NCBI GenBank assembly: GCA_041913245.1
Contig: JAYSFT010000003.1
Span: 2,181 to 66,180, forward strand
Direction: 5' to 3'
Length of the DNA stretch: 64,000 nucleotides
Source of the DNA: Rhodospirillaceae bacterium
Lineage (GTDB): Bacteria; Pseudomonadota; Alphaproteobacteria; Rhodospirillales; Rhodospirillaceae
Of this stretch, positions 1 to 64,000 are shown in pieces. The position numbers were made by a program, and so were the translations under genes. Positions within the stretch are counted from its first letter, which is position 1. Each line of letters starts with the position of its first letter. The notes under the pieces were generated by a model that did no database searches, was not told the origin of the DNA, and saw only the letters and a program-made list of their open reading frames with translations.

Positions 1-177
1 CGCTTCGTCCTGGAGGTCGTCGGCCATGTCGCGCGCGCTGTCGAGCGCGTCGTCGAGGTTCAATTTCTTCACCTGCGCGATGGCCTTGGCGACGTCCTTT
101 TTCAGGGCCGCCAGATCATCGATGATCGCTTCAATGTCAGCGCCGCTGACGTTCTCGAGTTTCTTACGAAGATCCAT
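1..177 (-). CDS. DUF883/ElaB-YqjD-like stress protein, N-terminal part (gene runs off left edge)
   Basis: Not in the ORF track (59 codons). Reverse strand from ATG 177-175 reads MDLRKKLENVSGADIEAIIDDLAALKKDVAKAIAQVKKLNLDDALDSARDMADDLQDEA and stays open to position 1. The charged coiled-coil style is typical of DUF883. An EcfG-like motif lies upstream. Confidence 0.45.
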   Translation of the reverse strand, partial: MDLRKKLENVSGADIEAIIDDLAALKKDVAKAIAQVKKLNLDDALDSARDMADDLQDEA

Positions 178-216
178 GGGTGGTCCCTTCCCACTGACAG
201 TTATCGACGAGAGGCG

Positions 217-242
217 AATGCCCGACACGTAAAAATCGTTCC
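217..242 (-). promoter_or_regulatory. EcfG-type promoter candidate (GGAAC-N17-CATT) for the DUF883 gene
   Basis: Plus strand shows AATG(217-220)-N17-GTTCC(238-242), which on the minus strand reads GGAAC-N17-CATT. One mismatch in the -10 element. It lies about 40 nt upstream of the ATG at 177. Confidence 0.4.
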
Positions 243-312
243 GCTTTTCATGATCGGCCCATCAACGGCCGGCGCTTCTTCCGGTTGCAAATCTCCAACG
301 TGTGCCGCGACC

Positions 313-337
313 GGAACTCTTGGGGTGGGCGGCCGTT
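313..337 (+). promoter_or_regulatory. EcfG-type promoter (GGAAC-N16-CGTT) for the DUF3309 gene
   Basis: GGAAC 313-317, 16-nt spacer, CGTT 334-337. Perfect match to the published EcfG/ECF15 consensus, 37 nt upstream of ATG 374. Confidence 0.65.
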
Positions 338-373
338 ACAGGAAGGAGCGAGCTTCATAAAAAGGAACGAACC

Positions 374-529
374 ATGCTCAGCACGATCCTCCTTATTCTG
401 CTCATCGCCCTCTTGATCGGCGCGTTGCCCAGTTGGCCCTACAGCCGGTCGTGGGGCTATTACCCCAGCGGCGCGTTCTCCATAGTACTCATCATCGTGG
501 TGGTCTTGCTACTTTCCGGGCGCATCTAA
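374..529 (+). CDS. DUF3309 family small membrane protein
   Basis: MLSTILLILLIALLIGALPSWPYSRSWGYYPSGAFSIVLIIVVVLLLSGRI. This is the DUF3309 pattern of two TM segments flanking a PxWPYSRxWGY core. Internal ATG of track ORF 302-529, with an AGGAA Shine-Dalgarno upstream. Confidence 0.75.
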   Translation: MLSTILLILLIALLIGALPSWPYSRSWGYYPSGAFSIVLIIVVVLLLSGRI

Positions 530-556
530 CGACGGATTCCCCTAAGCAAACGTAAA

Positions 557-592
557 ATGCCGCGGAGAACTTCGCTCCGCGGCATTTCCTTT
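557..592 (+). terminator. Rho-independent terminator after the DUF3309 gene
   Basis: 11-bp stem ATGCCGCGGAG(557-567)/CTCCGCGGCAT(575-585) with a 7-nt loop, followed by TTCCTTTG. Confidence 0.6.
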
Positions 593-596
593 GTGG

Positions 597-616
597 GTCG
601 TAGCCCGGGCTACGAC
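597..616. other. Perfect 20-bp palindrome GTCGTAGCCCGGGCTACGAC downstream of sodB
   Basis: Self-complementary over all 20 nt. Lies between the convergent DUF3309 and sodB 3' ends. No U-tract. Confidence 0.5.
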
Positions 617-632
617 TACATATTGACGTCCG

Positions 633-1256
633 TTACGCCGCCTTGGCGAAGTTCCGCGAGGCGAAATCCCAGTTCAGGAGTTTCTCGACCAGCGCGTCGA
701 CATGGTCTTTGCGCGCATTCTGATAGTCGAGATAGTAGGCGTGCTCCCACACGTCGACGGTCAGCAGGCACGGCGTTTCCGAAGCGATCGGCGTTTCGGC
801 GTCACGGGTGTCCTTCACCTTCAGCTTGCCGCCCTCGATCACCAGCCAGCCCCAGCCGCTGCCGAAGTGATCGGTGGATTTCGCCTTGAGTTCTTTCTTG
901 AGGGCTTCGAGCGAGCCGAAGTCGCGCACGATCGCGCCGGCCAGTTCCGCGCTCGGCTGCGTGGCGTTGGGAGACAGGCAGTTCCAATAGAAGGTGTGAT
1001 TCCACGCCTGCGCGGCGTTGTTGAAGATTTTCTTGTTCTTGTCGTCGCCGCTCGTCCGGGCGACGATCTCCTCCAGCGCGAGGCCGGCGAATTCCGTGTC
1101 CTTGATCAGCTCATTGAGCTTGTCGACATAGCCTTTGTGATGCTTGCCGTGATGGAAGGACAGGGTCTTCGCGGAGATCACGGGCGCCAGCGCGTCTTCG
1201 GCGAAGGGCAGCGGCGGCAGGACGAACGGACCGTGGGTGAGATCGCGCGGCGACAT
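633..1256 (-). CDS. sodB: Iron superoxide dismutase
   Basis: Contains ...FHHGKHHKGYV..., FNNAAQAWNHTFYWNCL (the FeSOD-type AQxWNH motif) and DVWEHAYYLDYQN. Start taken at ATG 1256 (MSPRD...), preceded by an AAGGAG Shine-Dalgarno. The track start 1271 is a TTG inside that Shine-Dalgarno. Confidence 0.95.
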   Translation of the reverse strand: MSPRDLTHGPFVLPPLPFAEDALAPVISAKTLSFHHGKHHKGYVDKLNELIKDTEFAGLALEEIVARTSGDDKNKKIFNNAAQAWNHTFYWNCLSPNATQPSAELAGAIVRDFGSLEALKKELKAKSTDHFGSGWGWLVIEGGKLKVKDTRDAETPIASETPCLLTVDVWEHAYYLDYQNARKDHVDALVEKLLNWDFASRNFAKAA

Positions 1257-1438
1257 GGATTTCTCCTTCAAAATAGAACCGGCAAAATAGAACCGGGCGC
1301 ACTAAAAGCAAAACGTGCCGGCGCTTCAAGTCACAAAACAGGGATGCAGCGTTGCACGAATGCGAGCCTCAAAAAGAATTTGGGGTCTGATCCCGAAGGA
1401 TCAAACCCCGAACGGCGTGTCGCGTTCTTCCTTTTGTT

Positions 1439-1624
1439 CTAGATCGGCGGCGTCGGCGGCGACTTGCCGCGCACGAGGTGAAGCACCAGGGTCACCAGGA
1501 ACACCAGGAGGAACAGGAAGAACAGGATCTGCGCGATCCCGGCCGAAGCCGAGGCCAGGCCGCCGAAACCAAGAACGCCGGCGATGATGGCCACGACCAG
1601 GAAGACAAGAGCCCAGCTCAGCAT
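1439..1624 (-). CDS. DUF1328 (UPF0391/YtjA-like) small membrane protein
   Basis: [44 protein letters not shown]... is the canonical DUF1328 sequence. AAGGAG Shine-Dalgarno upstream. Confidence 0.8.
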
Positions 1625-1658
1625 GGAAAATCTCCTTTATCTGCGAAAGGCGCCGTCA

Positions 1659-1805
1659 TCACTTGCGGGCGTCCTCGGCGGCGTCGTCGATCGCATCGCC
1701 GGCCGAGCGCACGTCTTCGCCCACGCCCTCGACGGTATTGCAGGCGGCCAGGCTCAGTGAAAACGTGGTGATGAAAATCGCAAACAGTACTTTAAGGGCT
1801 TTCAT
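1659..1805 (-). CDS. Entericidin EcnA/B family lipoprotein (48 aa, missed by ORF track)
   Basis: Reverse strand reads MKALKVLFAIFITTFSLSLAACNTVEGVGEDVRSAGDAIDDAAEDARK. It has a lipobox (LAAC) and the entericidin NT(V/I)xG(V/A)G.D core. Its stop is 34 nt upstream of the DUF1328 start, so the two are probably co-transcribed. Confidence 0.7.
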   Translation of the reverse strand: MKALKVLFAIFITTFSLSLAACNTVEGVGEDVRSAGDAIDDAAEDARK

Positions 1806-1983
1806 GAAACGGTCCTCTTATGTCATTCGAGACAACGATTGCCCGAGACAACGATCGTCTTGAGCGGAATCTCGAAGGACTAACTCGCGAGCGGGCGCGA
1901 AGTTGCGGGCCGTTACGCGAGAGACGAAGATTTTCGCCCGCCGCGTGCGGCGAAATTGCGGCGAGATTCTCCCTTTGGAGTCC

Positions 1984-2772
1984 TTAAATGTCCGGCTGAT
2001 CTTCGGCGAGCAGCAGGGCCTGCGCGATCGTGGCCTTCACGCTGTCGGCCAGGAAGGGCTTGGTGACCAGGAAGGTCGGTTCCGGACGCTCGCCGGTCAG
2101 CAGGCGTTCCGGATAAGCGGTGATGAAGATCACCGGCGCCTCCACCTGTTCGAGAATGTCGGCGACCGCGTCGATGCCGGAGCTGTTGTCGGCCAGTTGG
2201 ATGTCCGCGAGGATCAGGCCCGGGCGCCATTTGCCCACGGCGCTCACCGCTTCCTTGCGCGTGCGCACCACGGCGAAAACGTTGTGGCCCATTTCCTCGA
2301 CAATATTCGAAAGATCCAGCGAGATGATCGGCTCGTCCTCGATGATCAGCACCGACGTCGGGCTCTGCGCCACCAGGTCGTACAGCGCTTCCTTCACCAT
2401 GCGGCCGATTTCGTCCGGCGTCTTGTCCAGGATCTGCGCGGCTTCGGCCTGCGTGAAGTCTTCCATCGCGGTCAGCAGCAGCGCCTGGCGGCGCGCGACG
2501 CCGAGCGCATCGAGACGGTCGCGGAAACGGTCGCCGCTGTCGCCCTTCGCCGCGAGTCCGCGCGCCGGCTGCGTGCCCGACCAGATGACGTGGAACATGC
2601 GGTACAGCGCCACGCGCGGATGCATATCGCGGTGATAACGGTCCGGCGATTCCACGATGGCTTCCAGGGTGGCGCGCACGTACGCATCGCCACTGGCCTG
2701 CGAGCCGGTCAACGCGCGCGCGTAGCGCCGCAGGAATGGAAGGTGGGATGCGATTTCGTGGGACAGCGACAT
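1984..2772 (-). CDS. phyR: PhyR anti-anti-sigma response regulator (sigma-like N-domain plus receiver)
   Basis: N-terminus MSLSHEIASHLPFLRRYARALTGSQASGDAYV... is ECF-sigma-like. The C-terminal receiver reads SVLIIEDEPIISLDL...GLILADIQLAD...PVIFITAYPERLL. Start taken at ATG 2772. Confidence 0.9.
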   Translation of the reverse strand: MSLSHEIASHLPFLRRYARALTGSQASGDAYVRATLEAIVESPDRYHRDMHPRVALYRMFHVIWSGTQPARGLAAKGDSGDRFRDRLDALGVARRQALLLTAMEDFTQAEAAQILDKTPDEIGRMVKEALYDLVAQSPTSVLIIEDEPIISLDLSNIVEEMGHNVFAVVRTRKEAVSAVGKWRPGLILADIQLADNSSGIDAVADILEQVEAPVIFITAYPERLLTGERPEPTFLVTKPFLADSVKATIAQALLLAEDQPDI

Positions 2773-2951
2773 GGTTGGCAAATCCTATTGTATCCCCGCG
2801 CGGACGACGCGCGATGGAAGGATAAGGTTAAACAGGGCACCCGGCATGAGACTAATTCATTTTGACGGAGCGTGGAAATCGTCCGGGACGCTGAGGGAAC
2901 GATGACGGCGGGAAGGTCTGGCGCGCAGGGAATACTTTTGCCCTAACGCAG

Positions 2952-2976
2952 AACGCCGCCTCGGGGGATTAGTTCC
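2952..2976 (-). promoter_or_regulatory. EcfG-type promoter (GGAAC-N16-CGTT) upstream of phyR
   Basis: Plus strand shows AACG(2952-2955)-N16-GTTCC(2972-2976), a perfect consensus on the minus strand. It lies about 180 nt upstream of the phyR ATG and downstream of the 99-aa ORF stop. Confidence 0.6.
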
Positions 2977-3027
2977 CGGGGCGTGCAAATTTTTTTACGG
3001 CTCTTGATCCCCCGGCACGGCCAGGCC

Positions 3028-3327
3028 TTAATGGACGGCGTTGCCGAGCTTTGTCGGAGCGGCGGGGGTTTCGGCCTGCGGACCCTTGGTCTCGTCCTCC
3101 AGCGCCAGAAGCGCGCTGACGATGGCGCCGAGGTGGCTGTTTTCACCGGCGGTCATGTTCTCCTCCTCGGCCGTCTGCAGAAGGCGGGCGTCGACTTCCC
3201 AGGCGCGCAGGATGTCGATCTTGGCCTCGCGCGAAAGGCCCGGGTGCACGAGGACGTCTTTCGGGTGTTGGAAGTACTTGCTCGGGTTCACCTTGGCGTC
3301 GGCGACGTTCAGTTGCGGAGCGGGCAT
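3028..3327 (-). CDS. Hypothetical 99-aa protein, probable GSR regulon member
   Basis: Coding-like composition (MPAPQLNVADAKVNPSKYFQHPKDVLVHPGLSREAKIDILRAWEVDARLLQTAEEENM...). A perfect EcfG motif lies 36 nt upstream of its ATG. No family recognised. Confidence 0.6.
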   Translation of the reverse strand: MPAPQLNVADAKVNPSKYFQHPKDVLVHPGLSREAKIDILRAWEVDARLLQTAEEENMTAGENSHLGAIVSALLALEDETKGPQAETPAAPTKLGNAVH

Positions 3328-3362
3328 CGTGTCACCACATGCGGTTTGGCTTCACCCCCGGA

Positions 3363-3388
3363 AACGCCGGGCGTTCCGGCAAAGTTCC
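3363..3388 (-). promoter_or_regulatory. EcfG-type promoter (GGAAC-N17-CGTT) for the 99-aa ORF
   Basis: Plus strand shows AACG(3363-3366)-N17-GTTCC(3384-3388), a perfect consensus on the minus strand. Confidence 0.65.
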
Positions 3389-3450
3389 CGGCCTTTCAGG
3401 GGGTTGCCGGCGAGGTCCCCGGAAAAACGCGGCCCCCGAGGGGTTTCGTT

Positions 3451-3476
3451 GAAACTCTTTTCTACTTAGGAGCGTT
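3451..3476 (+). promoter_or_regulatory. EcfG-type autoregulatory promoter candidate (GAAAC-N17-CGTT) for ecfG
   Basis: GAAAC 3451-3455, 17-nt spacer, CGTT 3473-3476. It lies 38 nt upstream of ATG 3514, with one mismatch in the -35 element. Confidence 0.55.
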
Positions 3477-3513
3477 GTTACTAGTATCGGGCTACATACC
3501 AAGGGACGGGCGA

Positions 3514-4065
3514 ATGGCGAACGAATTCCACCAGATGCTGCTTGAACATCTGCCGCGTCTGCAGGCTTACGCGATCATGCTCACGCGCGACCGCGCCCAG
3601 GCCGAGGATCTTTTGCAGGAAACGTCCCTGCGGGCGCTGCGCGCGCAGAACCAGTTCATGATGGGCACGAACTTCACCGCGTGGATCTATAAAATCCTGC
3701 GCAACGAATACATCAGCTCGCTGCGCCGCAAGAAACGCCAGCCGGTGCAGATCGAAGACATGCCGGCCGAATTCCTTTCGCGCAAGGGCGAGCAGGAGAA
3801 CGACGTGCTCTCGCGCGAGATCATCGCCGCGATGGACAAGCTCCAGCATGGCCAGCGCGAAGTGCTGATCCTGATCTGCGCCAGCGGTCTCAGCTATGAA
3901 GAAGCCGCCGAAGCGCTCGGATGCTCCGTCGGCACCATCAAGAGCCGCCTGTGGCGCGCCCGCGCCCGCATGGCTTCGCTGATCATGGGTGACGACGAGA
4001 CGAAGACGGGCAAGGGCCGCGACTTCATCGAGCCGCCGCGCGAAATGGCCGGCGCGTCCCTATAA
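3514..4065 (+). CDS. ecfG: EcfG-type ECF sigma factor (general stress response sigma)
   Basis: MANEFHQMLLEHLPRLQAYAIMLTRDRAQAEDLLQETSLRALRAQNQF...FTAWIYKILRNEYIS (region 2). Then ...REVLILICASGLSYEEAAEALGCSVGTIKSRLWRAR (region 4). Internal ATG of track ORF 2983-4065. Adjacent to phyR and nepR. Confidence 0.9.
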   Translation: MANEFHQMLLEHLPRLQAYAIMLTRDRAQAEDLLQETSLRALRAQNQFMMGTNFTAWIYKILRNEYISSLRRKKRQPVQIEDMPAEFLSRKGEQENDVLSREIIAAMDKLQHGQREVLILICASGLSYEEAAEALGCSVGTIKSRLWRARARMASLIMGDDETKTGKGRDFIEPPREMAGASL

Positions 4066-4198
4066 GGTTGCCCCTTCACCGACGCTCGCTTTACTATGTT
4101 GCCGGAAGAGGGCGCCAAGATCCTCGCATGAGCCCCGATGCCACTAAACCGGGCAAATTCCCACAGCCGGTCTTTCTACAGGTTGTTCGCGACCCATC

Positions 4199-4399
4199 AT
4201 GAGTGAGAAACCAAAGACAAAGCCCGAAATGGCGGCGCCGACGCCGCGTCCGCAGGCAAAATTCAATCCGGCCTTCGATTCATGGCTGGAAACCAAGCTC
4301 CATAGGATTTTCGATTCCGTCGCGTCCGAGCCCCTGCCCCCGGATCTCGTGAAGCTGCTCGGCCAGATCGACGAAGCGGAAGAAAACAAAAAGAAGTAG
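4199..4399 (+). CDS. nepR: NepR anti-sigma factor
   Basis: 66 aa. The core LHRIFDSVASEPLPPDLVKLLGQIDE matches the NepR signature (L..(I/L)(Y/F)..V..EP(L/V)P..(L/F)..LL..(I/L)D). Confidence 0.75.
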   Translation: MSEKPKTKPEMAAPTPRPQAKFNPAFDSWLETKLHRIFDSVASEPLPPDLVKLLGQIDEAEENKKK

Positions 4400-4420
4400 C
4401 GACTTTTTTGTTTTCGTTTT

Positions 4421-4494
4421 CCGGTCATCCTGGGGCTTGCCCCAGGGTTTTTTCGTCACTCCGGGCTGCGCCCAGGGTGACGAGGTGTGACCGG
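4421..4494. repeat. REP/MITE-like dispersed element, copy A (approximate bounds)
   Basis: GGTCATCCTGGGGCTTGCCCCAGGG...CGTCACTCCGGGC...GCCCAGGGTGACG. Related copies lie at about 12870-12945 and 21510-21590, all intergenic, with imperfect inverted arms GTCAYCCYGGGC. Confidence 0.5.
4429..4453 (+). terminator. Rho-independent terminator after nepR
   Basis: Stem CCTGGGG(4429-4435)/CCCCAGG(4440-4446), loop CTTG, then G plus TTTTTT (4448-4453). It forms part of a REP-like element. Confidence 0.7.
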
Positions 4495-4495
4495 T

Positions 4496-4708
4496 TTACG
4501 ACGGCTTCTTATGCCGGTGCCCCGGCGCGGCGTGGCGCTTGCCCTCCTCTTCGGCCCGCGCGAGTTCTTCGGCCTCGTCGCTGTCGAGGCTCTTCTCGGC
4601 GGCCTTGGCGGCCGGCTCGACCTTGCCCGATTTCGCGAACGCCTCGGCCGCGTCGTTGTATTGCTTGGCGGCCGTGCGGCTGCCTTCGCCTTCGTTCTTC
4701 TGCGTCAT
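4496..4708 (-). CDS. Hypothetical small hydrophilic protein (70 aa)
   Basis: MTQKNEGEGSRTAAKQYNDAAEAFAKSGKVEPAAKAAEKSLDSDEAEELARAEEEGKRH... has the charged, low-complexity look of small stress proteins. ATG 4708 is preferred over the track GTG at 4723. Confidence 0.45.
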   Translation of the reverse strand: MTQKNEGEGSRTAAKQYNDAAEAFAKSGKVEPAAKAAEKSLDSDEAEELARAEEEGKRHAAPGHRHKKPS

Positions 4709-4770
4709 GGTTCCTGTCTCCACTGTGAGCGTGGAGATGAAACGCGCCGGGGGCCCGGTTTGGTTCCGCG

Positions 4771-5886
4771 CTACTTGCGTTCCGCGAACAAGCGTACGTC
4801 GCCTCGTGCGTCTTCACGCGCCGGCGCGGTCTCATCGTAGTTCTGGTCGCGGTTCTCCTCCCGGCGCTGCTGACGCCACCAGTAGGCCAACACCACCTTG
4901 CCCACCGCCACCACCGGGATGGCGATGAAGATCCCGAGCACGCCCCACAGCTTTCCGCCGAGCAGCACGGCGAAAATCACCAGCGCCGGATTGAGGCGCA
5001 CGCGGTCGCCGATCAGCCACGGCGACAGGAAACTCGATTCGATGAACTCGGTGATCAGGTAGGTCGCCCCGATGCCGAGCATCAGATAACTGTCCCATCC
5101 GCCCTGGGTCACGCCGGTGGTCACCGCGACGATGACGCTGATGGCCGTTCCGATATAAGGAAGGAACTTGAAAGCGCCGGACATGACCCCGATCACGATG
5201 GCGTAGTTCAGGCCGCTCGCGTAGAGGCCGAGGCTGTACAGCACCGCGCAGCACACGCACACCCAGGCCTGGCCGTGAAGGAAGGCCGCCATCACGCGGT
5301 CGATGTGGCGCCCGAGATCGCGCAGCGCCGGGCGCTTGTCCGCCGGCGCTTCGTCCACCAGCCAGGTCAGCGTGCGCTGCCAGTCCTTGAGCAGGTAGAA
5401 CGTCACCACCGGCGTCAGGAGCAGGAGGCCGAACGTGGTGGCGAGCGATGTGGCCAGCGGCACCGCGACGTCGGCGACGGGCGGTTCGGTCGGCGTCGGC
5501 TTCACGAGGCCGCCGAGGCCGATCTGCTGCAAAGCCGGGAAGTAGGGCCGCAGTTCCTGGCGGATCTCGCGCATCAGCCCCGTGAACACCTTCTGCAGTT
5601 CCCGCACCACCTCCTGCATCTGCTGGTAGACGAGCGGTCCCGCGATGGCCAGCGTGGCGCCGATGGCGAGCACGATGGTCGAGGTGATGATCGCCGCCGC
5701 CAGCGCGCGCGACATCCCGCGCTTCTCGAGCCAGGTGGTCAGGGGATCGAACAGATACGCGAAGATGATGCAGATGACGAACAGCGCCAGGATATCGCCC
5801 GCCAGCCAGACCAGCGCGGCGAACACGAGCCCCGCCAGGACGAGCAGGAGAAGCTGGGATGTGATGGAGGCAGGCATGGGCGTCAT
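4771..5886 (-). CDS. AI-2E family transporter (PerM/YhhT, UPF0118)
   Basis: Polytopic membrane protein. FAYLFDPLTTWLEKRGMSRALAAAI... and FLPYIGTAISVIVAV...PWLIGDRVRLNPALVIFAVLLGGKLWGVLGIFIAIPV are typical of AI-2E/UPF0118. Confidence 0.85.
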   Translation of the reverse strand: MTPMPASITSQLLLLVLAGLVFAALVWLAGDILALFVICIIFAYLFDPLTTWLEKRGMSRALAAAIITSTIVLAIGATLAIAGPLVYQQMQEVVRELQKVFTGLMREIRQELRPYFPALQQIGLGGLVKPTPTEPPVADVAVPLATSLATTFGLLLLTPVVTFYLLKDWQRTLTWLVDEAPADKRPALRDLGRHIDRVMAAFLHGQAWVCVCCAVLYSLGLYASGLNYAIVIGVMSGAFKFLPYIGTAISVIVAVTTGVTQGGWDSYLMLGIGATYLITEFIESSFLSPWLIGDRVRLNPALVIFAVLLGGKLWGVLGIFIAIPVVAVGKVVLAYWWRQQRREENRDQNYDETAPAREDARGDVRLFAERK

Positions 5887-5988
5887 GAAAGCGCCAGGGC
5901 GCCGAAGGGGACGGGGTCCCCATTATAAGCGCACGGGAGCGGCCTTCACTAGGCCGCTCCCGCCGTCTTTGAGGGCGGAACGCCCGAT

Positions 5989-6192
5989 TTAGTGAAGCGT
6001 CTTTTCCCAGTCCTTCACCTGGCGTTCGGCGGCGTCCTTTTGGATGCCGTAGCGCTCCTGGATCCGCCCCACCAGCTGATCGCGCTGGCCTGAAATCACG
6101 TCCAGATCATCGTCCGTGAGGTGGCCCCACTTCTCCTGGACCTTGCCCTTGAGTTGTTTCCAGTTACCGCTGACTCGATCCCAATTCATCAT
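5989..6192 (-). CDS. CsbD family general stress protein
   Basis: MMNWDRVSGNWKQLKGKVQEKWGHLTDDDLDVISGQRDQLVGRIQERYGIQKDAAERQVKDW is the canonical CsbD repeat. Confidence 0.85.
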   Translation of the reverse strand: MMNWDRVSGNWKQLKGKVQEKWGHLTDDDLDVISGQRDQLVGRIQERYGIQKDAAERQVKDWEKTLH

Positions 6193-6222
6193 GATGCGTG
6201 TTCACCTTTTTTTGTTGCGTGG

Positions 6223-6408
6223 CTAGATCACGAAGGCCCAGGCCAGCACCAGCGCGACCAGCGCCGCGGACAGCGAGACCATGAGGACGTAGCGGACGCC
6301 ATGGCCCGTTTCCCCCTGACGCACGTCGTTCACCGTCAGGGTTTCCGGGTCCTTGGGCGGGGCCGACATATCCGCCGGCGGGTCGAATGGCTTCATGAGA
6401 GCCTCCAT
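6223..6408 (-). CDS. Small membrane-anchored hypothetical protein (61 aa), upstream of csbD
   Basis: MEALMKPFDPPADMSAPPKDPETLTVNDVRQGETGHGVRYVLMVSLSAALVALVLAWAFVI has a single C-terminal TM segment. Its stop is 30 nt before csbD. An EcfG-like motif lies upstream. Confidence 0.5.
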   Translation of the reverse strand: MEALMKPFDPPADMSAPPKDPETLTVNDVRQGETGHGVRYVLMVSLSAALVALVLAWAFVI

Positions 6409-6457
6409 CTGCGTTGGGGCGCGCGGGGGAAGGATGTGCGCCCGTCCCGGCAGGCAT

Positions 6458-6483
6458 AACGCCGTGGACGGCGGGAAAGTTTC
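6458..6483 (-). promoter_or_regulatory. EcfG-type promoter candidate (GAAAC-N17-CGTT) for the small-membrane-protein/csbD unit
   Basis: Plus strand shows AACG(6458-6461)-N17-GTTTC(6479-6483). It lies about 50 nt upstream of ATG 6408. Confidence 0.5.
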
Positions 6484-6506
6484 TCGCGCGCTGCGCGAAC
6501 CGCCGT

Positions 6507-6899
6507 TCAGACGCGGTTTCGCTGCGCTTTCCAGCGCGCATAGTCCTCGTCAAGGCGCGCTTCCTGCGCCCGGCGCCACGCGCGGTAGTCGTCGTCGTGG
6601 GCGCGCAGCCGCGCCGCGCGCCAGCGCCGGTAGACGCCGTCGCTGTCGCTGCGCGACATCTGTTCGTTGCTGTCGCTGCCGAAGGCGCGCTCCGAGGCCA
6701 GCCCGTCCAGGCCCGTGCCCGCGGCCTGGCCGCGCCATTCGCGCTTCGGCCTCCGGCCATGACCGCCGCCGTAATTTTCCCGCTCGTAGTCGCGGCCCTC
6801 GAATGTCGCGGCGCCGCTGCGCGTCGTGCGGATTCTCTTTTCATGCGCGCCGCCGTAATTCGGCGTGTCATTTCGTCCGGATTCGTCGCGGCGCGGCAT
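6507..6899 (-). CDS. Hypothetical Arg/Gly-rich protein with C-terminal YRxWR repeats
   Basis: ...GVYRRWRAARLRAHDDDYRAWRRAQEARLDEDYARWKAQR resembles, from memory, the C-terminal tail of SWFGD-type stress proteins. An EcfG-like motif lies upstream. It competes with several Arg-rich alternate-frame ORFs. Confidence 0.45.
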   Translation of the reverse strand: MPRRDESGRNDTPNYGGAHEKRIRTTRSGAATFEGRDYERENYGGGHGRRPKREWRGQAAGTGLDGLASERAFGSDSNEQMSRSDSDGVYRRWRAARLRAHDDDYRAWRRAQEARLDEDYARWKAQRNRV

Positions 6900-6940
6900 G
6901 CGGGGACTCTCTTCAGCGCATGGGGAACGGGTGTCGGCAT

Positions 6941-6966
6941 AACCCGCGCGCGCGATTCAAAGTTCC
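6941..6966 (-). promoter_or_regulatory. EcfG-type promoter candidate (GGAAC-N17-GGTT)
   Basis: Plus strand shows AACC(6941-6944)-N17-GTTCC(6962-6966). One mismatch in the -10 element. It lies about 42 nt upstream of ATG 6899. Confidence 0.4.
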
Positions 6967-7109
6967 GCGCCCCGTCCCGCGCGAACCGCGCATCGTCTCC
7001 GGCGCGAGGTGTAACGGCCGCGTACACCGCTGCCTTGAGGTTGCCGCTTTTCGGTCAAATTTGCCTTGAAAATACAGGGATTTAGCCAGGGATTCCGGCG
7101 CGCCGGAAC

Positions 7110-7135
7110 GGAACCAATCCGCGCCTGTCCACGTT
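7110..7135 (+). promoter_or_regulatory. EcfG-type promoter (GGAAC-N17-CGTT) for the SH3 protein gene
   Basis: GGAAC 7110-7114 (a second overlapping GGAAC lies at 7105-7109), 17-nt spacer, CGTT 7132-7135. It lies about 50 nt upstream of ATG 7186. Confidence 0.65.
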
Positions 7136-7185
7136 CTTTTTTCACGGCCGCCGATCTCTCCCGCGGCCGGGTTTCGAGGATGGTT

Positions 7186-7620
7186 ATGAAAACGTCTGTT
7201 GTCTTGTGGGCTTCGCTTCTCCTGTTCCCCGCGCTCGCCGCCCCGGCCTTCGCCGCCAACGGCTCCACGTCGCAAGGCGTGCAGATGCAAGCCGGTCCCG
7301 GCCGCGAATATCCCGACGTGATGCGCCTCGCGCCCAATCTGAAAGTCACCATCCACGCCTGCGCGCGGGCCTGGGACTGGTGCGACGTGGAATGGCGCGG
7401 CAATCGCGGATGGATCCCGGCCGCGGCGCTCGACTATCGCCTGGATGACACGCTGCTGCCGGTGAGTGACTACGGCCCGCGCGTCGGCCTCGCGCAGGTG
7501 GAGTTCAATCTCGCCAAGTACTGGGACGCCTATTACCGCCAGCGCCCCTGGTATCCGCGGCGCGCCGAATACGAAGCGCGCGGCCCCGCCAAGGTCCTCG
7601 CCAACGCCGCGATCGATTAG
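7186..7620 (+). CDS. Secreted bacterial SH3-domain protein
   Basis: Signal peptide MKTSVVLWASLLLFPALAAPAFA. Then VQMQAGPGREYPDVMRLAPNLKVTIHACARAWDWCDVEWRGNRGWIPAAAL, an SH3b-like pattern. GAGGA Shine-Dalgarno before ATG 7186. Confidence 0.7.
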   Translation: MKTSVVLWASLLLFPALAAPAFAANGSTSQGVQMQAGPGREYPDVMRLAPNLKVTIHACARAWDWCDVEWRGNRGWIPAAALDYRLDDTLLPVSDYGPRVGLAQVEFNLAKYWDAYYRQRPWYPRRAEYEARGPAKVLANAAID

Positions 7621-7629
7621 CGAAAAAAA

Positions 7630-7656
7630 GGCCCTTTCGCACATGGCGAAAGGGCC
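7630..7656. terminator. Bidirectional stem-loop terminator between the SH3 gene and the response regulator gene
   Basis: 11-bp stem GGCCCTTTCGC(7630-7640)/GCGAAAGGGCC(7646-7656). An A7 run precedes it (a U-run on the minus strand) and ATTT follows it. Confidence 0.55.
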
Positions 7657-7788
7657 ATTTGGAAGTCACAGGAATCTCGGCGGAAGCGCGGGGGGAATTG
7701 CGCTGGGGAACGCGCCGAGATCGGCATCATAACGGCGGCTTTTTGCAAAGGTTCCCGCCCTGGGCGAGGAATCACGCGCGTCGGCCGC

Positions 7789-7831
7789 GTTCTTCAAGGA
7801 CCTAGTTCTTCAAGGACCTAGTTCTTCAAGG
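7789..7831. repeat. 16-bp tandem repeat (about 2.7 copies) spanning the stop codon of the response regulator gene
   Basis: GTTCTTCAAGGACCTA at 7789-7804 and 7805-7820, then GTTCTTCAAGG at 7821-7831. The repeat duplicates the last codons (..LKN*) plus 6 nt. Confidence 0.85.
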
Positions 7832-8228
7832 CAAGGGCGTCGATGAGCCCCTGCTCCAGGCCCTCGATGCCGTAGGGTTTACGGATCGTGGCGCAGTCCT
7901 GCATCGTTTCCGGCAGGCTGCGGTCGTCCATGCCGGTGGTGACGATGACCCGGATTCCCCGGTTCCTGAGGCGCTGCGCCGCCGGCGCGCTGGCTTCGCC
8001 TTTAAGCCGGTAATCCAGAAGCACCGCGTCCACGTCGTCGGCGTTGATCGTGTCGGCCAGCGACATCGCCTCGGTCAGCGTGCGCGCCGTGCCCGCGTGC
8101 ACACAGCCCAGTTCATCGAGCATGATTTCCAGCATCGCGCCGATGGGCACTTCGTCTTCGATCACGGCGATGCGTTTGCCGGCCAGGATGGGGTTGCTCA
8201 CATCGTGTCCTATCGGGGCTTGAACCAT
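7818..8228 (-). CDS. Single-domain (CheY-like) response regulator
   Basis: Only the C-terminal 136 aa of track ORF 7818-9965 look real. They read MVQAPIGHDVSNPILAGKRIAVIEDEVPIGAMLEIMLDELG...DAVLLDYRLKGE...IRVIVTTGMDD...IRKPYGIEGL, showing the receiver DD/D/T/K pattern. The rest of the ORF is antisense to the oxidoreductase gene. Confidence 0.8.
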   Translation of the reverse strand: MVQAPIGHDVSNPILAGKRIAVIEDEVPIGAMLEIMLDELGCVHAGTARTLTEAMSLADTINADDVDAVLLDYRLKGEASAPAAQRLRNRGIRVIVTTGMDDRSLPETMQDCATIRKPYGIEGLEQGLIDALALKN

Positions 8229-8348
8229 ACCGCCTTGATAACGCCGCATTTGGGATTTGGTTGCGCTCTGTAATTGCAAAGCCGCGGCGCCCGCGCCGGA
8301 ACAAGCGCCCGTCCATCCGTATTCAGTTGTTGAAGAGGAGGAGCTTTC

Positions 8349-9908
8349 ATGGACCAGACCACGCAAGGCACACGCTCCCTGTGGATGGACGAATGCGCGC
8401 GCCCGGCGGCCGCGCTCGCCGCCGACCGCCGCGCCGAAGTGGTCGTGGTCGGCGCGGGCATCGCCGGCCTCACCACGGCCTATCTGCTCGCCAAGGCCGG
8501 CCGCGACGTCCTCGTGCTCGACCAGGGCGGCGTCGGTCACGGCATGACCTCGCGCACCACCGCGCATCTCTCCACCGCGCTGGACGACCGCTGGTACAAG
8601 CTCATCGCCCAGAGCGGCGAAGCCGACGCCATGACGGCGGCCGATGCTTTCCTGCGCCACATCGACTTCGTCGAGGCGGTCCAGTGCGACGAGGACATCG
8701 CGTGCGATTTCGCGCGCGTCGACGGTTACCTGATCCTCGCCGACGGCGACGACCGCGCCACCTTGGAGAAGGAACTCGACGCCGCGCGCAAACTCGGGCT
8801 CGCCGACGTCATGCTGGACGATGCCTGCCCGATGCCCAGGCTCACCTCGCGCCCCTGCCTCAAGTTCCCGCGCCAGGGCCGCTTCCATCCCCTGAAATAT
8901 CTCGGCGGCCTCGCGCGCTGCATCAAGGCGGGCGGCGGCCAGATCATGCGCGCGCATGTGACCGCGGTCTGGGACGGCGATACCGTCACCATCGAGTGCG
9001 ACGGCGGCTTCAAGGTCCAGGCGAACGCCGCCGTCATCGCCACCAACACGCCGATCAATGACCGCGTCGTCATCCACACCAAACAGGCGCCCTATCGCAC
9101 CTACGCCGTCGCGGCCACGGTGCCGGCGGGATCGGTGCCCGACGTGCTCGCCTGGGAAACCGGCATGCCCTACCACTATGTCCGCCTCCAGCCCGGCGCG
9201 GACGGCGCGGACATCCTCGTCGTCGGCGGCGAGGATCACAAAAGCGGCCAGGCCCACGACGGCGCCGCGCGCTTCCAGAAGCTGGAACTGTGGGCCCTCG
9301 CCCGCTTCCCCGAGATCCGGCGCTTCACCGCGCGCTGGTCCGGCCAGGTGATGGAAAGCGCCGACTTCCTCGGTTATCTCGGCCAAAACCCCGGCGACAA
9401 GAACGTGTACGTCATCACCGGCGATTCCGGCATGGGCATGACCCACGGCACGATTGGAGGAATGATCGTTTCCGACCTCATCCTCGGCAAGAAGAATCCC
9501 TGGGCCGGTCTGTTCGATCCGGCGCGCGTCACGCCGAAAGCCGCCGGGCGCTTCGCGCGCGAGAACCTCAACGTCGCCGCGCAGTTCGCCGGCTACATCC
9601 TTCCCGGCGACGTCCACGATGTCGCCGCGATCCCGCCGGGCGGCGGCGCCGTCGTGCGCCGGGGCGCGGCGAAACACGCGGTCCACCGCCGCGCCGACGG
9701 AACGCTGGTCGAAAAATCGGCCGTGTGCCCGCACATGGGCTGCCTCGTGTCCTGGAATCCGGTGGAAAGCTGCTGGGACTGTCCCTGCCACGGCTCGCAG
9801 TTCAGCGCCGAAGGCCAGGTCATCAACGGGCCCGCCACGGCGGGCCTCGCGGGAATTGACAAGGCGTCCCGTCCCGCCCGGGCCCATGACGAGGATCATC
9901 CCCGCTAA
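8349..9908 (+). CDS. FAD-dependent oxidoreductase fused to a C-terminal Rieske [2Fe-2S] domain
   Basis: The N-terminus VVVVGAGIAGLTTAYLLAKAGRDVLVLD is a dinucleotide-binding fold. The C-terminus CPHMGCLVSWNPVESCWDCPCHGSQFSAEGQVINGPA carries the Rieske CxH...CxxH motif. Strong GAGGAGGAG Shine-Dalgarno. Confidence 0.85.
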   Translation: MDQTTQGTRSLWMDECARPAAALAADRRAEVVVVGAGIAGLTTAYLLAKAGRDVLVLDQGGVGHGMTSRTTAHLSTALDDRWYKLIAQSGEADAMTAADAFLRHIDFVEAVQCDEDIACDFARVDGYLILADGDDRATLEKELDAARKLGLADVMLDDACPMPRLTSRPCLKFPRQGRFHPLKYLGGLARCIKAGGGQIMRAHVTAVWDGDTVTIECDGGFKVQANAAVIATNTPINDRVVIHTKQAPYRTYAVAATVPAGSVPDVLAWETGMPYHYVRLQPGADGADILVVGGEDHKSGQAHDGAARFQKLELWALARFPEIRRFTARWSGQVMESADFLGYLGQNPGDKNVYVITGDSGMGMTHGTIGGMIVSDLILGKKNPWAGLFDPARVTPKAAGRFARENLNVAAQFAGYILPGDVHDVAAIPPGGGAVVRRGAAKHAVHRRADGTLVEKSAVCPHMGCLVSWNPVESCWDCPCHGSQFSAEGQVINGPATAGLAGIDKASRPARAHDEDHPR

Positions 9909-10040
9909 CCCATCGGCAAACAGGCGCATAACAATGCGGCGCGGGAGCCGGGGACAGAATCGCACAAAACACTTGCAACCGTGCGTTGGGTTTAGCCATT
10001 ATGTCCGCGGGCGGGCGCCTTTAGGTTAGAGGCCCCTTTG

Positions 10041-11771
10041 ATGAGTTTGTTTGCGAGCCTGCGCGCCGCGGTTGCGGATGCGCGTACTGCCGCGTTTTCC
10101 GGCGCCTTCGCCGGCGCGTCCCCCGCATCTCCCAAAACCGTCTCCGGAAAAAGCCAACATGTCGCGCTCGGCGCCGCCATGGCCCTCGCGACCGTCGCCG
10201 TGCTCGCATCGCGCCGCACCAGCACGCTCACGACGCCCTATCTGTGGGCCGAGGACGGGCTCGACATCGTCCCGCAGTTCGTGCTGCGCGGCTGGCCGAG
10301 TCTCTTCGACCCGATCTCCGGCTACATGGCGTTCATTCCGCGGCTGATGTCCTACATCTCCTTGAGCGTCGCTCCGCAGGCCTATCCGCTCACCAGCACG
10401 CTTTTGTCGTGGCTGTTCATGGCCGGCGTGCTCGCCTTCATCGCGCTCGCGCCCACGCGATTGCGCGCGCGGCCGTGGGTTGTGCTCGCCTGCCTGTTCG
10501 TGCCCACCGACCCGGAGGTCTTCGGCACCTCGCTCTACTCCTTCTGGTGGGCGGGACTGCTTCTCATGGTGCTGGCCCTGTGGGAAGACACCCCGCGCCT
10601 TTTCAAGACGCGCCTGGCATTGGCGGTCCTGTGCGGCCTTTCCACGCCGCTGACCGTCATGATCGCGCCGCTCATGGCCTTGCGCGCGGTTTACCTGCGC
10701 GCACGCCACGACGTCGCCCTCGCCGCGGCCGTCGCCGTTTGCGCCGGTCTTCAGGTGCGCGAGATCCTCGCGGTCCATACCGAGACCATGGCCTCGGCGA
10801 TTTCGCCGCGCACCCTCGCGCAGATCTTCGACAAGTTCTTCGGGCGTTATATCTGGGGCATGGATACCGCGAACGCGAGTCAGGAGTTCTGGCTCGCGGT
10901 GCTGGGGCTCGGGCTTGCCGGCCTCGTCGTCTACGCCCTTGCCACGCTCAAGGACCGCTGGCTCGCCTTCTGTCTCCTCTATCTCCTCGGCGGCAGCATC
11001 GCGCTGTCGGTGATGCGCGTCAGTGTCGAGATCATGGGCCCCACCGGCGGCGGCCCGCGCTATTTCTTCTATCCCTACGTCCTGCTCGGCTGGATCCTGA
11101 TCCAGGCGCTCGCATCGCGGCGCGGGACCCTGCGCGCGCTGTTCGCCGCGCCGCTGGCCTTCGCGCTCGCCAACGCGGCCTTGTCGGGATGGAACCGCGC
11201 CGCGGATACCTTCTCCTTCCAGCGGCAGATGCAGTCCTGCATGCATTTCGAGGAATACGGCATGCCGATCCACAGGTCCGGCTCGCGCTTCGATATCTTC
11301 CGCGGCACCTATCCGCGCCGGGTCTGCGCCTATATCGCCGCGCGCATGGAGCCGATGGACGAGAACCGGCTGCGCCCCTTCTCCTGGCTGCACGCCGGCT
11401 ACGCGACGGGCGCGCGCCACGCCTTGCGCATCGTCTCGCACACGCTGTCCGGAACCGCGGCCGGCACGCCGCCGGCGGGCTACGCCATGCGCGGCACCTA
11501 CGGCGGCCCTTCACCGGTCGGCGAGGTCATCCTCGATGTCAGGCGCGGCGAGATGATCCTCTACGCCAGCGGCGCGGGATCGAAACCGGCGCGCTACGAC
11601 CTGCGCACCGCGACCCATCACTTCACCGGCCCCCTGCCGCTCTGTCCGGAAACCTGCACGCTGGCCTTCGGGTCCGATCTCCTGCCGGAGACCTTCACGG
11701 TCCGTCTGAGCGGGGACAGCGGCGCGCCCGACGACTGGTTCGCGGTCGGATTGCCGGCGCCCGCCTCGTAA
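10041..11771 (+). CDS. Polytopic integral membrane protein, unknown function
   Basis: About 10 hydrophobic segments (e.g. LLSWLFMAGVLAFIALAP, LYSFWWAGLLLMVLALW, FWLAVLGLGLAGLVVYAL) followed by a soluble C-terminal part of about 170 aa. No family recognised. Confidence 0.6.
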   Translation: MSLFASLRAAVADARTAAFSGAFAGASPASPKTVSGKSQHVALGAAMALATVAVLASRRTSTLTTPYLWAEDGLDIVPQFVLRGWPSLFDPISGYMAFIPRLMSYISLSVAPQAYPLTSTLLSWLFMAGVLAFIALAPTRLRARPWVVLACLFVPTDPEVFGTSLYSFWWAGLLLMVLALWEDTPRLFKTRLALAVLCGLSTPLTVMIAPLMALRAVYLRARHDVALAAAVAVCAGLQVREILAVHTETMASAISPRTLAQIFDKFFGRYIWGMDTANASQEFWLAVLGLGLAGLVVYALATLKDRWLAFCLLYLLGGSIALSVMRVSVEIMGPTGGGPRYFFYPYVLLGWILIQALASRRGTLRALFAAPLAFALANAALSGWNRAADTFSFQRQMQSCMHFEEYGMPIHRSGSRFDIFRGTYPRRVCAYIAARMEPMDENRLRPFSWLHAGYATGARHALRIVSHTLSGTAAGTPPAGYAMRGTYGGPSPVGEVILDVRRGEMILYASGAGSKPARYDLRTATHHFTGPLPLCPETCTLAFGSDLLPETFTVRLSGDSGAPDDWFAVGLPAPAS

Positions 11772-12071
11772 AACGCAGGGAGGGGAGCCGCGAGGATTTC
11801 AGGCCTTTTTACGGACGCCGGACAGCGGCGGAAACACGGCGCGCTCGCCGTCGCTTCGGGCCGCGTGAAAATCGCCTGGGACGAGGAGGACGGCCGGCTC
11901 CGCTTCTCGTGGCGCGAGATCGGCGGCCCCGCCGTCGCCGCGCCGACGCGCCGCGGCTTCGGGACAAGGCTGCTCGAACGCGCCATCGCCCACGACCTCG
12001 CCGGCTTCACCCGCCTGGATTACGCGCAAAACGGTCTGTGCTGGGACGCCACCGCGCCGTTAAGGCGCTAA
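11772..12071 (+). pseudogene. Remnant of an HWE/HisKA2-family histidine kinase (C-terminal ATPase part only)
   Basis: The frame reads ...LFTDAGQRRKHGALAVASGRVKIAWDEEDGRLRFSWREIGGPAVAAPTRRGFGTRLLERAIAHDLAGFTRLDYAQNGLCWDATAPL. This matches the HWE kinase tail pattern (NA.KYGAL...G.V.I.W......L.W.E.GGP.V..P...GFG..L). No DHp/H-box or sensor domain lies upstream. Confidence 0.5.
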
Positions 12072-12151
12072 AAAAACCTCCGCCGTTAAGGCGCTAAAAA
12101 AAACGTCCGCCGTTAAGGCGCTAAAAAACGTCCGCCGCTCGGGCGCTAACC
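12053..12151. repeat. Tandem array of a 26-27-bp unit (3 copies plus a degenerate 4th) between two convergent gene ends
   Basis: CCGCCGTTAAGGCGCTAAAAAA(A)(A)C(C/G)T occurs at about 12053-12079, 12080-12106 and 12107-12131, with a degenerate CCGCCGCTCGGGCGCTAACC at 12132-12151. Unit 1 carries the TAA stop of the kinase remnant. Unit 4 carries the stop of the GAF gene on the opposite strand. Confidence 0.85.
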
Positions 12152-12775
12152 TATCGCGCCGTAGAGGGCCTCGGTGACGATACTGGCATACTTCTGCGCG
12201 CTGATGACGGACGTTTCGGACATCTGTGTCGGATCGCAGAAATGCGCGGAGATCACCCCGACCGGCGCGCGCGTCCCGTACCTCAGCGGCACGGAAATCA
12301 CGGACCGGTAATTCGCCTTGCGCGCCGCATCGCGGTAGGGCGCGAATTCCTCATCGGCCTCGGTATCCGGGATGAAAATCGGCCGTGCGTCGCGCAACGC
12401 CCGGCCGCAGGCGCAACCGCTTTGCGCGTTCACCTCCGCGAAGGTCTCCAGGAACTCCTGATCGAAACCCGTCTGGCCGACGATGGTCAGGGTGTTGGTC
12501 TTTGGATCGAGCAACTGGATGTTGCCCATGGCGCTGCCGAAAACCGTTTTGAAATCGCGGATCACGGCGTGGAAGATCTGCACCGACGATCCATTCGGGT
12601 CCTGCTCCTTGGCGCGCGCGGCAAGGCGGTCCCAGTGGTCGGCCCAATCCAGAAGATTGCCGCGCGCGGGCGAGACCGTCATGGTGCTTGCGATGGCACG
12701 CAGGGACTCCGCGCGGCTGCGCCATGAACTGATGCGCTGATGCAGGTCGATGATGCCCGTAAGGTCGCGTGTCAC
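12146..12775 (-). CDS. GAF domain-containing protein
   Basis: ...FGSAMGNIQLLDPKTNTLTIVGQTGFDQEFLETFAEVNAQSGCACGRALRDARPIFIPDTEADEEFAPYRDAARKANYRSVISVPL... is a GAF_2-like pattern. GTG start. Confidence 0.7.
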   Translation of the reverse strand: MTRDLTGIIDLHQRISSWRSRAESLRAIASTMTVSPARGNLLDWADHWDRLAARAKEQDPNGSSVQIFHAVIRDFKTVFGSAMGNIQLLDPKTNTLTIVGQTGFDQEFLETFAEVNAQSGCACGRALRDARPIFIPDTEADEEFAPYRDAARKANYRSVISVPLRYGTRAPVGVISAHFCDPTQMSETSVISAQKYASIVTEALYGAIG

Positions 12776-12869
12776 GCCACACCCTGAAGTTTTCGACGGG
12801 CCCCCGTTCTACCAGATCGACCGGTAAAAAGAGCGTGCTAAACCGCTTTATTTGGTCACCTCCTTTCCG

Positions 12870-12945
12870 TTTTATGTGGTCATCCTGGGCAGCACGCCCC
12901 GGCATTTGCAGCCCTGGACAGGCGTCGCCCGGAGTGACGAAAAAT
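12870..12945. repeat. REP/MITE-like dispersed element, copy B (approximate bounds)
   Basis: TTTTATGTGGTCATCCTGGGCAGCACGCCCCGG...GCGTCGCCCGGAGTGACGAAAAA. The arms GTCATCCTGGGC and GCCCGGAGTGAC are imperfect inverted repeats. Confidence 0.5.
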
Positions 12946-12997
12946 CGGAAAACGTCACGCCGCGAACACAGCGATTCAAGCAAAAGTCATCCCGCTT

Positions 12998-14596
12998 CTA
13001 CTTCACCTCAACCGTCTGTCCCGGCAGCGCCGGCGTATTCACCGGGCGGCGCACGGCTTTGGTGCCTTGCTCGAAGGCGTAACCCATCGACAGCAATTTG
13101 GGCTCGCTATACGGCGCGCCGAAGAAGGAGATCGCCACCGGCAGGTCGTCGGTGGTGAAGCCCGCCGTCACGATCAGATCGGGATAACCGGTAAGCGGCG
13201 CGATGACGGTCGGCGAGACCCCGCCGCCGCCCGAGGTCAGCGCGGAGCCTACAATCGTACCCGGGCGCGTGCGGCTGGTCGGATAGACGATCGCGTCCAG
13301 CTTGTCCTTTTGCAGCGTGCCGGTCATCAGCGCGCGCGCCATCGGCATGCCGAAGTCGTGCGCGGCGATATAACCCGGGTCCTTCATCGTGCCGCTCGCC
13401 TTCTCCACCTTGAAGAAATTCCAGCGGTACGGGTTCGGGCCCGTGCCGTCGGGGCGCAGGTCGTTGTAGGCCTCGGCGCGCTCGATCAGCTGATCGAGGC
13501 TCTTGGGATACTTCGGTCCCGTGCTTTGCAGATAGTCGCCGATCTGCACCGCGAACTCCGGCGGATAGATCGACCACAGCATGGTGGACGCCGAATCCAG
13601 GAACCATTTCGGCAGGCGCACATCGACCACGGTCGCCCCCGCCTTCTGCAACGCCTTCACCGCGGACTCCACTACCCAGTCCACGTCGGGGTCCGCGCCC
13701 ATGAAGTCGCGCGCGAGGCCGATGCGCGCGCCCTTGAGCCCGCTCGGGTCCAGAAATTTCGTATAGTCCTTCTGCGCGTTGCCCTTTTGCGTCTGCGTGG
13801 TCGGGTCCGCTTTGTCGATGCCCGCCGTCACGCCCAGCGAGACGGCGATGTCCGTCACGTTGCGCGCCATCGGGCCCGCCATGTCGAGGCTCAAGGACAA
13901 GGGGATCACGCCGTCATGGCTGATGAGGCCGTAGGTCGGACGCATGCCCACAATGCCGTTGGTGGTCGACGGTCCGCGCACCGAGCCGCCCGTATCCGTG
14001 CCGTAGCCGAGCGGCGCGTAGCCGGCGGCGATGCCCACGCCCGTGCCGCCCGAGGAGCCCGACGGCGTGCGCGTCAGATCGTGCGGGTTCAGGGACTGTC
14101 CGCCCATGGAGCTTTGGAAGCCGTTGGCGAACTCGCCGAGGTTCACTTTCGCCAGGATGATGGCGCCGCCGTCCCGCAGTTGTTTCACCAGATGCGCGTC
14201 ATCGGGCGGCATGTTGCCTTCCAGCAGCACCGAGCCGCCGGTGGTCGCGATATCGGCGGTGTCGATATTATCCTTGAAGATGACGGGAATGCCGTGCATC
14301 GGCCCGCGCACTTTTCCGGCCTTGCGTTCGGCGTCGAGCGCGCGGGCGATCTCCATCGCTTTCGGATTGAGCGCGATCACCGCGTGCAGCTTCGGCCCGG
14401 CGCGGTCATAGGCCGCGATGCGCGCGAGGCACATCTCGGTGAGTTTCTCCGCCGTCAGCGTGCCGGCCGCCATGGCCGCCTGAAGCTCGACGATGGTGGC
14501 CTGATCGAAGTCGACGGGGCGCGCCTGCGCCGGCGCCGTCATTAACGTCCCCGCGAGAGCGGCGGCGATCGCGAGCGAACTGACCTGCTTTTTCAT
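12998..14596 (-). CDS. Secreted amidase-signature (AS) family amidase, paralog 1
   Basis: Signal peptide MKKQVSSLAIAAALAGTLMTAPAQA. AS family Lys/cis-Ser/Ser context: IPVIFKDNIDT, GSSGGTGVGIAAGYAPLGYGTDTGGSVRGPS. Confidence 0.9.
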   Translation of the reverse strand: MKKQVSSLAIAAALAGTLMTAPAQARPVDFDQATIVELQAAMAAGTLTAEKLTEMCLARIAAYDRAGPKLHAVIALNPKAMEIARALDAERKAGKVRGPMHGIPVIFKDNIDTADIATTGGSVLLEGNMPPDDAHLVKQLRDGGAIILAKVNLGEFANGFQSSMGGQSLNPHDLTRTPSGSSGGTGVGIAAGYAPLGYGTDTGGSVRGPSTTNGIVGMRPTYGLISHDGVIPLSLSLDMAGPMARNVTDIAVSLGVTAGIDKADPTTQTQKGNAQKDYTKFLDPSGLKGARIGLARDFMGADPDVDWVVESAVKALQKAGATVVDVRLPKWFLDSASTMLWSIYPPEFAVQIGDYLQSTGPKYPKSLDQLIERAEAYNDLRPDGTGPNPYRWNFFKVEKASGTMKDPGYIAAHDFGMPMARALMTGTLQKDKLDAIVYPTSRTRPGTIVGSALTSGGGGVSPTVIAPLTGYPDLIVTAGFTTDDLPVAISFFGAPYSEPKLLSMGYAFEQGTKAVRRPVNTPALPGQTVEVK

Positions 14597-14607
14597 GTGG
14601 GTTGTCC

Positions 14608-16215
14608 TTATTTGGAAGGAACTTCAATCGCGCCGCCCGCCAGCGCCGGCGTGTTCACCGGACGGCGGATCGCCTTGGTCGCCTGCTCCAGGCCGTAGGC
14701 CAGGGAGATCAGTTTGGCTTCGCTGAAGGCCGGCCCCAGGAACGAGATCGTCACCGGCAGATCGTCGGTGGTGAAACCCACCGGCAGGATCAGGTCCGGG
14801 AATCCGGTCAGGTTCGCCACCGGCATCGGATAGACACCGGTCGCGAAGTTGGGCGTCGGTCCCGCGATCTGTTCGGGGCGCGTCGGCGTGGTCGGATACA
14901 CGATCGCGTCCAACTTCTCCTTCGCCATGATGCCGCCGACGAGATTGGCCGCCATCGGCATGCCGTGGTCGTGCGCGGCGATATAGCCCGGGTCCGTCAA
15001 TTTTCCGCTGTCTCTTTCGGTGAGGAAGAACTGCCAGCGGTACGGGTTCACGCCTTCGCCGTCGGGCCCGAGGCTGGTGTAGTCCTGCGAGCGTTCGATC
15101 AGTTGCTCCAGCGTCTTCGGATACCTCGCGCCCGTGGTCTTCAGATAGTCCGCGATCTGGACATGGAACTCCGCCGGATAGATCGACCACAGCATGGACG
15201 TGTGCGAATCCAGGAACCATTTCGGGAAGCGCACATCGACCAACGTGGCTCCCGCCTTCTCCATCTGCTTCAGCGCGGCGTTGATCGCCCAATCCACGTC
15301 CGGGTCGGCGCCCATGTAGTCGCGCTGCACGCCGATGCGCGCGCCCTTCAGGGCGTTCGCGTTCAGATACTTGGTGTAATCCTTCTCGAACTTGCCCTGG
15401 CTCTTCTTGGTGGCGTCGTCGGCCGGATCGACGCCGGTCATGATCCCCAGCGAGACGGCGATATCCGACACGCTGCGCACCATGGGTCCGCCGGTATCGA
15501 GCGACAGCGACAGCGGAATGATGCCGTCGCGGCTGACGAGGCCGTGGGTCGGCTTCAATCCCACAATGCCGTTCACGCTCGACGGACCGCGGATCGAACC
15601 GCCGGTATCCGTGCCGAGACCGATGGGCGCATAACCCGCCGCCACCGCCACGCCGGTGCCGCCCGAGGAGCCGGACGGCGTGCGCGTGAGATCGTGCGGG
15701 TTCAAGGACTGTCCGCCCTTCGAGCTTTGCATGCCGTTGGCGAATTCGCCCAGGTTCACCTTGGCCAGGATGATCGCGCCGGCGTCGCGCAGCTTCTTCA
15801 CCATATAAGCGTCGTCGGGGGCCATGTTGCCGTCCAGCAGCACGGAACCGCCCGTGGTCGGCATGTCGACGGTGTCGTAGTTGTCCTTCAGCACGACCGG
15901 AATACCGTGCACCGGCGAGCGCACCTTGCCCGCTTTGCGCTCGGCGTCGAGCGCGCGCGCGATCTCGCGCGCTTTGGGGTTGAGCGCGATTACGGCGTGC
16001 AGCTTCGGCCCCTTGCGGTCGAAGGCGTCGATGCGCGCGAGACATAGTTCGACGAGTTTCTCCGCCGTCAGGGTGCCCGCCGCCATGGCGGCCTGCAACT
16101 CGGCGATGCTCGCCTGATCGAACTTCACTTGTTTCGCGGTCGCCGGCGTCGTGAGCAGCGCGGCCGCGACGGCGCAGCTCGCGGCCAGGCCGGCCAGGTG
16201 TTTCTTGAGCGTCAT
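14608..16215 (-). CDS. Secreted amidase-signature family amidase, paralog 2
   Basis: MTLKKHLAGLAASCAVAAALLTTPATA is the signal peptide. Contains IPVVLKDNYDT and GSSGGTGVAVAAGYAPIGLGTDTGGSIRGPS. ATG 16215 (GAGGGGA Shine-Dalgarno) is preferred over the track start 16227. Confidence 0.9.
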   Translation of the reverse strand: MTLKKHLAGLAASCAVAAALLTTPATAKQVKFDQASIAELQAAMAAGTLTAEKLVELCLARIDAFDRKGPKLHAVIALNPKAREIARALDAERKAGKVRSPVHGIPVVLKDNYDTVDMPTTGGSVLLDGNMAPDDAYMVKKLRDAGAIILAKVNLGEFANGMQSSKGGQSLNPHDLTRTPSGSSGGTGVAVAAGYAPIGLGTDTGGSIRGPSSVNGIVGLKPTHGLVSRDGIIPLSLSLDTGGPMVRSVSDIAVSLGIMTGVDPADDATKKSQGKFEKDYTKYLNANALKGARIGVQRDYMGADPDVDWAINAALKQMEKAGATLVDVRFPKWFLDSHTSMLWSIYPAEFHVQIADYLKTTGARYPKTLEQLIERSQDYTSLGPDGEGVNPYRWQFFLTERDSGKLTDPGYIAAHDHGMPMAANLVGGIMAKEKLDAIVYPTTPTRPEQIAGPTPNFATGVYPMPVANLTGFPDLILPVGFTTDDLPVTISFLGPAFSEAKLISLAYGLEQATKAIRRPVNTPALAGGAIEVPSK

Positions 16216-16228
16216 GTGTCCCCTCATC

Positions 16229-17860
16229 CTATTTCTCGGGAATCTCGATCGTGGCCCCGGGCAGCGCGGGTGTATGCACCGGACGCCGGATGGCCTTGGT
16301 CGCCTGCTCGAACGAATAGCCGAGCCCCAGCAGTCTCGGTTCGCTGAACGCCGGTCCGAAGAAGGAGATCGTCACCGGCAGATCGTCGGTGGTGAAACCC
16401 GCCGGCACGATCAGATCGGGATAGCCCGACAGGTTGCCGAGGCTGCGCGGCGATTTCACCGAGCCCAGCGCCGGCGCTGGCGGCGCGGCGATCAACTCGG
16501 GGCGCGTCACCGTCGTCGGATAAACGATGGCGTCCAGCTTGTCCTTGGCGAAGATCCCATCCAGAAGCGCGCGGGTCATGGGGATGAAGTGATTGAGCAT
16601 CGCGTCGTAGACCGGGCCGTCGAGCGGCACCGCCTTGGCCTCGACATTCTTGAAGTACTGCCAGCGCGACAGGTTCGGCCCGACGCCGTCGCCGCGTAGG
16701 TCGTTGTACGCTTCGGCGCGCTCGATCAGTTGATCGAGATTTTTCGGATACTTGGGGCCCGTGGTCTTCAGGTAGTCCGCGATCTGCACCTTGAATTCCG
16801 CCGGATACAGCGTGAAGACGACTTGCGTCGCCGAATCCAGGTACCACTTGGGCAGGCGCACCTCGACCACCGCGCCGCCGGCCTTCTGGATCGCCTTCAG
16901 CGCGGACTCGATCACCCAATCGACGTCGGGGTCCGCGCCCATGTAGTCGCGCGCCACGCCGATGCGCGCGCCCTTCAGCGCGTCGGCCTTCAGGAACGGC
17001 GTGTAGTCCTTGTGCGACTTGCCTTCGCTCTTTTTCGTGTACGGGTCCGCCGGATCGAGGCCCGTCATCGGGCCCAGCGCGACCGCGATGTCCGTGACGC
17101 TGCGCGCCATCGGCCCGCCCATGTCCAGGGTCAGGGCCAGCGGGATGATGCCGTCATGGCTGAGCAAGCCGTGCGTCGGCTTCAGGCCGACGATGCCGTT
17201 CACGCTCGACGGCCCGCGGATCGAGCCGCCCGTGTCGGTGCCGAGCCCCAGCGGCGCGTAGCCGGCCGCGATGGACACGCCCGTCCCGCCCGACGATCCC
17301 GCCGGCGTGCGCGCCAGGTCGTGCGGATTGAGCGACTGCCCGCCCATGGAACTTTGCGACCCGTTGGCGAACTCGCCGAGATTCACCTTGGCGAAGATGA
17401 TCGCGCCGGCGTCGCGCAGCTTCTTCACCATGTTGGCGTCGTCGGGCGCCATGTTGCCTTCCAGCAGCACCGAGCCGCCGGTCGTGGGCATATCGGCGGT
17501 GTCGAAGTTGTCCTTGAGCACCACGGGGATGCCGTGCAGCGGCCCGCGCACTTTTCCGGCCTTGCGCTCGGCGTCGAGGGCGCGCGCGATCTCCAGCGCC
17601 TTGGGATTGAGGGTGATCACCGCGTGCAGCTTCGGTCCGGCGCGGTCATAGGCCGCGATCCGGTCGAGGCAGAGCTGCGTCAGCTTCTCCGCCGTCAATG
17701 TGCCCGCGCGCATGGCGGCGCCCAGCTCGACGATGGTGGCTTGATCGAACGCGACTTGTTTCGCGGAGGCTTGCGGCGCGGCGGTGAAAAGACAAGCCGC
17801 GAGCGCGGCGACGGATACGAAGCGGGCGGCGCGTCTGGTCACGGCGTAAGTCCCCCTCAT
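16229..17860 (-). CDS. Secreted amidase-signature family amidase, paralog 3
   Basis: Signal-like N-terminus ...FVSVAALAACLFTAAPQASA. Contains IPVVLKDNFDT and GSSGGTGVSIAAGYAPLGLGTDTGGSIRGPS. Confidence 0.9.
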   Translation of the reverse strand: MRGTYAVTRRAARFVSVAALAACLFTAAPQASAKQVAFDQATIVELGAAMRAGTLTAEKLTQLCLDRIAAYDRAGPKLHAVITLNPKALEIARALDAERKAGKVRGPLHGIPVVLKDNFDTADMPTTGGSVLLEGNMAPDDANMVKKLRDAGAIIFAKVNLGEFANGSQSSMGGQSLNPHDLARTPAGSSGGTGVSIAAGYAPLGLGTDTGGSIRGPSSVNGIVGLKPTHGLLSHDGIIPLALTLDMGGPMARSVTDIAVALGPMTGLDPADPYTKKSEGKSHKDYTPFLKADALKGARIGVARDYMGADPDVDWVIESALKAIQKAGGAVVEVRLPKWYLDSATQVVFTLYPAEFKVQIADYLKTTGPKYPKNLDQLIERAEAYNDLRGDGVGPNLSRWQYFKNVEAKAVPLDGPVYDAMLNHFIPMTRALLDGIFAKDKLDAIVYPTTVTRPELIAAPPAPALGSVKSPRSLGNLSGYPDLIVPAGFTTDDLPVTISFFGPAFSEPRLLGLGYSFEQATKAIRRPVHTPALPGATIEIPEK

Positions 17861-17909
17861 GAATTTCCCCGGCGAAGCTTACGCCGCGGCGCACGAGGAC
17901 CGCCAGTCC

Positions 17910-18914
17910 CTAGCTGTGCATGGATTTCGCCATTTTCGCGCACCCGTCGCCGTCCGGCGGCGCCGCTGGAACCGGCGCCGGCAGCGCGGTCTTTCCTTTC
18001 GACGCCGCGCCCTGACGCCGGCCCGCGGCAAGAAGGAAGCTGCGGAAGCTCGCGCCGAAGGGCCGCGCGATCGCGTCGCGGTCCCACGCCAGGAAGTACG
18101 GCGCCGGCAGTTTCGCGCGGCGGTCGATCGGAATCACCAGGCGCCCCGCCGCCAGGTCGTCCATGATCATGCTGATCTGCGCGAGGACAAAACCGTCGCC
18201 GGCCACCGCCGCATCGAGCGCCGAGGCCGACAGGGAGAACGTCAGCTCGCTCGCGCGCTCGGGCATCTGTTCGCCGACGCTCGAAGCCCAGTCCGCCCAC
18301 GAAAGCCCCGCCGCGCGGTCGGGATCCCATTCGATACTGATCAGCGGCGACGCCATGATGTCCGCCGGCGAGGCGACCGGGTTCTTCGCAAGGAATTCCG
18401 GCGCGCAGGCGGGCACCGCATAATCCGTATAAAGCTCGGAGAAATAGCTGTAGCCGCGCACCTCCGCCCCGTAACACAGGCGGAAATCGATATGATCGTT
18501 CGACAGCGGCTTTTCCTCGTCCGTGCCGATGGAATGGATGGTCGCGTCGCTGTTGGCGCCGCGCCACTCCTTGATCAGCGGCCGCAGCCAGCGCAAGGCC
18601 AGCGACGGCAAGGCGCTGATGATGATGCTGGGCTTCGCGCGCGCGACATGGAGTTTTTGCTGCGCGAGGCGCAGTTGATCGAACGCCACGCGCACGCTTT
18701 CATAATAAAGGCGCCCCCAGAACGTGAGCACGAGCGAACGTCCCCGCCGCTCGAACAAACTGGCTTTGAGCGACTCTTCGATGTTGGCGATCTGCTGGCT
18801 CACGGCGCCGACGGTGACATGCAAATCGTCGGCGGCCTTCGTCAGGCTGCCGCAACGCGCGACGGCTTCGAAGACCTGTATGGCCCTCATCGTAGGAAGA
18901 TCCACCACGGACAT
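17910..18914 (-). CDS. LysR-family transcriptional regulator (GcvA-like)
   Basis: MSVVDLPTMRAIQVFEAVARCGSLTKAADDLHVTVGAVSQQIANIEESL is the LysR HTH. Start taken at the internal ATG 18914. It lies directly upstream of the amidase triplet, on the same strand. Confidence 0.85.
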   Translation of the reverse strand: MSVVDLPTMRAIQVFEAVARCGSLTKAADDLHVTVGAVSQQIANIEESLKASLFERRGRSLVLTFWGRLYYESVRVAFDQLRLAQQKLHVARAKPSIIISALPSLALRWLRPLIKEWRGANSDATIHSIGTDEEKPLSNDHIDFRLCYGAEVRGYSYFSELYTDYAVPACAPEFLAKNPVASPADIMASPLISIEWDPDRAAGLSWADWASSVGEQMPERASELTFSLSASALDAAVAGDGFVLAQISMIMDDLAAGRLVIPIDRRAKLPAPYFLAWDRDAIARPFGASFRSFLLAAGRRQGAASKGKTALPAPVPAAPPDGDGCAKMAKSMHS

Positions 18915-19014
18915 CCCCTCGGCGTGAAAGCTTGTGTGTTCCCTAAACGCGCCGGTGAAGGCCGCGTCCGTCCCAGTCATTATATGTATATACAATTTTA
19001 TAATTGTCTATACA

Positions 19015-20178
19015 TTACTTGGGCAGAGCGGCGGACAGCGTCTGCGCCAGGCCGCCCGCCAGCGACGTCGGCCGGCAGCACACATTCACCCGCCATGCGC
19101 TCACATATAAGAGTGCGGCCACGAGCCCCGCGGCGGCGGCCATTGGGCGGGCCCGCGAAGGCGCGAGGTCCCGCACGGCGCCGGCCAGGATCAGCGCCAT
19201 GACGGCCGTGCTGGCCATATGGATCCACCGGCCCCAGTCCCAGCCGAGAAGGAACAGCGCCGCCGCCGGCAGACTCGCGGCGAGCACCAGGCCGAGCGGC
19301 GCCTGCCCTTCGCGCGGTAACGCGCGCCGCACCAGGACCGGCGGCGCCAGCGCGAGCATGATGGTCGCGCTATAAATCGTGAGCGCGCGCGCATCGCTCA
19401 CCAGTTGCGCCAGATAGAACCAGACCTGGTCATAGCTCCATCCCAGCGCGTTGATGCCGTCGCACGCCGTCACCGCGCGGCCGTTCCACGACGCGCAGAT
19501 CGCCGCCGCCGTCGCGCCGTCGCCGCGGCGGACCAGGGCGGCGGCGAAGCACAAAACCGCCGGCAGCAACACGGGGATTTGCATGCGCGCCACATGCCGC
19601 GCCGGCTTTGGGTATCCGCACGCCATGTAGGTCAGCACGGCATGCGCCGGCAGGAAGATCGCCTGGTTTTCATGGATGAGGGTCGACAGCGCGAGAGAGG
19701 GCGCGAGGACAAAATAGGCGAAGCGCGGATAAAGCCGCGCGCTCATCGCGCAGCGCAATGTGCGGCGCACGGCGACGGCATGCGTAAACAGGCCCAGGAT
19801 CACGAAGGCTTCTTTGCGCAGGTACCCGCCATAGTCATGGGCGGGGAACAGCAGCAGCGCCGGCGCCAGCATGACCAGAAGGAACAGCGCCGGCCGCGCC
19901 CGCAGCGGCCAGGCCAGGACCGCCAGCAACAGGGTCTGCGCCACCGTCAGAACGGCGAACAGCGCCGGGAAGATCACGCCCGTGGACAGACCGCTGACGG
20001 CGTTCAGACGAAACGCGGCCTCACCCAAAAGGCCGCGGCGCACGAACCCCGCCGCATAGTTGATATGCAGATCGCTGACGGACCAGCTCGTCCCGTCGCC
20101 GAAGGAGCGCATGACCGATGGCGTGAACGCGGCGGCCATGACGGCCAGCGTGAACGTAAGTAAGGCTGAAGGACGCAT
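19015..20178 (-). CDS. Polytopic integral membrane protein, unknown function
   Basis: Starting at MRPSALLTFTLAVMAAAF..., many TM segments follow (IFPALFAVLTVAQTLLLAVLAW, ALFLLVMLAPALLLFP ...). The N-terminal 98 aa of the track ORF look non-coding. Confidence 0.55.
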   Translation of the reverse strand: MRPSALLTFTLAVMAAAFTPSVMRSFGDGTSWSVSDLHINYAAGFVRRGLLGEAAFRLNAVSGLSTGVIFPALFAVLTVAQTLLLAVLAWPLRARPALFLLVMLAPALLLFPAHDYGGYLRKEAFVILGLFTHAVAVRRTLRCAMSARLYPRFAYFVLAPSLALSTLIHENQAIFLPAHAVLTYMACGYPKPARHVARMQIPVLLPAVLCFAAALVRRGDGATAAAICASWNGRAVTACDGINALGWSYDQVWFYLAQLVSDARALTIYSATIMLALAPPVLVRRALPREGQAPLGLVLAASLPAAALFLLGWDWGRWIHMASTAVMALILAGAVRDLAPSRARPMAAAAGLVAALLYVSAWRVNVCCRPTSLAGGLAQTLSAALPK

Positions 20179-20414
20179 ACGGCCTGCGCAGGTTGCAGAT
20201 TCAACGTCCGGGACAGCCGAAAGTTTCTCCCTCACCCGACCCGCTCCCGATGGCGGAGGCGCGCCGGTATTTTTGCGAAAATTTGACACTCTCTCGCCGC
20301 ATTCTCGCGAAAAGCCTTGAAGACGCGCGTCTTTCGCGACTGGCACGCCGGTTGCACTCCTGTCTGTCGCGTTCGGCATGGTGTACGGACGCTCACACGC
20401 AAGGAGCAAGAGAG

Positions 20415-21107
20415 ATGAAGACGAAGTGGCTGGGTGGCGCCGTGATCGCCACCGCAATGTTCTGGGCCGCATCCGCGTCGGCGGCGCCGGTTCTCGGAAG
20501 TAGTGTCGAAGCCTCGCTGTTCACGTCCATGTTGGGCAGCACGAGCGGCTGGACCTACTCGGGACAAAGCACGAGCGCGTTCACGGGCGCCGGCACGGCG
20601 ACCCTGCTCGGACGTTCCTCGTCTTACGCGAACAGTTTCGGATTCTCGAACACCGCGCATGGCGCGCGCACGACCATCTTCAACACCGGCGCCGGCGCGG
20701 GCAGCACCGCCGCGGTGACCGGATATTCGCCGTCCTATCTCTTCTATTTCCAGGCCGACGGCGCGGACGCCTTCCTGTTCTCCGACGACAACCGCCAGTA
20801 CAGCGACGGCTACGACAGCGGAAACTTCCCGGGCGAGGAGCAGGGCGGCATCGACATCTTCTTCAATGCCGCGATGGCCAAGTGGGCCTTCTTCTTCGAC
20901 GACGCGGGCGGCGGCATCCCGGTCGCCGGCGACGACAATGACTATGACGACATGGTCGTCACATTCCAGATGGCGGAAAACCCGGACGAAGAGCCGGACG
21001 GCGTGCCGGAACCGGGCGCCCTCGCGCTCCTCGGCCTGGCGCTTCTGGGCTTCGGTGCCCTGCGGCGCGCCCGCAAACCCGCGCTCGTGCATGGAACTCT
21101 GGCGTAA
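20415..21107 (+). CDS. PEP-CTERM sorting-domain protein with DUF4114-like region
   Basis: Signal peptide MKTKWLGGAVIATAMFWAASASA. FFFDDAGGGIPVAGDDNDYDDMVVTF resembles the DUF4114 motif. The C-terminus VPEPGALALLGLALLGFGALRRAR is a PEP-CTERM anchor. Confidence 0.8.
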   Translation: MKTKWLGGAVIATAMFWAASASAAPVLGSSVEASLFTSMLGSTSGWTYSGQSTSAFTGAGTATLLGRSSSYANSFGFSNTAHGARTTIFNTGAGAGSTAAVTGYSPSYLFYFQADGADAFLFSDDNRQYSDGYDSGNFPGEEQGGIDIFFNAAMAKWAFFFDDAGGGIPVAGDDNDYDDMVVTFQMAENPDEEPDGVPEPGALALLGLALLGFGALRRARKPALVHGTLA

Positions 21108-21127
21108 CCCGATAAACCACTCTGTCG

Positions 21128-21153
21128 TCCTCGCGGTCGGGAGGCCGCGAGGA
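21128..21153 (+). terminator. Stem-loop after the PEP-CTERM gene (no U-tract)
   Basis: 9-bp stem TCCTCGCGG(21128-21136)/CCGCGAGGA(21145-21153) with an 8-nt loop, followed by TGATCCC. Confidence 0.3.
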
Positions 21154-21207
21154 TGATCCCTTGGCGGGTATCCGACTCGCCTATGCATATTTCCGATTTT
21201 TGGTGGG

Positions 21208-21223
21208 CGATCAAATTTGATCG
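21208..21223. promoter_or_regulatory. Perfect 16-bp palindrome CGATCAAATTTGATCG in an AT-rich intergenic patch
   Basis: Self-complementary over 16 nt. It lies in the locally AT-rich stretch 21160-21360. Candidate operator, binding factor unknown. Confidence 0.35.
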
Positions 21224-21374
21224 GGCCGCAAATTAATTTCTCCACATTACAATGCGATTTACGTACTGTAGTACGAGCGAGTCGCCGCGAGGCGGCTTGC
21301 CCGCTGCTCTTTGACATCGTGAATCGGTTGAAATAAGCGCGATGAGTCGCGGCCTTTACCGCGAAAAAACTTCG

Positions 21375-21710
21375 AAGTGTCGCCAAAGTGTCGCCAAAGT
21401 GTCGCCATGGCGCGATTTTGGGCTACGTCATTGGATCGATTGCCTAATTCCAAAAGTGTCGCCTGTCGCCACTGTCGCCAAACGAAAAACCACTCCTGGA
21501 GTGCCCCCTTTTTTATCTGGTCATCCCGGGGCCTGCCCCGTGCGCGCGGCACACATCACGCCATGCCCCGCGCGCATGGCCCGGTCGAAAGCCCTGCAAA
21601 AATGAACTAAGTGTCGCGTGGTGTCGCATAGTGTCGCGTGACCGAAAAACCGGCCAAAGCTTTGCCATCGCATCGAAATTCGGAAAGTGTCGCATGTCGC
21701 GTGGTGTCGC
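21375..21710 (+). repeat. Array of 12 same-orientation TGTCGC(C/G) repeats in four triplet clusters
   Basis: Cluster 1: three perfect 11-bp units AAGTGTCGCCA at 21375-21407. Cluster 2: TGTCGCC at 21457, 21464 and 21473. Cluster 3: GTGTCGC at 21611, 21621 and 21631 (10-bp phase). Cluster 4: TGTCGC at 21688, 21695 and 21705. CGAAAAA(A)C recurs at 21362, 21483 and 21643. Confidence 0.9.
21510..21590. repeat. REP/MITE-like dispersed element, copy C (approximate bounds)
   Basis: TTTTTTATCTGGTCATCCCGGGGCCTGCCCCGTGCGCGCGG... has the same T-rich lead plus GGTCATCCYGGGGCYTGCCCC head as copies A and B. It is embedded between TGTCGC clusters 2 and 3. Confidence 0.45.
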
Positions 21711-21715
21711 GCGAA

Positions 21716-22288
21716 TTAGATACGCTGCTCCGCGTGCTGCTGCGCCACCGGCGGCGGCGGCACGGCCGCCGCGACGGTGGCGACCTCACCGGCCTTCTCG
21801 ACCACGCGGCCCTTGGCGGTGGCGGCGGCTTCTTCCATGGCGGCCAGCGAGCGGGCCAGTTCATAGATGCGCCGGCGCACATGCTCATCGCCGATCTCGT
21901 AATAAGCGCGCACCAGTTCCAGGGTCTCGCGGCGGACCATCGGATCGTCTTCGTGCGGCATCTCGATCTCGCCCGCGCCCGCCTGCTTGCGCGGGCTGGC
22001 GCCCGCCGTGTGGGCGTCCATCTCCTCGAAGAAATAGGACACCGGGCAATCGAGCACACGGCTCATGTCCCAGAGGCGGCTGGCGCCGATCCGGTTCGCG
22101 CCGCGCTCATATTTTTGCACTTGCTGGAAGGTCAGGCCCATCGCCTCGCCGACTTTTTCCTGCGAAAGGCCGAGCAGCGTGCGGCGGACGCGAAGCCGGT
22201 TACCCACATGCGAGTCCACCGGGTTCGGCTTGCCCGTGGTCCGCTGGCGTTTGGCAGTAGTGGTGGAACCCTGATGTTGCAAGTCCAT
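21716..22288 (-). CDS. XRE-family helix-turn-helix transcriptional regulator
   Basis: VGNRLRVRRTLLGLSQEKVGEAMGLTFQQVQKYERGANRIGASRLWDMSRVLDCPVSYFF is an HTH_3 (Cro/C1) domain. Start taken at the internal ATG 22288 (MDLQHQG...). Confidence 0.8.
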   Translation of the reverse strand: MDLQHQGSTTTAKRQRTTGKPNPVDSHVGNRLRVRRTLLGLSQEKVGEAMGLTFQQVQKYERGANRIGASRLWDMSRVLDCPVSYFFEEMDAHTAGASPRKQAGAGEIEMPHEDDPMVRRETLELVRAYYEIGDEHVRRRIYELARSLAAMEEAAATAKGRVVEKAGEVATVAAAVPPPPVAQQHAEQRI

Positions 22289-22524
22289 GTCGCGCACACC
22301 TCTATTACTAGACATCCCGGGTTCCATAACGCGACGCGCGCGAAGAAGTTCTCCCCTTGCGTTAAAAAGGTTGGTGAAGACCGCCGAAAAGTTTGTATCC
22401 GGCGGCTGAAATAAAACCTCACGGTGCGGTTGAAGAGTTCTACAACCCGCTGAAATTCCACGCAAAACTGGAACCATTTCCTGAAACCTGGCGTTGGCGC
22501 TGTACACGTTGCCGCAGGTCCCGG

Positions 22525-23112
22525 ATGTCCGCTTTCAGTTCGCGCTTTTCGATTGCTCCCGCGACCGCGGTCCAAAAATTCCTGGTCGACATGCGTCTCA
22601 CGGCCGAACGGTCCTTCCGCGCCTGGAAACAAGCCCTCGACGCCGGTTTCGCCAAGACCGCCCTCGCCCCGGCGGACCGCGCAGCGCTCCTGAAGCCCCA
22701 TCCCCTGGAAGACTATTTCTACGCCGGACTGATCGGCCTTCAGGCCGCGGCCGTGCGGGAGAGCTTCACGCCCACCGTCGCGGAAGCCCTCCTGCGCCAG
22801 GTCGCCCTGCAGGTGGACGACGCGGTCGGGCGTGGTGACCGGATGGTCTCGAACATGGTGTTCATCATCTTCGGACGCATCCGGAAAAACGCCGGCCTCG
22901 GCCTCACCGCCCGTCCCGAGGACGTGGTGACCGACGTCATCCTCGAACGGCTGTCCATCGACCGCATGAAGGCCACCGGCGCCTTCATGCACGATCCGCG
23001 CTATCGCCGCGCCCTCGCCGCGCCCTTGATCACGCGGCCGCCGTGGTGGAAAGCTTTCGCGGGCATTTATATCGTGAACGTGACGCCCCGCGCGCCCATG
23101 CGCGGGGTCTAA
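22525..23112 (+). CDS. Hypothetical protein
   Basis: Begins MSAFSSRFSIAPATAVQKFLVDMRLTAERSFRAWKQALDAGF... Coding-like composition, in contrast to the Arg/Gly-rich antisense ORF 22132-23187. No family recognised. Confidence 0.45.
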   Translation: MSAFSSRFSIAPATAVQKFLVDMRLTAERSFRAWKQALDAGFAKTALAPADRAALLKPHPLEDYFYAGLIGLQAAAVRESFTPTVAEALLRQVALQVDDAVGRGDRMVSNMVFIIFGRIRKNAGLGLTARPEDVVTDVILERLSIDRMKATGAFMHDPRYRRALAAPLITRPPWWKAFAGIYIVNVTPRAPMRGV

Positions 23113-23113
23113 T

Positions 23114-24487
23114 CTAAACCGCGGCCTGGAGCCCTTCGGCGGCGCGCGTCTCGGCCGCCAGCGCCCGCTGGGCCGCGCGGGCCACACGGATCTCGCGCAT
23201 CGGCGCCTGGCGCAGACGTTCGAGCATGCGCGGTGTCACCACCGTGACGCCGTCGGGCGTGACCTGGAACCGCGCTCGATCGTCGGCCGGATCCTCGCCG
23301 ATCACGCAGCCTTCCGGGACCACGCAGCCCGGGGCGAGGATGGCGCGTGAAATTCTGACACGCGCCTTCACCTCGCACCCCGGCAGAATGACGGAGTCCT
23401 CCACGAGGCTCGAGGCTTCGAGCCGTACGTCCGAGAACAGCTGCGAGCGGCGCACGGTGGCGCCCGCCACCACGCAGCCTTCCGCGATCATCGCCGCGCT
23501 CACCATGCCGAGACGTTCCATCGGATCGAACACCAGCTTGGCCGGCGGGCGCTGCTCCTGATGGGTCCAGACGGGCCAGTTCCGGTCGTAAAGGTCGAAC
23601 GACGGCTGCGCGGCCACCAGGTCCATGTTGGCCTGCCAGAACGCGTCGAGCGTTCCCACGTCCCGCCAATAAGGCTCGTCGGCCCGGTGCGTGGTCACGC
23701 AGCTTCGCGCGAACTGGTGGGCGTACATCCGGCATTTTCCGACCAACGACGGAATGATGTCGGCGCCGAAGTCGCGGCGGGACTTCGGGCTCTTCGCGTC
23801 GGCGCGCAAGGCCGCGATCAGCACGTCGGTGTTGAACAGATAAATGCCCATGCTGGCGAGGCAGCGGTTGCCGTCGCCGGGTTGCGCCGGCGGCGCGTTC
23901 GGCTTTTCCACGAAGCTCGCGATCTGCTCTTCGGTGTTCACCGTGACGATGCCGAAGCGGCGCGCCTCGTCTTTCGGCACGCTCACGCAAGACACGGTCA
24001 CGTCGGCGTCGCGGGCCGCGTGTTCGGCGATCAGCACGCCGTAATCCTGTTTGTAGACGTGATCGCCCGCGAGGATCAGCACATGCCTGGGCTGATGGCG
24101 GCGCAGGAGATCGATGTTCTGATAAGCCGCGTCCGCGGTGCCCGCGTACCAGCCGCCTTCCGGCGTCTGTTGCTGCGCGGGCCACAGTTCCACGAACTCG
24201 CCGAGTTCATGGCGCAGGAAACCCCACGTATGCTGCACATGATGGATCAGATCATGCGCGCGGTATTGCGTGGCCACGCCCACCTTGCGGATGCCCGAGT
24301 TGATGCAGTTCGAAAGCGGAAAATCTATGACGCGGTATTTGGCGCCGAAGTGCAGCGCCGGTTTGGCCTGACGGTCCGTCAGACATTGCAGGCGTTCGCC
24401 GCGCCCGCCCGCGAGCACCAGCGCGAGAGTCCGCGAGACGGCGTGACGGGTCTGACCGCTGAAAGTTGCGCTGCTGAAAGTTGCCAT
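23114..24487 (-). CDS. glgC: Glucose-1-phosphate adenylyltransferase
   Basis: LALVLAGGRGERLQCLTDRQAKPALHFGAKYRVIDFPLSNCINSGIRKVGVATQYRAHDLIHH..., WYAGTADAAYQNIDLL and PYWRDVGTLDAFWQANMDL are canonical GlgC strings. Start at the internal ATG 24487. Confidence 0.95.
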   Translation of the reverse strand: MATFSSATFSGQTRHAVSRTLALVLAGGRGERLQCLTDRQAKPALHFGAKYRVIDFPLSNCINSGIRKVGVATQYRAHDLIHHVQHTWGFLRHELGEFVELWPAQQQTPEGGWYAGTADAAYQNIDLLRRHQPRHVLILAGDHVYKQDYGVLIAEHAARDADVTVSCVSVPKDEARRFGIVTVNTEEQIASFVEKPNAPPAQPGDGNRCLASMGIYLFNTDVLIAALRADAKSPKSRRDFGADIIPSLVGKCRMYAHQFARSCVTTHRADEPYWRDVGTLDAFWQANMDLVAAQPSFDLYDRNWPVWTHQEQRPPAKLVFDPMERLGMVSAAMIAEGCVVAGATVRRSQLFSDVRLEASSLVEDSVILPGCEVKARVRISRAILAPGCVVPEGCVIGEDPADDRARFQVTPDGVTVVTPRMLERLRQAPMREIRVARAAQRALAAETRAAEGLQAAV

Positions 24488-24703
24488 GCGTGAGCCTCGG
24501 CGTGGGGTTGCGTGAGGTCGCGGGACCTGATTTTCCGTCGTTCGCTCGCGCGCCGAAGCGTATCCCCCACGGCTTCGACGCGCGGCGCATTGAAGACCAT
24601 CGCCGCGGCGTTGGCAATCGCCCGGAACGATAATTTTTCCCAGAACAAAATCGGTTCGCGGGTGTTGATATTCCTGGGCTCCATCACAACGGGCGGAGGA
24701 ATC

Positions 24704-26191
24704 GTGACAGATATTCTTTATGTCGCGTCGGAGGCCTTTCCGCTGGCGAAGACCGGCGGCCTTGGCGATGTCGCCGGTGCGCTGCCGGCGGCGCTGACGA
24801 AGCTGGGCGCCGACGCGCGCATCATGTTGCCGGCCTACGACGGCGTCCTGCGCACGCTCATGCGTGCGGACATGGCCGTAACGCCCGGACCAGCCTTGCA
24901 AAATGTCCTCGGACGATTTTCCGTGCGGCTGCTGCGCTCCGAAATGCCCGGCACGCGGGTTCCCCTCTGGCTCGTGGATTGCCCGCCGCTTTACGCGCGC
25001 GGCGCGAATCCCTACGTCGGGCCGGACGGCAAGGAGTGGAACGACAACGATGTGCGCTTCGCATTACTGGCGCGCGTTGCGTCGATCGTCGCGACACATA
25101 GAGACGTGAGCGCCTGGCGTCCGGACATCGTGCACGCCAACGATTGGCACACCGGTCTCTTGCCCTACTATCTGAAACAAGCCGGCGCTTCGGCGCGCAG
25201 CATCTTCACCGTGCATAACATGGCCTATCAAGGACTCTACGATGCCGGCGCGATCGAACGCGCAGGCGTCGCCGCGGATGAATTCACTCCGGGTGGTATG
25301 GAGTTCTGGGGAAAAGTGAGCTTCCTGAAAGCCGGCCTCGTCTATGCGGACCGCGTCACCACCGTCAGCCCGACCTACGCACAGGAGATCCGGGAACCCG
25401 ACGAGGGCAAGGGACTCGAGGGCGTGCTCAGGATGCGGGGCGGCAATCTGCTCGGCATCCTGAACGGCATCGACGAGTCGGTGTGGGATCCGACCGCCGA
25501 CCCGTATATCGCCCAGACCTTCGATCCGTCCAACATCGCGCTGAAGGCCGGCAACAAAGCCGCCTTGCGCGCGGCCCTGGGGTTGCCGGCCGTCGATACC
25601 GCGCCGATCGTGGCGATGGTCAGCCGCCTGGTCGAGCAGAAGGGCATCGATATCCTGCTCGCCCTCCTGCCGGCGTTCCTCAACACCGGCGCGCAGGTCG
25701 TGGTGCTGGGCTCCGGCGAGCGGTCGCTCGAAACCCGCCTTGCAGCCGCCGCCGCCGCGCATCCCGATCAGGTCGCCGTCCGCCTCGGTTATGACGAAGC
25801 CTTCGCCCACCAGGTGATCGCCGGCGCCGATATCCTGTTCGTGCCCTCGCGCTATGAGCCCTGCGGCCTCACGCAGCTCTATGCCCAGCGCTACGGCACG
25901 ATTCCGGTGGCTCACCGCGTCGGCGGCCTCGCCGACACGGTGAGCGACGAAGAAGACGGTTTCACCTTCGATGCCCCGACGCCGGCCGCCGCCGTCGCGG
26001 CCCTGGTGCGGGCCGGCGCCTACTACCGCAAGCGTCCGCGCTGGCGGGCCATGCAGCGCCGGGCCATGCGCAAACATCTCGGCTGGGACATCTGCGCCCG
26101 CCGCTATCTCGATCTCTACCATGACGTCTTGAACGACCGTCCAACCGCTGCGGAAGGCACACATGGAACAGCTCTCACGGCATCCCGGTGA
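24704..26191 (+). CDS. glgA: Glycogen synthase (ADP-glucose type)
   Basis: Starts at GTG 24704 after a GGAGGA Shine-Dalgarno: VTDILYVASEAFPLAKTGGLGDVAGALPAAL. Contains VHANDWHTGL, TVSPTYAQEI, PSRYEPCGLTQLYAQRYGTIPVAHRVGGLADTV. Confidence 0.95.
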   Translation: MTDILYVASEAFPLAKTGGLGDVAGALPAALTKLGADARIMLPAYDGVLRTLMRADMAVTPGPALQNVLGRFSVRLLRSEMPGTRVPLWLVDCPPLYARGANPYVGPDGKEWNDNDVRFALLARVASIVATHRDVSAWRPDIVHANDWHTGLLPYYLKQAGASARSIFTVHNMAYQGLYDAGAIERAGVAADEFTPGGMEFWGKVSFLKAGLVYADRVTTVSPTYAQEIREPDEGKGLEGVLRMRGGNLLGILNGIDESVWDPTADPYIAQTFDPSNIALKAGNKAALRAALGLPAVDTAPIVAMVSRLVEQKGIDILLALLPAFLNTGAQVVVLGSGERSLETRLAAAAAAHPDQVAVRLGYDEAFAHQVIAGADILFVPSRYEPCGLTQLYAQRYGTIPVAHRVGGLADTVSDEEDGFTFDAPTPAAAVAALVRAGAYYRKRPRWRAMQRRAMRKHLGWDICARRYLDLYHDVLNDRPTAAEGTHGTALTASR

Positions 26192-28658
26192 TCACGCCCC
26201 GCTCGACTTGCAGGATCCCGGCGCCCTGAAGCGCGGCATTCTGCAAACGCTCACGACCGTTGTCGGCCGCGATCCGCTCTACGCCAGCGGACGGGACTGG
26301 TACTACGCGCTCGCTTATCTCCTGCGCGGCGTCCTCGGCCAGAAACAGGCCATGGTCGGGCGCAAGTGCCATGAATCCGGCGCGAAACGCCTCTACTATC
26401 TCAGCCTCGAATATCTTCCGGGCAAGTTCCTGCCGAAGGTGCTGACCGATCTCGGCATCGCGCATCAGGTCTGCGAGGCGCTGAAGGATCTCGGGCAATC
26501 CCTCGAAGAGCTGTCGAGGTTCGAAGCGGACACCGCCCTCGGCAACGGGGGACTGGGCCGTCTGGCCGCCTGCTTCCTCGACGCGCTCGCCACGCACGAC
26601 TATCCGGGCTTCGGCTACGGCATCCGCTACGAGTTCGGCATGTTCTCGCAGGCCATCGAGGACGGGCATCAGGTCGAACGTCCCGAACATTGGCTGCGCT
26701 TCGGCGATCCGTGGCAGTACGAACGGCCCGCCATCGCCTACACCATCCGCTTCAACGGCCGCCTGGTCCGCGGCGCCGATCTCCAGGGCGTGGAGAAAGT
26801 CGATTGGGTCGATACCGACGACCTGATGGCCGTGGCCCACGATCTGCCCATGTCCGGCTATCACTCGGACACCGTGTTGTATCTGCGCCTGTGGGCCGCG
26901 CGCTCATCCCATGCCTTCGACCTCAGGTATTTCAACGAAGGCAATTATGTCGAGGCGATGAGGGACAAGACCTTGTCCGAGAGCATCTCGAAGGTGCTTT
27001 ACCCCAACGACAACACCAGCATGGGTCAGGAGCTTCGCCTGAAGCAGGAGTACTTCTTCGTCTCCGCCTCGCTCCAGGACATCTTGCGCCGGCACTTCAA
27101 GTCGAACCCCAGCCTCGACAATCTCGCCGACCAGATCGCCATCCAGCTCAACGATACGCATCCCAGCCTCGCGATCCCCGAGTTGATGCGTCTTCTTGTC
27201 GACGACTACAAGCACAGCTGGGACCAGGCCTGGCAGAAGGTCTCCGGCGTCTTCGGCTATACCAACCACACCCTGCTTCCCGAGGCGCTCGAAACCTGGC
27301 CCATCGCCATGCTCGAGAAGCTCCTGCCCCGCCATCTCGACATCATCTACCGCATCAACGACCAGCATCTGAAGCGCGTATCCGCGGCCTTCCCGGGCGA
27401 ACTGCATCGCCTCGGCCAGCTCTCATTGGTCGATGATTTCACCCGCCGCATCCGGATGGCGCATCTGGCCATCGTCGGCGCGCACAAAGTCAACGGCGTG
27501 TCGGAGCTGCAGACGAAACTGCTGCGCGAGGCGGTTTTCCCCGACTTCGCCGCGCTCGACCCGGACAAGTTCGTGCCGATCACCAACGGCATCACGCCGC
27601 GCCAGTGGCTGGTGTCCGCGAACCCGCGGCTCGCGCATCTCATCACCGAAGCCATCGGCGGCGAGTGGCCGACGCGGCTTGAACAGCTGGCAAAACTCGC
27701 GCCGATGGCCGACGACGCGGGATTCCGCGAGGACTTCCGCCGCATCAAGGACGAGAACAAGGTTCGCCTCGCGCAGCTCATCCGGCGCGCGGTCGGGCAG
27801 GGCGTCGACCCGGACTCACTGCTCGATGTCCAGGTCAAGCGCATCCACGAATACAAGCGCCAGCTTCTCAACGTGCTGCACGTCATCACCCGCTATAACC
27901 GTATCAGGTCGGGCCAGGACGATGGACGGCCGCGCACCGTGATCATCGGCGGCAAGGCGGCGCCCGGCTACCATATGGCCAAGCAGATCATCCGTCTGGT
28001 CAATGACGTCGCGGCCACGATCAACGCCGATCCGCATGTCAAAGGGGCGATCCAGCTGGTGTTCGTGCCGAACTACCGCGTCTCCGTGGCCGAGATCGTG
28101 ATCCCCGGCGCCGATCTCGCCCAGCATATTTCCACGGCGGGCACCGAAGCTTCGGGCACGAGCAACATGAAGTTCGCCATCAACGGCGCGCTCACCCTGG
28201 GCACCGATGACGGCGCGAATATCGAGATTCGCAAGGCCGTCGGCGCCGATCACATGTTCCTCTTCGGCCTGTCCGCGCAGGAAGTCGCCGAACTGCGCGC
28301 CAAGGGTTACAACCCCTGGGCCTACCAGGAGCGCGACGAGGAACTCCGCGAGTGTCTGGATATGATCGCGGGTGGCGCCTTCTCACCGCAGGACCGCGGC
28401 CGCTACCAGGACCTCAGGGACTCGCTGCTCTCGGGCGGCGATCACTATCTCCTGCTGGCGGACTATCGCTCCTACGTCGACGCCCACGGGCGGGTCGATA
28501 CGGCGTTCCAGGACGCCGATGCGTGGACCCGTTCGGCCGTGCTCAACGTCGCGCACATGGGCCGTTTTTCGGCCGACCGCGCGATCCATGAGTACGCCGA
28601 GAGGATCTGGGATCTTACACCGCTGACGCAGTCGTTCGCCCGCGCGTCCGCCGCATGA
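26163..28658 (+). CDS. glgP: Glycogen/maltodextrin phosphorylase
   Basis: YYLSLEYLPGK, GNGGLGRLAACFLDALAT and the pyridoxal-phosphate site EASGTSNMKFAINGALTLGTDDGANIEI. 831 aa. Overlaps the glgA 3' end by 29 nt. Confidence 0.95.
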   Translation: MEQLSRHPGDHAPLDLQDPGALKRGILQTLTTVVGRDPLYASGRDWYYALAYLLRGVLGQKQAMVGRKCHESGAKRLYYLSLEYLPGKFLPKVLTDLGIAHQVCEALKDLGQSLEELSRFEADTALGNGGLGRLAACFLDALATHDYPGFGYGIRYEFGMFSQAIEDGHQVERPEHWLRFGDPWQYERPAIAYTIRFNGRLVRGADLQGVEKVDWVDTDDLMAVAHDLPMSGYHSDTVLYLRLWAARSSHAFDLRYFNEGNYVEAMRDKTLSESISKVLYPNDNTSMGQELRLKQEYFFVSASLQDILRRHFKSNPSLDNLADQIAIQLNDTHPSLAIPELMRLLVDDYKHSWDQAWQKVSGVFGYTNHTLLPEALETWPIAMLEKLLPRHLDIIYRINDQHLKRVSAAFPGELHRLGQLSLVDDFTRRIRMAHLAIVGAHKVNGVSELQTKLLREAVFPDFAALDPDKFVPITNGITPRQWLVSANPRLAHLITEAIGGEWPTRLEQLAKLAPMADDAGFREDFRRIKDENKVRLAQLIRRAVGQGVDPDSLLDVQVKRIHEYKRQLLNVLHVITRYNRIRSGQDDGRPRTVIIGGKAAPGYHMAKQIIRLVNDVAATINADPHVKGAIQLVFVPNYRVSVAEIVIPGADLAQHISTAGTEASGTSNMKFAINGALTLGTDDGANIEIRKAVGADHMFLFGLSAQEVAELRAKGYNPWAYQERDEELRECLDMIAGGAFSPQDRGRYQDLRDSLLSGGDHYLLLADYRSYVDAHGRVDTAFQDADAWTRSAVLNVAHMGRFSADRAIHEYAERIWDLTPLTQSFARASAA

Positions 28659-30492
28659 CGGCCGTCGCCGCGGGCCAGGCGCGTCCGGCGCGGATCGCAT
28701 CGAGCGTCTCGGTCAGGCGGGCCCGCCAGTTGGGATATTCGTCCGCGGTGCCGGGCACGTTGAGCCGCGTGGTCGCCCCGATCACGTCGCCAAGATTGAT
28801 GAGCGCGAGCTGTGACGCCGAAAGTCCCAGGAAAGCGTGCACCGCCGCGATGATCTCATCCACGGCGATGTCCGGCCGGTCATCGAGCAGGCCCTGATCC
28901 TTGAGGGCACCCAGGATAAGGGCGCGCTCTTCGCCGTCGGCGTCTCTCCAATAGCCCGCGAGGGTCGGAAGATCGTGCGTGGCGGCCTGGATCACACTCC
29001 GCGCGGGATAGGTCTCTGGGCGCTTGAAGAAGCCGTTAGGGTGGCGCTCGAAGTAGAACAGCCGCGTCGAGAGCATGTTGTCTTTCGCCATTCGTTCGCG
29101 AAATCCGTGCGGCACGGTGCCGAGGTCCTCGCCCACGATCAGGCACTTCGCGCGCAGGCTCTCGAGCGCGAGCAGCGCGAACAGATCGTCCACGGGATAG
29201 CTCACGTAAGCCCCGTCGGCCGCCGTGCCGCCCGGCGGGATCCAGAACAGCCGCTCCAGGGCCATCACATGATCGATGCGAAGGGCTCCGGCGCGGCGCA
29301 TGTTCGCCCGCCACGTCGTTGTCAGCGGCTCATAGGCCTGGGCGCGGAGCGCATGCGGATCGGGCGGCGGCAGTCCCCAATCCTGGCCGCGGGGTCCCAG
29401 CGGATCGGGCGGCGCGCCGAACCGCACTCCTTTTGGATACAGGTCCTGACGATGCCACGCCTCCGCGCCGTTCGGACTGACGCCGACGGCAAGATCGCGC
29501 ATCAGCACCGCGTCCGTTCCCGCCGCCGCGTCGGCGAGTTGCCTCTCGGCGAGCCATTGCAGGGTCGCGTGAACGCGCACTTCGCTCCCGTGATCGCGCA
29601 GGAACGCACGAACATCCCGTGACCGGGGATCGCGGAAGGCTTCCGGCCATCCGCTCCACGGACCGGCCAGGCGATCGCTCAAGGCCGAGAACAGACAGAA
29701 GTCCTCCAGCGCGTCTCCACCTTGCCGGATGAAGTCATCGACACCCGGATGGCCGGAGAGCCGCGCCGCCACCTTGCGCAGGGCCGCGTACTTCGTCCGC
29801 GCCACATCGCCATAGTCGATCAGCGCGGCGGTCGCGACTGTCGGAGGCGCGCTCAGGGCCACGTACAGGGGATTCAGGAATGTCCGGCTCGAGGGCCAGT
29901 ACGGACTTGCCTGCTCGGGCTCCTGCGGCGAGAGGGCATGGAACGGATTGACCGCCACGACCCGGCCGCCCTCGCCCGCCGTCATATGCAGAAGGTCCTT
30001 GAGGTCGGCAAAATCGCCGATCCCCCAATTGCGCGCGGACGCCACGGTATAAAGGTGACACGCGATGCCCCACGCCTTCTCGCCGCGCAGCAGCCAGTCC
30101 GGCGCGTAGGCCGACCCGGGCGCGACGATCAACCTGGTTTCTTTGTCTTCTACCCGCAGCGTGTGATAGCCGAGCGGCAGTTCACGCCGGAAGTGGATAC
30201 GTTCCTCGGCCCGGCCTTCGATGAATTCGCCGTTCTCAAGGGTGAGAGTCCAATCGCCCGAAAAAGGAAGATCGCGCACCGGCGTGCGCATCACGATCAC
30301 GGGCGGGAATTCGTCTCGGCGCAGCCGCGCGAGGCTGTCTTGGATTTCACCCTCGGTCGCGGCGTCATAGCCCATGGCCGCGAGCAGGGCCCGCTGGACC
30401 TCCGGCGTGGTGTGATGAAGCTGTCCCTGCACATCCCGATATTCGGCCTGGATGCCGGCTTCCCGCGCGAGCGTGGAAAGAAGGTCAACCAT
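28615..30492 (-). CDS. malQ: 4-alpha-glucanotransferase (amylomaltase, GH77) with N-terminal extension
   Basis: WGIACHLYTVASARNWGIGDFADL, QDWGLPPPDP, GALRIDHVMAL, IVGEDLGTVP and ATHDLPTLAGYW are GH77 catalytic strings. Confidence 0.9.
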   Translation of the reverse strand: MVDLLSTLAREAGIQAEYRDVQGQLHHTTPEVQRALLAAMGYDAATEGEIQDSLARLRRDEFPPVIVMRTPVRDLPFSGDWTLTLENGEFIEGRAEERIHFRRELPLGYHTLRVEDKETRLIVAPGSAYAPDWLLRGEKAWGIACHLYTVASARNWGIGDFADLKDLLHMTAGEGGRVVAVNPFHALSPQEPEQASPYWPSSRTFLNPLYVALSAPPTVATAALIDYGDVARTKYAALRKVAARLSGHPGVDDFIRQGGDALEDFCLFSALSDRLAGPWSGWPEAFRDPRSRDVRAFLRDHGSEVRVHATLQWLAERQLADAAAGTDAVLMRDLAVGVSPNGAEAWHRQDLYPKGVRFGAPPDPLGPRGQDWGLPPPDPHALRAQAYEPLTTTWRANMRRAGALRIDHVMALERLFWIPPGGTAADGAYVSYPVDDLFALLALESLRAKCLIVGEDLGTVPHGFRERMAKDNMLSTRLFYFERHPNGFFKRPETYPARSVIQAATHDLPTLAGYWRDADGEERALILGALKDQGLLDDRPDIAVDEIIAAVHAFLGLSASQLALINLGDVIGATTRLNVPGTADEYPNWRARLTETLDAIRAGRAWPAATAVMRRTRGRTTASAV

Positions 30493-32347
30493 CCACGGGC
30501 TCCAGCACGATCAACGATCCTTCAACCACAAGCACCTCACGCCATATGTCCTTCGGATATACGAACTCCACCGGGTCACCGGCGTTCATCCAGACCAGCA
30601 GCCGGTTCGCGATCTGGAAACCGAAGGCCTTGCAGTTCCGCCAATCGGCGTCGGTCATCGTTTGTCCGTCCGGGCGCAACCAGGCGATATCGCCCGCGCC
30701 GCTAAAGAAAGAGTCCCGGCGAAGCTCCGGGCGGGCTTTACGCAAGGCGATCGCGGCCCGGGCGAAGGCCACAAGATCGGCGTTCCTCTCCGCAAGACTC
30801 CAATCAAGCCATGCCATGTCGTTGTCCTGGCAATAGGCGTTGTTGTTTCCGCGCTGCGTCCGGCCGAACTCGTCTCCGGCCAGGAGCATCGGAACGCCTT
30901 GCGAAAGCATCAGCGAGGCGATGATGGCGCGCTTGCGCCGGTCCCGGTTCGCGCCATGATCGCGGCTGAGGTTGTGATTCGTACCGTCGCGGTTCTCCTC
31001 GCCGTTGGCCTCGTTGTGTTTCTCGTTGAAGCTCACGAGGTCCTCCAGCGTGAAGCCGTCGTGAGCGGTCACGAAATTGATGCCGTGCAGAGGCGCCGTC
31101 ACCACGCCGCTCGACCCCGCAAGCGCGGTGGCCATCGGGCCGGCCGCGCCGTCGTCACCCCGCCAGAACCCGCGGACCGCGTCACGGTACTGATCGTTCC
31201 ACTCCCGCCACGGCGCGGGAAGTTTTCCGAGGAAATGACCGGCCAGGTCCCACGGCTCGGCGATCAGTTTCAGCCGGCTCAATTCGCGATCGCGTCCAAT
31301 CAGGCTCAGCAGCGACGTCTCGGCGCAAAAACCGGCGCGAGTCCTTGCGAGAGTTCCGGCGAGATCGAAACGAAAGCCGTCGACGCCGGCCGTGCGGGCC
31401 CAATGACGCAGAGAATCGAGGACCAGGCGCTGCACCTGAGGGTGCGAAACATTGAGCACGTTTCCACAGCCGGAGGTGTTGACGTAGTCCTCCGGGAACG
31501 CATCGTCGAGCCAATAGTAGGAAGCGTTGTCGATGCCCCGGAACGACAGGGTGGGACCCAGGCGGTCGCCTTCCCCGGTGTGGTTGTAGACCACGTCGAG
31601 GATGACCTCGATCCCGACGGCATGATAGGCCGTCACCATGTCGCGCAGACCCCCGCCGTATCTTGGTTCGCCGGCGAAGAAGCTCACGGGGTTGTAGCCC
31701 CAGTAGTTCGAAAGGCCCGCGCGCGCCAGATGGATTTCATCGGTGAACGCATAGACCGGCAGGAGTTCGACCGCCGTCACGCCCAGCCGTTTGAGATGCG
31801 CAAGAATCTCCGGCGACGCCAGTCCCTGGAAAGTACCGCGATGATGCGCGGGGATGCTTGGATGACGCTGCGTCATGCCCTTCACATGCATCTCGTAGAT
31901 GATCGTGTCCCGCCAGGGTGTATTGGGCCGCACCGTTACCGGTTCTCGATCGCTCACAACGATGCCTTTCGGAACCACCGCCGCGTTGTCGGACATGTCG
32001 AGGTTCGCCGCGTGCCACGCGAAAGCGCCCGTGATCTTGCGGGCATAAGGATCGAGCAGAAGCTTATGGGGATTGAAGCGGTGGCCGCGCTCCGGTGCAT
32101 AGGGCCCATGGACGCGATAACCATAGACCTGCCCCGGCCGGCCGCCCGCGAGATAACCGTGCCAGATCTCGCCGGTCCGTCCCGGCAATGCCAAACGGCG
32201 CAGCTCGCGCGTTCCGGTCTGGTCGAACAGGCAGAGTTCGACCTTCTCGCCGTGCGCGGAGAACAGCGCGAAGTTGATCCCGCGTCCGTCCCAGGTCGCG
32301 CCCAGGGGTTCCGCTGCTCCCGCCTCCAGCCCGCCGAGAACCGTCAT
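30485..32347 (-). CDS. glgX: Glycogen debranching enzyme
   Basis: Starts MTVLGGLEAGAAEPLGATWDGRGINFALFSAHGEKVELCLFD. Contains YWGYNPVSFF, ILDVVYNHTGEG, GVDGFRFDLA, IAEPWD and FVTAHDGFTLEDLVS. The start is an internal ATG at 32347. Confidence 0.95.
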   Translation of the reverse strand: MTVLGGLEAGAAEPLGATWDGRGINFALFSAHGEKVELCLFDQTGTRELRRLALPGRTGEIWHGYLAGGRPGQVYGYRVHGPYAPERGHRFNPHKLLLDPYARKITGAFAWHAANLDMSDNAAVVPKGIVVSDREPVTVRPNTPWRDTIIYEMHVKGMTQRHPSIPAHHRGTFQGLASPEILAHLKRLGVTAVELLPVYAFTDEIHLARAGLSNYWGYNPVSFFAGEPRYGGGLRDMVTAYHAVGIEVILDVVYNHTGEGDRLGPTLSFRGIDNASYYWLDDAFPEDYVNTSGCGNVLNVSHPQVQRLVLDSLRHWARTAGVDGFRFDLAGTLARTRAGFCAETSLLSLIGRDRELSRLKLIAEPWDLAGHFLGKLPAPWREWNDQYRDAVRGFWRGDDGAAGPMATALAGSSGVVTAPLHGINFVTAHDGFTLEDLVSFNEKHNEANGEENRDGTNHNLSRDHGANRDRRKRAIIASLMLSQGVPMLLAGDEFGRTQRGNNNAYCQDNDMAWLDWSLAERNADLVAFARAAIALRKARPELRRDSFFSGAGDIAWLRPDGQTMTDADWRNCKAFGFQIANRLLVWMNAGDPVEFVYPKDIWREVLVVEGSLIVLEPVDG

Positions 32348-32349
32348 AT

Positions 32350-34278
32350 TCACACGGGCTTCAAGATCAAGGCCCCCAAGGGGGGCAGGGTCAGCGCAAG
32401 GACGCCGTCGGCGCCGGTGTGGACATCGCCGCCGTTTCCAACGTTTGTGCCTCCATAATAAGTGGAGTCCGAATTGAATATCTCGCGGTAGCGTCCCGGG
32501 CGCGGTGGGCGGATCCGGTAGCCTTCGCGCACGACCGGCGTGAAGTTGCACAGCACGATCAGGCGATCACCCCCCTCGGCGCCGCGGCGGCTGAAGGAGA
32601 TGACGCTGTTGCCGGTATCATGCGGATCGATCCACGCGAAGCCTTCCGCCTCGCAGTCCCGCGCGTGCAGGGCGGGCTCGTTCACATAGATACGGTTCAG
32701 ATCCCGCACCAGCGCCTGCACGCCTTTATGCTCCGCATACTGAAGAAGGCGCCAATCGAGGCTCCGCTCGTGGTTCCACTCGTTCCACTGGGCGATCTCG
32801 GCGCCCATGAACAGAAGCTTCTTGCCCGGATGGGTGAAGAAGAACGCGAGATAGCAGCGCAGGTTCGCAAACTTCTGCCGGGCGTCGCCCGGCATCTTGT
32901 TGAGCATCGAGCCTTTGCCGTACACCACCTCGTCGTGCGAGAGCGGAAGGACGAAATTCTCGTGGAACGCATAAGTCAGGCCGAACGTGAGTTCGTCGTG
33001 ATGGTGCTTGCGGTGCACGGGATCGCGCGCGATGTACCGCAGCGTGTCGTTCATCCACCCCATGTTCCATTTGAAACCGAAGCCGAGGCCGCCGAGGTAC
33101 GCCGGCTTTGAGACCATCGGCCAGGACGTGGATTCCTCGGCGACCGTGAAGGCGCCCGGCACGCGGTCGTGGATGACCTCGTTCAAACGGCGCAGGAAAT
33201 CCACCGCCTCCAGGTTCTCGCGCCCGCCATGACTGTTCGGGATCCACTCGCCGTCCTTCCTGGCGTAGTCGAGATAGAGGATGGAGGCCACGGCGTCGGC
33301 GCGCAGAGCGTCGATGTGATAGTCTTCGAGCCACGCCAGCGCATTGCAGACGAGCAGGTTCGCCACTTCCGTGCGCCCGTAGTTATAGATGAGCGTATTC
33401 CACTCGGCCTGGCGGCCCTGGCGCGGATCCGCATGTTCATAGAGGTTCGTCCCGTCGAAACGGCCCAGGCCGTGACCGTCCTCGGGGAAGTGACCGACCA
33501 CCCAATCGAGAATGACGCCGATGCCGGCCGCGTGGGCCCGGTCGATCAGGAACCGCAGATCGTCCGGCGCGCCATAGCGGCGCGAGGGCGCGAACAGTCC
33601 CAAAGGCTGATATCCCCACGATCCATAGAAAGGATGTTCCGCCAGCGGCATCACTTCGATGTGGGTGAAGCCCATGTCCTGCACATAAGGAATCAGCCGT
33701 TCGGCCAGCGCGCGGTAAGTCAGGAATTCGTTGGTCTCCGTCCGCATCCAGGAACCGAGATGCACCTCGTAGATGGACATCGGACGCCGGCGCATATCGC
33801 CGCCGCGATTTTCCATCCAGGCGGCGTCGGTCCACGGAAATGAGGACCGCGCCGTCACCACCGAGGCCGAGCCCGGCGGCATCTCCTGCATTTGCGCGAA
33901 GGGGTCCGACTTGAGCGGCAGGATCTCGCCGCGGTCGGATACGATGCGGAACTTGTAGAGGGCGCCGGGCCGGACACCCTCGACGAAGGCCTCCCAGATT
34001 CCGGACCCGGTGGGCTGAAGGACGGTGCGGTGCGCGTCCCAGTCATTGAAGTCGCCGGCCACGCCGACGGCCCGGGCGCCCGGCGCCCAGACGGAAAACC
34101 GCACCCCGGCCCGTCCCTGTTCCTGGCCCTCATGAGCGCCCAGCTTGCGGTGCAGGTCGAAGTGAAGGCCGCGCGTGAGCAAATGATGATCGAACGCAGA
34201 CAGGGCCGCCGTTTCCTGTGAAATTCCCGTCGCCATCCCCATCAGGCCCGCCTCGTGTGCCGCTATGCCGTGACACAT
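32350..34278 (-). CDS. glgB: 1,4-alpha-glucan branching enzyme (short N-terminus form)
   Basis: VRFSVWAPGARAVGVAGDFNDWD, SWGYQPLGLFAP, VILDWVVGHFP, IDALRADAVASILYLDY, TVAEESTSWP and FVLPLSHDEVVYGKGS are GH13 branching-enzyme motifs. Confidence 0.95.
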   Translation of the reverse strand: MCHGIAAHEAGLMGMATGISQETAALSAFDHHLLTRGLHFDLHRKLGAHEGQEQGRAGVRFSVWAPGARAVGVAGDFNDWDAHRTVLQPTGSGIWEAFVEGVRPGALYKFRIVSDRGEILPLKSDPFAQMQEMPPGSASVVTARSSFPWTDAAWMENRGGDMRRRPMSIYEVHLGSWMRTETNEFLTYRALAERLIPYVQDMGFTHIEVMPLAEHPFYGSWGYQPLGLFAPSRRYGAPDDLRFLIDRAHAAGIGVILDWVVGHFPEDGHGLGRFDGTNLYEHADPRQGRQAEWNTLIYNYGRTEVANLLVCNALAWLEDYHIDALRADAVASILYLDYARKDGEWIPNSHGGRENLEAVDFLRRLNEVIHDRVPGAFTVAEESTSWPMVSKPAYLGGLGFGFKWNMGWMNDTLRYIARDPVHRKHHHDELTFGLTYAFHENFVLPLSHDEVVYGKGSMLNKMPGDARQKFANLRCYLAFFFTHPGKKLLFMGAEIAQWNEWNHERSLDWRLLQYAEHKGVQALVRDLNRIYVNEPALHARDCEAEGFAWIDPHDTGNSVISFSRRGAEGGDRLIVLCNFTPVVREGYRIRPPRPGRYREIFNSDSTYYGGTNVGNGGDVHTGADGVLALTLPPLGALILKPV

Positions 34279-34390
34279 GAACTGTCCGGCGGGTGCTTTG
34301 TTCCGCTAAATCTATTGGCGCGTGCAGGCGGCCCTCGATAACGGCTAAGCTGCACGCAACGATTGACGATCACATGCGAGGAACAGCGCC

Positions 34391-34840
34391 ATGAAGTCCC
34401 TGTGGTTCAAGCCCTATCGCCTGACGGATTGGAACGCGCATTATCCCGATACCCTGGTCGCGCATCTGGATATCAAGCTGATCGAGATCGGCCCCGACTT
34501 CCTGCGCGGCACCATGCCGGTCGACCGGCGGACCCATCAGCCGCAAGGGCTCCTGCACGGCGGCGCGTCGGTGGCCCTGGCGGAAACGCTCGGCAGTATC
34601 GCGGCGAATATGGTGGTCGATCAAACCGCCTTCGTCTGCGTCGGTCAGGAAATCAACGCCAACCATATCCGCGGCGTGAAGACCGGTCTCGTGACCGGCA
34701 CGGCGCGGCCCTTCTATATCGGCCGCACCAGCCAGGTCTGGGGGATCGAGATCGTGAATGCCGACGGCCAGCTCGCGTGCGTCTCGCGCATCACCATGGC
34801 GGTGAGGCCGCTGGCGCCTTCATCGCCTGATTCTCGATAA
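34391..34840 (+). CDS. PaaI/YbdB-type hotdog-fold thioesterase
   Basis: GTMPVDRRTHQPQGLLHGGASVALAETLGSIAA...HIRGVKTGLVTGTARPFYIGRTSQVWGIEI is the PaaI/EntH family core. Confidence 0.85.
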   Translation: MKSLWFKPYRLTDWNAHYPDTLVAHLDIKLIEIGPDFLRGTMPVDRRTHQPQGLLHGGASVALAETLGSIAANMVVDQTAFVCVGQEINANHIRGVKTGLVTGTARPFYIGRTSQVWGIEIVNADGQLACVSRITMAVRPLAPSSPDSR

Positions 34841-34956
34841 ATTTGTGGTTTTACATCCCGATAGCTGAACATCGAGGGGTGCGCCCTTCGTGACTTGATC
34901 CCGCCGACCGCACCTATCGATTGCCCGCCCCCGCCCGGTAATGATAAGGGAACGGC

Positions 34957-35514
34957 ATGGAGCATTTCACAGACACCGCGCACCTCGACCGCCGGCGTTT
35001 TTTCCTGACCGGCGCGGCCGCGACCGGGTGCCTGGCGGCGCGGCCGAGCTTCGCCGTCGCGGCGCCGGAACGCCCGCGCGCCTTGAGCTTCCAGAACCTG
35101 CATACGGGCGAACGCGTTTCGACGGACTATTGGGCCGATGGCCAGTATATCCCGGGCAGCCTGGACGAAATCTCGCGCGTTCTTCGCGACCACCGCAACG
35201 GCGCGAAACATGCGATCGATCCCAAGTTGTTGGACCTGCTTCACACGGTGCAGGCCAGACTTGAAACGTCGCAGCCGTTTCATGTGATCTCGGGCTACCG
35301 TTCGCCCGAAAGCAATATGAAGCTCGCCGCCGCCAGCTCGGGCGTCGCGACACACAGCATGCACATGGACGGAAAGGCGATCGATATCCGGATTCCGGGG
35401 ATCGCGCTCGTGAACTTGCACAAGGCCGCGAAGTCGCTGAAAGGCGGCGGCGTCGGCTATTATGCCGCGTCCAATTTCGTGCACATGGACGTCGGCCGGG
35501 TTCGCTACTGGTAA
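34957..35514 (+). CDS. DUF882/YcbK-type peptidase M15A family protein (Tat signal)
   Basis: Tat motif RRRFFLTGAAA. Contains FHVISGYRSPESN, SMHMDGKAIDIRIPG and GGVGYYAASNFVHMDVGRVRYW, the YcbK/MepK-like family pattern. Confidence 0.85.
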   Translation: MEHFTDTAHLDRRRFFLTGAAATGCLAARPSFAVAAPERPRALSFQNLHTGERVSTDYWADGQYIPGSLDEISRVLRDHRNGAKHAIDPKLLDLLHTVQARLETSQPFHVISGYRSPESNMKLAAASSGVATHSMHMDGKAIDIRIPGIALVNLHKAAKSLKGGGVGYYAASNFVHMDVGRVRYW

Positions 35515-35517
35515 TCC

Positions 35518-37911
35518 TTAGTCCGCCGGCGGCGCCACCGCGCAGGCCGTCGTCATGTCGCTGACCGCGCCCGTGCGCACGCTGACGAGCAGATACTGCA
35601 TCAAACCGTCGAATCCGTCCTTCAGGCGAACGTTATAGGCGCCGATCCCGCTGTGCGCGGGAAGCTCCAACCCCCTCTCAATATCCACGACCGAGAGCGC
35701 GATGTTGCCGCCCGCCGGCACCTCGCTTGTCGTAAAATCGCCAAGCGCGCGGCCGTCGAGCGCGTCAAACACGGCAAGCTCCGCGACAGCGGCCGCGGTG
35801 CCGGCATTGTAGAGCACCAGAAGGGCAACGTTCTCTTCCTCGATCGCCGAGGCCCGCACGGCGATGGCGTCCCGCGCGCTTGCGGTGGTTCCAGCCCCGC
35901 AGGCCGACAGATTGGTCGATGCGCCGCGCCCGTTATGGCGCAGGACGTGCTGAACGAAGCCCGGGAAATCGCTTTGAACCATTAGGCGCAAAAACGGCGA
36001 GGCCTCATCCACGGCCGGCAACATATCGGCGACGGAAAACGCGCGCGAACTGTTCGGAGCGATGCTCACGCTGTCCCAACGCCCCATACGCGAACCGCTC
36101 GCGGCGTCGAAGATATCCACATGAATGGGAGCCGTCCGCGGGCTGGGATTATAGACCCGCAAGATCGATTCAAATTCGGCCGACGCCGGAAAAATCATGC
36201 CCATTTCGCTTGAGGACTGCCCGGCGCCCGCCGCGCCGTCCAAGGCACAGACCGTCGTCATATCCGTCATCAGTCCGGCGCCCTGGTTCGCGATCACTTG
36301 CTGCAATGCGCCGGAAAAATCGTTCTCGATTTTCAGGACCCAATGACCTGTGTCCCACGCGGGCGTCACCCGCGCCGCGCTTTCGAGCTGTCGAACCGGC
36401 AGCAGGAGTTCGCCGTCCACGGGCACCTCGGCCGTCGTGAACGCGCCGACGCGGCGGCCGTCGCGCGCATCGTAAATGCCGATTTGCGCTGCGGCCGCCG
36501 TCGCGCCCTGGTTCTGGACGACGATCGACGCCGGGTAGCCGTCATTCAAATTCGAGGTATGGACGCCGGCAATCTGGCGGCCCGCGCGGGCCACACCCGC
36601 TGAACATGTGCTGAGGTTGGTGAGGACGCCGTAGGCGGGGCGGTGCAGGACGTGCTGGAATGTGCCGGTCATCGCGCTCGATATCACGGCCGAATAAGTC
36701 GCGGGCCGGTTGCCCACCTGCAATGCGGCTTCCACCTCGCGGATTGAATATTGAGGGGCCGCATTGGGGGCAATGGAGGGGCTTCCCCACGCGCCTAGAA
36801 ACCGGCCGTCGCGGCTGTCGTAGAGCGCAATACTGATAGTTCCGGAGTCGCTGCCGGTGTTGTGAATCCGGAAATACGAAATGGCGTTCGGATCGACGCC
36901 TGAAAAAATCGCGCCTTCGCGGAGCAAAGGCGTGAAACTCCGGTTCATCCGCGCCGGACCCTTGGTGATTTCGCCGACGTTCTCAAACGTATTGCCGGTC
37001 AAGGTCGCGGTGATCGCGGTGAAGTTATTGACCGCGATGGAGTTCGACGCACGGTTGACGAACGAACTGCCGGTGATGGTCAGGCTGCTGACGTCGTGCA
37101 GGGACTTTTCCGCGCCAAAGGCGATCATGCTGTTGTTGCTGGTGCGCGACCCCTGGGTCACGCGCACACCCGTCAGAACGGCCTCGCCGCCGTTGGGCAA
37201 ATCGACGGCGTAACTCGGGGTCCCGGTGACGCCGTCATCGAGCACGGTATTCGTGATCGTCGTCTTCAGGGCGCGGCTTTTGATATCGTGCCCGACCTTC
37301 GTGCCCGCAAAGACACTGTCGCTGACAACCAGATGCGCGATGGCGTTGATATAGATGCCGTGCGTATAGCCGTCTCCCGCGCCGTTTCCTGAAAAGATCG
37401 ACCGGCGGATCGTCACGAAGGCGTCTTTATTGCCGTTGGCGAGGATGCCGTTCTGATTGTTGTTGAAGGCGCAGGTGTCGACCGTGAGACGCCCCGCCTG
37501 GTGGCGAATCCCGGCGCCGTTCCTACCGTCGGAATCCGTGACGTTGGCGCCTTCGAAGGTAATCTTGCGGACGGTGAGGTCGGCATTCACCACCAGAAGG
37601 CCTTTTCGGTTGGAGATCGGCTTGGTGGCGCGCAGGACCGCGCCGCGCCCCGCCCCTTCGATGGTCAGAGGCTTATCGATGGTGGCGACGTCATCGAGAT
37701 ACACGCCGGCATCGAGCACGATGCGATCGTTCGGCTTCGCGGCGGCGATGCCCGCCTGCAAAGTCTTTAAAGCCCGTCCAGGCCCCACATTGATTTCGGC
37801 CGCGCGCGCCGGAAGAGCCGCGTACGCAAGAAGTGCGATCACCGAAACGGGAAGCCGTCGCGCCCGCGAACAATCGCGGCTTGCTTCCTTCGACAACAAC
37901 TTGCGTAACAT
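35518..37911 (-). CDS. Secreted protein: N-terminal right-handed beta-helix domain plus two copies of an uncharacterised A-B two-domain module
   Basis: Start at ATG 37911 (MLRKLL...ALLAYAALPARAAEINV). Beta-helix-like repeats follow (GAGIRHQAGRLTVDTCAFNNNQNGIL; THGIYINAIAHLVVSDSVFAG...). Four C-terminal domains of about 100 aa follow. They end ...FQHVL..LTNLSTC, ...MTDMTTVCAL, ...FVQHVL..STNLSACG and ...VSDMTTACAV. Confidence 0.75.
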   Translation of the reverse strand: MLRKLLSKEASRDCSRARRLPVSVIALLAYAALPARAAEINVGPGRALKTLQAGIAAAKPNDRIVLDAGVYLDDVATIDKPLTIEGAGRGAVLRATKPISNRKGLLVVNADLTVRKITFEGANVTDSDGRNGAGIRHQAGRLTVDTCAFNNNQNGILANGNKDAFVTIRRSIFSGNGAGDGYTHGIYINAIAHLVVSDSVFAGTKVGHDIKSRALKTTITNTVLDDGVTGTPSYAVDLPNGGEAVLTGVRVTQGSRTSNNSMIAFGAEKSLHDVSSLTITGSSFVNRASNSIAVNNFTAITATLTGNTFENVGEITKGPARMNRSFTPLLREGAIFSGVDPNAISYFRIHNTGSDSGTISIALYDSRDGRFLGAWGSPSIAPNAAPQYSIREVEAALQVGNRPATYSAVISSAMTGTFQHVLHRPAYGVLTNLSTCSAGVARAGRQIAGVHTSNLNDGYPASIVVQNQGATAAAAQIGIYDARDGRRVGAFTTAEVPVDGELLLPVRQLESAARVTPAWDTGHWVLKIENDFSGALQQVIANQGAGLMTDMTTVCALDGAAGAGQSSSEMGMIFPASAEFESILRVYNPSPRTAPIHVDIFDAASGSRMGRWDSVSIAPNSSRAFSVADMLPAVDEASPFLRLMVQSDFPGFVQHVLRHNGRGASTNLSACGAGTTASARDAIAVRASAIEEENVALLVLYNAGTAAAVAELAVFDALDGRALGDFTTSEVPAGGNIALSVVDIERGLELPAHSGIGAYNVRLKDGFDGLMQYLLVSVRTGAVSDMTTACAVAPPAD

Positions 37912-37938
37912 AACTTTACACCCATCCCTTGCAGCTTT

Positions 37939-37965
37939 GTGGCGACATTCGGGTAACGTCGCCAC
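37939..37965. promoter_or_regulatory. Inverted repeat GTGGCGAC-N11-GTCGCCAC upstream of the beta-helix protein gene
   Basis: Perfect 8-bp arms at 37939-37946 and 37958-37965, lying 28-54 nt upstream of ATG 37911. The arms contain the TGTCGCCAC string also seen in repeat cluster 2 at 21464-21472. Confidence 0.4.
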
Positions 37966-38050
37966 CGAGGGAAGGTTGCGTCGATAAACAGCCGGCACGA
38001 AGCGATTGCGCGGCCGTGTCGATGCGGCGGAAAAACGCGCGTTAAAATTT

Positions 38051-39268
38051 TTACACGACCGGCCTGATGAGACCCCTGGGCCGGTAGCCGAGCGACGGGA
38101 AGACCGCCTTAAGATTGTCCTCGCCGCGGCGTTGGACGAGAATCTCCTGCAGGACCTGCCGCACGTCCGTGGTGACGCGCAGGTCCCCTTCCCTGAGATC
38201 GGCGGGCCGCAAGCCCGGCCATTCGCCGTAAATGCGCCCACCGTTCACGCCGCCGCCGAGCACGAACATGAACGAGCCGGCGCCATGATCGCTGCCGCCC
38301 GCCGTGTTCTCGTCGAGACGCCGCCCGAACTCCGTCATGGTGACGACCGTCAGGCGGTGCTGAACGGCGGCGAGATCGGTCCAGAAGGCGGCAAGACTTT
38401 GTGAAAGGTGCGCTGCGGCCGGCGGGAAATAGCTGTTCATATTGTAGTGGTGGTCCCAGCCGCCGAAGTCGACGGTCGCCACCTCGAGGCCGACATTCAT
38501 TTTGACGATATCCGCGACCGAACGTAAGGACGCCGCGAAACCGCCGGCCGGGTACGTCACGCCGCCGGCCGGCAACCGCCCGAGACTTCCTTGCACGCTG
38601 CGGACCATGTCCACGGTGGCGCGCGCCGAGGCGGCTTGCGGAGTATCACCCGCATTCAATATCTCGATCACATTGAGATTGTAGTCGCCGCCCGGAACAT
38701 TGAAGTCGCGCACATCGGGGATGGCGGCGACCCCGCGCCTCCCCTGGAGCGGCGCATGAATGTCCGGCGCGCTGGAAACGGCGCCCAGATCCGCGAGCGT
38801 CAGATCGCGCGCCGCCAGATGGCGGGCAAGCCAGCCGCCGAGAATGGGCGCGTCGCCCTCGGTGACGCCCCGCTCCATCATGTTCTGGCTTTCAAAGTGA
38901 CTGCGCGTGTCGGTCGGCAGGCCCGCCGCGTGAACCACCGCAAGGCGTCCGGCGTCGAACAAGCCCTTCAACTCCGGCGCGCTCGGGTGCAGGTAGAACG
39001 GCACATCGTCCAACGGACCGAGCGGAAGGCCGGCATTCTGGCCCTGCGCGGTCACCTTGATCGTCGGACGGCGGGCTTGATAGTCGGGGTCCTGGGCAGG
39101 CGCGACCATGGTCAATCCGTCGCAGCCGAAACGCAGGAAGACCACGACGAGGATATCGCGCGATGTCGATGTCTCTGCCGAGAATGCCGCGCGGACACCG
39201 GGCGCAAAGGCCGACAGGGCGGCGCCGGTGGAAGCCGATTTCAACAGTGTGCGGCGGGAGAGGGTCAT
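38051..39268 (-). CDS. DUF1501 domain protein (Tat-exported, sulfatase-like fold family)
   Basis: Tat signal MTLSRRTLLKSASTGAALSAF. Contains TRSHFESQNMMERG, FGGWDHH and MTEFGRRLDENTAGGSDHGAGSFMFVLGGGVNGGRIYGEWPGL, the DUF1501 hallmarks. Confidence 0.9.
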   Translation of the reverse strand: MTLSRRTLLKSASTGAALSAFAPGVRAAFSAETSTSRDILVVVFLRFGCDGLTMVAPAQDPDYQARRPTIKVTAQGQNAGLPLGPLDDVPFYLHPSAPELKGLFDAGRLAVVHAAGLPTDTRSHFESQNMMERGVTEGDAPILGGWLARHLAARDLTLADLGAVSSAPDIHAPLQGRRGVAAIPDVRDFNVPGGDYNLNVIEILNAGDTPQAASARATVDMVRSVQGSLGRLPAGGVTYPAGGFAASLRSVADIVKMNVGLEVATVDFGGWDHHYNMNSYFPPAAAHLSQSLAAFWTDLAAVQHRLTVVTMTEFGRRLDENTAGGSDHGAGSFMFVLGGGVNGGRIYGEWPGLRPADLREGDLRVTTDVRQVLQEILVQRRGEDNLKAVFPSLGYRPRGLIRPVV

Positions 39269-39274
39269 ATGGGC

Positions 39275-40885
39275 CTACCGCATCGCGAATTCAGGAGACG
39301 TGGCGATGAGAAGCGCCAGACGCCGCAGCGCATTCTCGATATTCGTGATCCCGCCCGAGGCATAGGCGGCCATGACGCCCGGCGAGGTCATGACATCCTT
39401 GAGCAATGCATCCATGGATGCCTGCGGCAGGGTGTAGCCCACCATCCTGCCGACCCAGTATTCCACAATGTGAATGGCCGAGTCGGCGACCGCCGCCGGT
39501 GTCTGCTCCCAGAAGCTGGTGCGGAAAGAAGGATGCACCAGCACGTCGAACATCACGTTCCAGAAGTGGTGGTTGCCGGCGCTGGAGAGCCAATGCGCGT
39601 CCGTATCGGGCCGTCCGTCCGGCGTCGGCCAGGCATAGAGTCCGTCACCCAAGCCAAAGAGCGCCATGTAGGCCTCATCGTAGGCATTGATGATGGTGTC
39701 TGTGGTACGGAACAGCGCCATCAGGCGCTCATAGGGCCGGCGCAGCTTCGCGGGCGGATTGCCCATCTCCGGGCTGAGGAGGATGACCTCCATCACGCGC
39801 CCGATCTGGTCGGGCGCGTCGATATTCGCCGTCCAAGCGGCCATGGCGCGGTCGAGCACATTCTGCGGCGGAGAGTCGCCGAAAATGCGCCGGCAAATCT
39901 TGCCAACGACAAAACGCGCTGTCGCGGGATGCGCCGCCAGAAGGTCCAAAATCCGCTGCCCTTGCGCCATGGGGCCCTGAAAGGCCGTGCCGGACAGATC
40001 GTTGCCCATGAACACGCCCACATCGTTGTTATGCTGCACGGGATTGAAGACAAACCGTCCGGTGAACGGCAGCGGGCCGCGCTCGCCCTCCTGGCCGTGT
40101 TCCAACGTCCAGCCCGAGAACGCGCGTGACGCCGCGACGATGTCCTGGTCGGTGAAATGCGAGTTCACCCTGAAGGGACCCGCCGAAACCTGCGGCAACG
40201 CGGCATCGGCGGAAACACCGCGGTAGGCCTCCGCGCCCAGCGTGTGAAGCTCAAGCAGCTCGCGCACGTAATTTTCCGTCGGCCGGCCCGCCTTGCTTTC
40301 GGCGTTATTCAAATAGCGCAGCATCGACGCGCTGCTCGCCACCGTCTCGAGGAAGGCGCGGAAGTTGCCGAACACGTTGGGCCGGATCACTTCGTTCTCA
40401 TAGACGATCAGCGCGGCGGCGCCGTAGACATCCTCGTTGCGGCCCACGTTGAAATGATTGGCCCAGAAATCGGCCATGAATTCGCGCAGCTGAAACCTGG
40501 AATGAACATTGCGGATCCAGGCCGCCGCGTTCAGTTCCTGTTGAATACGGTGCCGCTCGTTCGGAGCGATGGAGATTTCGGTCTTGCCGACCATGTCCCA
40601 GATCGCCGGAATGTCCGTGTACAGATAACGCAGAGGACGGCGCTCATCGACCGCGGGCCATCCCGGGCTTTTACCGGCGGGCAATTGGACCGCGTAGGCA
40701 ATGCGCATCGTACGCGCCCTAAGGTGTTCCTCGATACGCGGCTCATCACCCGGCGGCGGTTGGAGCTGCGTTGCCACCCAGGCGGGCCATCCCGTCTGCT
40801 GAACGGCGGCCACCTCGGCATCGCGGGCGCCGAAGGTCACCCGGCTGAGCGCTCTGTGTTCGAAGCTTCCTGTGGACGGCAGCAT
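39275..40885 (-). CDS. DUF1800 domain protein
   Basis: FWANHFNV, LLELHTLGAEAYRG and the usual pairing with DUF1501. Start taken at ATG 40885 (AGGAAG Shine-Dalgarno, 8 nt after the porin stop). The track start 40921 would overlap the porin gene. Confidence 0.85.
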   Translation of the reverse strand: MLPSTGSFEHRALSRVTFGARDAEVAAVQQTGWPAWVATQLQPPPGDEPRIEEHLRARTMRIAYAVQLPAGKSPGWPAVDERRPLRYLYTDIPAIWDMVGKTEISIAPNERHRIQQELNAAAWIRNVHSRFQLREFMADFWANHFNVGRNEDVYGAAALIVYENEVIRPNVFGNFRAFLETVASSASMLRYLNNAESKAGRPTENYVRELLELHTLGAEAYRGVSADAALPQVSAGPFRVNSHFTDQDIVAASRAFSGWTLEHGQEGERGPLPFTGRFVFNPVQHNNDVGVFMGNDLSGTAFQGPMAQGQRILDLLAAHPATARFVVGKICRRIFGDSPPQNVLDRAMAAWTANIDAPDQIGRVMEVILLSPEMGNPPAKLRRPYERLMALFRTTDTIINAYDEAYMALFGLGDGLYAWPTPDGRPDTDAHWLSSAGNHHFWNVMFDVLVHPSFRTSFWEQTPAAVADSAIHIVEYWVGRMVGYTLPQASMDALLKDVMTSPGVMAAYASGGITNIENALRRLALLIATSPEFAMR

Positions 40886-40893
40886 GATGCTTC

Positions 40894-43149
40894 CTAGAAG
40901 TCGTAACGGGCCGAGAGCCAAACGAGATGGGCGGAATAGCGCGGCGACGTGATGCCCGAGCCGAGAATCTGCGGCACCGGCGCGGCGCCATAGCCGTATT
41001 GCCAGTCATTCGTGGTGTGATGCTGGAACATATAACCGACGCGCAACGTCGTATCGGCGCGCACTTTGTAGTCCCCTGTAAGGTTCACATTGTGCGTCAC
41101 ATCGCGCACGTCCGGGAGGGGAGCCGTGTTCATCACCAGCGCGAAATTCGATCCGATCGCGTTGAACCGGCTGGCGCCGTCGGAAACATAGTAGCCGGCG
41201 CCGACTTTCAGAAGCTGAGGGACTGCATCCCAATCGGCCTTGACGCCGACCGTGTGAATGACATCGCGGTTCGCCGTACTCCAGTTCTGGGCCGGATTGG
41301 AGAGATTGACCGTCCCCATCAGGTACCCGGTCAGATCAAACTTGATGCGCTCGAAGCTGTAGAAGGCCGTCGCCGTGAGCCGCTTGGCGAGCACGTAGGA
41401 CAAGTTGGCGTCGAGTTGCACGGATTCGGAGCGTTGCAGGCCCAGCGGCGAGTTCTTGTAGTCGTCCTCGGCATAGAGGCCGGCCGCATCGAGCATGAGC
41501 GCCGGGCCCAGTTCAACGGTGGCGCCGCCCTTCGCTTCATTGCGTTTGCGATCCGCCATATTGAATTTGCGCAGCAGCGGATGTTCGATGGATTGATTGA
41601 ACGGCGAGGCGTTCAAATAGCTTTCGGTGTGACTGAGATTCCACGGCAGCGTATCGTCGTAAATCGATCCGCTTCGGCTGGCGTAGGCGTAGGCGACCCA
41701 GGCGGAGCCGGCGGTGAATGTCGTCAGGAGCTTGGCTCTGAAGCTGTGCTCCGAAGTATCGGAAACCTGTTGATATTTCCGCGCGCGGAAGTCGCCGACA
41801 TAAGAAATCGTCAGGCGGGTGCGCGCGGCGAGGCGGACGCCGACATCGGTTTTCGCCTGCTGGAACGTAAAGCTGTGCGGAAGTTTGTAGCGGATATAGC
41901 GGCTGGCGCCCGGAACCAGCGGGCGGACCTGATCCTGGGCCTCGTTGGCGACGTAGCTATAAAGATCGATCGGCGAACGGTTGTCGCGGTCGTCGAGGGT
42001 ATAACCGGCCGAGACATCGACAGCCGAGGTGGGGCGCGCGGTGACGCCTAGAACGACATGCGCTTTGTACACCTTGCCGTCGAGCGAGGTGCGCGGCAGC
42101 GGTTCCGGCACGCTCAATTGCGTCATCGCGGTGTAGGGCAGGAATTCCTCGTCCTGCTTTTGCACCATGTAGGAGACGCGCGCCGTGACGCGCACCTTGG
42201 GCGAAAGGGCGTAGGCGCCGGAAATCAACGCCTGATGGGCGATGGATGACGGCGGCAAGCCATATTCACCGAAGGCATTGGGGTAACCCGACAGCGCGCC
42301 GCCGGGCCACAGGCCGCCGAGCGCGCGGTTATAGGGGTTCGGCACGCGCACAGACGCGATCCCGTTTGTGAAGACCGAAAGGTTGTAGCTGGCGGACCAT
42401 TGAAGGCGATCGCCCGTGAAAGCGAGCGACGCGCTGGCCTGGTCCGTCTGATAATCCACGGGCTGCGCGAAAAACACGCCGACGGCGGTGTTCATCTCGT
42501 GGCCGAAGGCGAGATTCTGCCCGCGCAACCCTTCCCGGTCACGGTGGCTTGCGCTCAAGCGAATTTCATAGCCTTCGCGCGGATTGACGACGATATCGCC
42601 GCCCGCGGCACGCCAATCGACCTTGAGGTCGAGAGGATGAAGGTTTTGCGCGAGGGCCGAGAAGCCGGCCGACGTATTGCTGCCCACCCAGGTGGAGGGC
42701 AGCGTCAGAAGCGTGCCGCCGCTTCCAATGAACGGCGTACGCGCGGAATTCGTGTAGGAGCGGGTAAAGCCGTCATAAAAGGCGCGGGCGCGCCAGCGTC
42801 CTTGCGTTCCGTAGCTCACCCGCGCCGAAATGGTATCGAAGCCGAAGACGTCGACCGCGGCATTCCAGTTCCGTGCGCCGCCCGAATCCCACGCGTCACC
42901 GCCGTCGAGCGCGCCGCGAAAGACCGCGAACGGTCCGCGTCCGATCGGGCCGCCATACCGTCCGACGTGGAAGGAGTTGATGTCCTGATACCCGACGCCG
43001 GCCTCGAAATAGCTCGTGGTGAGCGGCGGCGGCATGGTCACCACCGGGGTCGCGCCGAGTTCGAACGACCCGTCCTGCGCCCGCGCAGGGGTGACGGGCA
43101 GGACGAGACCGAGGAGCACGAGCCAGCGCTGGGGAACGGGAAATGCCAT
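40894..43149 (-). CDS. MtrB/PioB-family outer-membrane beta-barrel (porin of a porin-cytochrome conduit)
   Basis: Signal peptide MAFPVPQRWLVLLGLVLPVTPARAQDG. About 750 aa with alternating beta-strand patterns and a terminal ...LSARYDF. SYFEAGVGYQDINSFHVGRYGG and TPFIGSGGTLLTLPSTWV..NLHPLDLKV resemble MtrB/PioB N-terminal motifs as I recall them. It lies immediately downstream (8 nt) of a decahaem cytochrome gene. Confidence 0.7.
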   Translation of the reverse strand: MAFPVPQRWLVLLGLVLPVTPARAQDGSFELGATPVVTMPPPLTTSYFEAGVGYQDINSFHVGRYGGPIGRGPFAVFRGALDGGDAWDSGGARNWNAAVDVFGFDTISARVSYGTQGRWRARAFYDGFTRSYTNSARTPFIGSGGTLLTLPSTWVGSNTSAGFSALAQNLHPLDLKVDWRAAGGDIVVNPREGYEIRLSASHRDREGLRGQNLAFGHEMNTAVGVFFAQPVDYQTDQASASLAFTGDRLQWSASYNLSVFTNGIASVRVPNPYNRALGGLWPGGALSGYPNAFGEYGLPPSSIAHQALISGAYALSPKVRVTARVSYMVQKQDEEFLPYTAMTQLSVPEPLPRTSLDGKVYKAHVVLGVTARPTSAVDVSAGYTLDDRDNRSPIDLYSYVANEAQDQVRPLVPGASRYIRYKLPHSFTFQQAKTDVGVRLAARTRLTISYVGDFRARKYQQVSDTSEHSFRAKLLTTFTAGSAWVAYAYASRSGSIYDDTLPWNLSHTESYLNASPFNQSIEHPLLRKFNMADRKRNEAKGGATVELGPALMLDAAGLYAEDDYKNSPLGLQRSESVQLDANLSYVLAKRLTATAFYSFERIKFDLTGYLMGTVNLSNPAQNWSTANRDVIHTVGVKADWDAVPQLLKVGAGYYVSDGASRFNAIGSNFALVMNTAPLPDVRDVTHNVNLTGDYKVRADTTLRVGYMFQHHTTNDWQYGYGAAPVPQILGSGITSPRYSAHLVWLSARYDF

Positions 43150-43157
43150 GCCGCCGC

Positions 43158-44075
43158 CTACCGGGAAAGCCTGACGCCAGACGGATGGTTCGAGCCGTGC
43201 ACCGCGCTGTGGCAGTTCAGGCAAGCTCTGAGCACCATCTGCTTGGATGGCGACACGCCGCCGGGAAGGCTCGCGCCGCTGAAAGGCTGACTATTATGCG
43301 TGGAACTGTCGTGACAGTTCTGGCACAGGAACGGCGGGCGCTGCTTCAACAGGGACGCCTGGACCGTGCCGTGCGGCGTGTGGCAGATCGTGCACTGCTC
43401 CTGGACCGGCGCGTGTTCCCATAGGAACGGTCCGCGCTTTTCATCGTGGCAGGTCAGGCAGGTGTCGTTGACGGTCGCGCCGCGCAACATGGTTTGTGTC
43501 GGCGATCCATGCGGATTGTGGCAATCCGCGCAGGACATTCGCCCTTCGAGCACGGGATGATGCGAAGGCTTCAAGGCCGCCGCGCGTTTGTCCGCATGAC
43601 AGGAAAAGCAGATGGGCGCCTGCGTGGTTTTCACCAGCACGGGATCCTGCACGGTATGGGACTTGTGACAGTTCGTGCAGGCGATGTCCGAGGACTGATG
43701 CAAACTGCCCTGCCAGTGCACGGCCGTGCTGCCCTGATGGCATCCGGCGCAGGTTTCGTTGCGCTTTTCCACCGGGGACGCGCGCGGACCTGAAAACACC
43801 ACCGACGGCGGTGGGCGGACTTGTTCCCCGCGCAGGCGCGCAACGTGTTCGCGGCTATCGCCGTGACAAGACTGGCATCCCTGATCGGCGACACCGGTTC
43901 TCGCGTCCGCCTTCACCATGTGCGCGGCATGAAGGACCGAGGTGACCGCCAGCTGGTCGTGGCAATTCATGCATCCGCCAGGATCGGACGCGTTGCCGAG
44001 CGAGCGCTCTTCCTGCGAAGCCGCCGGCGCGGCGAACAAGACCACCGCCAGAAAGAGGGCGCGCGCCACGATCAT
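43158..44075 (-). CDS. Periplasmic decahaem c-type cytochrome, MtrA/MtoA/PioA/DmsE family
   Basis: 305 aa with a signal peptide. Exactly ten CXXCH motifs: CMNCH, CQSCH, CAGCH, CTNCH, CFSCH, CADCH, CLTCH, CTICH, CQNCH, CLNCH. Confidence 0.9.
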   Translation of the reverse strand: MIVARALFLAVVLFAAPAASQEERSLGNASDPGGCMNCHDQLAVTSVLHAAHMVKADARTGVADQGCQSCHGDSREHVARLRGEQVRPPPSVVFSGPRASPVEKRNETCAGCHQGSTAVHWQGSLHQSSDIACTNCHKSHTVQDPVLVKTTQAPICFSCHADKRAAALKPSHHPVLEGRMSCADCHNPHGSPTQTMLRGATVNDTCLTCHDEKRGPFLWEHAPVQEQCTICHTPHGTVQASLLKQRPPFLCQNCHDSSTHNSQPFSGASLPGGVSPSKQMVLRACLNCHSAVHGSNHPSGVRLSR

Positions 44076-44076
44076 G

Positions 44077-45009
44077 TCAGTTCCGCGCGGCGACGAAGTC
44101 CGCCTTCCCTGTATCGATGCTTAAGGTCTTTTCAAGCGAGACGTAATGGAAGCGCTGCGCCGCGTGGCCGGCATGCAGCGAAATGCCGATGGTATAATTT
44201 TTACCCGCCGCGAAGTCCTTATGCCCCTCGCCGGCCACCATCTTGCGGCTGAAGATGACGGTCCACTTCGTACCGCTCTCGGCGGCCTCGACGGCGACGG
44301 CCGGCGCGGCGTTCTCGGCGCGCTTTTCAAGGATCGTACCGTCCACGGCGACCGCGGGCTGCCCCGGATTGAGGCGCGCCTGCCAGTATTCGAGATAACC
44401 GCCTTCGGCGCGGATTCTATCGAGTTCCGAGGCCGGCTTGACCTCGGCCCCGCCCTTGCGGCTCAAGGAGACGCGCGAGCGCGACAGGTATTTCTGGGTC
44501 TCGCCGTTTCCGCCGCTCGGCATGCGCGTCAGATTGTCATGACAGGTGGCCCAGCAGCCCGCGCGCGCGGCCTCTGGCACTTTTCCATCATCGATCATCA
44601 CGGCGAGCTTGGTGGCGAAATCCTTGTCCATTCCCGCGTCCGGTTGCCGGCCGGGATCGACCTCGACACGGACATAGATATTCTGACCGTCGTGTGCCGC
44701 CTTCACGTTCGCCATGACGAAGCCCGGCTTCCCCGCGATCGGCGTGGGCTCGGTGCTTTTATCGTTCACAAGCAGCTTGCCCGAGGCCTTCTCCTCGCCC
44801 TCGTGACAGCCCGCGCAGTTCTTGCCTTCGCGGAATTTGCCGGCGCCGCTATGGTCGGATTGCGTCAGCAGCATCTCCCACGACATCTGCGCGGGATAAA
44901 AGAGAACGACGTCTTTGCCGCCCACTTTATTCCAATCGAGCGCCTGCGCTTCGAAAGAAAGAAAGAGCGCGGCGGAAGCGCATGCGAATTTCGAGATTCC
45001 GGATGACAT
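44077..45009 (-). CDS. Periplasmic c-type cytochrome with EB_dh/DOMON-like haem-binding domain
   Basis: Signal peptide MSSGISKFACASAALFLSFEAQA. One CXXCH (CAGCH) plus a CX3CH-like string (CWATCH). The overall pattern (..KLAVMIDDG.., ..YLEYWQARLNPG.., ..WTVIFSRKM.., ..IGISLHAGH...) recalls the cytochrome c-552/ethylbenzene dehydrogenase-like haem domain. Its stop is 1 nt from the decahaem gene start. Confidence 0.6.
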   Translation of the reverse strand: MSSGISKFACASAALFLSFEAQALDWNKVGGKDVVLFYPAQMSWEMLLTQSDHSGAGKFREGKNCAGCHEGEEKASGKLLVNDKSTEPTPIAGKPGFVMANVKAAHDGQNIYVRVEVDPGRQPDAGMDKDFATKLAVMIDDGKVPEAARAGCWATCHDNLTRMPSGGNGETQKYLSRSRVSLSRKGGAEVKPASELDRIRAEGGYLEYWQARLNPGQPAVAVDGTILEKRAENAAPAVAVEAAESGTKWTVIFSRKMVAGEGHKDFAAGKNYTIGISLHAGHAAQRFHYVSLEKTLSIDTGKADFVAARN

Positions 45010-45053
45010 CGGTTTCGTCCTCAGCCTATCGTTTGCGCGGGAGCGAGGGGCGC

Positions 45054-45635
45054 ATGAACACGGCAAACACTTCGGTCACAAGATACGGCGCCGCCGCCGT
45101 GGCGCTGCACTGGATCATCGCCGCCTGTTTGTTGGTTTCGGTGGTCCTGGGTTTGATCCTCGGCAACGTCGAGGAAAGCGAGTCCACGGAGCAGGCGCTC
45201 GCGATTCACAAGTCCTTCGGTATCGCGATCTTTGCCCTGATGCTTGCGCGCCTGGCCTGGCGCATGACACACCCGGCGCCGCCCCTGCCCGCGACCATGC
45301 CGGCGTACCAACGCGCGCTCGCCGCGCTCACACACGGACTGCTTTACGTCACGTTGCTGGCGATGCCCGTCGTCGGGTATGTCGCGGTCGCCGCGCGCGG
45401 CCGCGAAACCCGATTCTTCGGGTTGTTCGACGTGCCGCAGATGACACCGCTGAGCCGGATGCTGTCGCAGAACGCGACCACCGTTCACGTCTACGGTCAG
45501 TATGTGATTTACGCGCTGCTTATCGCGCATATCGGAGCCGCTCTCTACCATCATATTGTACTTAAGGATGACGTGCTGACGCGGATGCTGCCGCGCCGGT
45601 CCCCGGAGAAGAACGCGCCCCAGGCGACGGTCTGA
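45054..45635 (+). CDS. Cytochrome b561 family (CybB-like) inner-membrane dihaem protein
   Basis: RYGAAAVALHWIIAACLL, AIHKSFGIAIFALMLARLAWR, ALTHGLLYVTLLAMPVVGY and HVYGQYVIYALLIAHIGAALYHH show four TM helices with conserved His. Start at the internal ATG 45054. Confidence 0.85.
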   Translation: MNTANTSVTRYGAAAVALHWIIAACLLVSVVLGLILGNVEESESTEQALAIHKSFGIAIFALMLARLAWRMTHPAPPLPATMPAYQRALAALTHGLLYVTLLAMPVVGYVAVAARGRETRFFGLFDVPQMTPLSRMLSQNATTVHVYGQYVIYALLIAHIGAALYHHIVLKDDVLTRMLPRRSPEKNAPQATV

Positions 45636-45704
45636 CCGTCCCCGGGGCTTGCGCCCTGACGCCGCATCCGTGATCGCGCGGACGGGCGCCATGATGCTCG
45701 GGCC

Positions 45705-46676
45705 TTAGTAGGAGATCCCGCCGCCCGGCAAACCGCCACCGTCGCCGCTGCTCTGCGGCGCGTTGACCGCACAGGTACTCGTCATATTGATCGAGACGGA
45801 GACGGCATTGTTGACGATGGTCTGGCTGACGAGCGCGGCCGGCGGAGCGCCGGAGGGATCGGTCACGATCATGTTCACGCGGATCTGCTCGGCGGTCGGA
45901 TTGAAGCCGATCTGGCTTTCGATCTGCGACCACGGAATGGTGTAGGACGCATTGGCCTGCGTCGCGAAGTCCATGCCGCCCGGATTGAGCAGCGTTCCGG
46001 TCGCTTCGTCGCGCACGAAGAAGCGATAGGTCACGGCCGCGTTGGCGAAGTTGTGGATTTCGATCTGCGCCGGATATCCGGCCGACGCGAGACGCGACGT
46101 GTGGATGCTGGGCACCATGATCTGGTTGGAGGCCGCGCTGCTGACCTGCGCGAGGCTATACTTGCAAACCGAGGCGTTCTCGAAATATTTGGCCGTTTCG
46201 TTCAGCGTGACGTGCTGATAACCGGCAAGCGCTTGCGGGCTCTGGATATAGAACGAGAACTGCACGTCGGCGTTATCGCGCGTCACGGCATTCGCCGCGA
46301 CCAGGATCTGCGACATGGAGAGTTGCAGCGTTCCCGCCGTCGGGACGTTGTAGGTGGCGGTTCCGTAAGCGGTCGCGGTTCCCGAACCGACGACCGTCAC
46401 GGTGAAGGTCGCGGCGGTGCCGCCGGCATTCACAAGACGCAGATAAGACAGGAACGGCGGCGTCACGTAGAGCGGCGCGACAACGGCATAGAGATTGCCG
46501 TTCACCGCCTGGGTGCGTTCACGGCCCGGCGCTCCGGCCGCGGGAACCGCGCCTTCGAACTGGCCCACGAGGAATTTCGCGGAGTCCATCGTGGTCGCCG
46601 CCTGGTCGGCTGCAAGAGCCGTCACGCTCGCGCCAGCGCACAGCATAGCCGTGAGCATTTTCAGACCCGTACGCAT
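45705..46676 (-). CDS. Secreted protein with one A-B two-domain module (paralog 1)
   Basis: Signal peptide MRTGLKMLTAMLCAGASVTALAADQ. Domain A runs ...SYLRLVNAGG...LAGYQHVTLNETAKYFENASVC. Domain B runs ...AGYPAQIEIHNFAN...SINMTSTCAV. Confidence 0.7.
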   Translation of the reverse strand: MRTGLKMLTAMLCAGASVTALAADQAATTMDSAKFLVGQFEGAVPAAGAPGRERTQAVNGNLYAVVAPLYVTPPFLSYLRLVNAGGTAATFTVTVVGSGTATAYGTATYNVPTAGTLQLSMSQILVAANAVTRDNADVQFSFYIQSPQALAGYQHVTLNETAKYFENASVCKYSLAQVSSAASNQIMVPSIHTSRLASAGYPAQIEIHNFANAAVTYRFFVRDEATGTLLNPGGMDFATQANASYTIPWSQIESQIGFNPTAEQIRVNMIVTDPSGAPPAALVSQTIVNNAVSVSINMTSTCAVNAPQSSGDGGGLPGGGISY

Positions 46677-46737
46677 CTTATGGCCTCCCTAAAAATGGAA
46701 TCCCCTGGATCGCGGCGCAGTTGCCGCTCCCTTCAGA

Positions 46738-46763
46738 GACGCCCGGGAGGAACCGATTATTCC
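46738..46763 (-). promoter_or_regulatory. ECF-type promoter candidate GGAATAAT-N14-CGTCT upstream of paralog 1
   Basis: The minus strand reads CAGGAATAATCGGTTCCTCCCGGGCGTCT (GGAAT 46763-46759, N17, CGTC 46741-46738). It shares GGAATAATyGG and GCGTCT at identical spacing with the motif at 47865-47890. Confidence 0.45.
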
Positions 46764-46822
46764 TGTGCGGATCAAAAAAACAGCGCCCCTCCTGCGGTAC
46801 CTTCGTGTTTGCAAACATGCCG

Positions 46823-47770
46823 TTAGCGGCCGTCCCCGCCGAGACTAGGAGGTTGGTTCACCGCGCACATGGTCGTCACGTTCAGGGTCGCATTGAGGCG
46901 ATCATTGATGACCGTCTGGCCCAAGAGGACCGCGGGAGCCGCGCCGGAAACGTCGCTGACCACGACGTTGGCGTAGATCTGGCTGGACGTCGGATTCCAA
47001 TTGATCTGACGTTCAATGTCGGACCAGGGAATGGTGTAGGACGCATTCGCCCGGGTCGGGAAGTTCATTTCACCGACGACGTTTCCCGACGTCGATTCAA
47101 TGATGGTGAACCTGTAAGTCGCGGCTGCACTGGCGAAATTGTGAAGCTCTATGGCGCTCGGATAACCCTGCACGGCCAATTGCGACGTGTGGACATGCGT
47201 CAGAATGGCGCTGGGCGCCACGGCGCTGATGGCGTCCTGGATCGTCCACTTGCAGACCGACGCGTTCTGGAAAAAAGTCGCGTCGGGGCTGTGCGTGACA
47301 TGCTGATACCCGGCCAGCGGCTCCGTGCTTTGCAGATAGAACGAAAAATTCGTATCGGGGGCGCGAATGGTGGCGCTCGCGGCGACCAGCACCTGCGACA
47401 TCGAGTATTGGATCGAGGCGCGCGACGGGATTTGGAAGGTCGCGGTGCCGTAGTTCGTCCCGGTGGGCGAGCCCACGACCGTCACGGTAAATGCGGCCAT
47501 CGCGGCGCCGCCGTTGAAAAGCCGCAGGTAAGAATAAAATCCGCCCGTACCGATGTAGAGCGGCGCGACGACCGCATAGGCGGACCCATTGACCGCTTGG
47601 GCGCGCTCACGAGTCGGCGTGGCGGTCACGGCGGCAGGCGCCCGCCCGGTCTGAAATTGAAGCGCATCAAGAGCGGAAGATCCGGCCTTCGCGGGATCGG
47701 CGGCCAAAGCCTGAAAAGCCCCGCCGGCCAACAGCAAAAACGCCCCCAGGGTCCCTCGAACGGACATCAT
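46823..47770 (-). CDS. Secreted protein with one A-B two-domain module (paralog 2)
   Basis: Signal peptide MMSVRGTLGAFLLLAGGAFQALAADP. Domain A runs ...YSYLRLFNGGA...LAGYQHVTHSPDATFFQNASVC. Domain B runs ...QGYPSAIELHNFAS...LNVTTMCAV. Confidence 0.7.
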   Translation of the reverse strand: MMSVRGTLGAFLLLAGGAFQALAADPAKAGSSALDALQFQTGRAPAAVTATPTRERAQAVNGSAYAVVAPLYIGTGGFYSYLRLFNGGAAMAAFTVTVVGSPTGTNYGTATFQIPSRASIQYSMSQVLVAASATIRAPDTNFSFYLQSTEPLAGYQHVTHSPDATFFQNASVCKWTIQDAISAVAPSAILTHVHTSQLAVQGYPSAIELHNFASAAATYRFTIIESTSGNVVGEMNFPTRANASYTIPWSDIERQINWNPTSSQIYANVVVSDVSGAAPAVLLGQTVINDRLNATLNVTTMCAVNQPPSLGGDGR

Positions 47771-47864
47771 ATCAACCTGTTACCATGAGGCCCCGGCCCC
47801 TCAATCCCCGCATCGATCAAAGGCCTTCAATTGTGGACTGGCAAGGCAAAAATGGGAGAATCTT

Positions 47865-47890
47865 GGAATAATTGGGCTATCAAGCGCGTC
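47865..47890 (+). promoter_or_regulatory. ECF-type (autoregulatory?) promoter candidate GGAATAAT-N14-CGTCT upstream of the ECF sigma gene
   Basis: TTGGAATAATTGGGCTATCAAGCGCGTCTA (GGAAT 47865-47869, N17, CGTC 47887-47890). It lies about 135 nt upstream of GTG 48025. Confidence 0.45.
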
Positions 47891-48024
47891 TACGGGAGGC
47901 AAGGCTTGGTGTTGGACGCCATCGGCGCGCCGCTCAGAAAGGGTCTGGGGGCGCCAAAGGCGGCTGGGGCGATAGACGACCGTGGTTTTACCACCGCGCG
48001 ACTTGAGTTTGATTCGGGGGACGC

Positions 48025-48549
48025 GTGACGGCGAGCCATGAGGATGATTTTGCCCGGGCGCTGACGGCGCAACTGCCGGCGTTGCGACGGTATGCCACCG
48101 TCCTGGTGGGCAATACCGCCGCGGCTGACGATCTTGTGCAGGACTGTATCGAACGTGCGTTGCGCCAATGGACAAAGCTTGAGCATCTGGAACGGATCGG
48201 CGGGTGGCTGCGCTCCATCCTGCACAACCTCCATATCGACGGGCTGCGCCGGAGTCAGCGTCAAGGCATGACCGTGGACCTTGCCAACGCCGAAAACGAT
48301 TACGCCGTTGTCGCACCCGGACGCGATTCGGCGGCGGCCGTGGATTTCGACCGGGCGCTGCACCGCCTCAGCCTCGAGCACCGGCAGGTGCTTTTGCTGG
48401 TCGGGCTTGAGGGCCTTAACTACCGCGAAGTGGCCGAGGAGCTTGGGGTTCCCGTCGGCACGGTGATGTCGAGACTGGCGCGCGCGCGCGAGCGCCTGCG
48501 TTACGAGATGGAATTTCCGCCCACGTCGCATGTGAAACAAAAGTCATGA
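48025..48549 (+). CDS. ECF-family RNA polymerase sigma factor
   Basis: LPALRRYATVLVGNTAAADDLVQDCIERAL (region 2) and LEHRQVLLLVGLEGLNYREVAEELGVPVGTVMSRLARARERL (region 4). GTG start. A 4-nt overlap with the downstream anti-sigma gene indicates translational coupling. Confidence 0.85.
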   Translation: MTASHEDDFARALTAQLPALRRYATVLVGNTAAADDLVQDCIERALRQWTKLEHLERIGGWLRSILHNLHIDGLRRSQRQGMTVDLANAENDYAVVAPGRDSAAAVDFDRALHRLSLEHRQVLLLVGLEGLNYREVAEELGVPVGTVMSRLARARERLRYEMEFPPTSHVKQKS

Positions 48550-49289
48550 CCGAGCATATGCGACCGACAGAAGAAGAACTGCACGCGTTCATCGACGGCG
48601 AACTCGATGCCGCGCGGACCGCGGATATTGAAGCGGCGATTCACGCGGATGCCGAGATCGCGCGCCAGGTTCACGCTTACCGCGCGGATAAGGCGCGCCT
48701 GGCGCAGATCTACGCGCCGTTGCTCGAACGGCCGACGCCCGAGGAATGGCTGGCCAGGATCAACCGGCGGACCGTGGTTTCCCTGCCGGTCAAGACATCG
48801 CGCCGCGGCGTGATCGGCATGGCGATTGCCGCCAGTGTCGCGGCGGCGCTCGGCGCCACGATCGCCTATCGCCGATTCTCGGCGCAGGACGGCGAATCCT
48901 TGATCGCCGCCGCCTTGGCCGCACACACGATGGCGCGCGGCATCACCGCACAGCCCGTCCCGGACAATATGCTTGCGGAATTGGCCGGCGTTGCGATCAA
49001 GGCGCCGGATCTTTCAAAGATGGGGTTCTCGCTCGTCGGCATGCGCACGGTGGACGGACCCCGCGGCGGCGCGGCGGCCGTGCTGGCGTACCGCGATGCC
49101 GGCGAGCGGCTATTCACGCTCTATCTGAAACGTTCGCCGGGCACGCCGCAATTCGACATGATCAAGCGCGGCGATACCCGGATTTGCGTATGGCAGGACG
49201 ATGTCCTCAGCACGGTCATGCTGGCGGACGTGCCGGCGGCGGAAATGCTGCGGCTCGCCAGCCTCGCCTATTCGGGTCTTACGGCTTAG
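48546..49289 (+). CDS. Anti-sigma factor (single-pass membrane protein)
   Basis: The N-terminus EEELHAFIDGELDAARTADIEAAIHADAEIARQVHAYRADKARL is a typical anti-sigma N-domain. One TM segment (GVIGMAIAASVAAALGATIAY). It overlaps the sigma gene stop (ATGA). Confidence 0.7.
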   Translation: MTEHMRPTEEELHAFIDGELDAARTADIEAAIHADAEIARQVHAYRADKARLAQIYAPLLERPTPEEWLARINRRTVVSLPVKTSRRGVIGMAIAASVAAALGATIAYRRFSAQDGESLIAAALAAHTMARGITAQPVPDNMLAELAGVAIKAPDLSKMGFSLVGMRTVDGPRGGAAAVLAYRDAGERLFTLYLKRSPGTPQFDMIKRGDTRICVWQDDVLSTVMLADVPAAEMLRLASLAYSGLTA

Positions 49290-49292
49290 AAA

Positions 49293-50654
49293 TCAGCGCC
49301 CCGCGCCGAGGATGAGGGCTTCCGGCGCGAGCTGCGCTGGTGTATGCGGCGCCGTGACCTTGTAGTGCACGGCTTCGTCGTTGAAGGCGAAGCCGAGCAC
49401 ATAGCCGCCCAGCACAAGATCATAGACGAACTGGCTGCCGAGGATGAGGGCGGGGGTCTCCGGCATGAGGTACATCGTGCCGTGGCCGACCTTCCACAAA
49501 CGCCCCTCCTCATCCCAGCTCTCGCTATACACCGCGAGCCAGGTGTCTTCGTCGATATAAAGACGCCGGCGGGGCGCGATATGCGATTTGCCCGGCGCGA
49601 GCGTGCCTTCCACCACCCACACGCGGTGCAGTTCGTATCGCAGGGCATCGGGGTTGGCGTGCCGGGGGCCGAGAACGTCACGCGACGGCGTCAAATAGAA
49701 ACGGTTGTTGTTGTAAGGCACATACATCTCGGCCTTGCCGACCAGCTTGAAGTCGTAGCGGTCGGGGCCGCCGAAAAAGATGTAATACTCATCGAGGGTC
49801 TGGAACCCGGAGGCGTCGGGATCGGGCGTATCATATGACAGCGACGGGCCACGCCGCGCGCGGCGCTCGCCGGGCAAATAGCGCCAGGCCGCGAAGCGGT
49901 CGCGCACGATGTTCAAAGGCTGCCAAGCCAGATAGCCCTCGCCGTATTTGCCGGCGGGCGCATCGAGGATGTGCAGCGTCTTATAGTAGTGAGCGCCGGC
50001 CGTGGCGGGCGTAGCGTTCGGATAGTAGTAGGGGAAGTCGGCGACTTCCTTGTAGCGCGCCGTCAGGTCGATCCGGCCGTTGGCCGAGACGACATAGGTG
50101 CTGAGCCGGGTTTCGCGGGCCGCGCCCCAAAAGGCGAGCAAATGGTTCCAGACCACTTCGTGGCCGTTTTTCGGAATCGGAAAAGGAATACCGGCCGCGG
50201 CGTTCGCGACGCCGTTCGCGATCCCTTCCGACGCCGCGCGGGCCCGCGTCGCGTTCAGGAAGACATTGTCATAGACATATTGGGGCGCCGCCGCGGAGCG
50301 CCGCGTGGGATAGATATCCATCCGGTATGTTGGATATTGCGCGAACAGCGCCTTCGCGCCTTCGGGCAGCTTGGCCGCGTGCCCGCCGGCATTCGCGGCG
50401 GTAATGGAAAACAGCGGCTTGTCGGCCGAAAAAGGATCGGGACGTTTGTCCCCTTGCCGAAATCCGGGATCGGCCCGCGTGTAGCCCCCGGTCCACTCCG
50501 GGATTGTGCCCGCGGCATTCCCCGCGCGCTCGGCACCCATCGGCGTCAGCGCCCCTTTCAGGGCCTCCGCCTCCCCCATGCTGGCCGCTCCGATGGCGCC
50601 CCCGGACGCAACCAGCAGCCCAAAAACGATAAAAAGCAGGCCGTTCCGAGCCAT
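49293..50654 (-). CDS. DUF1329 domain protein (periplasmic/outer-membrane associated)
   Basis: FAAWRYLPGERRARRGPSLSYDTPDPDASGFQTLDEYYIFFGGPDRYDFKLVGKAEMYVPYNN and HRVWVVEGTLAPG are DUF1329 strings. Start at ATG 50654 (MARNGLLFIVFGLLVA...). Confidence 0.85.
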   Translation of the reverse strand: MARNGLLFIVFGLLVASGGAIGAASMGEAEALKGALTPMGAERAGNAAGTIPEWTGGYTRADPGFRQGDKRPDPFSADKPLFSITAANAGGHAAKLPEGAKALFAQYPTYRMDIYPTRRSAAAPQYVYDNVFLNATRARAASEGIANGVANAAAGIPFPIPKNGHEVVWNHLLAFWGAARETRLSTYVVSANGRIDLTARYKEVADFPYYYPNATPATAGAHYYKTLHILDAPAGKYGEGYLAWQPLNIVRDRFAAWRYLPGERRARRGPSLSYDTPDPDASGFQTLDEYYIFFGGPDRYDFKLVGKAEMYVPYNNNRFYLTPSRDVLGPRHANPDALRYELHRVWVVEGTLAPGKSHIAPRRRLYIDEDTWLAVYSESWDEEGRLWKVGHGTMYLMPETPALILGSQFVYDLVLGGYVLGFAFNDEAVHYKVTAPHTPAQLAPEALILGAGR

Positions 50655-50727
50655 TCCCGCCCCCTCCGCCATGACCGGCGGATAAAGGCCATGATAAGGT
50701 GGGCGAAGGCGTTCAACCAGACCATAG

Positions 50728-52476
50728 ATGTTTGAGACACTTAGGACTTTGAGGAACTTGGGGACCTTGGGGGCGAGCGTGAGCGGGCGCAGGGCGAAAC
50801 GGCCCGCGCTTTTTTTGCTCATTGCAGCCCTTGTGGGGCGTACGGCCGCGGGATCGGCGGCCGAACTGGTCAACAACGGCGACACAGCCGTCCGTTGGGA
50901 CAATACGATCAAGTATAGCGCCGCCTACCGTTTGGGCGCCGCCGACGCCCGGCTTATTCAAAGTCCGAACGCCGACGACGGCGACCGCAACTTCCATGCG
51001 GGCGTGATCTCGAACCGTCTCGATATTCTCTCGGAACTCGACGCGAACTTCGGCCGCTGGGGCGCGTCGGTGAGCGCGGCGGCCTGGTACGACAATGCCT
51101 ACAACAACGCCCCCGACGCGGACACCTCGCCGCAGCGCGCGATATACCCGGTGCGCGATCACTTCTCGTCGGATGTACGCGATCTTCACGGACGCTACGT
51201 CGAACTGCTCAACGCCTTTGTCACGGGGAGCGCCGATCTCGGCGGCATGCCGGTGTCGCTGCGCGCGGGCCGCCATACCGTCCTATGGGGCGAGAGCCTG
51301 TTTTTCGCTGCAAACGGCATCGCGGCGGGCCAAGCCCCGATCGACACCATCAAGGCGATGAGCGTGCCTCTCTCCCGCGCCAAAGAAGTCTTCATGCCGG
51401 CCAACCAAGTCTCGCTGAGCGCGCAACCGCATCCGGGCATGGTGATCAACGCCTACTACCAGTTCGAATGGCGCAAGAGCCGGCTTCCCGGCGTCGGCAG
51501 TTATTTCAGCGCGGCCGATTTCGTGGATGCCGGCGGCTACCGGCTGTATGTCGGACGCAACCAGTATCTCGGCCGCGGGAGCAGTCAGGACGCGAAGGGC
51601 GGCGGGCAGTTCGGCCTCGCCGTGCGATTCATCCGGAACGACTTCGATGTGGGCTTATACGCGCTAAAGTACCATGCGAAAGAGCCGCAGCTCTACATGC
51701 GGCCCTATCCGCGCGCCGTGGCCGCAGCCGCGCGCGAACGCAGCGCCGAAGTCGAACGGCCCGCCGCTTACGGCTCCGCGCCGGGTGTTTATGCCGGTCC
51801 GTCCAATCCGCTGCAAAGCGATCCGATCTACGATTTCGGAACCGGCACCGGTGAAGTGGGCGACTACGTCTTCGTTTATCCGGAAAACATTCAGATTTAC
51901 GGCGCGAGCTTCAGCGGTTACCTCGGGGACAGCAACGTCGCCGCGGAAATTTCCATGCGCCGGCGGGCGCCGCTGGCGAGCAAGGCCCTGCTGATCACCG
52001 GCGGCGCGTCCTGGGATGCCGACAAGAACGCCCTGTTCGCACGCGGCGACACGCTGCACGCCCAAGCTTCGATCGTCAGCTCCTTCGCGCCCAACCGCGC
52101 CTGGGACAGCGCCTCGTTCAGCGCCGAGATCGCCGCCAATTCGCGTCTCAAGCTGACGCATAACGCCGCGATGTTCGACGATAGCCGCACGCGATCCTAC
52201 GTCGGTGGGCGCGCCTTGTTCGAGCCGATCTACTTCGCCGTGTTTCCGGGCATGGATATTTCCGTTCCCCTGAGCGTCGGCTACGGGCTGGCGGGACGTT
52301 CGAGCGTGGATTCCGGGCAGGTGTCCAAAGCGGGGAGTTTCGAACTGGGTTTATCGGCCACGTATCGCGCGGTGTGGCGCGGCAGCCTGACCCTTACGCG
52401 TTTCCTGGGCGCGCCCGACCGCCAGCCGTTCGCCGACCGGCATTTCGTGTCGCTGAGTATCCAGACGACCTTTTAG
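50728..52476 (+). CDS. DUF1302 domain outer-membrane protein
   Basis: VRWDNTIKYSAAYRLGAADARLIQSPNADDGDRNFHAGVISNRLDILSELD, LRAGRHTVLWGESLFF and a terminal ...HFVSLSIQTTF are beta-barrel/DUF1302 hallmarks. Divergent from DUF1329, which is the usual pairing. Confidence 0.85.
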   Translation: MFETLRTLRNLGTLGASVSGRRAKRPALFLLIAALVGRTAAGSAAELVNNGDTAVRWDNTIKYSAAYRLGAADARLIQSPNADDGDRNFHAGVISNRLDILSELDANFGRWGASVSAAAWYDNAYNNAPDADTSPQRAIYPVRDHFSSDVRDLHGRYVELLNAFVTGSADLGGMPVSLRAGRHTVLWGESLFFAANGIAAGQAPIDTIKAMSVPLSRAKEVFMPANQVSLSAQPHPGMVINAYYQFEWRKSRLPGVGSYFSAADFVDAGGYRLYVGRNQYLGRGSSQDAKGGGQFGLAVRFIRNDFDVGLYALKYHAKEPQLYMRPYPRAVAAAARERSAEVERPAAYGSAPGVYAGPSNPLQSDPIYDFGTGTGEVGDYVFVYPENIQIYGASFSGYLGDSNVAAEISMRRRAPLASKALLITGGASWDADKNALFARGDTLHAQASIVSSFAPNRAWDSASFSAEIAANSRLKLTHNAAMFDDSRTRSYVGGRALFEPIYFAVFPGMDISVPLSVGYGLAGRSSVDSGQVSKAGSFELGLSATYRAVWRGSLTLTRFLGAPDRQPFADRHFVSLSIQTTF

Positions 52477-53028
52477 TCAGAGCCGCGTGACATATCCGTC
52501 GAGCTTGGACTCGCGCGGCACGCCCGACGTCTCCGGCGCGCCAAGGTACAAGTATCCAACAACATGATCGTCGGGACCGAAGCCGATGGCTTTCTTGACC
52601 TCGGGATCGTAGGCGGCCTGGCCGGTCTTCCACATCGTGCCAAGGCCGAGCGCGTGCGCGGCAAGCACCATGTTCTGGAACGCCGCCCCCACGGCGACGA
52701 TGCGCTCGATCTCGGGGATCTTTCCCGGCGGCGCGGTATGCGCCGCGACCGCGACGATGGTGGGAGCGCGCATGACCTTCAAGCCTTCCTTCAGCACCTC
52801 GTCTTCGGTGGCATCCGGAGAAAGCCGGCGGCGCAGCGCGCTCATGGCGGCGCCGAGGATCTTGCGCCGGTCGCCTTCCAGCACCACGAAGCGCCACGGC
52901 GAAAGCCGCCCATGGTCGGGAGCGCGGACGCCGGCCTTCAGGATGATGTCGAGTTGTTCGCGGGTCGGTCCCGGCGCGGCAAGCTTGATGGCCGACGCGC
53001 GGCTGGTGATGGCGGTGAGAACGTCCAT
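52477..53028 (-). CDS. Nitroreductase family protein
   Basis: MDVLTAITSRASAIKLAAPGPTREQLDIILKAGVRAPDHGRLSPWRFVVL... and AVGAAFQNMVLAAHALGLGTMW. Confidence 0.85.
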   Translation of the reverse strand: MDVLTAITSRASAIKLAAPGPTREQLDIILKAGVRAPDHGRLSPWRFVVLEGDRRKILGAAMSALRRRLSPDATEDEVLKEGLKVMRAPTIVAVAAHTAPPGKIPEIERIVAVGAAFQNMVLAAHALGLGTMWKTGQAAYDPEVKKAIGFGPDDHVVGYLYLGAPETSGVPRESKLDGYVTRL

Positions 53029-53074
53029 GAGGTCCCTCGTGTTCAAGCGCCTTATATATGAGGACCCGGCGGAC

Positions 53075-53099
53075 AAAAAAAGACCCGCCGAAGCGGGTC
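53075..53099 (-). terminator. Rho-independent terminator for the 58.7-53.2 kb minus-strand operon
   Basis: Stem GACCCGC(53082-53088)/GCGGGTC(53093-53099) with loop CGAA. On the minus strand an A7 run (53075-53081) gives the U-tract. Confidence 0.65.
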
Positions 53100-53105
53100 C
53101 TTATT

Positions 53106-53148
53106 CTAGGGTGTGTTGAAGTCATGTCGAATCGCCAACACGCCCTAG
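53106..53148 (-). other. 13-bp stem-loop in the 3' UTR between the last operon gene and its terminator
   Basis: CTAGGGTGTGTTG(53106-53118) pairs with CAACACGCCCTAG(53136-53148), with one G-U pair and a 17-nt loop. The segment has locally low GC. Confidence 0.4.
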
Positions 53149-53252
53149 AGTCTTGTTTGGTCGCACGTTCTACGGCGAACCGCGCCGGCGAAAACCGGCC
53201 CCTAAAAGAGGCGCGCCTCCGCGCGCAGCACTTCGCCGGAACGTGCTCACAG

Positions 53253-54587
53253 CTAGGGCGGCATCGCCGCCCAATAGAGGGCCGCGACGGCGTTATATTG
53301 CGTGCCGATGTCCACGACGCTGTCCGTGCGCGCGGTCAGGCTGATGAAATTGTGCCAGTCGTCTTCGGCCATGATGTCGCCCGGCTTTGTATCTCCGTCA
53401 TAGGTCCACAAGGCATAACCGACATAGGCCCATTGCTTCCTGCCGTCGGCGCGGGTGTAGACGCTCCAATCGCCTTGCGGAACGGCGTCGTCCGGCGCCA
53501 GGAAGGGATGCCACATCTCGCACGCCTTCACGCAGCGCGGCTCGGTGCCGATGTCGCGGCCGACCGCGGCCCGGATCAGCACGCCCCGGCGCTGGCCATG
53601 ACCGCTGCCTGATTGGAAGATATAGGAGTCCCGGCGATAGAGCGTCTTTCCATCCGCGTTCGCCAGCACACGGCCGATGCGGTGACTTTCCTGGAACGTG
53701 ACTCCCGCGGGCATGAAGTTGCGCGCGACGAAAGCGATATTCCAGTCGGGATGAACGCCGCGCCCATTGGCGTCGCCGGCGGCGAGATCGCCCGCGTAGG
53801 TGTAGAGACCGAGCCCCTTGTAAGTCCACTGGCGGATCCCGTCGGCGCGGTCGACAGGCACGAAGTCGCCTTTGGCGGCGGCGAGTTGGGGCGCGGTCAT
53901 GGCGCGCCACGGACAAGGCGCCTTGCAGGCCGCACTTTCTCGGCCCGCCTCGCCCGTAAACACATAGAGCGTCCAATTGCGGTCGTTCAGGAGGGTAAGG
54001 CCACCAGCATCCTGCACGTCACGCACGCCGAAGTCGGCGGGAATACCTTCGAGGCCCGCCGGATAATGCAGCGCGGCCTTCCAGCCGGCGGGCAGCGGAA
54101 CGTCGTCCGTAATCTTCGCGAGGCGCGCGCCGCGCTCGCCGATCTGCGGTCCGCGCCCGTAACGCTTCGGGCTGTTGCCGCCCACGGAGCCCGGATCGAC
54201 ATCCTCGACGTAGGTATAGAGCGGCTTGCCGCTCAGCGCCCACTGTTTGGACCCGTCGGCGCGCGTGACAAGCGACCACATCCCGACCGGCTCGGCGTTC
54301 GGCAACGCCAGCGCGGGCCGCCACTCCCGGGCGCAGTCCCCGACGCATGTCGACGCGCCGGCGGGGTCTTTCGCGTAGGTATAGAGCGTCATGCCGCGCG
54401 AGTCGGCATAAGCGGTCTGGCCGCGCCCGGAAAGCGCGGCGCTTTCCTGGTCCATGCCATATCCGGCGTGCTTGCCGAGGGACTGGATGGTGATGCCTTT
54501 CGGTGTGGAAAGCGGTGCGAACTCATCCACGTTCGCGGCGGACAGCGCGGCGACGGATAGGACCGCGGCGAAGATGTTCTTGTGCAT
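53253..54587 (-). CDS. Secreted protein with COG4315/PF03640-type repeats (Yx(F/W/Y)xxD motif family)
   Basis: Signal peptide MHKNIFAAVLSVAALSA. Repeated strings are GMTLYTYAKDPAGASTCVGDCAREWRP, GKPLYTYVEDV, NWTLYVFTGEAGRESAACKAPCPWRA, GLGLYTYAGD and YALWTYDGD. Confidence 0.7.
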   Translation of the reverse strand: MHKNIFAAVLSVAALSAANVDEFAPLSTPKGITIQSLGKHAGYGMDQESAALSGRGQTAYADSRGMTLYTYAKDPAGASTCVGDCAREWRPALALPNAEPVGMWSLVTRADGSKQWALSGKPLYTYVEDVDPGSVGGNSPKRYGRGPQIGERGARLAKITDDVPLPAGWKAALHYPAGLEGIPADFGVRDVQDAGGLTLLNDRNWTLYVFTGEAGRESAACKAPCPWRAMTAPQLAAAKGDFVPVDRADGIRQWTYKGLGLYTYAGDLAAGDANGRGVHPDWNIAFVARNFMPAGVTFQESHRIGRVLANADGKTLYRRDSYIFQSGSGHGQRRGVLIRAAVGRDIGTEPRCVKACEMWHPFLAPDDAVPQGDWSVYTRADGRKQWAYVGYALWTYDGDTKPGDIMAEDDWHNFISLTARTDSVVDIGTQYNAVAALYWAAMPP

Positions 54588-54589
54588 CG

Positions 54590-55909
54590 CTAGACCATGA
54601 TTTCGCTGATGGTGCGCGAGGTGCCGTTGCTGCGCTCGCCCCAGGAATTGACGGGAACGCCGAAGGCCTGCATGACCGAGAGGCTGACGCGCGTGACGGG
54701 ATCGCCGGAGGCGAGCACATGGATCCCCGTCCTGACGCGCTTTCCGGCGCTGCCCACCGTGATGAGCGGCACCTTTTCCAGCCCGTGGACACGCGCGTCG
54801 GAATGATCGGTCTGCCAGAGGATCAGCGTACGATCGAGCAGAGAACCGGGGCCTTCCTTCACGGCGTCCAGGGTTTTCAGGAAGTCGAGGAACACGAGGT
54901 TGGCCCAGGTGTTGAACTCGAAGACGTCCTTCTGGTAGCCGAGCGATTCATCGACGGACTCCTCGTGGGTGGCCATGTGCCAGGTGTAAGCGCTGCCGGC
55001 CTTGCGCAGATTCATGGAATCGACCATGACGTTGAACACCTGGCTTTGGCCGCAGGCTGCCGCATAGCCGAGCAATCCGGCGAACAGCTTGGAGTTCTGC
55101 GCCGCATCTTCCAAGACCGTACCGGGCGCGGCCTCCTTGACGGCCTCGGGCACACGGCAGGCCGGCAGCGGCGCGGGTTTCTCCAGCTCGATGGCGAGCT
55201 GCTGCTCGATCTGCCGGATCGAGGTGAGATATTCGTCGAGGCGCCTCTTGTCCGCGGCGCCAAGTTCCTTGCGCGTCTCGTTCAGATGCTCCGACACATT
55301 TGAAAGCACGCTTTTGCGCGCCATGGCCATCGGATCGGGCTCGAAGGTCGCCGCATTGGGGTCCTTGAATTCCGGCCCGAAGATGCGGGTATAGAGCGAT
55401 GTCGGCGACGGTTCCGACGGATTGAGCGAGGCGCCGCTGCGCTGGCTATAACTTTTGCGCGCACCGCTGAGGTTCACTTCCAGCGAGCGGAATCGTCGGC
55501 GCGAACCGATCTGCTCGGCGATCTTCGCATCGACGCTGGGCCCGCCTTCCGTGCCGAAGGGGATCGCCCCGGTGGTTGCGATCTGCGAGGTGGTCGTATG
55601 GGTCTGCAGCGGGCGGCCTTCGATGAAGTACTTCATGCCGCTGAAGATGTTCATGCGGTCGCGGTACGGGTCGAGCACCTTCAGTTGGATGTTGTTCTCG
55701 AAACCGGGGCCGATGACCTTCGGCTCCCACATGCCGGGATTGAGGCCCAGGTGCTGGAACCAGGTCCCGAACACGGGCGGCAGAGCCTGACCGTTGTCGG
55801 CCCAGGCGTCGCCGTGGGTATTGAGGAAACAATCGAGCACCGGCAATCCGACGGTGACGACACCGCCGCCCATCAAGCCGCGAAGAACGGTTCTACGGTT
55901 GGTCTTCAT
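54590..55909 (-). CDS. DUF1552 domain protein
   Basis: MKTNRRTVLRGLMGGGVVTVGLPVLDCFLN is the typical DUF1552 N-terminus. Also WQTDHSDARVHG. Overlaps the upstream gene by 4 nt. Confidence 0.85.
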   Translation of the reverse strand: MKTNRRTVLRGLMGGGVVTVGLPVLDCFLNTHGDAWADNGQALPPVFGTWFQHLGLNPGMWEPKVIGPGFENNIQLKVLDPYRDRMNIFSGMKYFIEGRPLQTHTTTSQIATTGAIPFGTEGGPSVDAKIAEQIGSRRRFRSLEVNLSGARKSYSQRSGASLNPSEPSPTSLYTRIFGPEFKDPNAATFEPDPMAMARKSVLSNVSEHLNETRKELGAADKRRLDEYLTSIRQIEQQLAIELEKPAPLPACRVPEAVKEAAPGTVLEDAAQNSKLFAGLLGYAAACGQSQVFNVMVDSMNLRKAGSAYTWHMATHEESVDESLGYQKDVFEFNTWANLVFLDFLKTLDAVKEGPGSLLDRTLILWQTDHSDARVHGLEKVPLITVGSAGKRVRTGIHVLASGDPVTRVSLSVMQAFGVPVNSWGERSNGTSRTISEIMV

Positions 55910-57576
55910 CTGGAGCCCTCCACCGAGGTGCGAAGCGCGGCATCCGTCCGAGGTTCAAGGATCGGCGCGGCGCGGTAGAATTCGGGACTGGTCGCGATGC
56001 GGCGCATCAGCGCGGGCACCACATAGTTGTCGGCTGCGAAATCCTGCTTGAGCGGCGCGACCCATGCGGCGGCTTCCGCTCTCGCCGGAGTCCGGCCCAA
56101 CGCATAGGCGCTGATCCGGTCGACGAGGCAGGAACTGGCGACGGAATTGTCATGGACCGCCCGGCCGAGGTCCGCGCCGTTGGTGAACTTCACGCCGTCG
56201 AGTTCGCCGGCGGTGTCGAGCGGAACGCCATTCTCCGCCGTGCGATAGGAACCTCCGCCGTCAAAATTCTCCAGGGCAAGCCCCATGGGATCGGTGATCT
56301 TGTGACACCCCGCGCAGACCGGGTTCGCCGCGTGCGCCTTGAGGCGCTCACGCGCCGTTCTGTAGACCGGGTTCGACGTGTCCTGAACGATGGTGAAACT
56401 CACGTTGCCGGGCGGCGCGGGCACTTTCTGGCACAGGAAAATCTCGCGCAACGCCTTACCGCGCAGAGTCGGGGAACTGCGGCCCGGATGCGAGTGCAGG
56501 GTCACGAAGGCGACTTGCATCAGAACGCCGCCGCGCGGATCGTTCGCCGCGAACTCGTAGGGCAGCCATTTCTCCGGCGCGCCGTTCGGAACGCGCACCG
56601 CCAGGGGCACCTGATAGATTGCCGCAAGCGGCCGGGTGAGGTGGGTTTTCTTGGTCGTGAAAATGTCGCGATAGTCCCCCCGTTCATTCAGCACCACGTC
56701 GACGATGGTGCGCAGGGTCTGCTCCTGCGCGTCTTCGGCGACCTGGGCACTGAATTTCGGATAGATCGCGTTGTCCTTGGTGAGCGTGCCGAAATCCTCG
56801 AAATGGAGCATGTCCGCGAAGAACGCGCGCAACCCGCTTTCCAGGCGCGGCGAGGCGATCATGCGGTCCACCTGCCGGGCCAACCCTTGCGGCGTGTCCA
56901 GTTCGCCTTTGCGCGCCGCCGCGAACAGAGCGCGATCCGGCCCGGCGTTCCAAAGGAAGAAGCTCAAGCGCGAAGCCTTGGCGTAAGCGTCGAGACGCAA
57001 CTCGCCGCGCCGGTCGGGATCGGCTTCAAAATTTTCCTGGCGAAAAAGGAATTGCGGTTCCGACAGCATCGCCGCCAGCGACAGGCCGAGGCCGGCATAG
57101 AAGTCCTTGAGGCCGGCGGCCGCTTCGCGCGCGGAGCGCACATGCAGCCGCAGTTCGCGGTCGCTGAGCGGACGGCGGAACAGAAGTTCGCCGACCTCGG
57201 TCAGGAACTGACCGGCACAGGCATCGTCCGGCGCCGCCGCCGACTTCGGTTTGCAGCGAACCATGAGCTCGCGGCGCTGTTCGTCCAGCACCTGGGCCGC
57301 AATGGAGCGCGCGATGACGTCGTATTGCTCCATGCCCGAGGGCGAGATGTTGGCCTGGCTGGCGCCGACCTCCAAAAGCCCGTCGATGCGGAAACCCGGA
57401 TCGAAACGGCCGCCGATCTTGATGGCCGAGCCGAACACGTCGGCGATGATCTGGGTGTATTGCTCCGGCGTCAGGCGGCGGGCGGGCGTCTCGCGGTCGG
57501 GCGCCGCCGCGTGTGAGGCCGAGAGCCCCAGCGCCAGGGCCGCAATCGACCCGATCAGAAACCGGCGTAATGTCAT
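55906..57576 (-). CDS. DUF1592/DUF1588/DUF1585-type protein with one c-haem-like CXXCH
   Basis: Signal peptide. Contains LSFFLWNAGPD, MLHFEDFG and NPVCAGCHKITDPMGLALENFDGGGSYR. This is the canonical partner of DUF1552. Confidence 0.85.
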   Translation of the reverse strand: MTLRRFLIGSIAALALGLSASHAAAPDRETPARRLTPEQYTQIIADVFGSAIKIGGRFDPGFRIDGLLEVGASQANISPSGMEQYDVIARSIAAQVLDEQRRELMVRCKPKSAAAPDDACAGQFLTEVGELLFRRPLSDRELRLHVRSAREAAAGLKDFYAGLGLSLAAMLSEPQFLFRQENFEADPDRRGELRLDAYAKASRLSFFLWNAGPDRALFAAARKGELDTPQGLARQVDRMIASPRLESGLRAFFADMLHFEDFGTLTKDNAIYPKFSAQVAEDAQEQTLRTIVDVVLNERGDYRDIFTTKKTHLTRPLAAIYQVPLAVRVPNGAPEKWLPYEFAANDPRGGVLMQVAFVTLHSHPGRSSPTLRGKALREIFLCQKVPAPPGNVSFTIVQDTSNPVYRTARERLKAHAANPVCAGCHKITDPMGLALENFDGGGSYRTAENGVPLDTAGELDGVKFTNGADLGRAVHDNSVASSCLVDRISAYALGRTPARAEAAAWVAPLKQDFAADNYVVPALMRRIATSPEFYRAAPILEPRTDAALRTSVEGSR

Positions 57577-57591
57577 ACGCTCAACGTCCCC

Positions 57592-58710
57592 CTACTTCGC
57601 CTCATCCGCCGGAACGACGAACACCGGCACGGCCTCGATATGATAGGCCGCGGAGATCGCCTGGTTCTGGCCGTCCTTGTCGGGACCGGCGTCCGCGTAG
57701 CGCTTCATCAGGTAATAGACTCCGGGGATGTCGTTGATGATCATCCCCTCGTAGGCGAGACCGCCCTGCGCGATGGCGAAATAAATGTCGCCCCACGGCT
57801 GATAGCCGCCGATGAAGCCGTTGAGCCGGCCGCCGGGTTCGATGGCCATGCGCAGGTGCGTATGGGACAGGCGGAACTCCGTGAACGAAAGCGTGTCCAG
57901 GAGCAGCTGAACATTGCCGTGTTCCGTGATCGTGAGCTGCTTGTTCCTGATCTCGCCCTTGAGCACATGATGCGAGCGGGGATCGGGATCGGCGCGATAG
58001 GTGGTATCGGGGGTCACGTCGCCGCCCGGACCGAAGACCAGCTGCTCGACCGCGCGGTCGAAGGTGATGGTGACGGGGCCGTCCTTGTCCAGATCCTCGC
58101 CGCTCACGGTCATGAGCCAGGCGGGGATCGTCTCCTTCATGGAGCCCCAAATGAAATCCCAGAAGGTCGGACGGAAATTGAACGTGCCGCGGAACTGTTC
58201 GATACAGCCGAGCGCGCGGAAAAGCTGGTTGTCGATCCCCTTCTCCTTGGTCATCGGCTCGGTGAAGGAATTGGGCCCGGCTTTGTTGTCGAGGTTGAAG
58301 CCGAAGGAATAAAGACCGCTCACGCCTTTCAGCTTGGGATCCGTCACCGCCCAGGGATGCACGAAGGCGTTCACGGGCCGGCCGTTGATGCGCCCGCGCA
58401 TGCGCAACTTGTCACGCGCGTTCGCCGCGGCGATGTCGTCTTCGCCGGCGTAGTCGTCCATCAGTTTTTTGACATCCGCGGGCGAATAGCCGAGCAGTTC
58501 AAAGGACTTTGCGTATTGCTCGCGGGTCGGCGGGTTGACGCCGCCCACGCAGTCGCCGTCCTGGGAGTAGCTGCCCAGGCTGAACCACTCGATGGCGTAA
58601 CTGCGGCTTTCGAGCGCGTGAGCGGACGACCCCGCGCCGATCATCACGGCCGCGAGCGCGAACGCCTGCAGCCCCTTCCCATGGCCTTTGGTCACTCCCG
58701 GTCCTCCCAT
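57592..58710 (-). CDS. Hypothetical secreted protein
   Basis: Start taken at ATG 58710 (GGAGGG Shine-Dalgarno): MGGPGVTKGHGKGLQAFALAAVMIGAGSSAHA. No family recognised. First gene of the DUF1592/DUF1552 operon. Confidence 0.55.
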   Translation of the reverse strand: MGGPGVTKGHGKGLQAFALAAVMIGAGSSAHALESRSYAIEWFSLGSYSQDGDCVGGVNPPTREQYAKSFELLGYSPADVKKLMDDYAGEDDIAAANARDKLRMRGRINGRPVNAFVHPWAVTDPKLKGVSGLYSFGFNLDNKAGPNSFTEPMTKEKGIDNQLFRALGCIEQFRGTFNFRPTFWDFIWGSMKETIPAWLMTVSGEDLDKDGPVTITFDRAVEQLVFGPGGDVTPDTTYRADPDPRSHHVLKGEIRNKQLTITEHGNVQLLLDTLSFTEFRLSHTHLRMAIEPGGRLNGFIGGYQPWGDIYFAIAQGGLAYEGMIINDIPGVYYLMKRYADAGPDKDGQNQAISAAYHIEAVPVFVVPADEAK

Positions 58711-58760
58711 GCGCCGGGGCCCTCCTCCGAGGCCCGTGCAATGGGAGGAAGTGTACATCA

Positions 58761-58803
58761 AAAAGGCCGGATCGCACCTCTTATGAGGGCGATCCGGCCT
58801 TTT
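58761..58803. terminator. Bidirectional rho-independent terminator after the TonB-dependent receptor gene
   Basis: 11-bp stem GGCCGGATCGC(58765-58775)/GCGATCCGGCC(58789-58799), flanked by AAAA (58761-58764) and TTTT (58800-58803). Confidence 0.65.
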
Positions 58804-58844
58804 GCGAAATCACTGAAAAACCGCGTGTTTCAGGCGGAAGCGGC

Positions 58845-60809
58845 CTAGAAATCGGCCGCCAGCGTGGCGGTGAAACGCCGTTGGGGCAGGTACTGGAAGA
58901 AGAGGTTGTTTCCGCCCTGGAGGTCCCAGGAATAGACGTTGGTCACGTTCTGAACGCGCACACGGACATTTCCCGACACGTCCGAGACCCGGAAGCGGTA
59001 GCGGGCCCCGAGATTGAGGACCGCGCGCATCGGAATGTCGGCGCGGTTCAACGAATTGCCGTAGCCGCGGTCGTTATATTCAATCTGGCCTTCGAGCGAG
59101 AAACCCTTCCACGCCGCGGGGCCGTATTGAACGTCCAGGCGCGCGGCGCTTTCATCGCGGCCCAGGGGCACATTCCCCAACAGGCCCTGATCGACGAGCG
59201 GGCCGGACACGCGCGGCTGCAGAATGACGCCGCCCGCGACAATGTTGAGGCCCGGCAGCGGCTGGCCGGTGAAGGACACTTCCATGCCGCGCTGACGCAG
59301 ATTGCCGACGCTGGTGTAAAGGTTGGTCGTGTCGCGGTCGAAGAACGGCTTCGAGATCTGGAACAGGGCGCCGTTCATGCGCAGACCGGGACGGATCACA
59401 TACATGAAGCCGAGTTCGGCTTGCTTCGTGAGCGTCGCGGGCACGGCCTCGCCGCGGTTACGCGCGTTCTGAGGGGTCGAACCGCCGTCTTCGAAACCCT
59501 TCGTATAGCTGGTGAAGAACGTAAGATCCTGGGTCGCCTTCACCGACAGCGAGCCGTTGTAGAGCCACGGCGTCTGCTTCAGCGACGAATTCCCATTGAC
59601 CGGATGCGTCAGGTCGCGGCTGTAGGTCGTTTTCTGGATGCCGATATTCATGTCGCCGACGTTGCGCCATTGGCCGACATACTGGATACCGCCGGTCAGC
59701 TGCTTGGCGCTATCGAGGCCTTGCGCCGCGTGAACCCACACCGGCTCCTGCACCTTCAGCACGTCGTTGATGTTCGCGCGGCCATAGTTGAACTGCGCGC
59801 TGCCGCCCGAAGGACGCGAAAGCTCGCGGCCGCGGGTCATCAGGTAGACCGTATGACGGAAGTCGCCGGAGGTATAAACGCCCTGCGCCTGCACTTCGCC
59901 GGACAGGGTCTTGATCATGATCGGAAGAAGCTTCTGGAACACGACGTCGGTCGTTCCATCGGGCTGTGTATTGTTGAAGAACGTCGTGTGGTCTTCGCGG
60001 CGATCGTAGGTCGCCCGGAACAGGCCGGCGCGGAGAGTCCAATTATTGGTGAGCTTCGCCGAACCGACGGCGCCGTAATTCGTGTCGTGCTGCTGCCACA
60101 GGTTCCATTCCTGCGCGACGTTCACGCCGCGCAGTTGCTCGGGCGGCAGCCAGTCGCCGCCGACGAAAATGAACGGTGTGCTCTCGCTGTGTTTGCGCAG
60201 GGCCCGGCCCCAGAAGGCGTTGAGTTCGATCCCGTCGTTCGGCGTGAAACGCATCAGCCCCGCGTAGGAATTATCGTCGGCGTCGGCCTTCTGATCGTTG
60301 ACGGCCCGGGTATGCTCGATACCGCCGCCGATGCTGAGCTTGCCGGGAATGACCGGGATCTGCGTGTCCACCTCGAGACCCGTCGTATCGTAGGGGCCAT
60401 AGGTGGCGACAACGCTGGTCACCTGCTTGTCCATGGGCTTGCGCAGGCGGATGTCCACCACCGCGCTCGGCGCAGGGAACGGGAACGTGAGCGCGTTCAC
60501 GCCGACGCGCACGGTGAAGCCGGCGAAAAGACGGTCGACGAGGATGTCGCCCGGGCCCGTCGCAGGCCGGTCGAAATACATGCCCTCGATACGAACATTG
60601 CCCGATTGCTGCGGATTGAAGCCGCGGGCGTTCTTGGCGTCGTAAAGACCGATGGTTTCGTTGCCGACCGTCGTGCCGAACGCATCGTCGGCCGCGGCAA
60701 CCGCGTTATCGTTGGCGCGCTGCGCCCATGCACTTGAAACCCCGACGCTCGAACATCCAAGCGCAATAAAGGCCCAACGAACCAAACTCGTTCGCACGAT
60801 ATCCCCCAA
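58845..60809 (-). CDS. TonB-dependent outer-membrane receptor
   Basis: Signal-like N-terminus, a beta-barrel pattern throughout and the terminal ...RRFTATLAADF (aromatic C-terminus). The start codon is uncertain (TTG 60809 or GTG 60797). Confidence 0.8.
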   Translation of the reverse strand: MGDIVRTSLVRWAFIALGCSSVGVSSAWAQRANDNAVAAADDAFGTTVGNETIGLYDAKNARGFNPQQSGNVRIEGMYFDRPATGPGDILVDRLFAGFTVRVGVNALTFPFPAPSAVVDIRLRKPMDKQVTSVVATYGPYDTTGLEVDTQIPVIPGKLSIGGGIEHTRAVNDQKADADDNSYAGLMRFTPNDGIELNAFWGRALRKHSESTPFIFVGGDWLPPEQLRGVNVAQEWNLWQQHDTNYGAVGSAKLTNNWTLRAGLFRATYDRREDHTTFFNNTQPDGTTDVVFQKLLPIMIKTLSGEVQAQGVYTSGDFRHTVYLMTRGRELSRPSGGSAQFNYGRANINDVLKVQEPVWVHAAQGLDSAKQLTGGIQYVGQWRNVGDMNIGIQKTTYSRDLTHPVNGNSSLKQTPWLYNGSLSVKATQDLTFFTSYTKGFEDGGSTPQNARNRGEAVPATLTKQAELGFMYVIRPGLRMNGALFQISKPFFDRDTTNLYTSVGNLRQRGMEVSFTGQPLPGLNIVAGGVILQPRVSGPLVDQGLLGNVPLGRDESAARLDVQYGPAAWKGFSLEGQIEYNDRGYGNSLNRADIPMRAVLNLGARYRFRVSDVSGNVRVRVQNVTNVYSWDLQGGNNLFFQYLPQRRFTATLAADF

Positions 60810-60924
60810 AAAAGACGATCTCCGTTGGGGCTACCAATGCCATATCCAAGGGCGTCCGGCCATAGCCGCCAACCCTTTGATACTTCAAATTTTACGTGAT
60901 CAGGCCGCTTCCGCCCGGCAAGCG

Positions 60925-60948
60925 AAAAGGCCCGGATCGCTCCGGGCC
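60925..60948 (-). terminator. Rho-independent terminator after the MBL-fold gene
   Basis: Stem GGCCCGGA(60929-60936)/TCCGGGCC(60941-60948) with loop TCGC. AAAA at 60925-60928 gives the U-tract on the minus strand. Confidence 0.6.
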
Positions 60949-60958
60949 TTCTGTAACG

Positions 60959-61915
60959 TCATCGAGGAAGTTTGCCCTCGATCTCCTGGTAGACCTTGGC
61001 GACCGCCAGCGGGATTTGGGACCCGCTGAGGGCCCAGTCCTTGTAGGGCCCGAAATCGGCCTGCTTGGCCGCTTCGCAATTCTGCGGCGATTCGCACTTC
61101 GCCCCCGTTGCATGGACGCGTTTCACCTCGGCGATCACGGCTTCCAGCGCCTTGCGGGATTCGGCCAGGTCCGCCTTGAGTTCGGCCTTGCCGTCCACGA
61201 ACCCATGACCCGGGATGATCCAGTCAGCGTTCAAGGCCTCCGCCTTCCTGATGGTCGCGATCCATTCCGTCGGGTAAGCGGAGCGCATTGCCGGGAAAAC
61301 GTCGCGCAAGTAGATTTCGCCGAGGAACAGGACCTTGGTCGCCGGCAGATAAACCGCGAGATCGCCGCCGGTATGCGCGCGGCCCAGGTTCAGGATCTGG
61401 ATCTCGGTTCCGCCCACCGTCATGGCGCGCTTGTCGCTGACAAGTTCGGTCGGGAGCACGGCGTTCTTGTTGCGCTCCATTGTCGTCTTCGACGCCGGCG
61501 AAGAAATCCAGACCGCCGCCGGCCACGCGGCCTTGAGTTCCGGATTGCCGCCCACATGGTCGATATGATCGGAGCCGACCACGACATACTTCAGCGGCTG
61601 CGGGGTCAGCTTCTTGATGCTGTCAACGAGGCGTTGGCCGTCCATGGAATCGCCCTGCCCGTCCGCCAAGACCACGCCGTCGTTGGTGACGACGATCAGG
61701 CTGACGGTGTTGATCACCCCGCCGCTGGGATCGGGCGAATGGGTGTCTTCGTACGCGTAGACATTCGGCGCCAGCTGCTGCCAGCGCGGAAAACTGGCCT
61801 CGGTCAGGTTTCGCACCTTGATGTCGGCCGATTTCGGAAACTTCTCCGCCGCGAGCGCGGCCGAGGACAGCGCGACGCCGGACGCCAGCGCCAGAATCAA
61901 ACCAAGCGTTCTCAT
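60959..61915 (-). CDS. Secreted MBL-fold metallo-hydrolase
   Basis: Signal peptide MRTLGLILALASGVALSSAALAAE. VVVGSDHIDHVGGN is a variant of HxHxDH. Also GRAHTGGDLAVYLP and IIPGHGF. Start at the internal ATG 61915. Confidence 0.7.
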   Translation of the reverse strand: MRTLGLILALASGVALSSAALAAEKFPKSADIKVRNLTEASFPRWQQLAPNVYAYEDTHSPDPSGGVINTVSLIVVTNDGVVLADGQGDSMDGQRLVDSIKKLTPQPLKYVVVGSDHIDHVGGNPELKAAWPAAVWISSPASKTTMERNKNAVLPTELVSDKRAMTVGGTEIQILNLGRAHTGGDLAVYLPATKVLFLGEIYLRDVFPAMRSAYPTEWIATIRKAEALNADWIIPGHGFVDGKAELKADLAESRKALEAVIAEVKRVHATGAKCESPQNCEAAKQADFGPYKDWALSGSQIPLAVAKVYQEIEGKLPR

Positions 61916-61937
61916 CGGAACCTCCTCAGGTAAGATG

Positions 61938-62402
61938 TCAGATCGGCAATGCAGTCGTCGTCTTGATTTCGGAAACCGCGGCGAACGAGTGGACTTCACG
62001 CACACCCGGAACGCGTGACAGCTTTTCGAAATAGAATTTCTCGTATTCGTGCAAATCGTGTGTGACAACCCTCAACAGGAAATCGAAGCCGCCGAGGATG
62101 ACGTGGCATTCCATGACTTCCGGAAAGGCGCGGATCGCCTGCGCGAAGTCGTTGAGATTGGGCTGGTCGTTCTGGACCACCTTCACCTGCACGAAGAACT
62201 GGGCCCTCAGATCGAGCTTGTCGCGATCGAGCACGGCGACAATCTTCGAAATATAGCCTTCGTCCTTCAGGCGCTGGATGCGCCGCCAACATGGCGACTG
62301 CGACAGGCCCACGGCCTCGGCGATTTCCGCGGCCGAGCGCGAGGCGTCTTCCTGCAGCGTTCTTAGTATTTTTAAGTCGATTTTATCGAGTTCAGTGGCC
62401 AT
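61938..62402 (-). CDS. Lrp/AsnC-family transcriptional regulator
   Basis: LDKIDLKILRTLQEDASRSAAEIAEAVGLSQSPCWRRIQRLKDEGYI is the HTH_AsnC domain. It is followed by an RAM/ACT-like C-domain. Confidence 0.9.
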   Translation of the reverse strand: MATELDKIDLKILRTLQEDASRSAAEIAEAVGLSQSPCWRRIQRLKDEGYISKIVAVLDRDKLDLRAQFFVQVKVVQNDQPNLNDFAQAIRAFPEVMECHVILGGFDFLLRVVTHDLHEYEKFYFEKLSRVPGVREVHSFAAVSEIKTTTALPI

Positions 62403-62438
62403 GGCGGTTCCCCCTCACCAGTCACGCGTCACAACCCG

Positions 62439-63824
62439 TCAGACATGGATGCCGTGTCCAACCGTACGCAGCGCCGCCTCGAAGAAGCCTTCGGACAGCG
62501 TCGGATGGGCATGGATGATGCCGGTGATGTCTTCGATGGTCGCGCCCATCTCCAGGGCCATCGCGAATTCGCCCGAGAGTTCGGAGACCTTGCGGCCCAC
62601 CGCCTGAATGCCCAGAAGGCGGTGGTCGTCTTTGCGCGCGATCACACGGACAAAGCCGCCGTCATCGGCGCCTTCGAGCGTCATCGCACGGCCGTTCGCG
62701 GCCCATGGAAAGGAGGCGTTCAGCACTTCACCGTTCACCTTGTCGTCGGGCCCGAGGCCGACCGAGACGATTTCCGGTTCCGTGAAACAGACGGCCGGGA
62801 TCGCCACCGGATCGAACCGGCGTTTATGACCGGCGATGATTTCGGCAACCATTTCGCCTTGCGCGGAGGCCTTGTGCGCGAGCATGGGCTCGCCGACGAG
62901 GTCGCCGATGGCCCATACGCCGCGCATCGAGGTGCGGCACTGGTCATCGACCTTCACGAAGCGGCCGTTCATATCAACGCCCATGCCTTCAAGGCCCCAG
63001 CCCTGCGTGCGCGGCTTGCGGCCGACGGCGACGAGAACCTTATCGGCCTTGATCTCGGACTTTTTGCCGTCCGGGCCTTCGACCGTGAGCGCGCCTTTGG
63101 CGAAACCTTGCGCCTTCGTGCCGGTGAGCACTTCGACGCCGTTCTTCTTCAGCCACTGGGCGACCGGATTGGTGAGTTGCTTGTCGTAGCTTGGAAGAAT
63201 GCGGTCAGCCGCCTCCACCACCGTCACTTCGGCCCCGAGCTTGCGATAGGCGATGCCGAGTTCGAGACCGATGTAACCGGCGCCCACGACCGCCAGGCGT
63301 TTCGGCAACGCCGGCAAATCGAGCGCGCCGGTCGAGGAGATGATGTCCCCGCCGAACGGAAGATGCGGCAGTTCCACCGGATCGGAGCCCGTCGCGAGAA
63401 TGACGTTCTCGGCGATGATGGTGGCTTCGCCGACCGTGCAGGTCTTCGCGTCGGAGAATTTGGCCCAGCCGCCGACCACGCGCACCTTCGCGCGTTTCAG
63501 GAGCGCGCCGACCCCGTTGTTCAGGCGGTCGACGATGCCTTCCTTCCACTTCACGGTCTTGCCGAGATCGAGCTTCGGCGGCCCGGCGAGAGAGATTCCC
63601 ACATGGCCGTCCTTCGACGAGGCGTGGGTCATTTCCTCGAACATATCCGCGGCGTGGATGATCGCCTTCGAGGGGATACAGCCGCGAATGAGACAGGTGC
63701 CGCCGAGGCGGTCGCCATCGACCAAAATCGTGTCCAACCCGAGTTGACCGGCTTTGATCCCCGCGACATATCCGCCGGGACCGCCGCCGACAATGAGAAC
63801 CTTACATTTCAGTGTCTCAGTCAT
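62439..63824 (-). CDS. lpdA: Dihydrolipoyl dehydrogenase (E3)
   Basis: VLIVGGGPGGYVAGIKAGQLG, the redox-active disulfide GGTCLIRGCIPSK, VVGAGYIGLELG, and the C-terminal HAHPTLSEGFFEA. Confidence 0.95.
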   Translation of the reverse strand: MTETLKCKVLIVGGGPGGYVAGIKAGQLGLDTILVDGDRLGGTCLIRGCIPSKAIIHAADMFEEMTHASSKDGHVGISLAGPPKLDLGKTVKWKEGIVDRLNNGVGALLKRAKVRVVGGWAKFSDAKTCTVGEATIIAENVILATGSDPVELPHLPFGGDIISSTGALDLPALPKRLAVVGAGYIGLELGIAYRKLGAEVTVVEAADRILPSYDKQLTNPVAQWLKKNGVEVLTGTKAQGFAKGALTVEGPDGKKSEIKADKVLVAVGRKPRTQGWGLEGMGVDMNGRFVKVDDQCRTSMRGVWAIGDLVGEPMLAHKASAQGEMVAEIIAGHKRRFDPVAIPAVCFTEPEIVSVGLGPDDKVNGEVLNASFPWAANGRAMTLEGADDGGFVRVIARKDDHRLLGIQAVGRKVSELSGEFAMALEMGATIEDITGIIHAHPTLSEGFFEAALRTVGHGIHV

Positions 63825-63826
63825 GA

Positions 63827-64000
63827 TTACCGCATGAAAATGGTTGCGGGATGCTCAAGCATCGCCTTGATGGTCTGGATAAAACTCGCCGCGTCGAAGC
63901 CGTCGATGATGCGGTGATCGAACGACGAGGAAATGTTCATCATCTTGCGGATGGCGACCTGCCCGTTCCGCACCACCGGCCGTTCGACGATCTTGTTGGG
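63827..64000 (-). CDS. 2-oxoacid dehydrogenase E2 (dihydrolipoamide acyltransferase), C-terminal end (gene continues beyond the window)
   Basis: The reverse strand reads PNKIVERPVVRNGQVAIRKMMNISSSFDHRIIDGFDAASFIQTIKAMLEHPATIFMR*. It contains the catalytic DHRxxDG motif. Its stop is 2 nt before the lpdA start. Confidence 0.85.
   Translation of the reverse strand, partial: PNKIVERPVVRNGQVAIRKMMNISSSFDHRIIDGFDAASFIQTIKAMLEHPATIFMR

Follow-up and report, generated by a model that had tools for sequence, protein, structure and literature searches.

Paired Cys-closed beta-sandwich units, a probable divergent branch of the ASRT/TM1070 (ASRAH) superfamily, in a secreted beta-helix protein encoded beside an MtrAB-type gene cluster of a Rhodospirillaceae bacterium

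The gene that follows the porin-cytochrome operon in this Rhodospirillaceae contig encodes a 797-aa protein that ends in four units of two alternating types, A and B, and a single A-B pair makes up each of two small secreted proteins encoded upstream of the same operon. The locus therefore raises the question of what kind of module the A-B pair is, and whether it belongs to the electron conduit or to the enzyme-like domain to which it is fused. The window referred to below is the whole stretch of 64,000 nucleotides that was analysed.

Translation, BLASTP and an AF2 model (mean pLDDT 86) agreed with the preliminary description of the product as a secreted beta-helix protein with four C-terminal units, and the gene was confirmed to lie on the same strand as the DUF1501 gene, 139 nt downstream of it (Table 1). 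The A-B-A-B layout stood, but the dimensions given for it did not: the beta-helix covers ~290 aa (residues 38-325) and not ~400, and the units are ~115 aa each and ~460 aa together, not ~100 and ~400. In the model the strand ladder spans residues 39-323. Two of the motif strings first read by eye were off by one residue, as A1 reads DGRFLGAW and the spacing from QHVL to (L/S)TNLS is seven and not six. The ATG start of the ORF is preceded by a purine-rich stretch. Judging from the sequence, the signal peptide would be cleaved after LPARA and before AEINV; AF2 gave pLDDT <50 for residues 1-20 and 32-35 of this region and placed a helix at residues 21-30. A scan for promoters and terminators revealed no promoter-like sites, and terminator-like sites only at chance level. 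There are 16 full-length relatives of the protein, with 48-82% identity.

Table 1. Features of the 797-aa protein gene and of the two small A-B protein genes (window coordinates; those of units A1, B1, A2 and B2 were confirmed via translation).
Feature	Residues	Coordinates	Strand	Remarks
Whole gene		35518..37911	(-)	797 codons + stop: signal peptide, beta-helix, four beta-sandwich units (A-B-A-B)
Sec-type signal peptide (putative)	1-37	37801..37911	(-)	…VIALLAYAALPARA followed by AEINV; sequence reading
Right-handed parallel beta-helix	38-325	36937..37800	(-)	AF2, Foldseek, Pfam matches of relatives
Unit A1	330-437	36601..36924	(-)	YFRIHN … FQHVL … TNLSTC; Cys436 = 36604-36606
Unit B1	440-556	36244..36594	(-)	VHTS … IVVQN … IYDARDG … MTDMTTVC; Cys555 = 36247-36249
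Unit A2	562-671	35899..36228	(-)	ILRVYN … VQHVL … TNLSAC; Cys671 = 35899-35901
Unit B2	674-791	35539..35892	(-)	LVLYN … VFDALDG … VSDMTTAC; Cys790 = 35542-35544
Small secreted protein, one A-B pair		45705..46676	(-)	323 aa; Gly-rich C-terminal tail ending in Tyr
Small secreted protein, one A-B pair		46823..47770	(-)	315 aa; 52% identical to its neighbour

In pairwise BLASTP comparisons, A1 and A2 share 31% identity (E 8e-18) and B1 and B2 35% (E 4e-23), and A units align with B units at 21-28% identity (E 1e-7 to 1e-12). Thus, the A-B-A-B order is real, and the A and B types are homologous. Every unit is closed by one Cys residue (Cys436, Cys555, Cys671 and Cys790). Among 386 complete pairs, two Cys residues were present in 384, none in 2, and exactly one in no case. 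Since the two are strictly kept or lost together, the Cys436-Cys555 and Cys671-Cys790 disulfides, linking A to B within each pair, are likely, and the bond that had been suggested as possible is now a probable one; the corresponding residues of the 315-aa protein are Cys173 and Cys302.

The conserved polar residues of the A unit are a Ser-x-x-Arg-x-x-Asn motif on strand 2, a Gln, and the Gln-His (QH) of the late strand. The Asn is found in 97-98% of the units of either type, and the His and Cys of A units are conserved in >95%. The QH His is a property of the A type only: B1 reads LQQV and B2 MQYL, and the B units of the small proteins also have no His. The absence of CXXCH was confirmed. The proposal that QH...C constitutes a set of ligands was not supported, as the Cys residues are best explained by a structural disulfide, and only one conserved His is left per unit, in A alone. 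A His2-Cys-Met-type ligand set was likewise not found in A-B units, where each A unit has a single conserved His.

Searches of Pfam and NCBIfam with the three window proteins, isolated units and relatives gave no match to the repeats beyond chance-level Ig-like ones (FixG_C, PLipase_C_C, CARDB and Big) and a weak DUF5719, and a PDB sequence search with the pair profile found nothing, in agreement with the original remark that the domain could not be placed; the unit falls in no curated family. The A-B domain family comprises 1374 clusters at 50% identity. Of 311 proteins for which units were counted, 190 contain two and 98 contain four (288/311), and the 23 with one or three are mostly fragments; an HMM of the pair matched once or twice per protein throughout. 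The A-B pair is therefore an obligate one, present in one or two doses. It is fused to reprolysin, trypsin and M23 peptidases, GH53, GH113, Vgb_lyase and SGL propellers, FG-GAP and beta-helix domains, and it may be C-terminal, N-terminal (28 proteins with two or four units), internal (18) or alone (94). Because the position varies, a C-terminal sorting signal was rejected. The named source organisms are all uncultured Rhodospirillaceae, Proteobacteria or Marinimicrobia MAGs, and several isolate names point to activated sludge, lakes or the sea as the origin of the samples. The varied partners, with many proteases and propellers among them, are as compatible with a general anchor as with a module that binds sugar.

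The AF2 model of the 315-aa protein (pLDDT 82, pTM 0.76) contains two eight-stranded sandwiches (eight strands per unit by DSSP). In Foldseek searches, the best PDB matches of single domains were ASRT (2ii7; TM 0.68-0.74, target-normalised; rmsd 2.9-3.3; probability 1.0) and TM1070 (1nc7; TM 0.59-0.65). With the two-domain model, Foldseek returned mostly multi-domain Ig arrays (GH2 enzymes, complement C3 and Fabs) at TM <0.2, which were discounted as generic sandwiches. The fold searches with A-B gave no cupredoxin matches. ASRT and TM1070 are members of the ASRAH superfamily, for whose extracellular families sugar binding is predicted and an arrangement in pairs or fours is described (De Souza, Iyer and Aravind 2009, PMC2739507); TM1070 is a tetramer (PMC2739507).

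Profile comparison pointed in the same direction. An hhalign comparison of 54 units with a 73-sequence ASRT alignment gave a score of 30.4 (P 8e-5, probability 60%, 86 columns), against a mean of 10.8 and a maximum of 17.4 in column-shuffled controls (n=200), although the shuffling removes strand periodicity, so that the significance is overstated relative to other beta-sandwiches. With a 2-sequence ASRT template, the values were P 0.002 and probability 13%. In the hhalign register, the invariant Asn, with which strand 79-86 of the model ends, falls on the hallmark Asn of ASRAH (ASRT Asn38 = TM1070 Asn32), QH falls on VVQH, and the nearly invariant Arg of the A unit aligns with the ligand-contacting Cys29 of TM1070. 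The Pfam ASRT model (PF07100) matched neither the window proteins nor the isolated units, and the strand-1 Trp of ASRAH is not conserved, the first strand reading (A/G)(V/I)(F/Y)S or YAVVAP.

A further connection is provided by DUF5719 (PF18986), the only Pfam model that A-B pairs matched repeatedly (7/27 pairs, best E 1.5e-4), with scores that all lie far below the gathering score of 26.2 bits and were not reproduced with full-length proteins. Unit A2 matches it weakly (E 0.015), and so does ASRT (E 0.069), through the same region of the domain. In the profile, the two stretches that were matched are ~110 positions apart, which suggests that DUF5719 contains a tandem pair too; it may represent an actinobacterial ASRAH pair. 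Nothing relevant on DUF5719 was found in the literature. Since the fold, the profile and the shared weak DUF5719 match all point to ASRAH, the A-B sandwiches most likely form a divergent extracytoplasmic branch of this superfamily, with a sub-threshold sequence link. As to whether the repeats would turn out to be a well-known family, no named family was matched, but in fold and profile the units remotely resemble ASRT/TM1070.

The N-terminal domain was compared with known structures in the same manner. The top Foldseek match of the modelled beta-helix was the PL31 alginate lyase 6kfn (E 4.6e-6; TM 0.73, target-normalised; rmsd 3.5; 19% identity), followed by phage capsule depolymerases, pectin methylesterases, Pel9A and AlgE6, and relatives of the 797-aa protein match Pfam Beta_helix. 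A PDB sequence search with the beta-helix region and with the whole-protein profile gave nothing, even at E 10, i.e. no sequence-level match to solved lyases. The invariant residues of the domain are K103, R136, H184, Y187, H208, K211, R213, D226 and D237 (motif GHDIKSRA). In the PL31 enzyme PsAly, Tyr184 and Lys221 are catalytic, and Glu181, Glu216 and Asp219 form a cation site (PMC6796002). The beta-helix has the invariant Y187, K211 and H208, for which no correspondence to PsAly residues could be assigned; identity in the structural alignment is 19%. The lyase/depolymerase fold and the invariant Lys/Arg/His/Tyr/Asp cluster together indicate that the modelled domain probably cuts or modifies a polysaccharide. 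Its target would most likely be acidic, either the capsule or matrix of the producer or an environmental polysaccharide.

In the neighbouring operon are the genes for a decahaem MtrA-like protein (10 CXXCH) and an MtrB/PioB porin. The conserved extra genes of the conduit are those for the A-B-only proteins, an EB_dh protein, a cytochrome b561, DUF1800 and DUF1501, and an MtrC-like outer cytochrome gene was found in none of the conduit loci seen. The two small proteins match residues 339-571 of the 797-aa protein (E ~1e-12), and BLASTP thus bears out that they consist of the same A-B pair. Genes for such free-standing A-B proteins are conserved, and in 10 of 15 species-level loci, down to ~40% identity, they immediately precede EB_dh-MtrA-MtrB-DUF1800-DUF1501. 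Lipoprotein anchoring of the small proteins was rejected, as the signal-peptide Cys of the 323-aa protein is not conserved. The big gene follows DUF1501 in the window and in loci L009, L010, L011, L013 and L014, and is missing from that place in L008, L017/L007, L005, L019 and L020 (5/11 related loci), including a ~90%-identical relative; its paralogues are found elsewhere. The big gene is therefore a facultative neighbour of the MtrAB-type cluster, and the small A-B proteins are its conserved, firmly linked partners, so that the association with the porin-cytochrome genes first noted holds for the latter and is not supported for the former. A role specific to electron transfer was not upheld, as the majority of A-B proteins carry a protease, glycosidase or propeller fused to the pair and are encoded in unrelated neighbourhoods without cytochromes. 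Literature searches on the gene cluster (DUF1501/DUF1800/MtrB; EB_dh with porin-cytochrome) found nothing relevant. Simple glycan binding does not account for the conserved place of the A-B-only proteins beside the conduit.

With moderate confidence, the 797-aa product is read as a secreted polysaccharide-active enzyme with two disulfide-locked, ASRAH-derived glycan-binding or anchoring pairs. It would be a Sec-exported, probably extracellular, modular enzyme. Each A-B pair would pack as a pseudo-dimer locked by the disulfide from A-Cys to B-Cys, and two pairs would give a four-domain assembly. The polar residues of A and the Arg aligned with TM1070 Cys29 suggest that the A unit probably forms the ligand pocket and that the more degenerate B serves as its structural partner. 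The pair would hold the fused catalytic domain on a glycan, which may be the substrate or the surface polysaccharide of the producer itself. The A-B pair is thus most likely a binding or anchoring module with no redox cofactor site.

It would be improbable that the pair is instead redox-active or metal-binding through its Gln-His and Cys residues and forms the extracellular end of an MtrAB-type electron path. The A-B-only genes directly upstream of the conduit in two-thirds of the species-level loci, the conduit loci seen without an MtrC-like gene and the conservation of His and Cys in A are in keeping with such a role, but the Cys residues act as a disulfide pair, one conserved His per pair remains, with no CXXCH and with B units devoid of His here and in the small proteins, most members are fused to hydrolases away from cytochromes, and the big gene is missing from nearly half of the conduit loci. 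Equally doubtful is the broader proposal that an MtrAB-type conduit not described before has the A-B fold as its outer non-haem partner, which would be a new class of extracellular electron-transfer component on an ASRT-like sandwich. That conduit would consist of the A-B-only proteins, EB_dh, a divergent cytochrome b561, decahaem MtrA, MtrB, DUF1800 and DUF1501, with an ECF sigma/anti-sigma pair in control. The Ser/Arg/Asn/Gln-His pocket of the A unit would then bind an extracellular redox substrate or cofactor, and the beta-helix-ABAB enzyme would dock on the same ligand or open the surface matrix around the conduit. MtrAB-type conduits can serve non-cytochrome outer partners, the analogy being DmsEF-DmsAB.

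Rather unlikely, though more credible than a redox role, is that A-B pairs are non-glycan anchors or scaffolds, which would keep their passenger domains at the cell surface by protein-protein contacts (to an outer-membrane protein, for instance, or among the pairs themselves, in four-domain assemblies) or form a rigid stalk. The invariant Ser, Arg, Asn, Gln and Gln-His confined to A suggest a defined pocket for a small ligand rather than a wide surface for protein contacts, sugar binding has been proposed for the nearest structural relatives, and the GH53, GH113 and beta-helix fusions fit glycan targeting; on the other side stand the very varied partner domains, many of them proteases and propellers, the tetrameric TM1070 and the pairs or fours of extracellular relatives, the generic Ig-like arrays among the fold matches, and the porin gene that adjoins the A-B-only genes. 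In proteases the pairs often stand at the C-terminus, and they are found together with PPC domains, as would suit a secretion or maturation aid (a sorting signal, or an intramolecular chaperone of the kind of pre-peptidase C-terminal domains) that is removed after export, but this is very improbable given the N-terminal, internal and solitary pairs and the conservation of free-standing A-B genes, and secretion-system genes were not seen nearby. Least credible by far, and close to dismissed, is a NosD-type periplasmic copper or maturation factor. An orthologue (P0003) is named 'nitrous oxide reductase family maturation protein NosD' in GenBank, and residues 51-199 match NCBIfam NosD_copper_fam weakly (E 2e-11). 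However, the TIGR04247 score is 42.8 bits against a curated cut-off of 300, with 143 of 377 profile positions covered, Pfam NosD does not match the 797-aa protein, nos families are absent among the scanned flanking genes (Pfam) and from the Pfam lists of related loci, and in fold the protein is best matched by lyases and depolymerases.

The 797-aa protein is most simply regarded as an ordinary kind of modular secreted enzyme, and among uncultured Rhodospirillaceae-type bacteria the A-B domain is a common part of secreted enzymes. The domain is a sizeable family without a model in the Pfam and NCBIfam copies searched, and it follows a clear architecture rule, i.e. an A-B pair with a probable disulfide lock. 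With a name for the family, hundreds of secreted proteases, glycosidases and propeller proteins would be annotated and 'NosD' mis-annotations corrected. If the ASRT link is true, a little-studied superfamily of predicted sugar binders is extended to Gram-negative secreted enzymes. The A-B-only proteins beside an unusual MtrAB-type cluster with no outer cytochrome provide a lead for research on extracellular electron transfer.

Among known systems, the neighbouring operon shares a decahaem MtrA-like protein and an MtrB/PioB porin with the MtrCAB, PioAB, MtoAB and DmsEF-type conduits. It differs in having no MtrC-like cytochrome, with A-B-only proteins, EB_dh, cytochrome b561, DUF1800 and DUF1501 in its stead. 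The N-terminal domain of the 797-aa protein has the right-handed beta-helix fold in common with PL31 PsAly (6kfn; PMC6796002) and with other beta-helix lyases and depolymerases. The clefts of the lyases are lined by Lys, Tyr, His, Arg and Asp, and a conserved cluster of such residues occurs in the beta-helix domain; unlike the 797-aa protein, PsAly has no C-terminal modules, and there is no sequence-level similarity between the two.

Like carbohydrate-binding modules, PPC, PKD and SLH-type anchors, the A and B units are small beta-sandwiches appended to many unrelated catalytic domains. They differ from these accessory modules in always forming a heterotypic pair, in the probable inter-domain disulfide, and in sequence, which is unrelated. 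The closest resemblance is to ASRAH (2ii7, 1nc7, PF07100), which shares with the A-B units an eight-stranded beta-sandwich of ~110-120 aa, an invariant Asn closing strand 2, and occurrence in pairs or fours when extracellular; a Gln-His on a late strand is shared with ASRT. The strand-1 Trp of ASRAH is replaced by Phe or Tyr in A-B units, and its SHEshChhN signature by S-x-x-R-x-x-N. Unlike ASRAH, the A-B units have a terminal Cys, probably paired across A-B, and two fixed diverged types. Finally, the known ASRAH members are cytoplasmic solo proteins, amidase fusions and actinobacterial lipoproteins, whereas the hosts of A-B pairs are secreted enzymes of Gram-negative Alphaproteobacteria-like MAGs.

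The beta-helix-ABAB gene encodes a protein with a Sec-type signal peptide (…LPARA↓AEINV), a beta-helix domain of about 290 aa (residues 38-325) and about 460 aa of repeats, made up of units of ~115 aa that end at Cys436, Cys555, Cys671 and Cys790. In pairwise BLASTP, A1 and A2 share 31% identity (E 8e-18) and B1 and B2 35% (E 4e-23), as compared with 21-28% between A and B units (E 1e-7 to 1e-12). These values indicate that the A-B-A-B pattern is real and that A and B are divergent copies of a single domain. A single-unit HMM, from whose alignment the studied protein and its closest orthologue were excluded, found exactly 8 units and no others in the six-frame translation of the window, 4 in the 797-aa protein and 2 in each of the two small secreted A-B proteins. 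No CXXCH motif is present in the 797-aa protein, and the A/B units were recognised neither by Pfam and NCBIfam scans nor, as an A-B pair, by PDB sequence searches. The preliminary description is thus upheld for the order of the four units, the single Cys closing each, the same A-B pair in the small proteins, the absence of CXXCH, the lack of a recognised family and the position of the gene 139 nt downstream of the DUF1501 gene on the same strand. It correctly proposed a beta-helix but made it too long (~400 aa) and the repeats too short (~400 aa in ~100-aa units), and two of its motif strings were out by one residue.

Genes of the conduit neighbourhood, in minus-strand order from high to low coordinates (b561 gene on the plus strand), followed by the plus-strand genes at the two ends
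Feature	Position	Strand	Remarks
A-B protein, 315 aa	46823-47770	-	first in order
A-B protein, 323 aa	45705-46676	-	second in order
Cytochrome b561	44982-45635	+	divergent; Ni_hydr_CYTB E 5e-29
EB_dh protein (ethylbenzene dehydrogenase gamma-like, haem b-type)	44077-45066	-	after b561
Decahaem MtrA-like protein	within 38051-45066	-	10 CXXCH
MtrB/PioB porin	within 38051-45066	-	after MtrA-like gene
DUF1800 then DUF1501 genes	within 38051-45066	-	after porin; then beta-helix-ABAB gene
Beta-helix-ABAB protein	35518-37911	-	ORF, 797 aa by translation
DUF882/M15 peptidase	34957-35514	+	beyond beta-helix-ABAB gene
ECF sigma factor	48025-48549	+	upstream end; diverges from A-B genes
Probable anti-sigma factor, 247 aa	48546-49289	+	overlaps ECF sigma gene; no Pfam match

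The A-B pair HMM gave one or two matches in every relative retrieved. Of the 311 proteins counted, 190 carry two units and 98 carry four, while an odd number (one or three) occurs in 23, for the most part fragments on short contigs; the A-B unit is thus an obligate pair. Exactly two Cys, at the ends of A and B, occur in 384 of 386 complete pairs (296 proteins), and the other 2 lack both, so that not one pair has lost a single Cys. As these proteins are exported, an A-to-B disulfide, as proposed earlier, best accounts for Cys residues so strictly kept or lost together. Columns at least 90% conserved in the 386 pairs are Ser-x-x-Arg-x-x-Asn, Gln, Gln-His, Asn and Cys in A, and His, Asn, Gly, Gly, Asn and Cys in B. 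Gln-His is therefore an A-unit feature; at this site B1 reads LQQV and B2 MQYL. The preliminary description's invariant QHV...C ligand set is accordingly not supported, the Cys being better read as disulfide partners. Many small A-B proteins, including the 323-aa one, end in a Gly-rich tail with a terminal Tyr (GGDGGGLPGGGISY or GGPGLNGY; alignment A1 columns 380-400), which is missing from the 315-aa paralogue.

Confident AlphaFold2 models of the 315-aa protein (pLDDT 82, pTM 0.76) and of the whole 797-aa protein (pLDDT 86) show each unit as a sandwich of 8 strands plus one short helix. With the A-B model as query, Foldseek returned from PDB mostly generic Ig-like arrays of low TM; the best single-domain matches were Anabaena sensory rhodopsin transducer, ASRT (2ii7; TM 0.68-0.74, rmsd about 3, probability 1.0), and Thermotoga TM1070 (1nc7; TM 0.59-0.65, probability 1.0). 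The units thus show remote fold similarity without belonging to a named family; the Pfam ASRT model does not match them. The ASRT query was checked against PDB and 80 metagenomic homologues were gathered for a profile. Comparison of 54 single units with 73 ASRT-family sequences scored 30.4 (P 8e-5, probability 60%, 86 columns); 200 column-shuffled templates scored 10.8 ± 2.1 (maximum 17.4), a control that does not screen out a generic beta-sandwich signal of strand periodicity, the reversed template scored 12.4, and a template of only two sequences gave P 0.002 in hhalign. A alone, B alone and A+B aligned in identical register, with the invariant unit Asn opposite the hallmark Asn closing strand 2 of the ASRAH superfamily, QH opposite VVQH of ASRT, and the nearly invariant Arg opposite Cys29 of TM1070, which contacts ligand (PMC2739507). 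Homology to the ASRT/TM1070 superfamily is likely, short of proven. The uncharacterised Pfam family DUF5719 (PF18986) was matched weakly, in the same domain part, by ASRT (E 0.069) and unit A2 (E 0.015), and by 7 of 27 A-B pairs. Its matched profile positions (175-224 by ASRT, 63-119 by an A unit) suggest a tandem ASRT-like pair, and DUF5719 may correspond to the actinobacterial ASRAH lipoproteins described in PMC2739507.

Relatives of the N-terminal domain match Pfam Beta_helix. The top PDB fold match of its model is the PL31 alginate lyase PsAly (6kfn; TM 0.73, rmsd 3.5, 19% identity), followed by depolymerases of Klebsiella and other phages that act on capsules, pectin methylesterases, pectate lyase Pel9A and mannuronan epimerase AlgE6. 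K103, R136, H184, Y187, H208, K211, R213, D226 and D237 are invariant in 36 orthologues and paralogues. PDB sequence searches returned no solved structure for this domain, hence its activity and substrate are putative. GenBank names one orthologue 'NosD family', but the match scores 42.8 bits against a curated cut-off of 300 and nos families were unmatched among the scanned neighbouring genes, so that identity as NosD is scarcely credible.

Linkage was counted over the 15 genome loci, at species level, that contain a gene for a small A-B protein. In 10 of these, one or two such genes lie directly upstream of EB_dh/MtrA/MtrB-PioB/DUF1800/DUF1501, at identities down to about 40%. Among the conduit loci compared with the window (L005, L007-L014, L017, L019, L020), the beta-helix-ABAB gene follows DUF1501 in L009, L010, L011, L013 and L014, as in the window, and is absent from L008, L017/L007, L005, L019 and L020. 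In L008, whose conduit proteins are about 90% identical, the M15 gene comes straight after DUF1501 with 157 bp between (19668-19825, versus 35515-38050 in the window); hence either L008 lost the beta-helix-ABAB gene or the other lineages acquired it, the boundary being precise. The two-unit paralogue P0025 and the reprolysin-ABAB protein P0064 have unrelated neighbourhoods. The expected co-occurrence with MtrAB-like clusters thus holds for the small A-B proteins, which are conserved partners of the conduit; the beta-helix-ABAB gene is a facultative neighbour.

The sigma/anti-sigma pair occupies the same site in L005, L006 and L007, adjoining DUF1329 and DUF1302 genes. The b561 gene, divergent from EB_dh, is present in most related loci and absent in L005/L006; the 223-aa ORF opposite it (45021-45692, minus strand) is a shadow and was rejected as a gene. 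The EB_dh protein has one CXXCH besides its domain, and since a signal-like segment starts near residue 19, the true start probably lies downstream of the TTG. Just past the peptidase gene, 24512-34278 holds a glycogen metabolism cluster (starch synthase-like GlgA, glycogen phosphorylase, 4-alpha-glucanotransferase, GlgX-like debranching and GlgB-like branching enzymes).

A search of 1.84 billion representatives with the A-B pair profile gave 1374 clusters at 50% identity (E ≤ 1e-3), 422 of them at E ≤ 1e-30. All sources that name an organism are labelled as uncultured Rhodospirillaceae, Proteobacteria or Marinimicrobia MAGs. For three A-B contigs labelled 'Candidatus Marinimicrobia' (L017, L018, L022), the conduit proteins of L017, about 80% identical to those of Rhodospirillaceae MAGs, suggest mis-binning or mislabelling and not a second phylum. 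In 107 scanned A-B proteins the fusion partners were Flg_new_2 repeats (35), trypsin-like (12), reprolysin-like (10) and M23 peptidases, Vgb_lyase and SGL propellers, FG-GAP, PPC and Calx-beta domains, GH113, GH53, the beta-lactamase fold and beta-helices. In L016 (7914-16520) and L015, a paralogous A-B/Flg_new_2 protein has a glucose/sorbosone dehydrogenase-cytochrome c fusion as its neighbour, and about 2 kb from it, on the other strand, is an ABAB protein of 929 aa that matches M23 peptidase weakly.

The pair may be C-terminal, N-terminal, internal or free-standing, and behaves like an accessory binding or anchoring module. This variable position does not suit a sorting signal and makes an aid to secretion or maturation very unlikely; the route of export beyond the inner membrane is presumed. 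A redox or metal-binding role of the pair in the conduit would suit the conserved linkage of the small proteins, but such varied architectures misfit a pathway-specific cofactor domain, and this reading is improbable. No MtrC-like outer cytochrome gene was seen in the related conduit loci or the window; a role for the A-B fold as outer partner, free of haem, in a new MtrAB-type conduit is similarly doubtful. Rather unlikely, too, is an anchor or scaffold that binds no glycan.

We lean, somewhat cautiously, towards a secreted modular polysaccharide-active beta-helix enzyme with two disulfide-locked ASRT-like A-B pairs as ligand-binding or anchoring modules. The pairs would hold a ligand, probably a glycan and perhaps anionic, in a pocket carried by the A unit, while the beta-helix would act on polysaccharide. 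Most simply, the 797-aa protein is a modular secreted enzyme of a familiar type. Its beta-helix has a cluster of Lys, Tyr, His, Arg and Asp of the kind lining lyase clefts, and PsAly catalysis uses Tyr184 and Lys221 (PMC6796002). The A/B units are a family unmodelled by the searched Pfam and NCBIfam libraries, and probably branch anew from ASRAH, a superfamily already known, if little noticed, whose members De Souza, Iyer and Aravind (PMC2739507) predict to bind sugars or small molecules. The replacement of the strand-1 Trp of ASRAH by Phe or Tyr in the A/B units speaks against membership. Extracellular ASRAH versions always occur in pairs or fours (PMC2739507), exactly the copy-number rule of the A-B family.

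Follow-up and report, generated by a model that had tools for sequence, protein, structure and literature searches.

How would the electron conduit encoded at this locus reach the quinone pool? The window that we analysed (a 64-kb stretch of DNA from a Rhodospirillaceae bacterium) contains genes for a decahaem cytochrome and an outer-membrane barrel, but no NapC/CymA-like ORF is present anywhere in the window, and a CXXCH scan of its ORFs found no MtrC or other multihaem protein. (Only one further ORF has a CXXCH motif, and just a single copy of it; it encodes an unrelated protein of the PSCyt type.) A preliminary description of this DNA had also seen neither CymA nor MtrC. We propose, and consider it probable, that these genes specify an electron conduit across the envelope, of the MtrAB/MtoAB/PioAB type, with a NirB-like dihaem carrier and with cytochrome b561 in place of NapC/NirT/CymA (Table 1). 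The cluster would then be an outer-membrane electron wire in which b561, and not the usual tetrahaem of the CymA/NapC type, provides the link to quinone at the inner membrane.

Table 1. Features of the conduit locus and its flanks, with positions in the window.
Feature	Position	Strand	Basis
Secreted beta-helix (NosD-like) protein	35518-37911	minus	weak TIGR04247 match
DUF1501 protein	38051-39268	minus	PF07394, 98 bits; last gene of conserved block
DUF1800 protein	39275-40885	minus	PF08811, 308 bits
MtrB/PioB-family outer-membrane beta-barrel	40894-43149	minus	PF11854, TIGR03509
MtrA/MtoA/DmsE-family periplasmic decahaem cytochrome c	43158-44075	minus	TIGR03508, ten CXXCH
NirB-like dihaem cytochrome c, EB_dh/DOMON fold	44077-45009	minus	PF09459, both haem motifs
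Divergent spacer, 44 bp	45010-45053		both ribosome-binding sites and conserved AAACGATAGGC motif
Cytochrome b561, four-helix dihaem b inner-membrane protein	45054-45635	plus	PF01292
Secreted 323-aa protein, novel family	45705-46676	minus	no Pfam/NCBIfam match
315-aa paralogue of the 323-aa protein (P0165)	46823-47770	minus	
ECF sigma factor	48025-48549	plus	Sigma70_r2/r4_2/ECF matches
Anti-sigma factor, single-pass, one TM helix	48546-49289	plus	
DUF1329, LolA-like	49293-50660	minus	PF07044, 379 bits
DUF1302, outer-membrane protein	50728-52476	plus	PF06980, 406 bits

The proposed conduit and its dihaem partner

The barrel has 751 amino acids from its ATG, with a signal peptide and a C-terminus of ...SARYDF. 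In HMM searches it matched MtrB_PioB (PF11854; 394.9 bits, E = 1e-117) and TIGR03509 (362 bits, with a cut-off of 240), and it also matches MtrB from S. baltica (6R2Q_B, E = 1.4e-44). (With a start at the upstream TTG at 43224, the barrel ORF would run into the decahaem gene; the calls in relatives are also of 751 amino acids.) The decahaem has 305 amino acids and exactly ten CXXCH motifs. It scored 281.7 bits against the model for DmsE-family decahaems (TIGR03508, cut-off 192.2), and it aligns end to end with MtrA (6R2Q_A; E = 5.7e-69, ~42% identity) with the haem motifs in register. Both proteins are thus as the preliminary description had them, namely a 305-aa decahaem of the MtrA type and a MtrB/PioB-like barrel of about 750 amino acids. 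The ORF coordinates also confirm its intergenic gaps (8 nt between the barrel and the decahaem, and 1 nt between the decahaem and the EB_dh gene).

The third gene had been described as an EB_dh/DOMON-like cytochrome with CAGCH and CWATCH motifs. Its 310-aa product has a Sec signal peptide and does contain both motifs, a CXXCH at residues 65-69 and a CX3CH at residues 152-157, and it scored 103.9 bits against PF09459 (cut-off 33.3). All four of the HMM searches that had been suggested for this locus (TIGR03509, TIGR03508, PF09459, and PF01292 for the b561) gave scores above curated cut-offs. The CXXCH and the CX3CH are invariant in an alignment of 20 EB_dh homologues, and no full-length homologue from the loci that we compared lacks either of them. 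The AF2 model of the protein matches EBDH gamma (2IVF_C) and NxrC (7B04_C) with a Foldseek probability of 1.0, with low confidence in the haem-binding loops. The protein is 49% identical, over its full length, to the "cytochrome c-552" of Telmatospirillum. It is 31% identical to the NirB part of a NirT-NirB fusion (E = 2e-44), and 31-35% identical to NirT-NirB and NirTB relatives more broadly (E = 2e-44 to 4e-48). Given these similarities, we assign it to the NirB-type dihaem "cytochrome c-552" family that is found in nirSTB clusters.

The genes for the EB_dh protein, the decahaem, and the barrel are adjacent in 42 of 43 related loci (counting only those whose sequence continues beyond the EB_dh gene), and the haem-motif counts of their products are constant across loci. 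The three proteins also co-evolve, as their pairwise distances are correlated (r = 0.94-0.97 across 40 loci). We propose that the decahaem, lodged within the barrel, conducts electrons through the outer membrane. In the periplasm it would exchange electrons with the dihaem cytochrome, which would be the partner of an inner-membrane quinone/quinol oxidoreductase.

Cytochrome b561 in the position of NapC

The candidates for this oxidoreductase fall into a dichotomy. Upstream of the EB_dh gene, 15 of the 16 loci from a distant clade have a PF03264 (NapC/NirT-type) tetrahaem gene, as compared to 0 of 29 loci from the window's Rhodospirillaceae clade. In 21 of those 29 loci, a divergent b561 gene occupies the NapC slot. 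The adjacency of b561 and EB_dh is kept down to ~57% identity of the EB_dh protein, while the outer flanks vary. These patterns support the view that b561 has replaced the NapC/CymA gene, by position, in this clade. The oxidoreductase would then be a NapC/NirT/CymA-type tetrahaem in the wider family and a dedicated b561 in this freshwater and activated-sludge clade of Rhodospirillaceae. In the other eight loci, there is no b561 beside the cluster and the EB_dh proteins are ordinary signal-peptide proteins, so b561 must be dispensable or else encoded elsewhere. Hence b561 is not an obligate partner.

The b561 protein has 193 amino acids and four hydrophobic helices; it scored 101.9 bits against PF01292 (cut-off 30.1), and H19, H52, H145, and H159 are conserved across 31 homologues. 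It falls below the cut-off for equivalogs of E. coli CybB (74.5 vs. 170) and belongs to a subfamily of its own, whose members share contigs with the EB_dh genes. We view it as a candidate for the link to the quinone pool.

Gene fusions point to the same partners. P0038 (494 amino acids; found in one lineage, in two independent samples) joins b561 to EB_dh. The former signal peptide of EB_dh acts as a fifth TM helix in P0038, and this puts the EB_dh part on the periplasmic side of the inner membrane. This follows the logic of eukaryotic CYBDOM proteins, in which cytochrome b561 is combined with DOMON and a transmembrane dihaem b is coupled to an extracytoplasmic DOMON haem domain to pass electrons across the membrane. 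However, the b561 of CYBDOM is PF03188, not PF01292, and its DOMON binds haem b; we consider the likeness to be convergent rather than a sign of homologous membership. EB_dh is also fused to NapC/NirT (P0317, P0284, P0293, and P0239) and to MtrA-like proteins (P0328 and P0338). Fusions of NirT and EB_dh lie directly after nirS at two loci (L055 and L057) and on plasmid p4 of Azospirillum brasilense Sp7; NirT/NirB and the fused NirTB have been described previously (PMC13086519).

The conserved synteny, the gene fusions, and the replacement of NapC/CymA by b561 in position give good support to a wire in which the quinone pool is linked to b561, b561 to the dihaem cytochrome, and this in turn to the decahaem and the porin. 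The physical order of transfer is inferred, as are the reactivity with quinone and the extracellular substrate. This is the wire that had been predicted for the window, except that b561 is not found in every locus.

It has been suggested that the dihaem protein is instead on the outside. The triad, in the same order, was reported as an operon of "cytochrome c-552 (2 haems)", MtrA, and MtrB in a goethite-reducing Telmatospirillum MAG, with the CXXCH and CX3CH motifs in common (Gagen et al. 2019, PMC6933298). The authors of that study assigned the dihaem protein to the cell exterior, in the role of MtrC; they named neither a relationship to EB_dh or NirB nor a b561, and the only CymA homologue that they reported was in a nitrate-reduction operon. 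If their view applied here, the EB_dh cytochrome would be exported to the cell surface and would replace MtrC as the terminal extracellular reductase. The gene order mimics mtrC-mtrA-mtrB, a localisation predictor put the Telmatospirillum c-552 outside the cell (PMC6933298), and the window has no other candidate for an outer cytochrome. Also, in Thiohalomonas (L048) the barrel is followed by a second EB_dh paralogue, which is larger and has a lipobox. We nevertheless think that export to the surface is very unlikely: the signal of the window's protein is plain Sec (AXA) with no lipobox, EB_dh domains are fused to b561 and to NapC/NirT at the inner membrane, they occur in nir clusters, which act on a periplasmic enzyme, and a NapC-type gene is upstream in nearly all of the distant loci.

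Alternatively, b561 might be a mere neighbour with an unrelated, CybB-like role (in superoxide or quinone chemistry), and the conduit might use another inner-membrane partner. The gene is transcribed divergently, outside the operon; it is missing from those eight clade loci; and despite its score below the CybB cut-off, the protein resembles widespread generic cytochrome b genes. This seems unlikely to us because of the b561-EB_dh fusion, the adjacency that persists as the outer flanks change, the exact coincidence with the slot of the missing NapC gene, and the dedicated subfamily on the same contigs.

The 44 bp between the two start codons, as given in the preliminary description, agree with the coordinates, and the same starts (for proteins of 310 and 193 amino acids) are called in three independent assemblies of identical sequence. 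The co-regulation that had been read into this spacer is unproven, as we found only a conserved -10-like hexamer for b561. This is AAACGATAGGC, which is TATCGT on the plus strand; close relatives (L010-L013, L015, L016, L040, and L017) share it at the same place, -25 relative to the EB_dh ATG. TATCGT is the only sigma-70-like match in 15 kb, which is not above the expectation from shuffling.

Related systems and the direction of electron flow

The window shares its plan (a decahaem in a MtrB/PioB barrel, a periplasmic carrier, and an inner-membrane quinone module) with MtoAB-CymA/MtoC-MtoD from Sideroxydans and Gallionella, PioABC from Rhodopseudomonas palustris TIE-1, and MtrCAB-CymA from Shewanella. 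The curated HMMs are in common, and the window's proteins are homologous to the solved MtrAB. In contrast, the carrier is a DOMON-fold dihaem instead of MtoD, PioC, STC, FccA, or PdsA; the inner-membrane module is b561 instead of CymA, MtoC, or NetBCD; MtrC/OmcA is absent; and the decahaem lacks the N-terminal extension of PioA. In the nirSTB(M) clusters and fused NirTB (in Stutzerimonas, Halomonas, and Azospirillum brasilense Sp7 p4), an EB_dh-type dihaem that has both of these haem motifs comes after a NapC/NirT tetrahaem or is joined to it in one protein. There, however, the acceptor is the periplasmic cd1 nitrite reductase and not an outer-membrane conduit, and b561 takes the place of NirT in the window.

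Two other reports are partial precedents. "Cytbc", a b561 domain fused to a dihaem cytochrome c and encoded beside mtoAB in Gallionellaceae sp. KS (He et al. 2016/2017, PMC5566968), is a precedent for a b561-type candidate quinone module that would serve MtoAB, but it was described as having a C-terminal diheme cytochrome c and a DOMON/EB_dh domain was not mentioned. "mtrA-DOMON" from group 6 mtrCAB clusters (Baker et al. 2022, PMC8805035) is a precedent for a DOMON that is wired to a MtrA-family cytochrome, like the MtrA-like fusions that we recovered, but it occurs in clusters that contain MtrC, unlike the window. Neither report describes a stand-alone NirB-like protein that is paired with b561. 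The preliminary description had considered the whole variant to be undescribed. The triad of EB_dh, MtrA, and MtrB was already known (PMC6933298); what appears to be new is the replacement by b561, the predicted periplasmic position of the dihaem protein, and the conserved accessory genes (DUF1800/DUF1501, the beta-sandwich family, and the ECF sigma factor).

We lean slightly towards outward flow, with reduction of Fe(III)/Mn(IV) oxides or humic substances, because the parent NirT-NirB module sends electrons from quinol to a periplasmic acceptor (PMC13086519) and because the only relative with known physiology was enriched on goethite reduction (PMC6933298). The same wiring could run inward, as in MtoAB/PioAB: extracellular Fe(II), Mn(II), reduced humics, or another solid donor would be oxidised, and electrons would pass from the decahaem to the dihaem, b561, and quinone. 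We see this as a serious possibility, if not the one that we favour. The barrel contains 0 cysteines, and thus no N-terminal CXXC motif; together with the absence of MtrC from the window, this resembles MtoB/PioB more than MtrB from Shewanella. PF01292 proteins such as FdnI, HyaC, and CybB mostly act as quinone reductases with electrons from the periplasm, which also favours inward flow. Carriers of the cluster are mainly from oxic or micro-oxic fresh water, groundwater, and activated sludge, and surveys of lakes count MtoA plus MtrB as oxidative EET (10.1101/2022.03.26.485925). On the other hand, we did not find genes for carbon fixation or phototrophy in the 64-kb window. MtrAB-type conduits are reversible (PMC8805035), so the sequence cannot decide the direction.

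Accessory genes of the clade

The conserved unit is larger than the preliminary description had it: it also includes DUF1800/DUF1501 and secreted proteins, with an ECF sigma/anti-sigma pair close by. Relative to the Telmatospirillum operon, the window's clade adds DUF1800/DUF1501, the novel secreted proteins, and the ECF sigma factor.

The DUF1800 gene begins ~8 nt past the stop codon of the barrel, and is probably in the same operon; it is the next gene after the barrel wherever a close-clade locus reaches that far, and within the clade it is always followed by DUF1501. DUF1501 has a twin-arginine signal (RRTLLK), while no signal peptide is evident in DUF1800, which suggests that they are exported as a pre-folded pair.

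The 323-aa secreted protein is a tandem beta-sandwich with conserved GYQHV, HTS, and HN motifs, two cysteines, and a glycine-rich C-terminus that ends in Y. It has only 79 homologues, all within the window's clade, and nearly all clade loci have one or two copies upstream of b561/EB_dh. Its AF2 model (pLDDT 80) had no informative fold match in the PDB. The C-terminal half of the beta-helix protein repeats this beta-sandwich module (hhalign against the beta-sandwich alignment, 98.4% probability, E = 4e-15). The beta-helix gene itself is an accessory of the closest relatives: it follows DUF1501 in L004, L010, L012, L013, and L015, and is absent from L006.

These genes raise the question of whether the conduit is for mineral respiration at all. 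It could supply or drain electrons for DUF1800/DUF1501, for the beta-sandwich proteins, or for both, as DmsEF does for the DmsAB reductase. The close spacing of the DUF pair to the barrel, its apparent joint export, and a beta-sandwich family that is confined to the clade, is almost always adjacent, and recurs in a flanking protein are all consistent with this. However, neither DUF has a known redox cofactor, a solved relative that we could find, or a function given in the literature; the triad of the distant clade lacks them; and DUF1800/DUF1501 pairs are widespread without MtrAB. We doubt that such a service is the role of the conduit.

We also note that DUF1800, DUF1501, and the beta-sandwich proteins are specific to the clade and are outside of what the conduit model accounts for, which we count against the model. 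The sigma/anti-sigma pair is divergent from the secreted-protein genes and is kept near the cluster in most clade loci, including those with the fusion. The position of the DUF1329/DUF1302 pair is conserved in ~20 clade loci.

Conduit genes of the window

The open reading frames between 36 and 52 kb place three genes of the conduit on one strand, with the cytochrome b561 gene reading away from them (see the table). These three genes, which we call the triad, encode the EB_dh-type cytochrome c, an MtrA/DmsE-type decahaem cytochrome, and an MtrB/PioB-type barrel. The gaps are 8 nt (barrel to decahaem), 1 nt (decahaem to EB_dh), and 44 nt (EB_dh to b561). The layout, the gaps, and the numbers of haem motifs are all as they appear in the preliminary description of this region. 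The 310-aa and 193-aa gene calls were found again in three independent assemblies of identical sequence.

Coordinates of the genes discussed (positions in the window unless another locus is named)
Feature	Locus	Positions	Strand	Remarks
MtrB/PioB barrel	window	40894-43149	minus	751 aa from ATG; same length called in relatives
Decahaem cytochrome	window	43158-44075	minus	305 aa; exactly ten CXXCH
EB_dh-type cytochrome	window	44077-45009	minus	310 aa; CAGCH and CWATCH
Cytochrome b561	window	45054-45635	plus	193 aa; divergent from EB_dh gene
DUF1800, then DUF1501	window	38051-40885	minus	joined onto the conduit operon
Novel secreted protein	window	45705-46676	minus	323 aa
Paralogue of the 323-aa protein	window	46823-47770	minus	315 aa
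Secreted protein	window	35518-37911	minus	797 aa; NosD-like beta-helix in N-terminal half
DUF1552 and PSD/PSCyt3 genes	window	54593-57591	minus	
Glycogen block	window	23117-34305		
Three tandem amidases	window	13001-17878	minus	
LysR regulator	window	17913-19007		adjoins the amidases
Fused NirT-NirB	L055	6001-7800		
Fused NirT-NirB	L057	3603-6377		
Fused NirT-NirB	L059	5266-6888		Azospirillum brasilense Sp7 plasmid p4
Second EB_dh-domain cytochrome	L048	13545-15368		Thiohalomonas denitrificans MAG
Split decahaem and barrel genes	L043	10852-14202		Marinobacterium aestuariivivens NBRC 111756

Each of the four proteins matches the HMM that had been named for it (TIGR03509, TIGR03508, PF09459, and PF01292), and by a wide margin. 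The barrel scores 362 bits against TIGR03509 (the cut-off is 240), covering positions 4-662 of the model's 662, and 394.9 bits against PF11854. It aligns with MtrB from the solved MtrCAB structure of Shewanella baltica (6R2Q_B) across residues 79-749 (E = 1.4e-44), and its C-terminus is ...YDF. An N-terminal CXXC is a mark of the metal-reducing gammaproteobacterial subgroup of MtrB. The barrel contains no cysteine, and hence no N-terminal CXXC, so it lies outside the Shewanella MtrB subgroup and is MtoB/PioB-like in that respect. The decahaem cytochrome scores 281.7 bits against TIGR03508 (cut-off 192.2) and aligns end to end with MtrA from the same structure (6R2Q_A; E = 5.7e-69, ~42% identity), with the haem motifs in register. 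Its 305 aa lie in the range of this family (about 300-350 aa), and it has a signal peptide. All of the full-length decahaem genes of related loci encode ten CXXCH motifs. NCBI names close relatives of the two proteins "DmsE family decaheme c-type cytochrome" and [quoted passage not shown]

The EB_dh protein, whose close relatives NCBI names "ethylbenzene dehydrogenase-related protein," scores 103.9 bits against PF09459 (cut-off 33.3), and b561 scores 101.9 bits against PF01292 (cut-off 30.1). The b561 protein has four hydrophobic helices, and the putative haem ligands H19, H52, H145, and H159 are each at least 95% conserved across 31 homologues. We rejected the idea that it is an orthologue of E. 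coli CybB (74.5 bits, below the cut-off of 170 for the equivalog model NF008566). It belongs to a subfamily of its own, whose members share contigs with EB_dh genes, and generic cytochromes b are at most 46% identical to it.

The canonical, CymA-dependent Mtr/Mto pathway includes a CymA-type dehydrogenase and MtrC/OmcA, but the window has neither. We found no ORF for a NapC/NirT/CymA-type tetrahaem cytochrome anywhere in its 64 kb, nor any further multihaem ORF that might encode MtrC or OmcA, which agrees with what had been noticed at first. Beyond those of the decahaem and EB_dh proteins, one CXXCH remains in these 64 kb, in an unrelated protein of the PSCyt type.

Both ribosome-binding sites lie in the 44-bp spacer, as does a motif, AAACGATAGGC, that the closest relatives share at position -25 relative to the start of EB_dh. 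In a first look at the upstream alignments, this motif alone was conserved. On the opposite strand it reads TATCGT, a -10-like hexamer for b561. The corresponding -35-like element shares bases with the start codon of EB_dh. No other sigma-70-like match occurs in 15 kb. Scans for promoters and terminators gave no matches above the shuffle expectation. Putative overlapping promoters in this spacer are plausible.

A probable NirB-like dihaem cytochrome

In an alignment of 20 homologues of the EB_dh protein (identity down to 56%), C65-x-x-C68-H69 and C152-x-x-x-C156-H157 are invariant, and every full-length homologue from the related loci has exactly one CXXCH and one CX3CH. The profile of the family matches 2IVF_C with E = 1e-5. 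We also compared an AlphaFold model of the protein (pLDDT 73.6, with haem loops below 50) to solved structures using Foldseek. The best matches were the haem-binding gamma subunits of ethylbenzene dehydrogenase and of anammox nitrite oxidoreductase (2IVF_C, E = 1.5e-8, and 7B04_C, E = 4e-7; probability 1.0; TM 0.42/0.59), followed by CBM9 and then by the DOMON domain of dopamine beta-hydroxylase. These matches confirm a DOMON-like fold. As to the Met/Lys-ligated haem b pocket of EBDH gamma, Met138 is invariant and lines up with a region of NxrC that has a conserved Met, and the model is of low confidence in the haem loops.

The family is small: when 1.84 billion cluster representatives were searched with its profile, 136 clusters matched at E ≤ 1e-30. 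In several homologues the EB_dh domain is fused to another cytochrome, either of the NapC/NirT family (PF03264; P0317, P0284, P0293, and P0239) or with an MtrA-like multihaem region (P0328 and P0338). The genes for P0293 and P0239 (PF03264 plus PF09459; loci L055 and L057) lie directly 3' of nirS and 5' of a cupredoxin gene and nirECFDLGHJ. Plasmid p4 of Azospirillum brasilense Sp7 likewise has a fused NapC-EB_dh gene after nirS. In Stutzerimonas, the tetrahaem NirT and the dihaem NirB are encoded downstream of nirS, and fused NirTB proteins occur elsewhere (PMC13086519). The EB_dh protein from the window is 31% identical to the NirB half of one such fused homologue across its full mature length (BLASTP E = 2e-44), and both of its haem motifs align with those of the fusion. 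Based on the fused homologues and on PMC13086519, we classify it as a probable NirB-like dihaem cytochrome c. This identity would explain why several homologues were named "cytochrome c-552" by Prokka or "NapC" by JGI. It would also link the electron carriers of denitrification, NirT and NirB, to extracellular electron transfer in evolution.

The fused NirT-NirB proteins of denitrification clusters, whose genes lie between nirS and the cupredoxin gene, combine a NapC/NirT domain with one or two EB_dh domains. Their PGAP label, "NapC/NirT family cytochrome c," gives no hint of the dihaem half with its DOMON fold.

Conservation across genomes and the link to the quinone pool

We scanned the EB_dh alignment against one genome per GTDB species, which gave 45 loci, and annotated them by phmmer with the proteins of the window. 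The EB_dh, decahaem, and barrel genes are adjacent in 42 of the 45. Two of the exceptions stop at a contig edge (L031 and L032), and the third (L037) has NapC and EB_dh with no MtrAB within 10 kb. Across 40 loci, the pairwise distances for the three proteins are correlated with each other (r = 0.94-0.97), so the three genes of the triad have been inherited together.

The loci fall into two clades. The close clade (29 loci; EB_dh identity 56-92%) consists of Rhodospirillaceae MAGs of lake, groundwater, and activated-sludge origin. Its gene order is DUF1302, DUF1329, anti-sigma factor, ECF sigma factor, one or two novel secreted proteins, b561 (divergent), EB_dh, decahaem, barrel, DUF1800, and DUF1501. 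The distant clade (16 loci; EB_dh identity at most 52%) comes from other Alphaproteobacteria and from Gammaproteobacteria, including Thiohalomonas denitrificans, Marinobacterium aestuariivivens, Lysobacteraceae, Steroidobacteraceae, and Methyloprofundus. The genes that are specific to the close clade were absent from all 16 of these loci. One MtrAB lineage in Alpha- and Gammaproteobacteria thus has a recurrent third partner that co-evolves with it, the NirB-like, DOMON-fold dihaem cytochrome.

The clades differ in the gene that could connect the dihaem cytochrome to quinones. In 15 of the 16 distant loci, EB_dh is preceded on its own strand by a NapC/NirT-family tetrahaem gene, which adjoins it in most, whereas no NapC-like gene is found within 10 kb in any of the 29 close loci. 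Cultured bacteria with the NapC-type version are Telmatospirillum siberiense, Thiohalomonas denitrificans, and Marinobacterium aestuariivivens. In 21 of those 29, b561 is present, so it occupies the slot that is held elsewhere by NapC/CymA. (In the other 8 loci b561 is missing and EB_dh is an ordinary signal-peptide protein.) From this distribution, the quinone module appears to have been swapped from a NapC/NirT tetrahaem cytochrome c to a dihaem b561, which would be a clean and testable case of non-orthologous displacement.

Several loci (L014, L019, L028, L034-L036, and L053) carry the title "Candidatus Marinimicrobia," which we do not take as a sign of wide phylogenetic spread. These labels are probably wrong, because the proteins are 56-84% identical to those of Rhodospirillaceae and the gene order of the clade is complete. 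Two loci of the distant clade have unusual features. In the Thiohalomonas denitrificans MAG, the barrel gene is directly followed by a gene for a second, larger EB_dh-domain cytochrome with a lipobox-like signal (LTAGC), a CXXCH, and a CX3CH; in this lineage, it could be a partner at the outer surface. In Marinobacterium aestuariivivens NBRC 111756, the decahaem and barrel genes are each in two overlapping ORFs, which reflects either frameshifts (pseudogenes) or errors in the assembly.

A fusion of b561 with EB_dh bears on where the dihaem cytochrome is located. P0038 is a 494-aa protein with b561 at its N-terminus and EB_dh at its C-terminus (as confirmed by Pfam), and it is found in one lineage from two independent samples (L008 and L009). 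Its linker is the former signal peptide of EB_dh, which is hydrophobic and would form a fifth transmembrane helix. The C-terminus of b561 is cytoplasmic in E. coli CybB, so with a fifth helix the EB_dh domain would be in the periplasm and tethered to the inner membrane. The fusions thus indicate that the EB_dh cytochrome probably acts at the inner membrane and not at the cell surface.

A related operon has been described with a different model. In the MAG of a goethite-reducing Telmatospirillum, Gagen et al. (2019, PMC6933298) reported an operon of "cytochrome c-552 (2 haems), MtrA, MtrB" and proposed that the dihaem protein is extracellular and replaces MtrC. We found that this c-552 (from their supplement) is 49% identical to the EB_dh protein of the window over its full length. 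The fusions of EB_dh to b561, to NapC, and to MtrA-like cytochromes argue against an extracellular location, and a placement at the inner membrane would revise the Telmatospirillum model.

Since the fusions tie the EB_dh domain both to inner-membrane quinone modules and to cytochromes of the MtrA family, they give the order of carriers that had been proposed from the window alone. That an MtrAB-type conduit is wired via an EB_dh-type cytochrome to b561 now has strong comparative support, from synteny, co-evolution, and fusions. In the best-supported scheme, electrons would be exchanged between the quinone pool and b561, with two haems b across the inner membrane; between b561 and the NirB-like dihaem cytochrome in the periplasm; and between this cytochrome and the decahaem within the barrel, which would reach the exterior of the cell. 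Electron transfer along this four-link route, reactivity with quinones, and a substrate are what we infer.

Electrons might flow outward, from the quinone pool to the exterior. This is favored by precedent: NirT-NirB takes electrons from quinol to a periplasmic acceptor, and the Telmatospirillum relative comes from a goethite-reducing enrichment. Flow inward, from the exterior to the quinone pool, is favored by other features, namely the MtoB/PioB-like character of the cluster (no CXXC and no MtrC), the largely oxic habitats of the carriers, and the membership of b561 in PF01292, whose proteins are usually quinone reductases.

Nothing in the remainder of the window hints at a lifestyle: its genes are for ordinary heterotrophy, glycogen metabolism and amidases among them. 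The glycogen block includes a glucose-1-phosphate adenylyltransferase-like protein, glycogen phosphorylase, 4-alpha-glucanotransferase, a debranching enzyme, and a branching enzyme. The amidases are three tandem paralogues (PF01425) with signal-like N-termini.

The preliminary description had called this system an undescribed variant, and this was true in part. The triad with its dihaem partner had already been reported as c-552-MtrA-MtrB, and the partner is from the known NirB family, so less is new than had been claimed. Baker et al. (2022, PMC8805035) described a nonahaem "mtrA-DOMON" protein in one group of mtrCAB clusters, and He et al. (2017, PMC5566968) hypothesised that MtoAB of a Gallionellaceae bacterium has its quinone module in a fusion of b561 with a dihaem cytochrome c. 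In the literature, we found no paper on b561 paired or fused with a NirB-like dihaem cytochrome, on the replacement of NapC by b561, or on the extended cluster, and a full-text search for DOMON or EB_dh in the context of porin-cytochrome conduits found nothing. What appears to be new is the replacement by b561 and its fusion, the revised placement in the periplasm, and the accessory genes that are conserved.

Of the routes by which electrons move between bacteria and minerals, humic matter, or electrodes, MtrAB-type conduits are understood best. Within these pathways, the links in the inner membrane and the periplasm are the parts that are least conserved and least understood. Because the carriers are abundant, uncultured Rhodospirillaceae of freshwater and activated sludge, the cluster also bears on the share of planktonic heterotrophs in the redox cycling of iron and humics.

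Accessory genes of the close clade

In all loci of the close clade that are long enough, DUF1800 and DUF1501 lie a few nucleotides 3' of the barrel gene. DUF1501 has a twin-arginine signal and DUF1800 has no signal peptide, which suggests that a heterodimer might be exported with DUF1800 as a Tat "hitch-hiker." A search against solved structures found no relative of either protein. Our literature searches turned up surveys of PVC genomes and no published function for them.

The 323-aa protein and its 315-aa paralogue match no Pfam or NCBIfam model. Their family has only 79 known homologues, all from the close Rhodospirillaceae clade. Both are, by prediction of good confidence, tandem beta-sandwiches, and the AF2 model of the 323-aa protein (pLDDT 80) matched only generic beta-sandwiches in PDB (such as RbmA and ASRT), with low TM scores. 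GYQHV, H192, and two cysteines are invariant in the family, HTS and HN are also conserved, and many members end in a glycine-rich tail (GDGGG..GGGISY). The C-terminal half of the 797-aa secreted protein is made of repeats of this same novel beta-sandwich module (hhalign probability 98.4%).

Conceivably, though we consider it improbable, MtrAB in the close clade carries electrons for a new envelope enzyme system and is not a general outlet for mineral respiration. The Tat-exported DUF1501, the signal-less DUF1800, and the histidine-bearing tandem beta-sandwich proteins would then form a redox-coupled end-station under the control of the ECF sigma factor, and the b561/NirB-like pair would connect this end-station to the quinone pool. 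DmsEF-DmsAB, in which a conduit serves an enzyme, would be an analogue. That these accessory genes supply the conduit with a substrate-specific end-station is speculation on our part, and we would not bet on it. If the envelope system does exist, this would be the first function for DUF1800 and DUF1501.

Elsewhere in the window, a DUF1552 (HXXSHH) gene is beside a gene for a multi-domain PSD/PSCyt3 protein (DUF1592/1588/1595/1585/1587) with one CXXCH. This "Planctomycete-type" pair is unusual in an alphaproteobacterium, and it is formally analogous to the DUF1800/DUF1501 pair.
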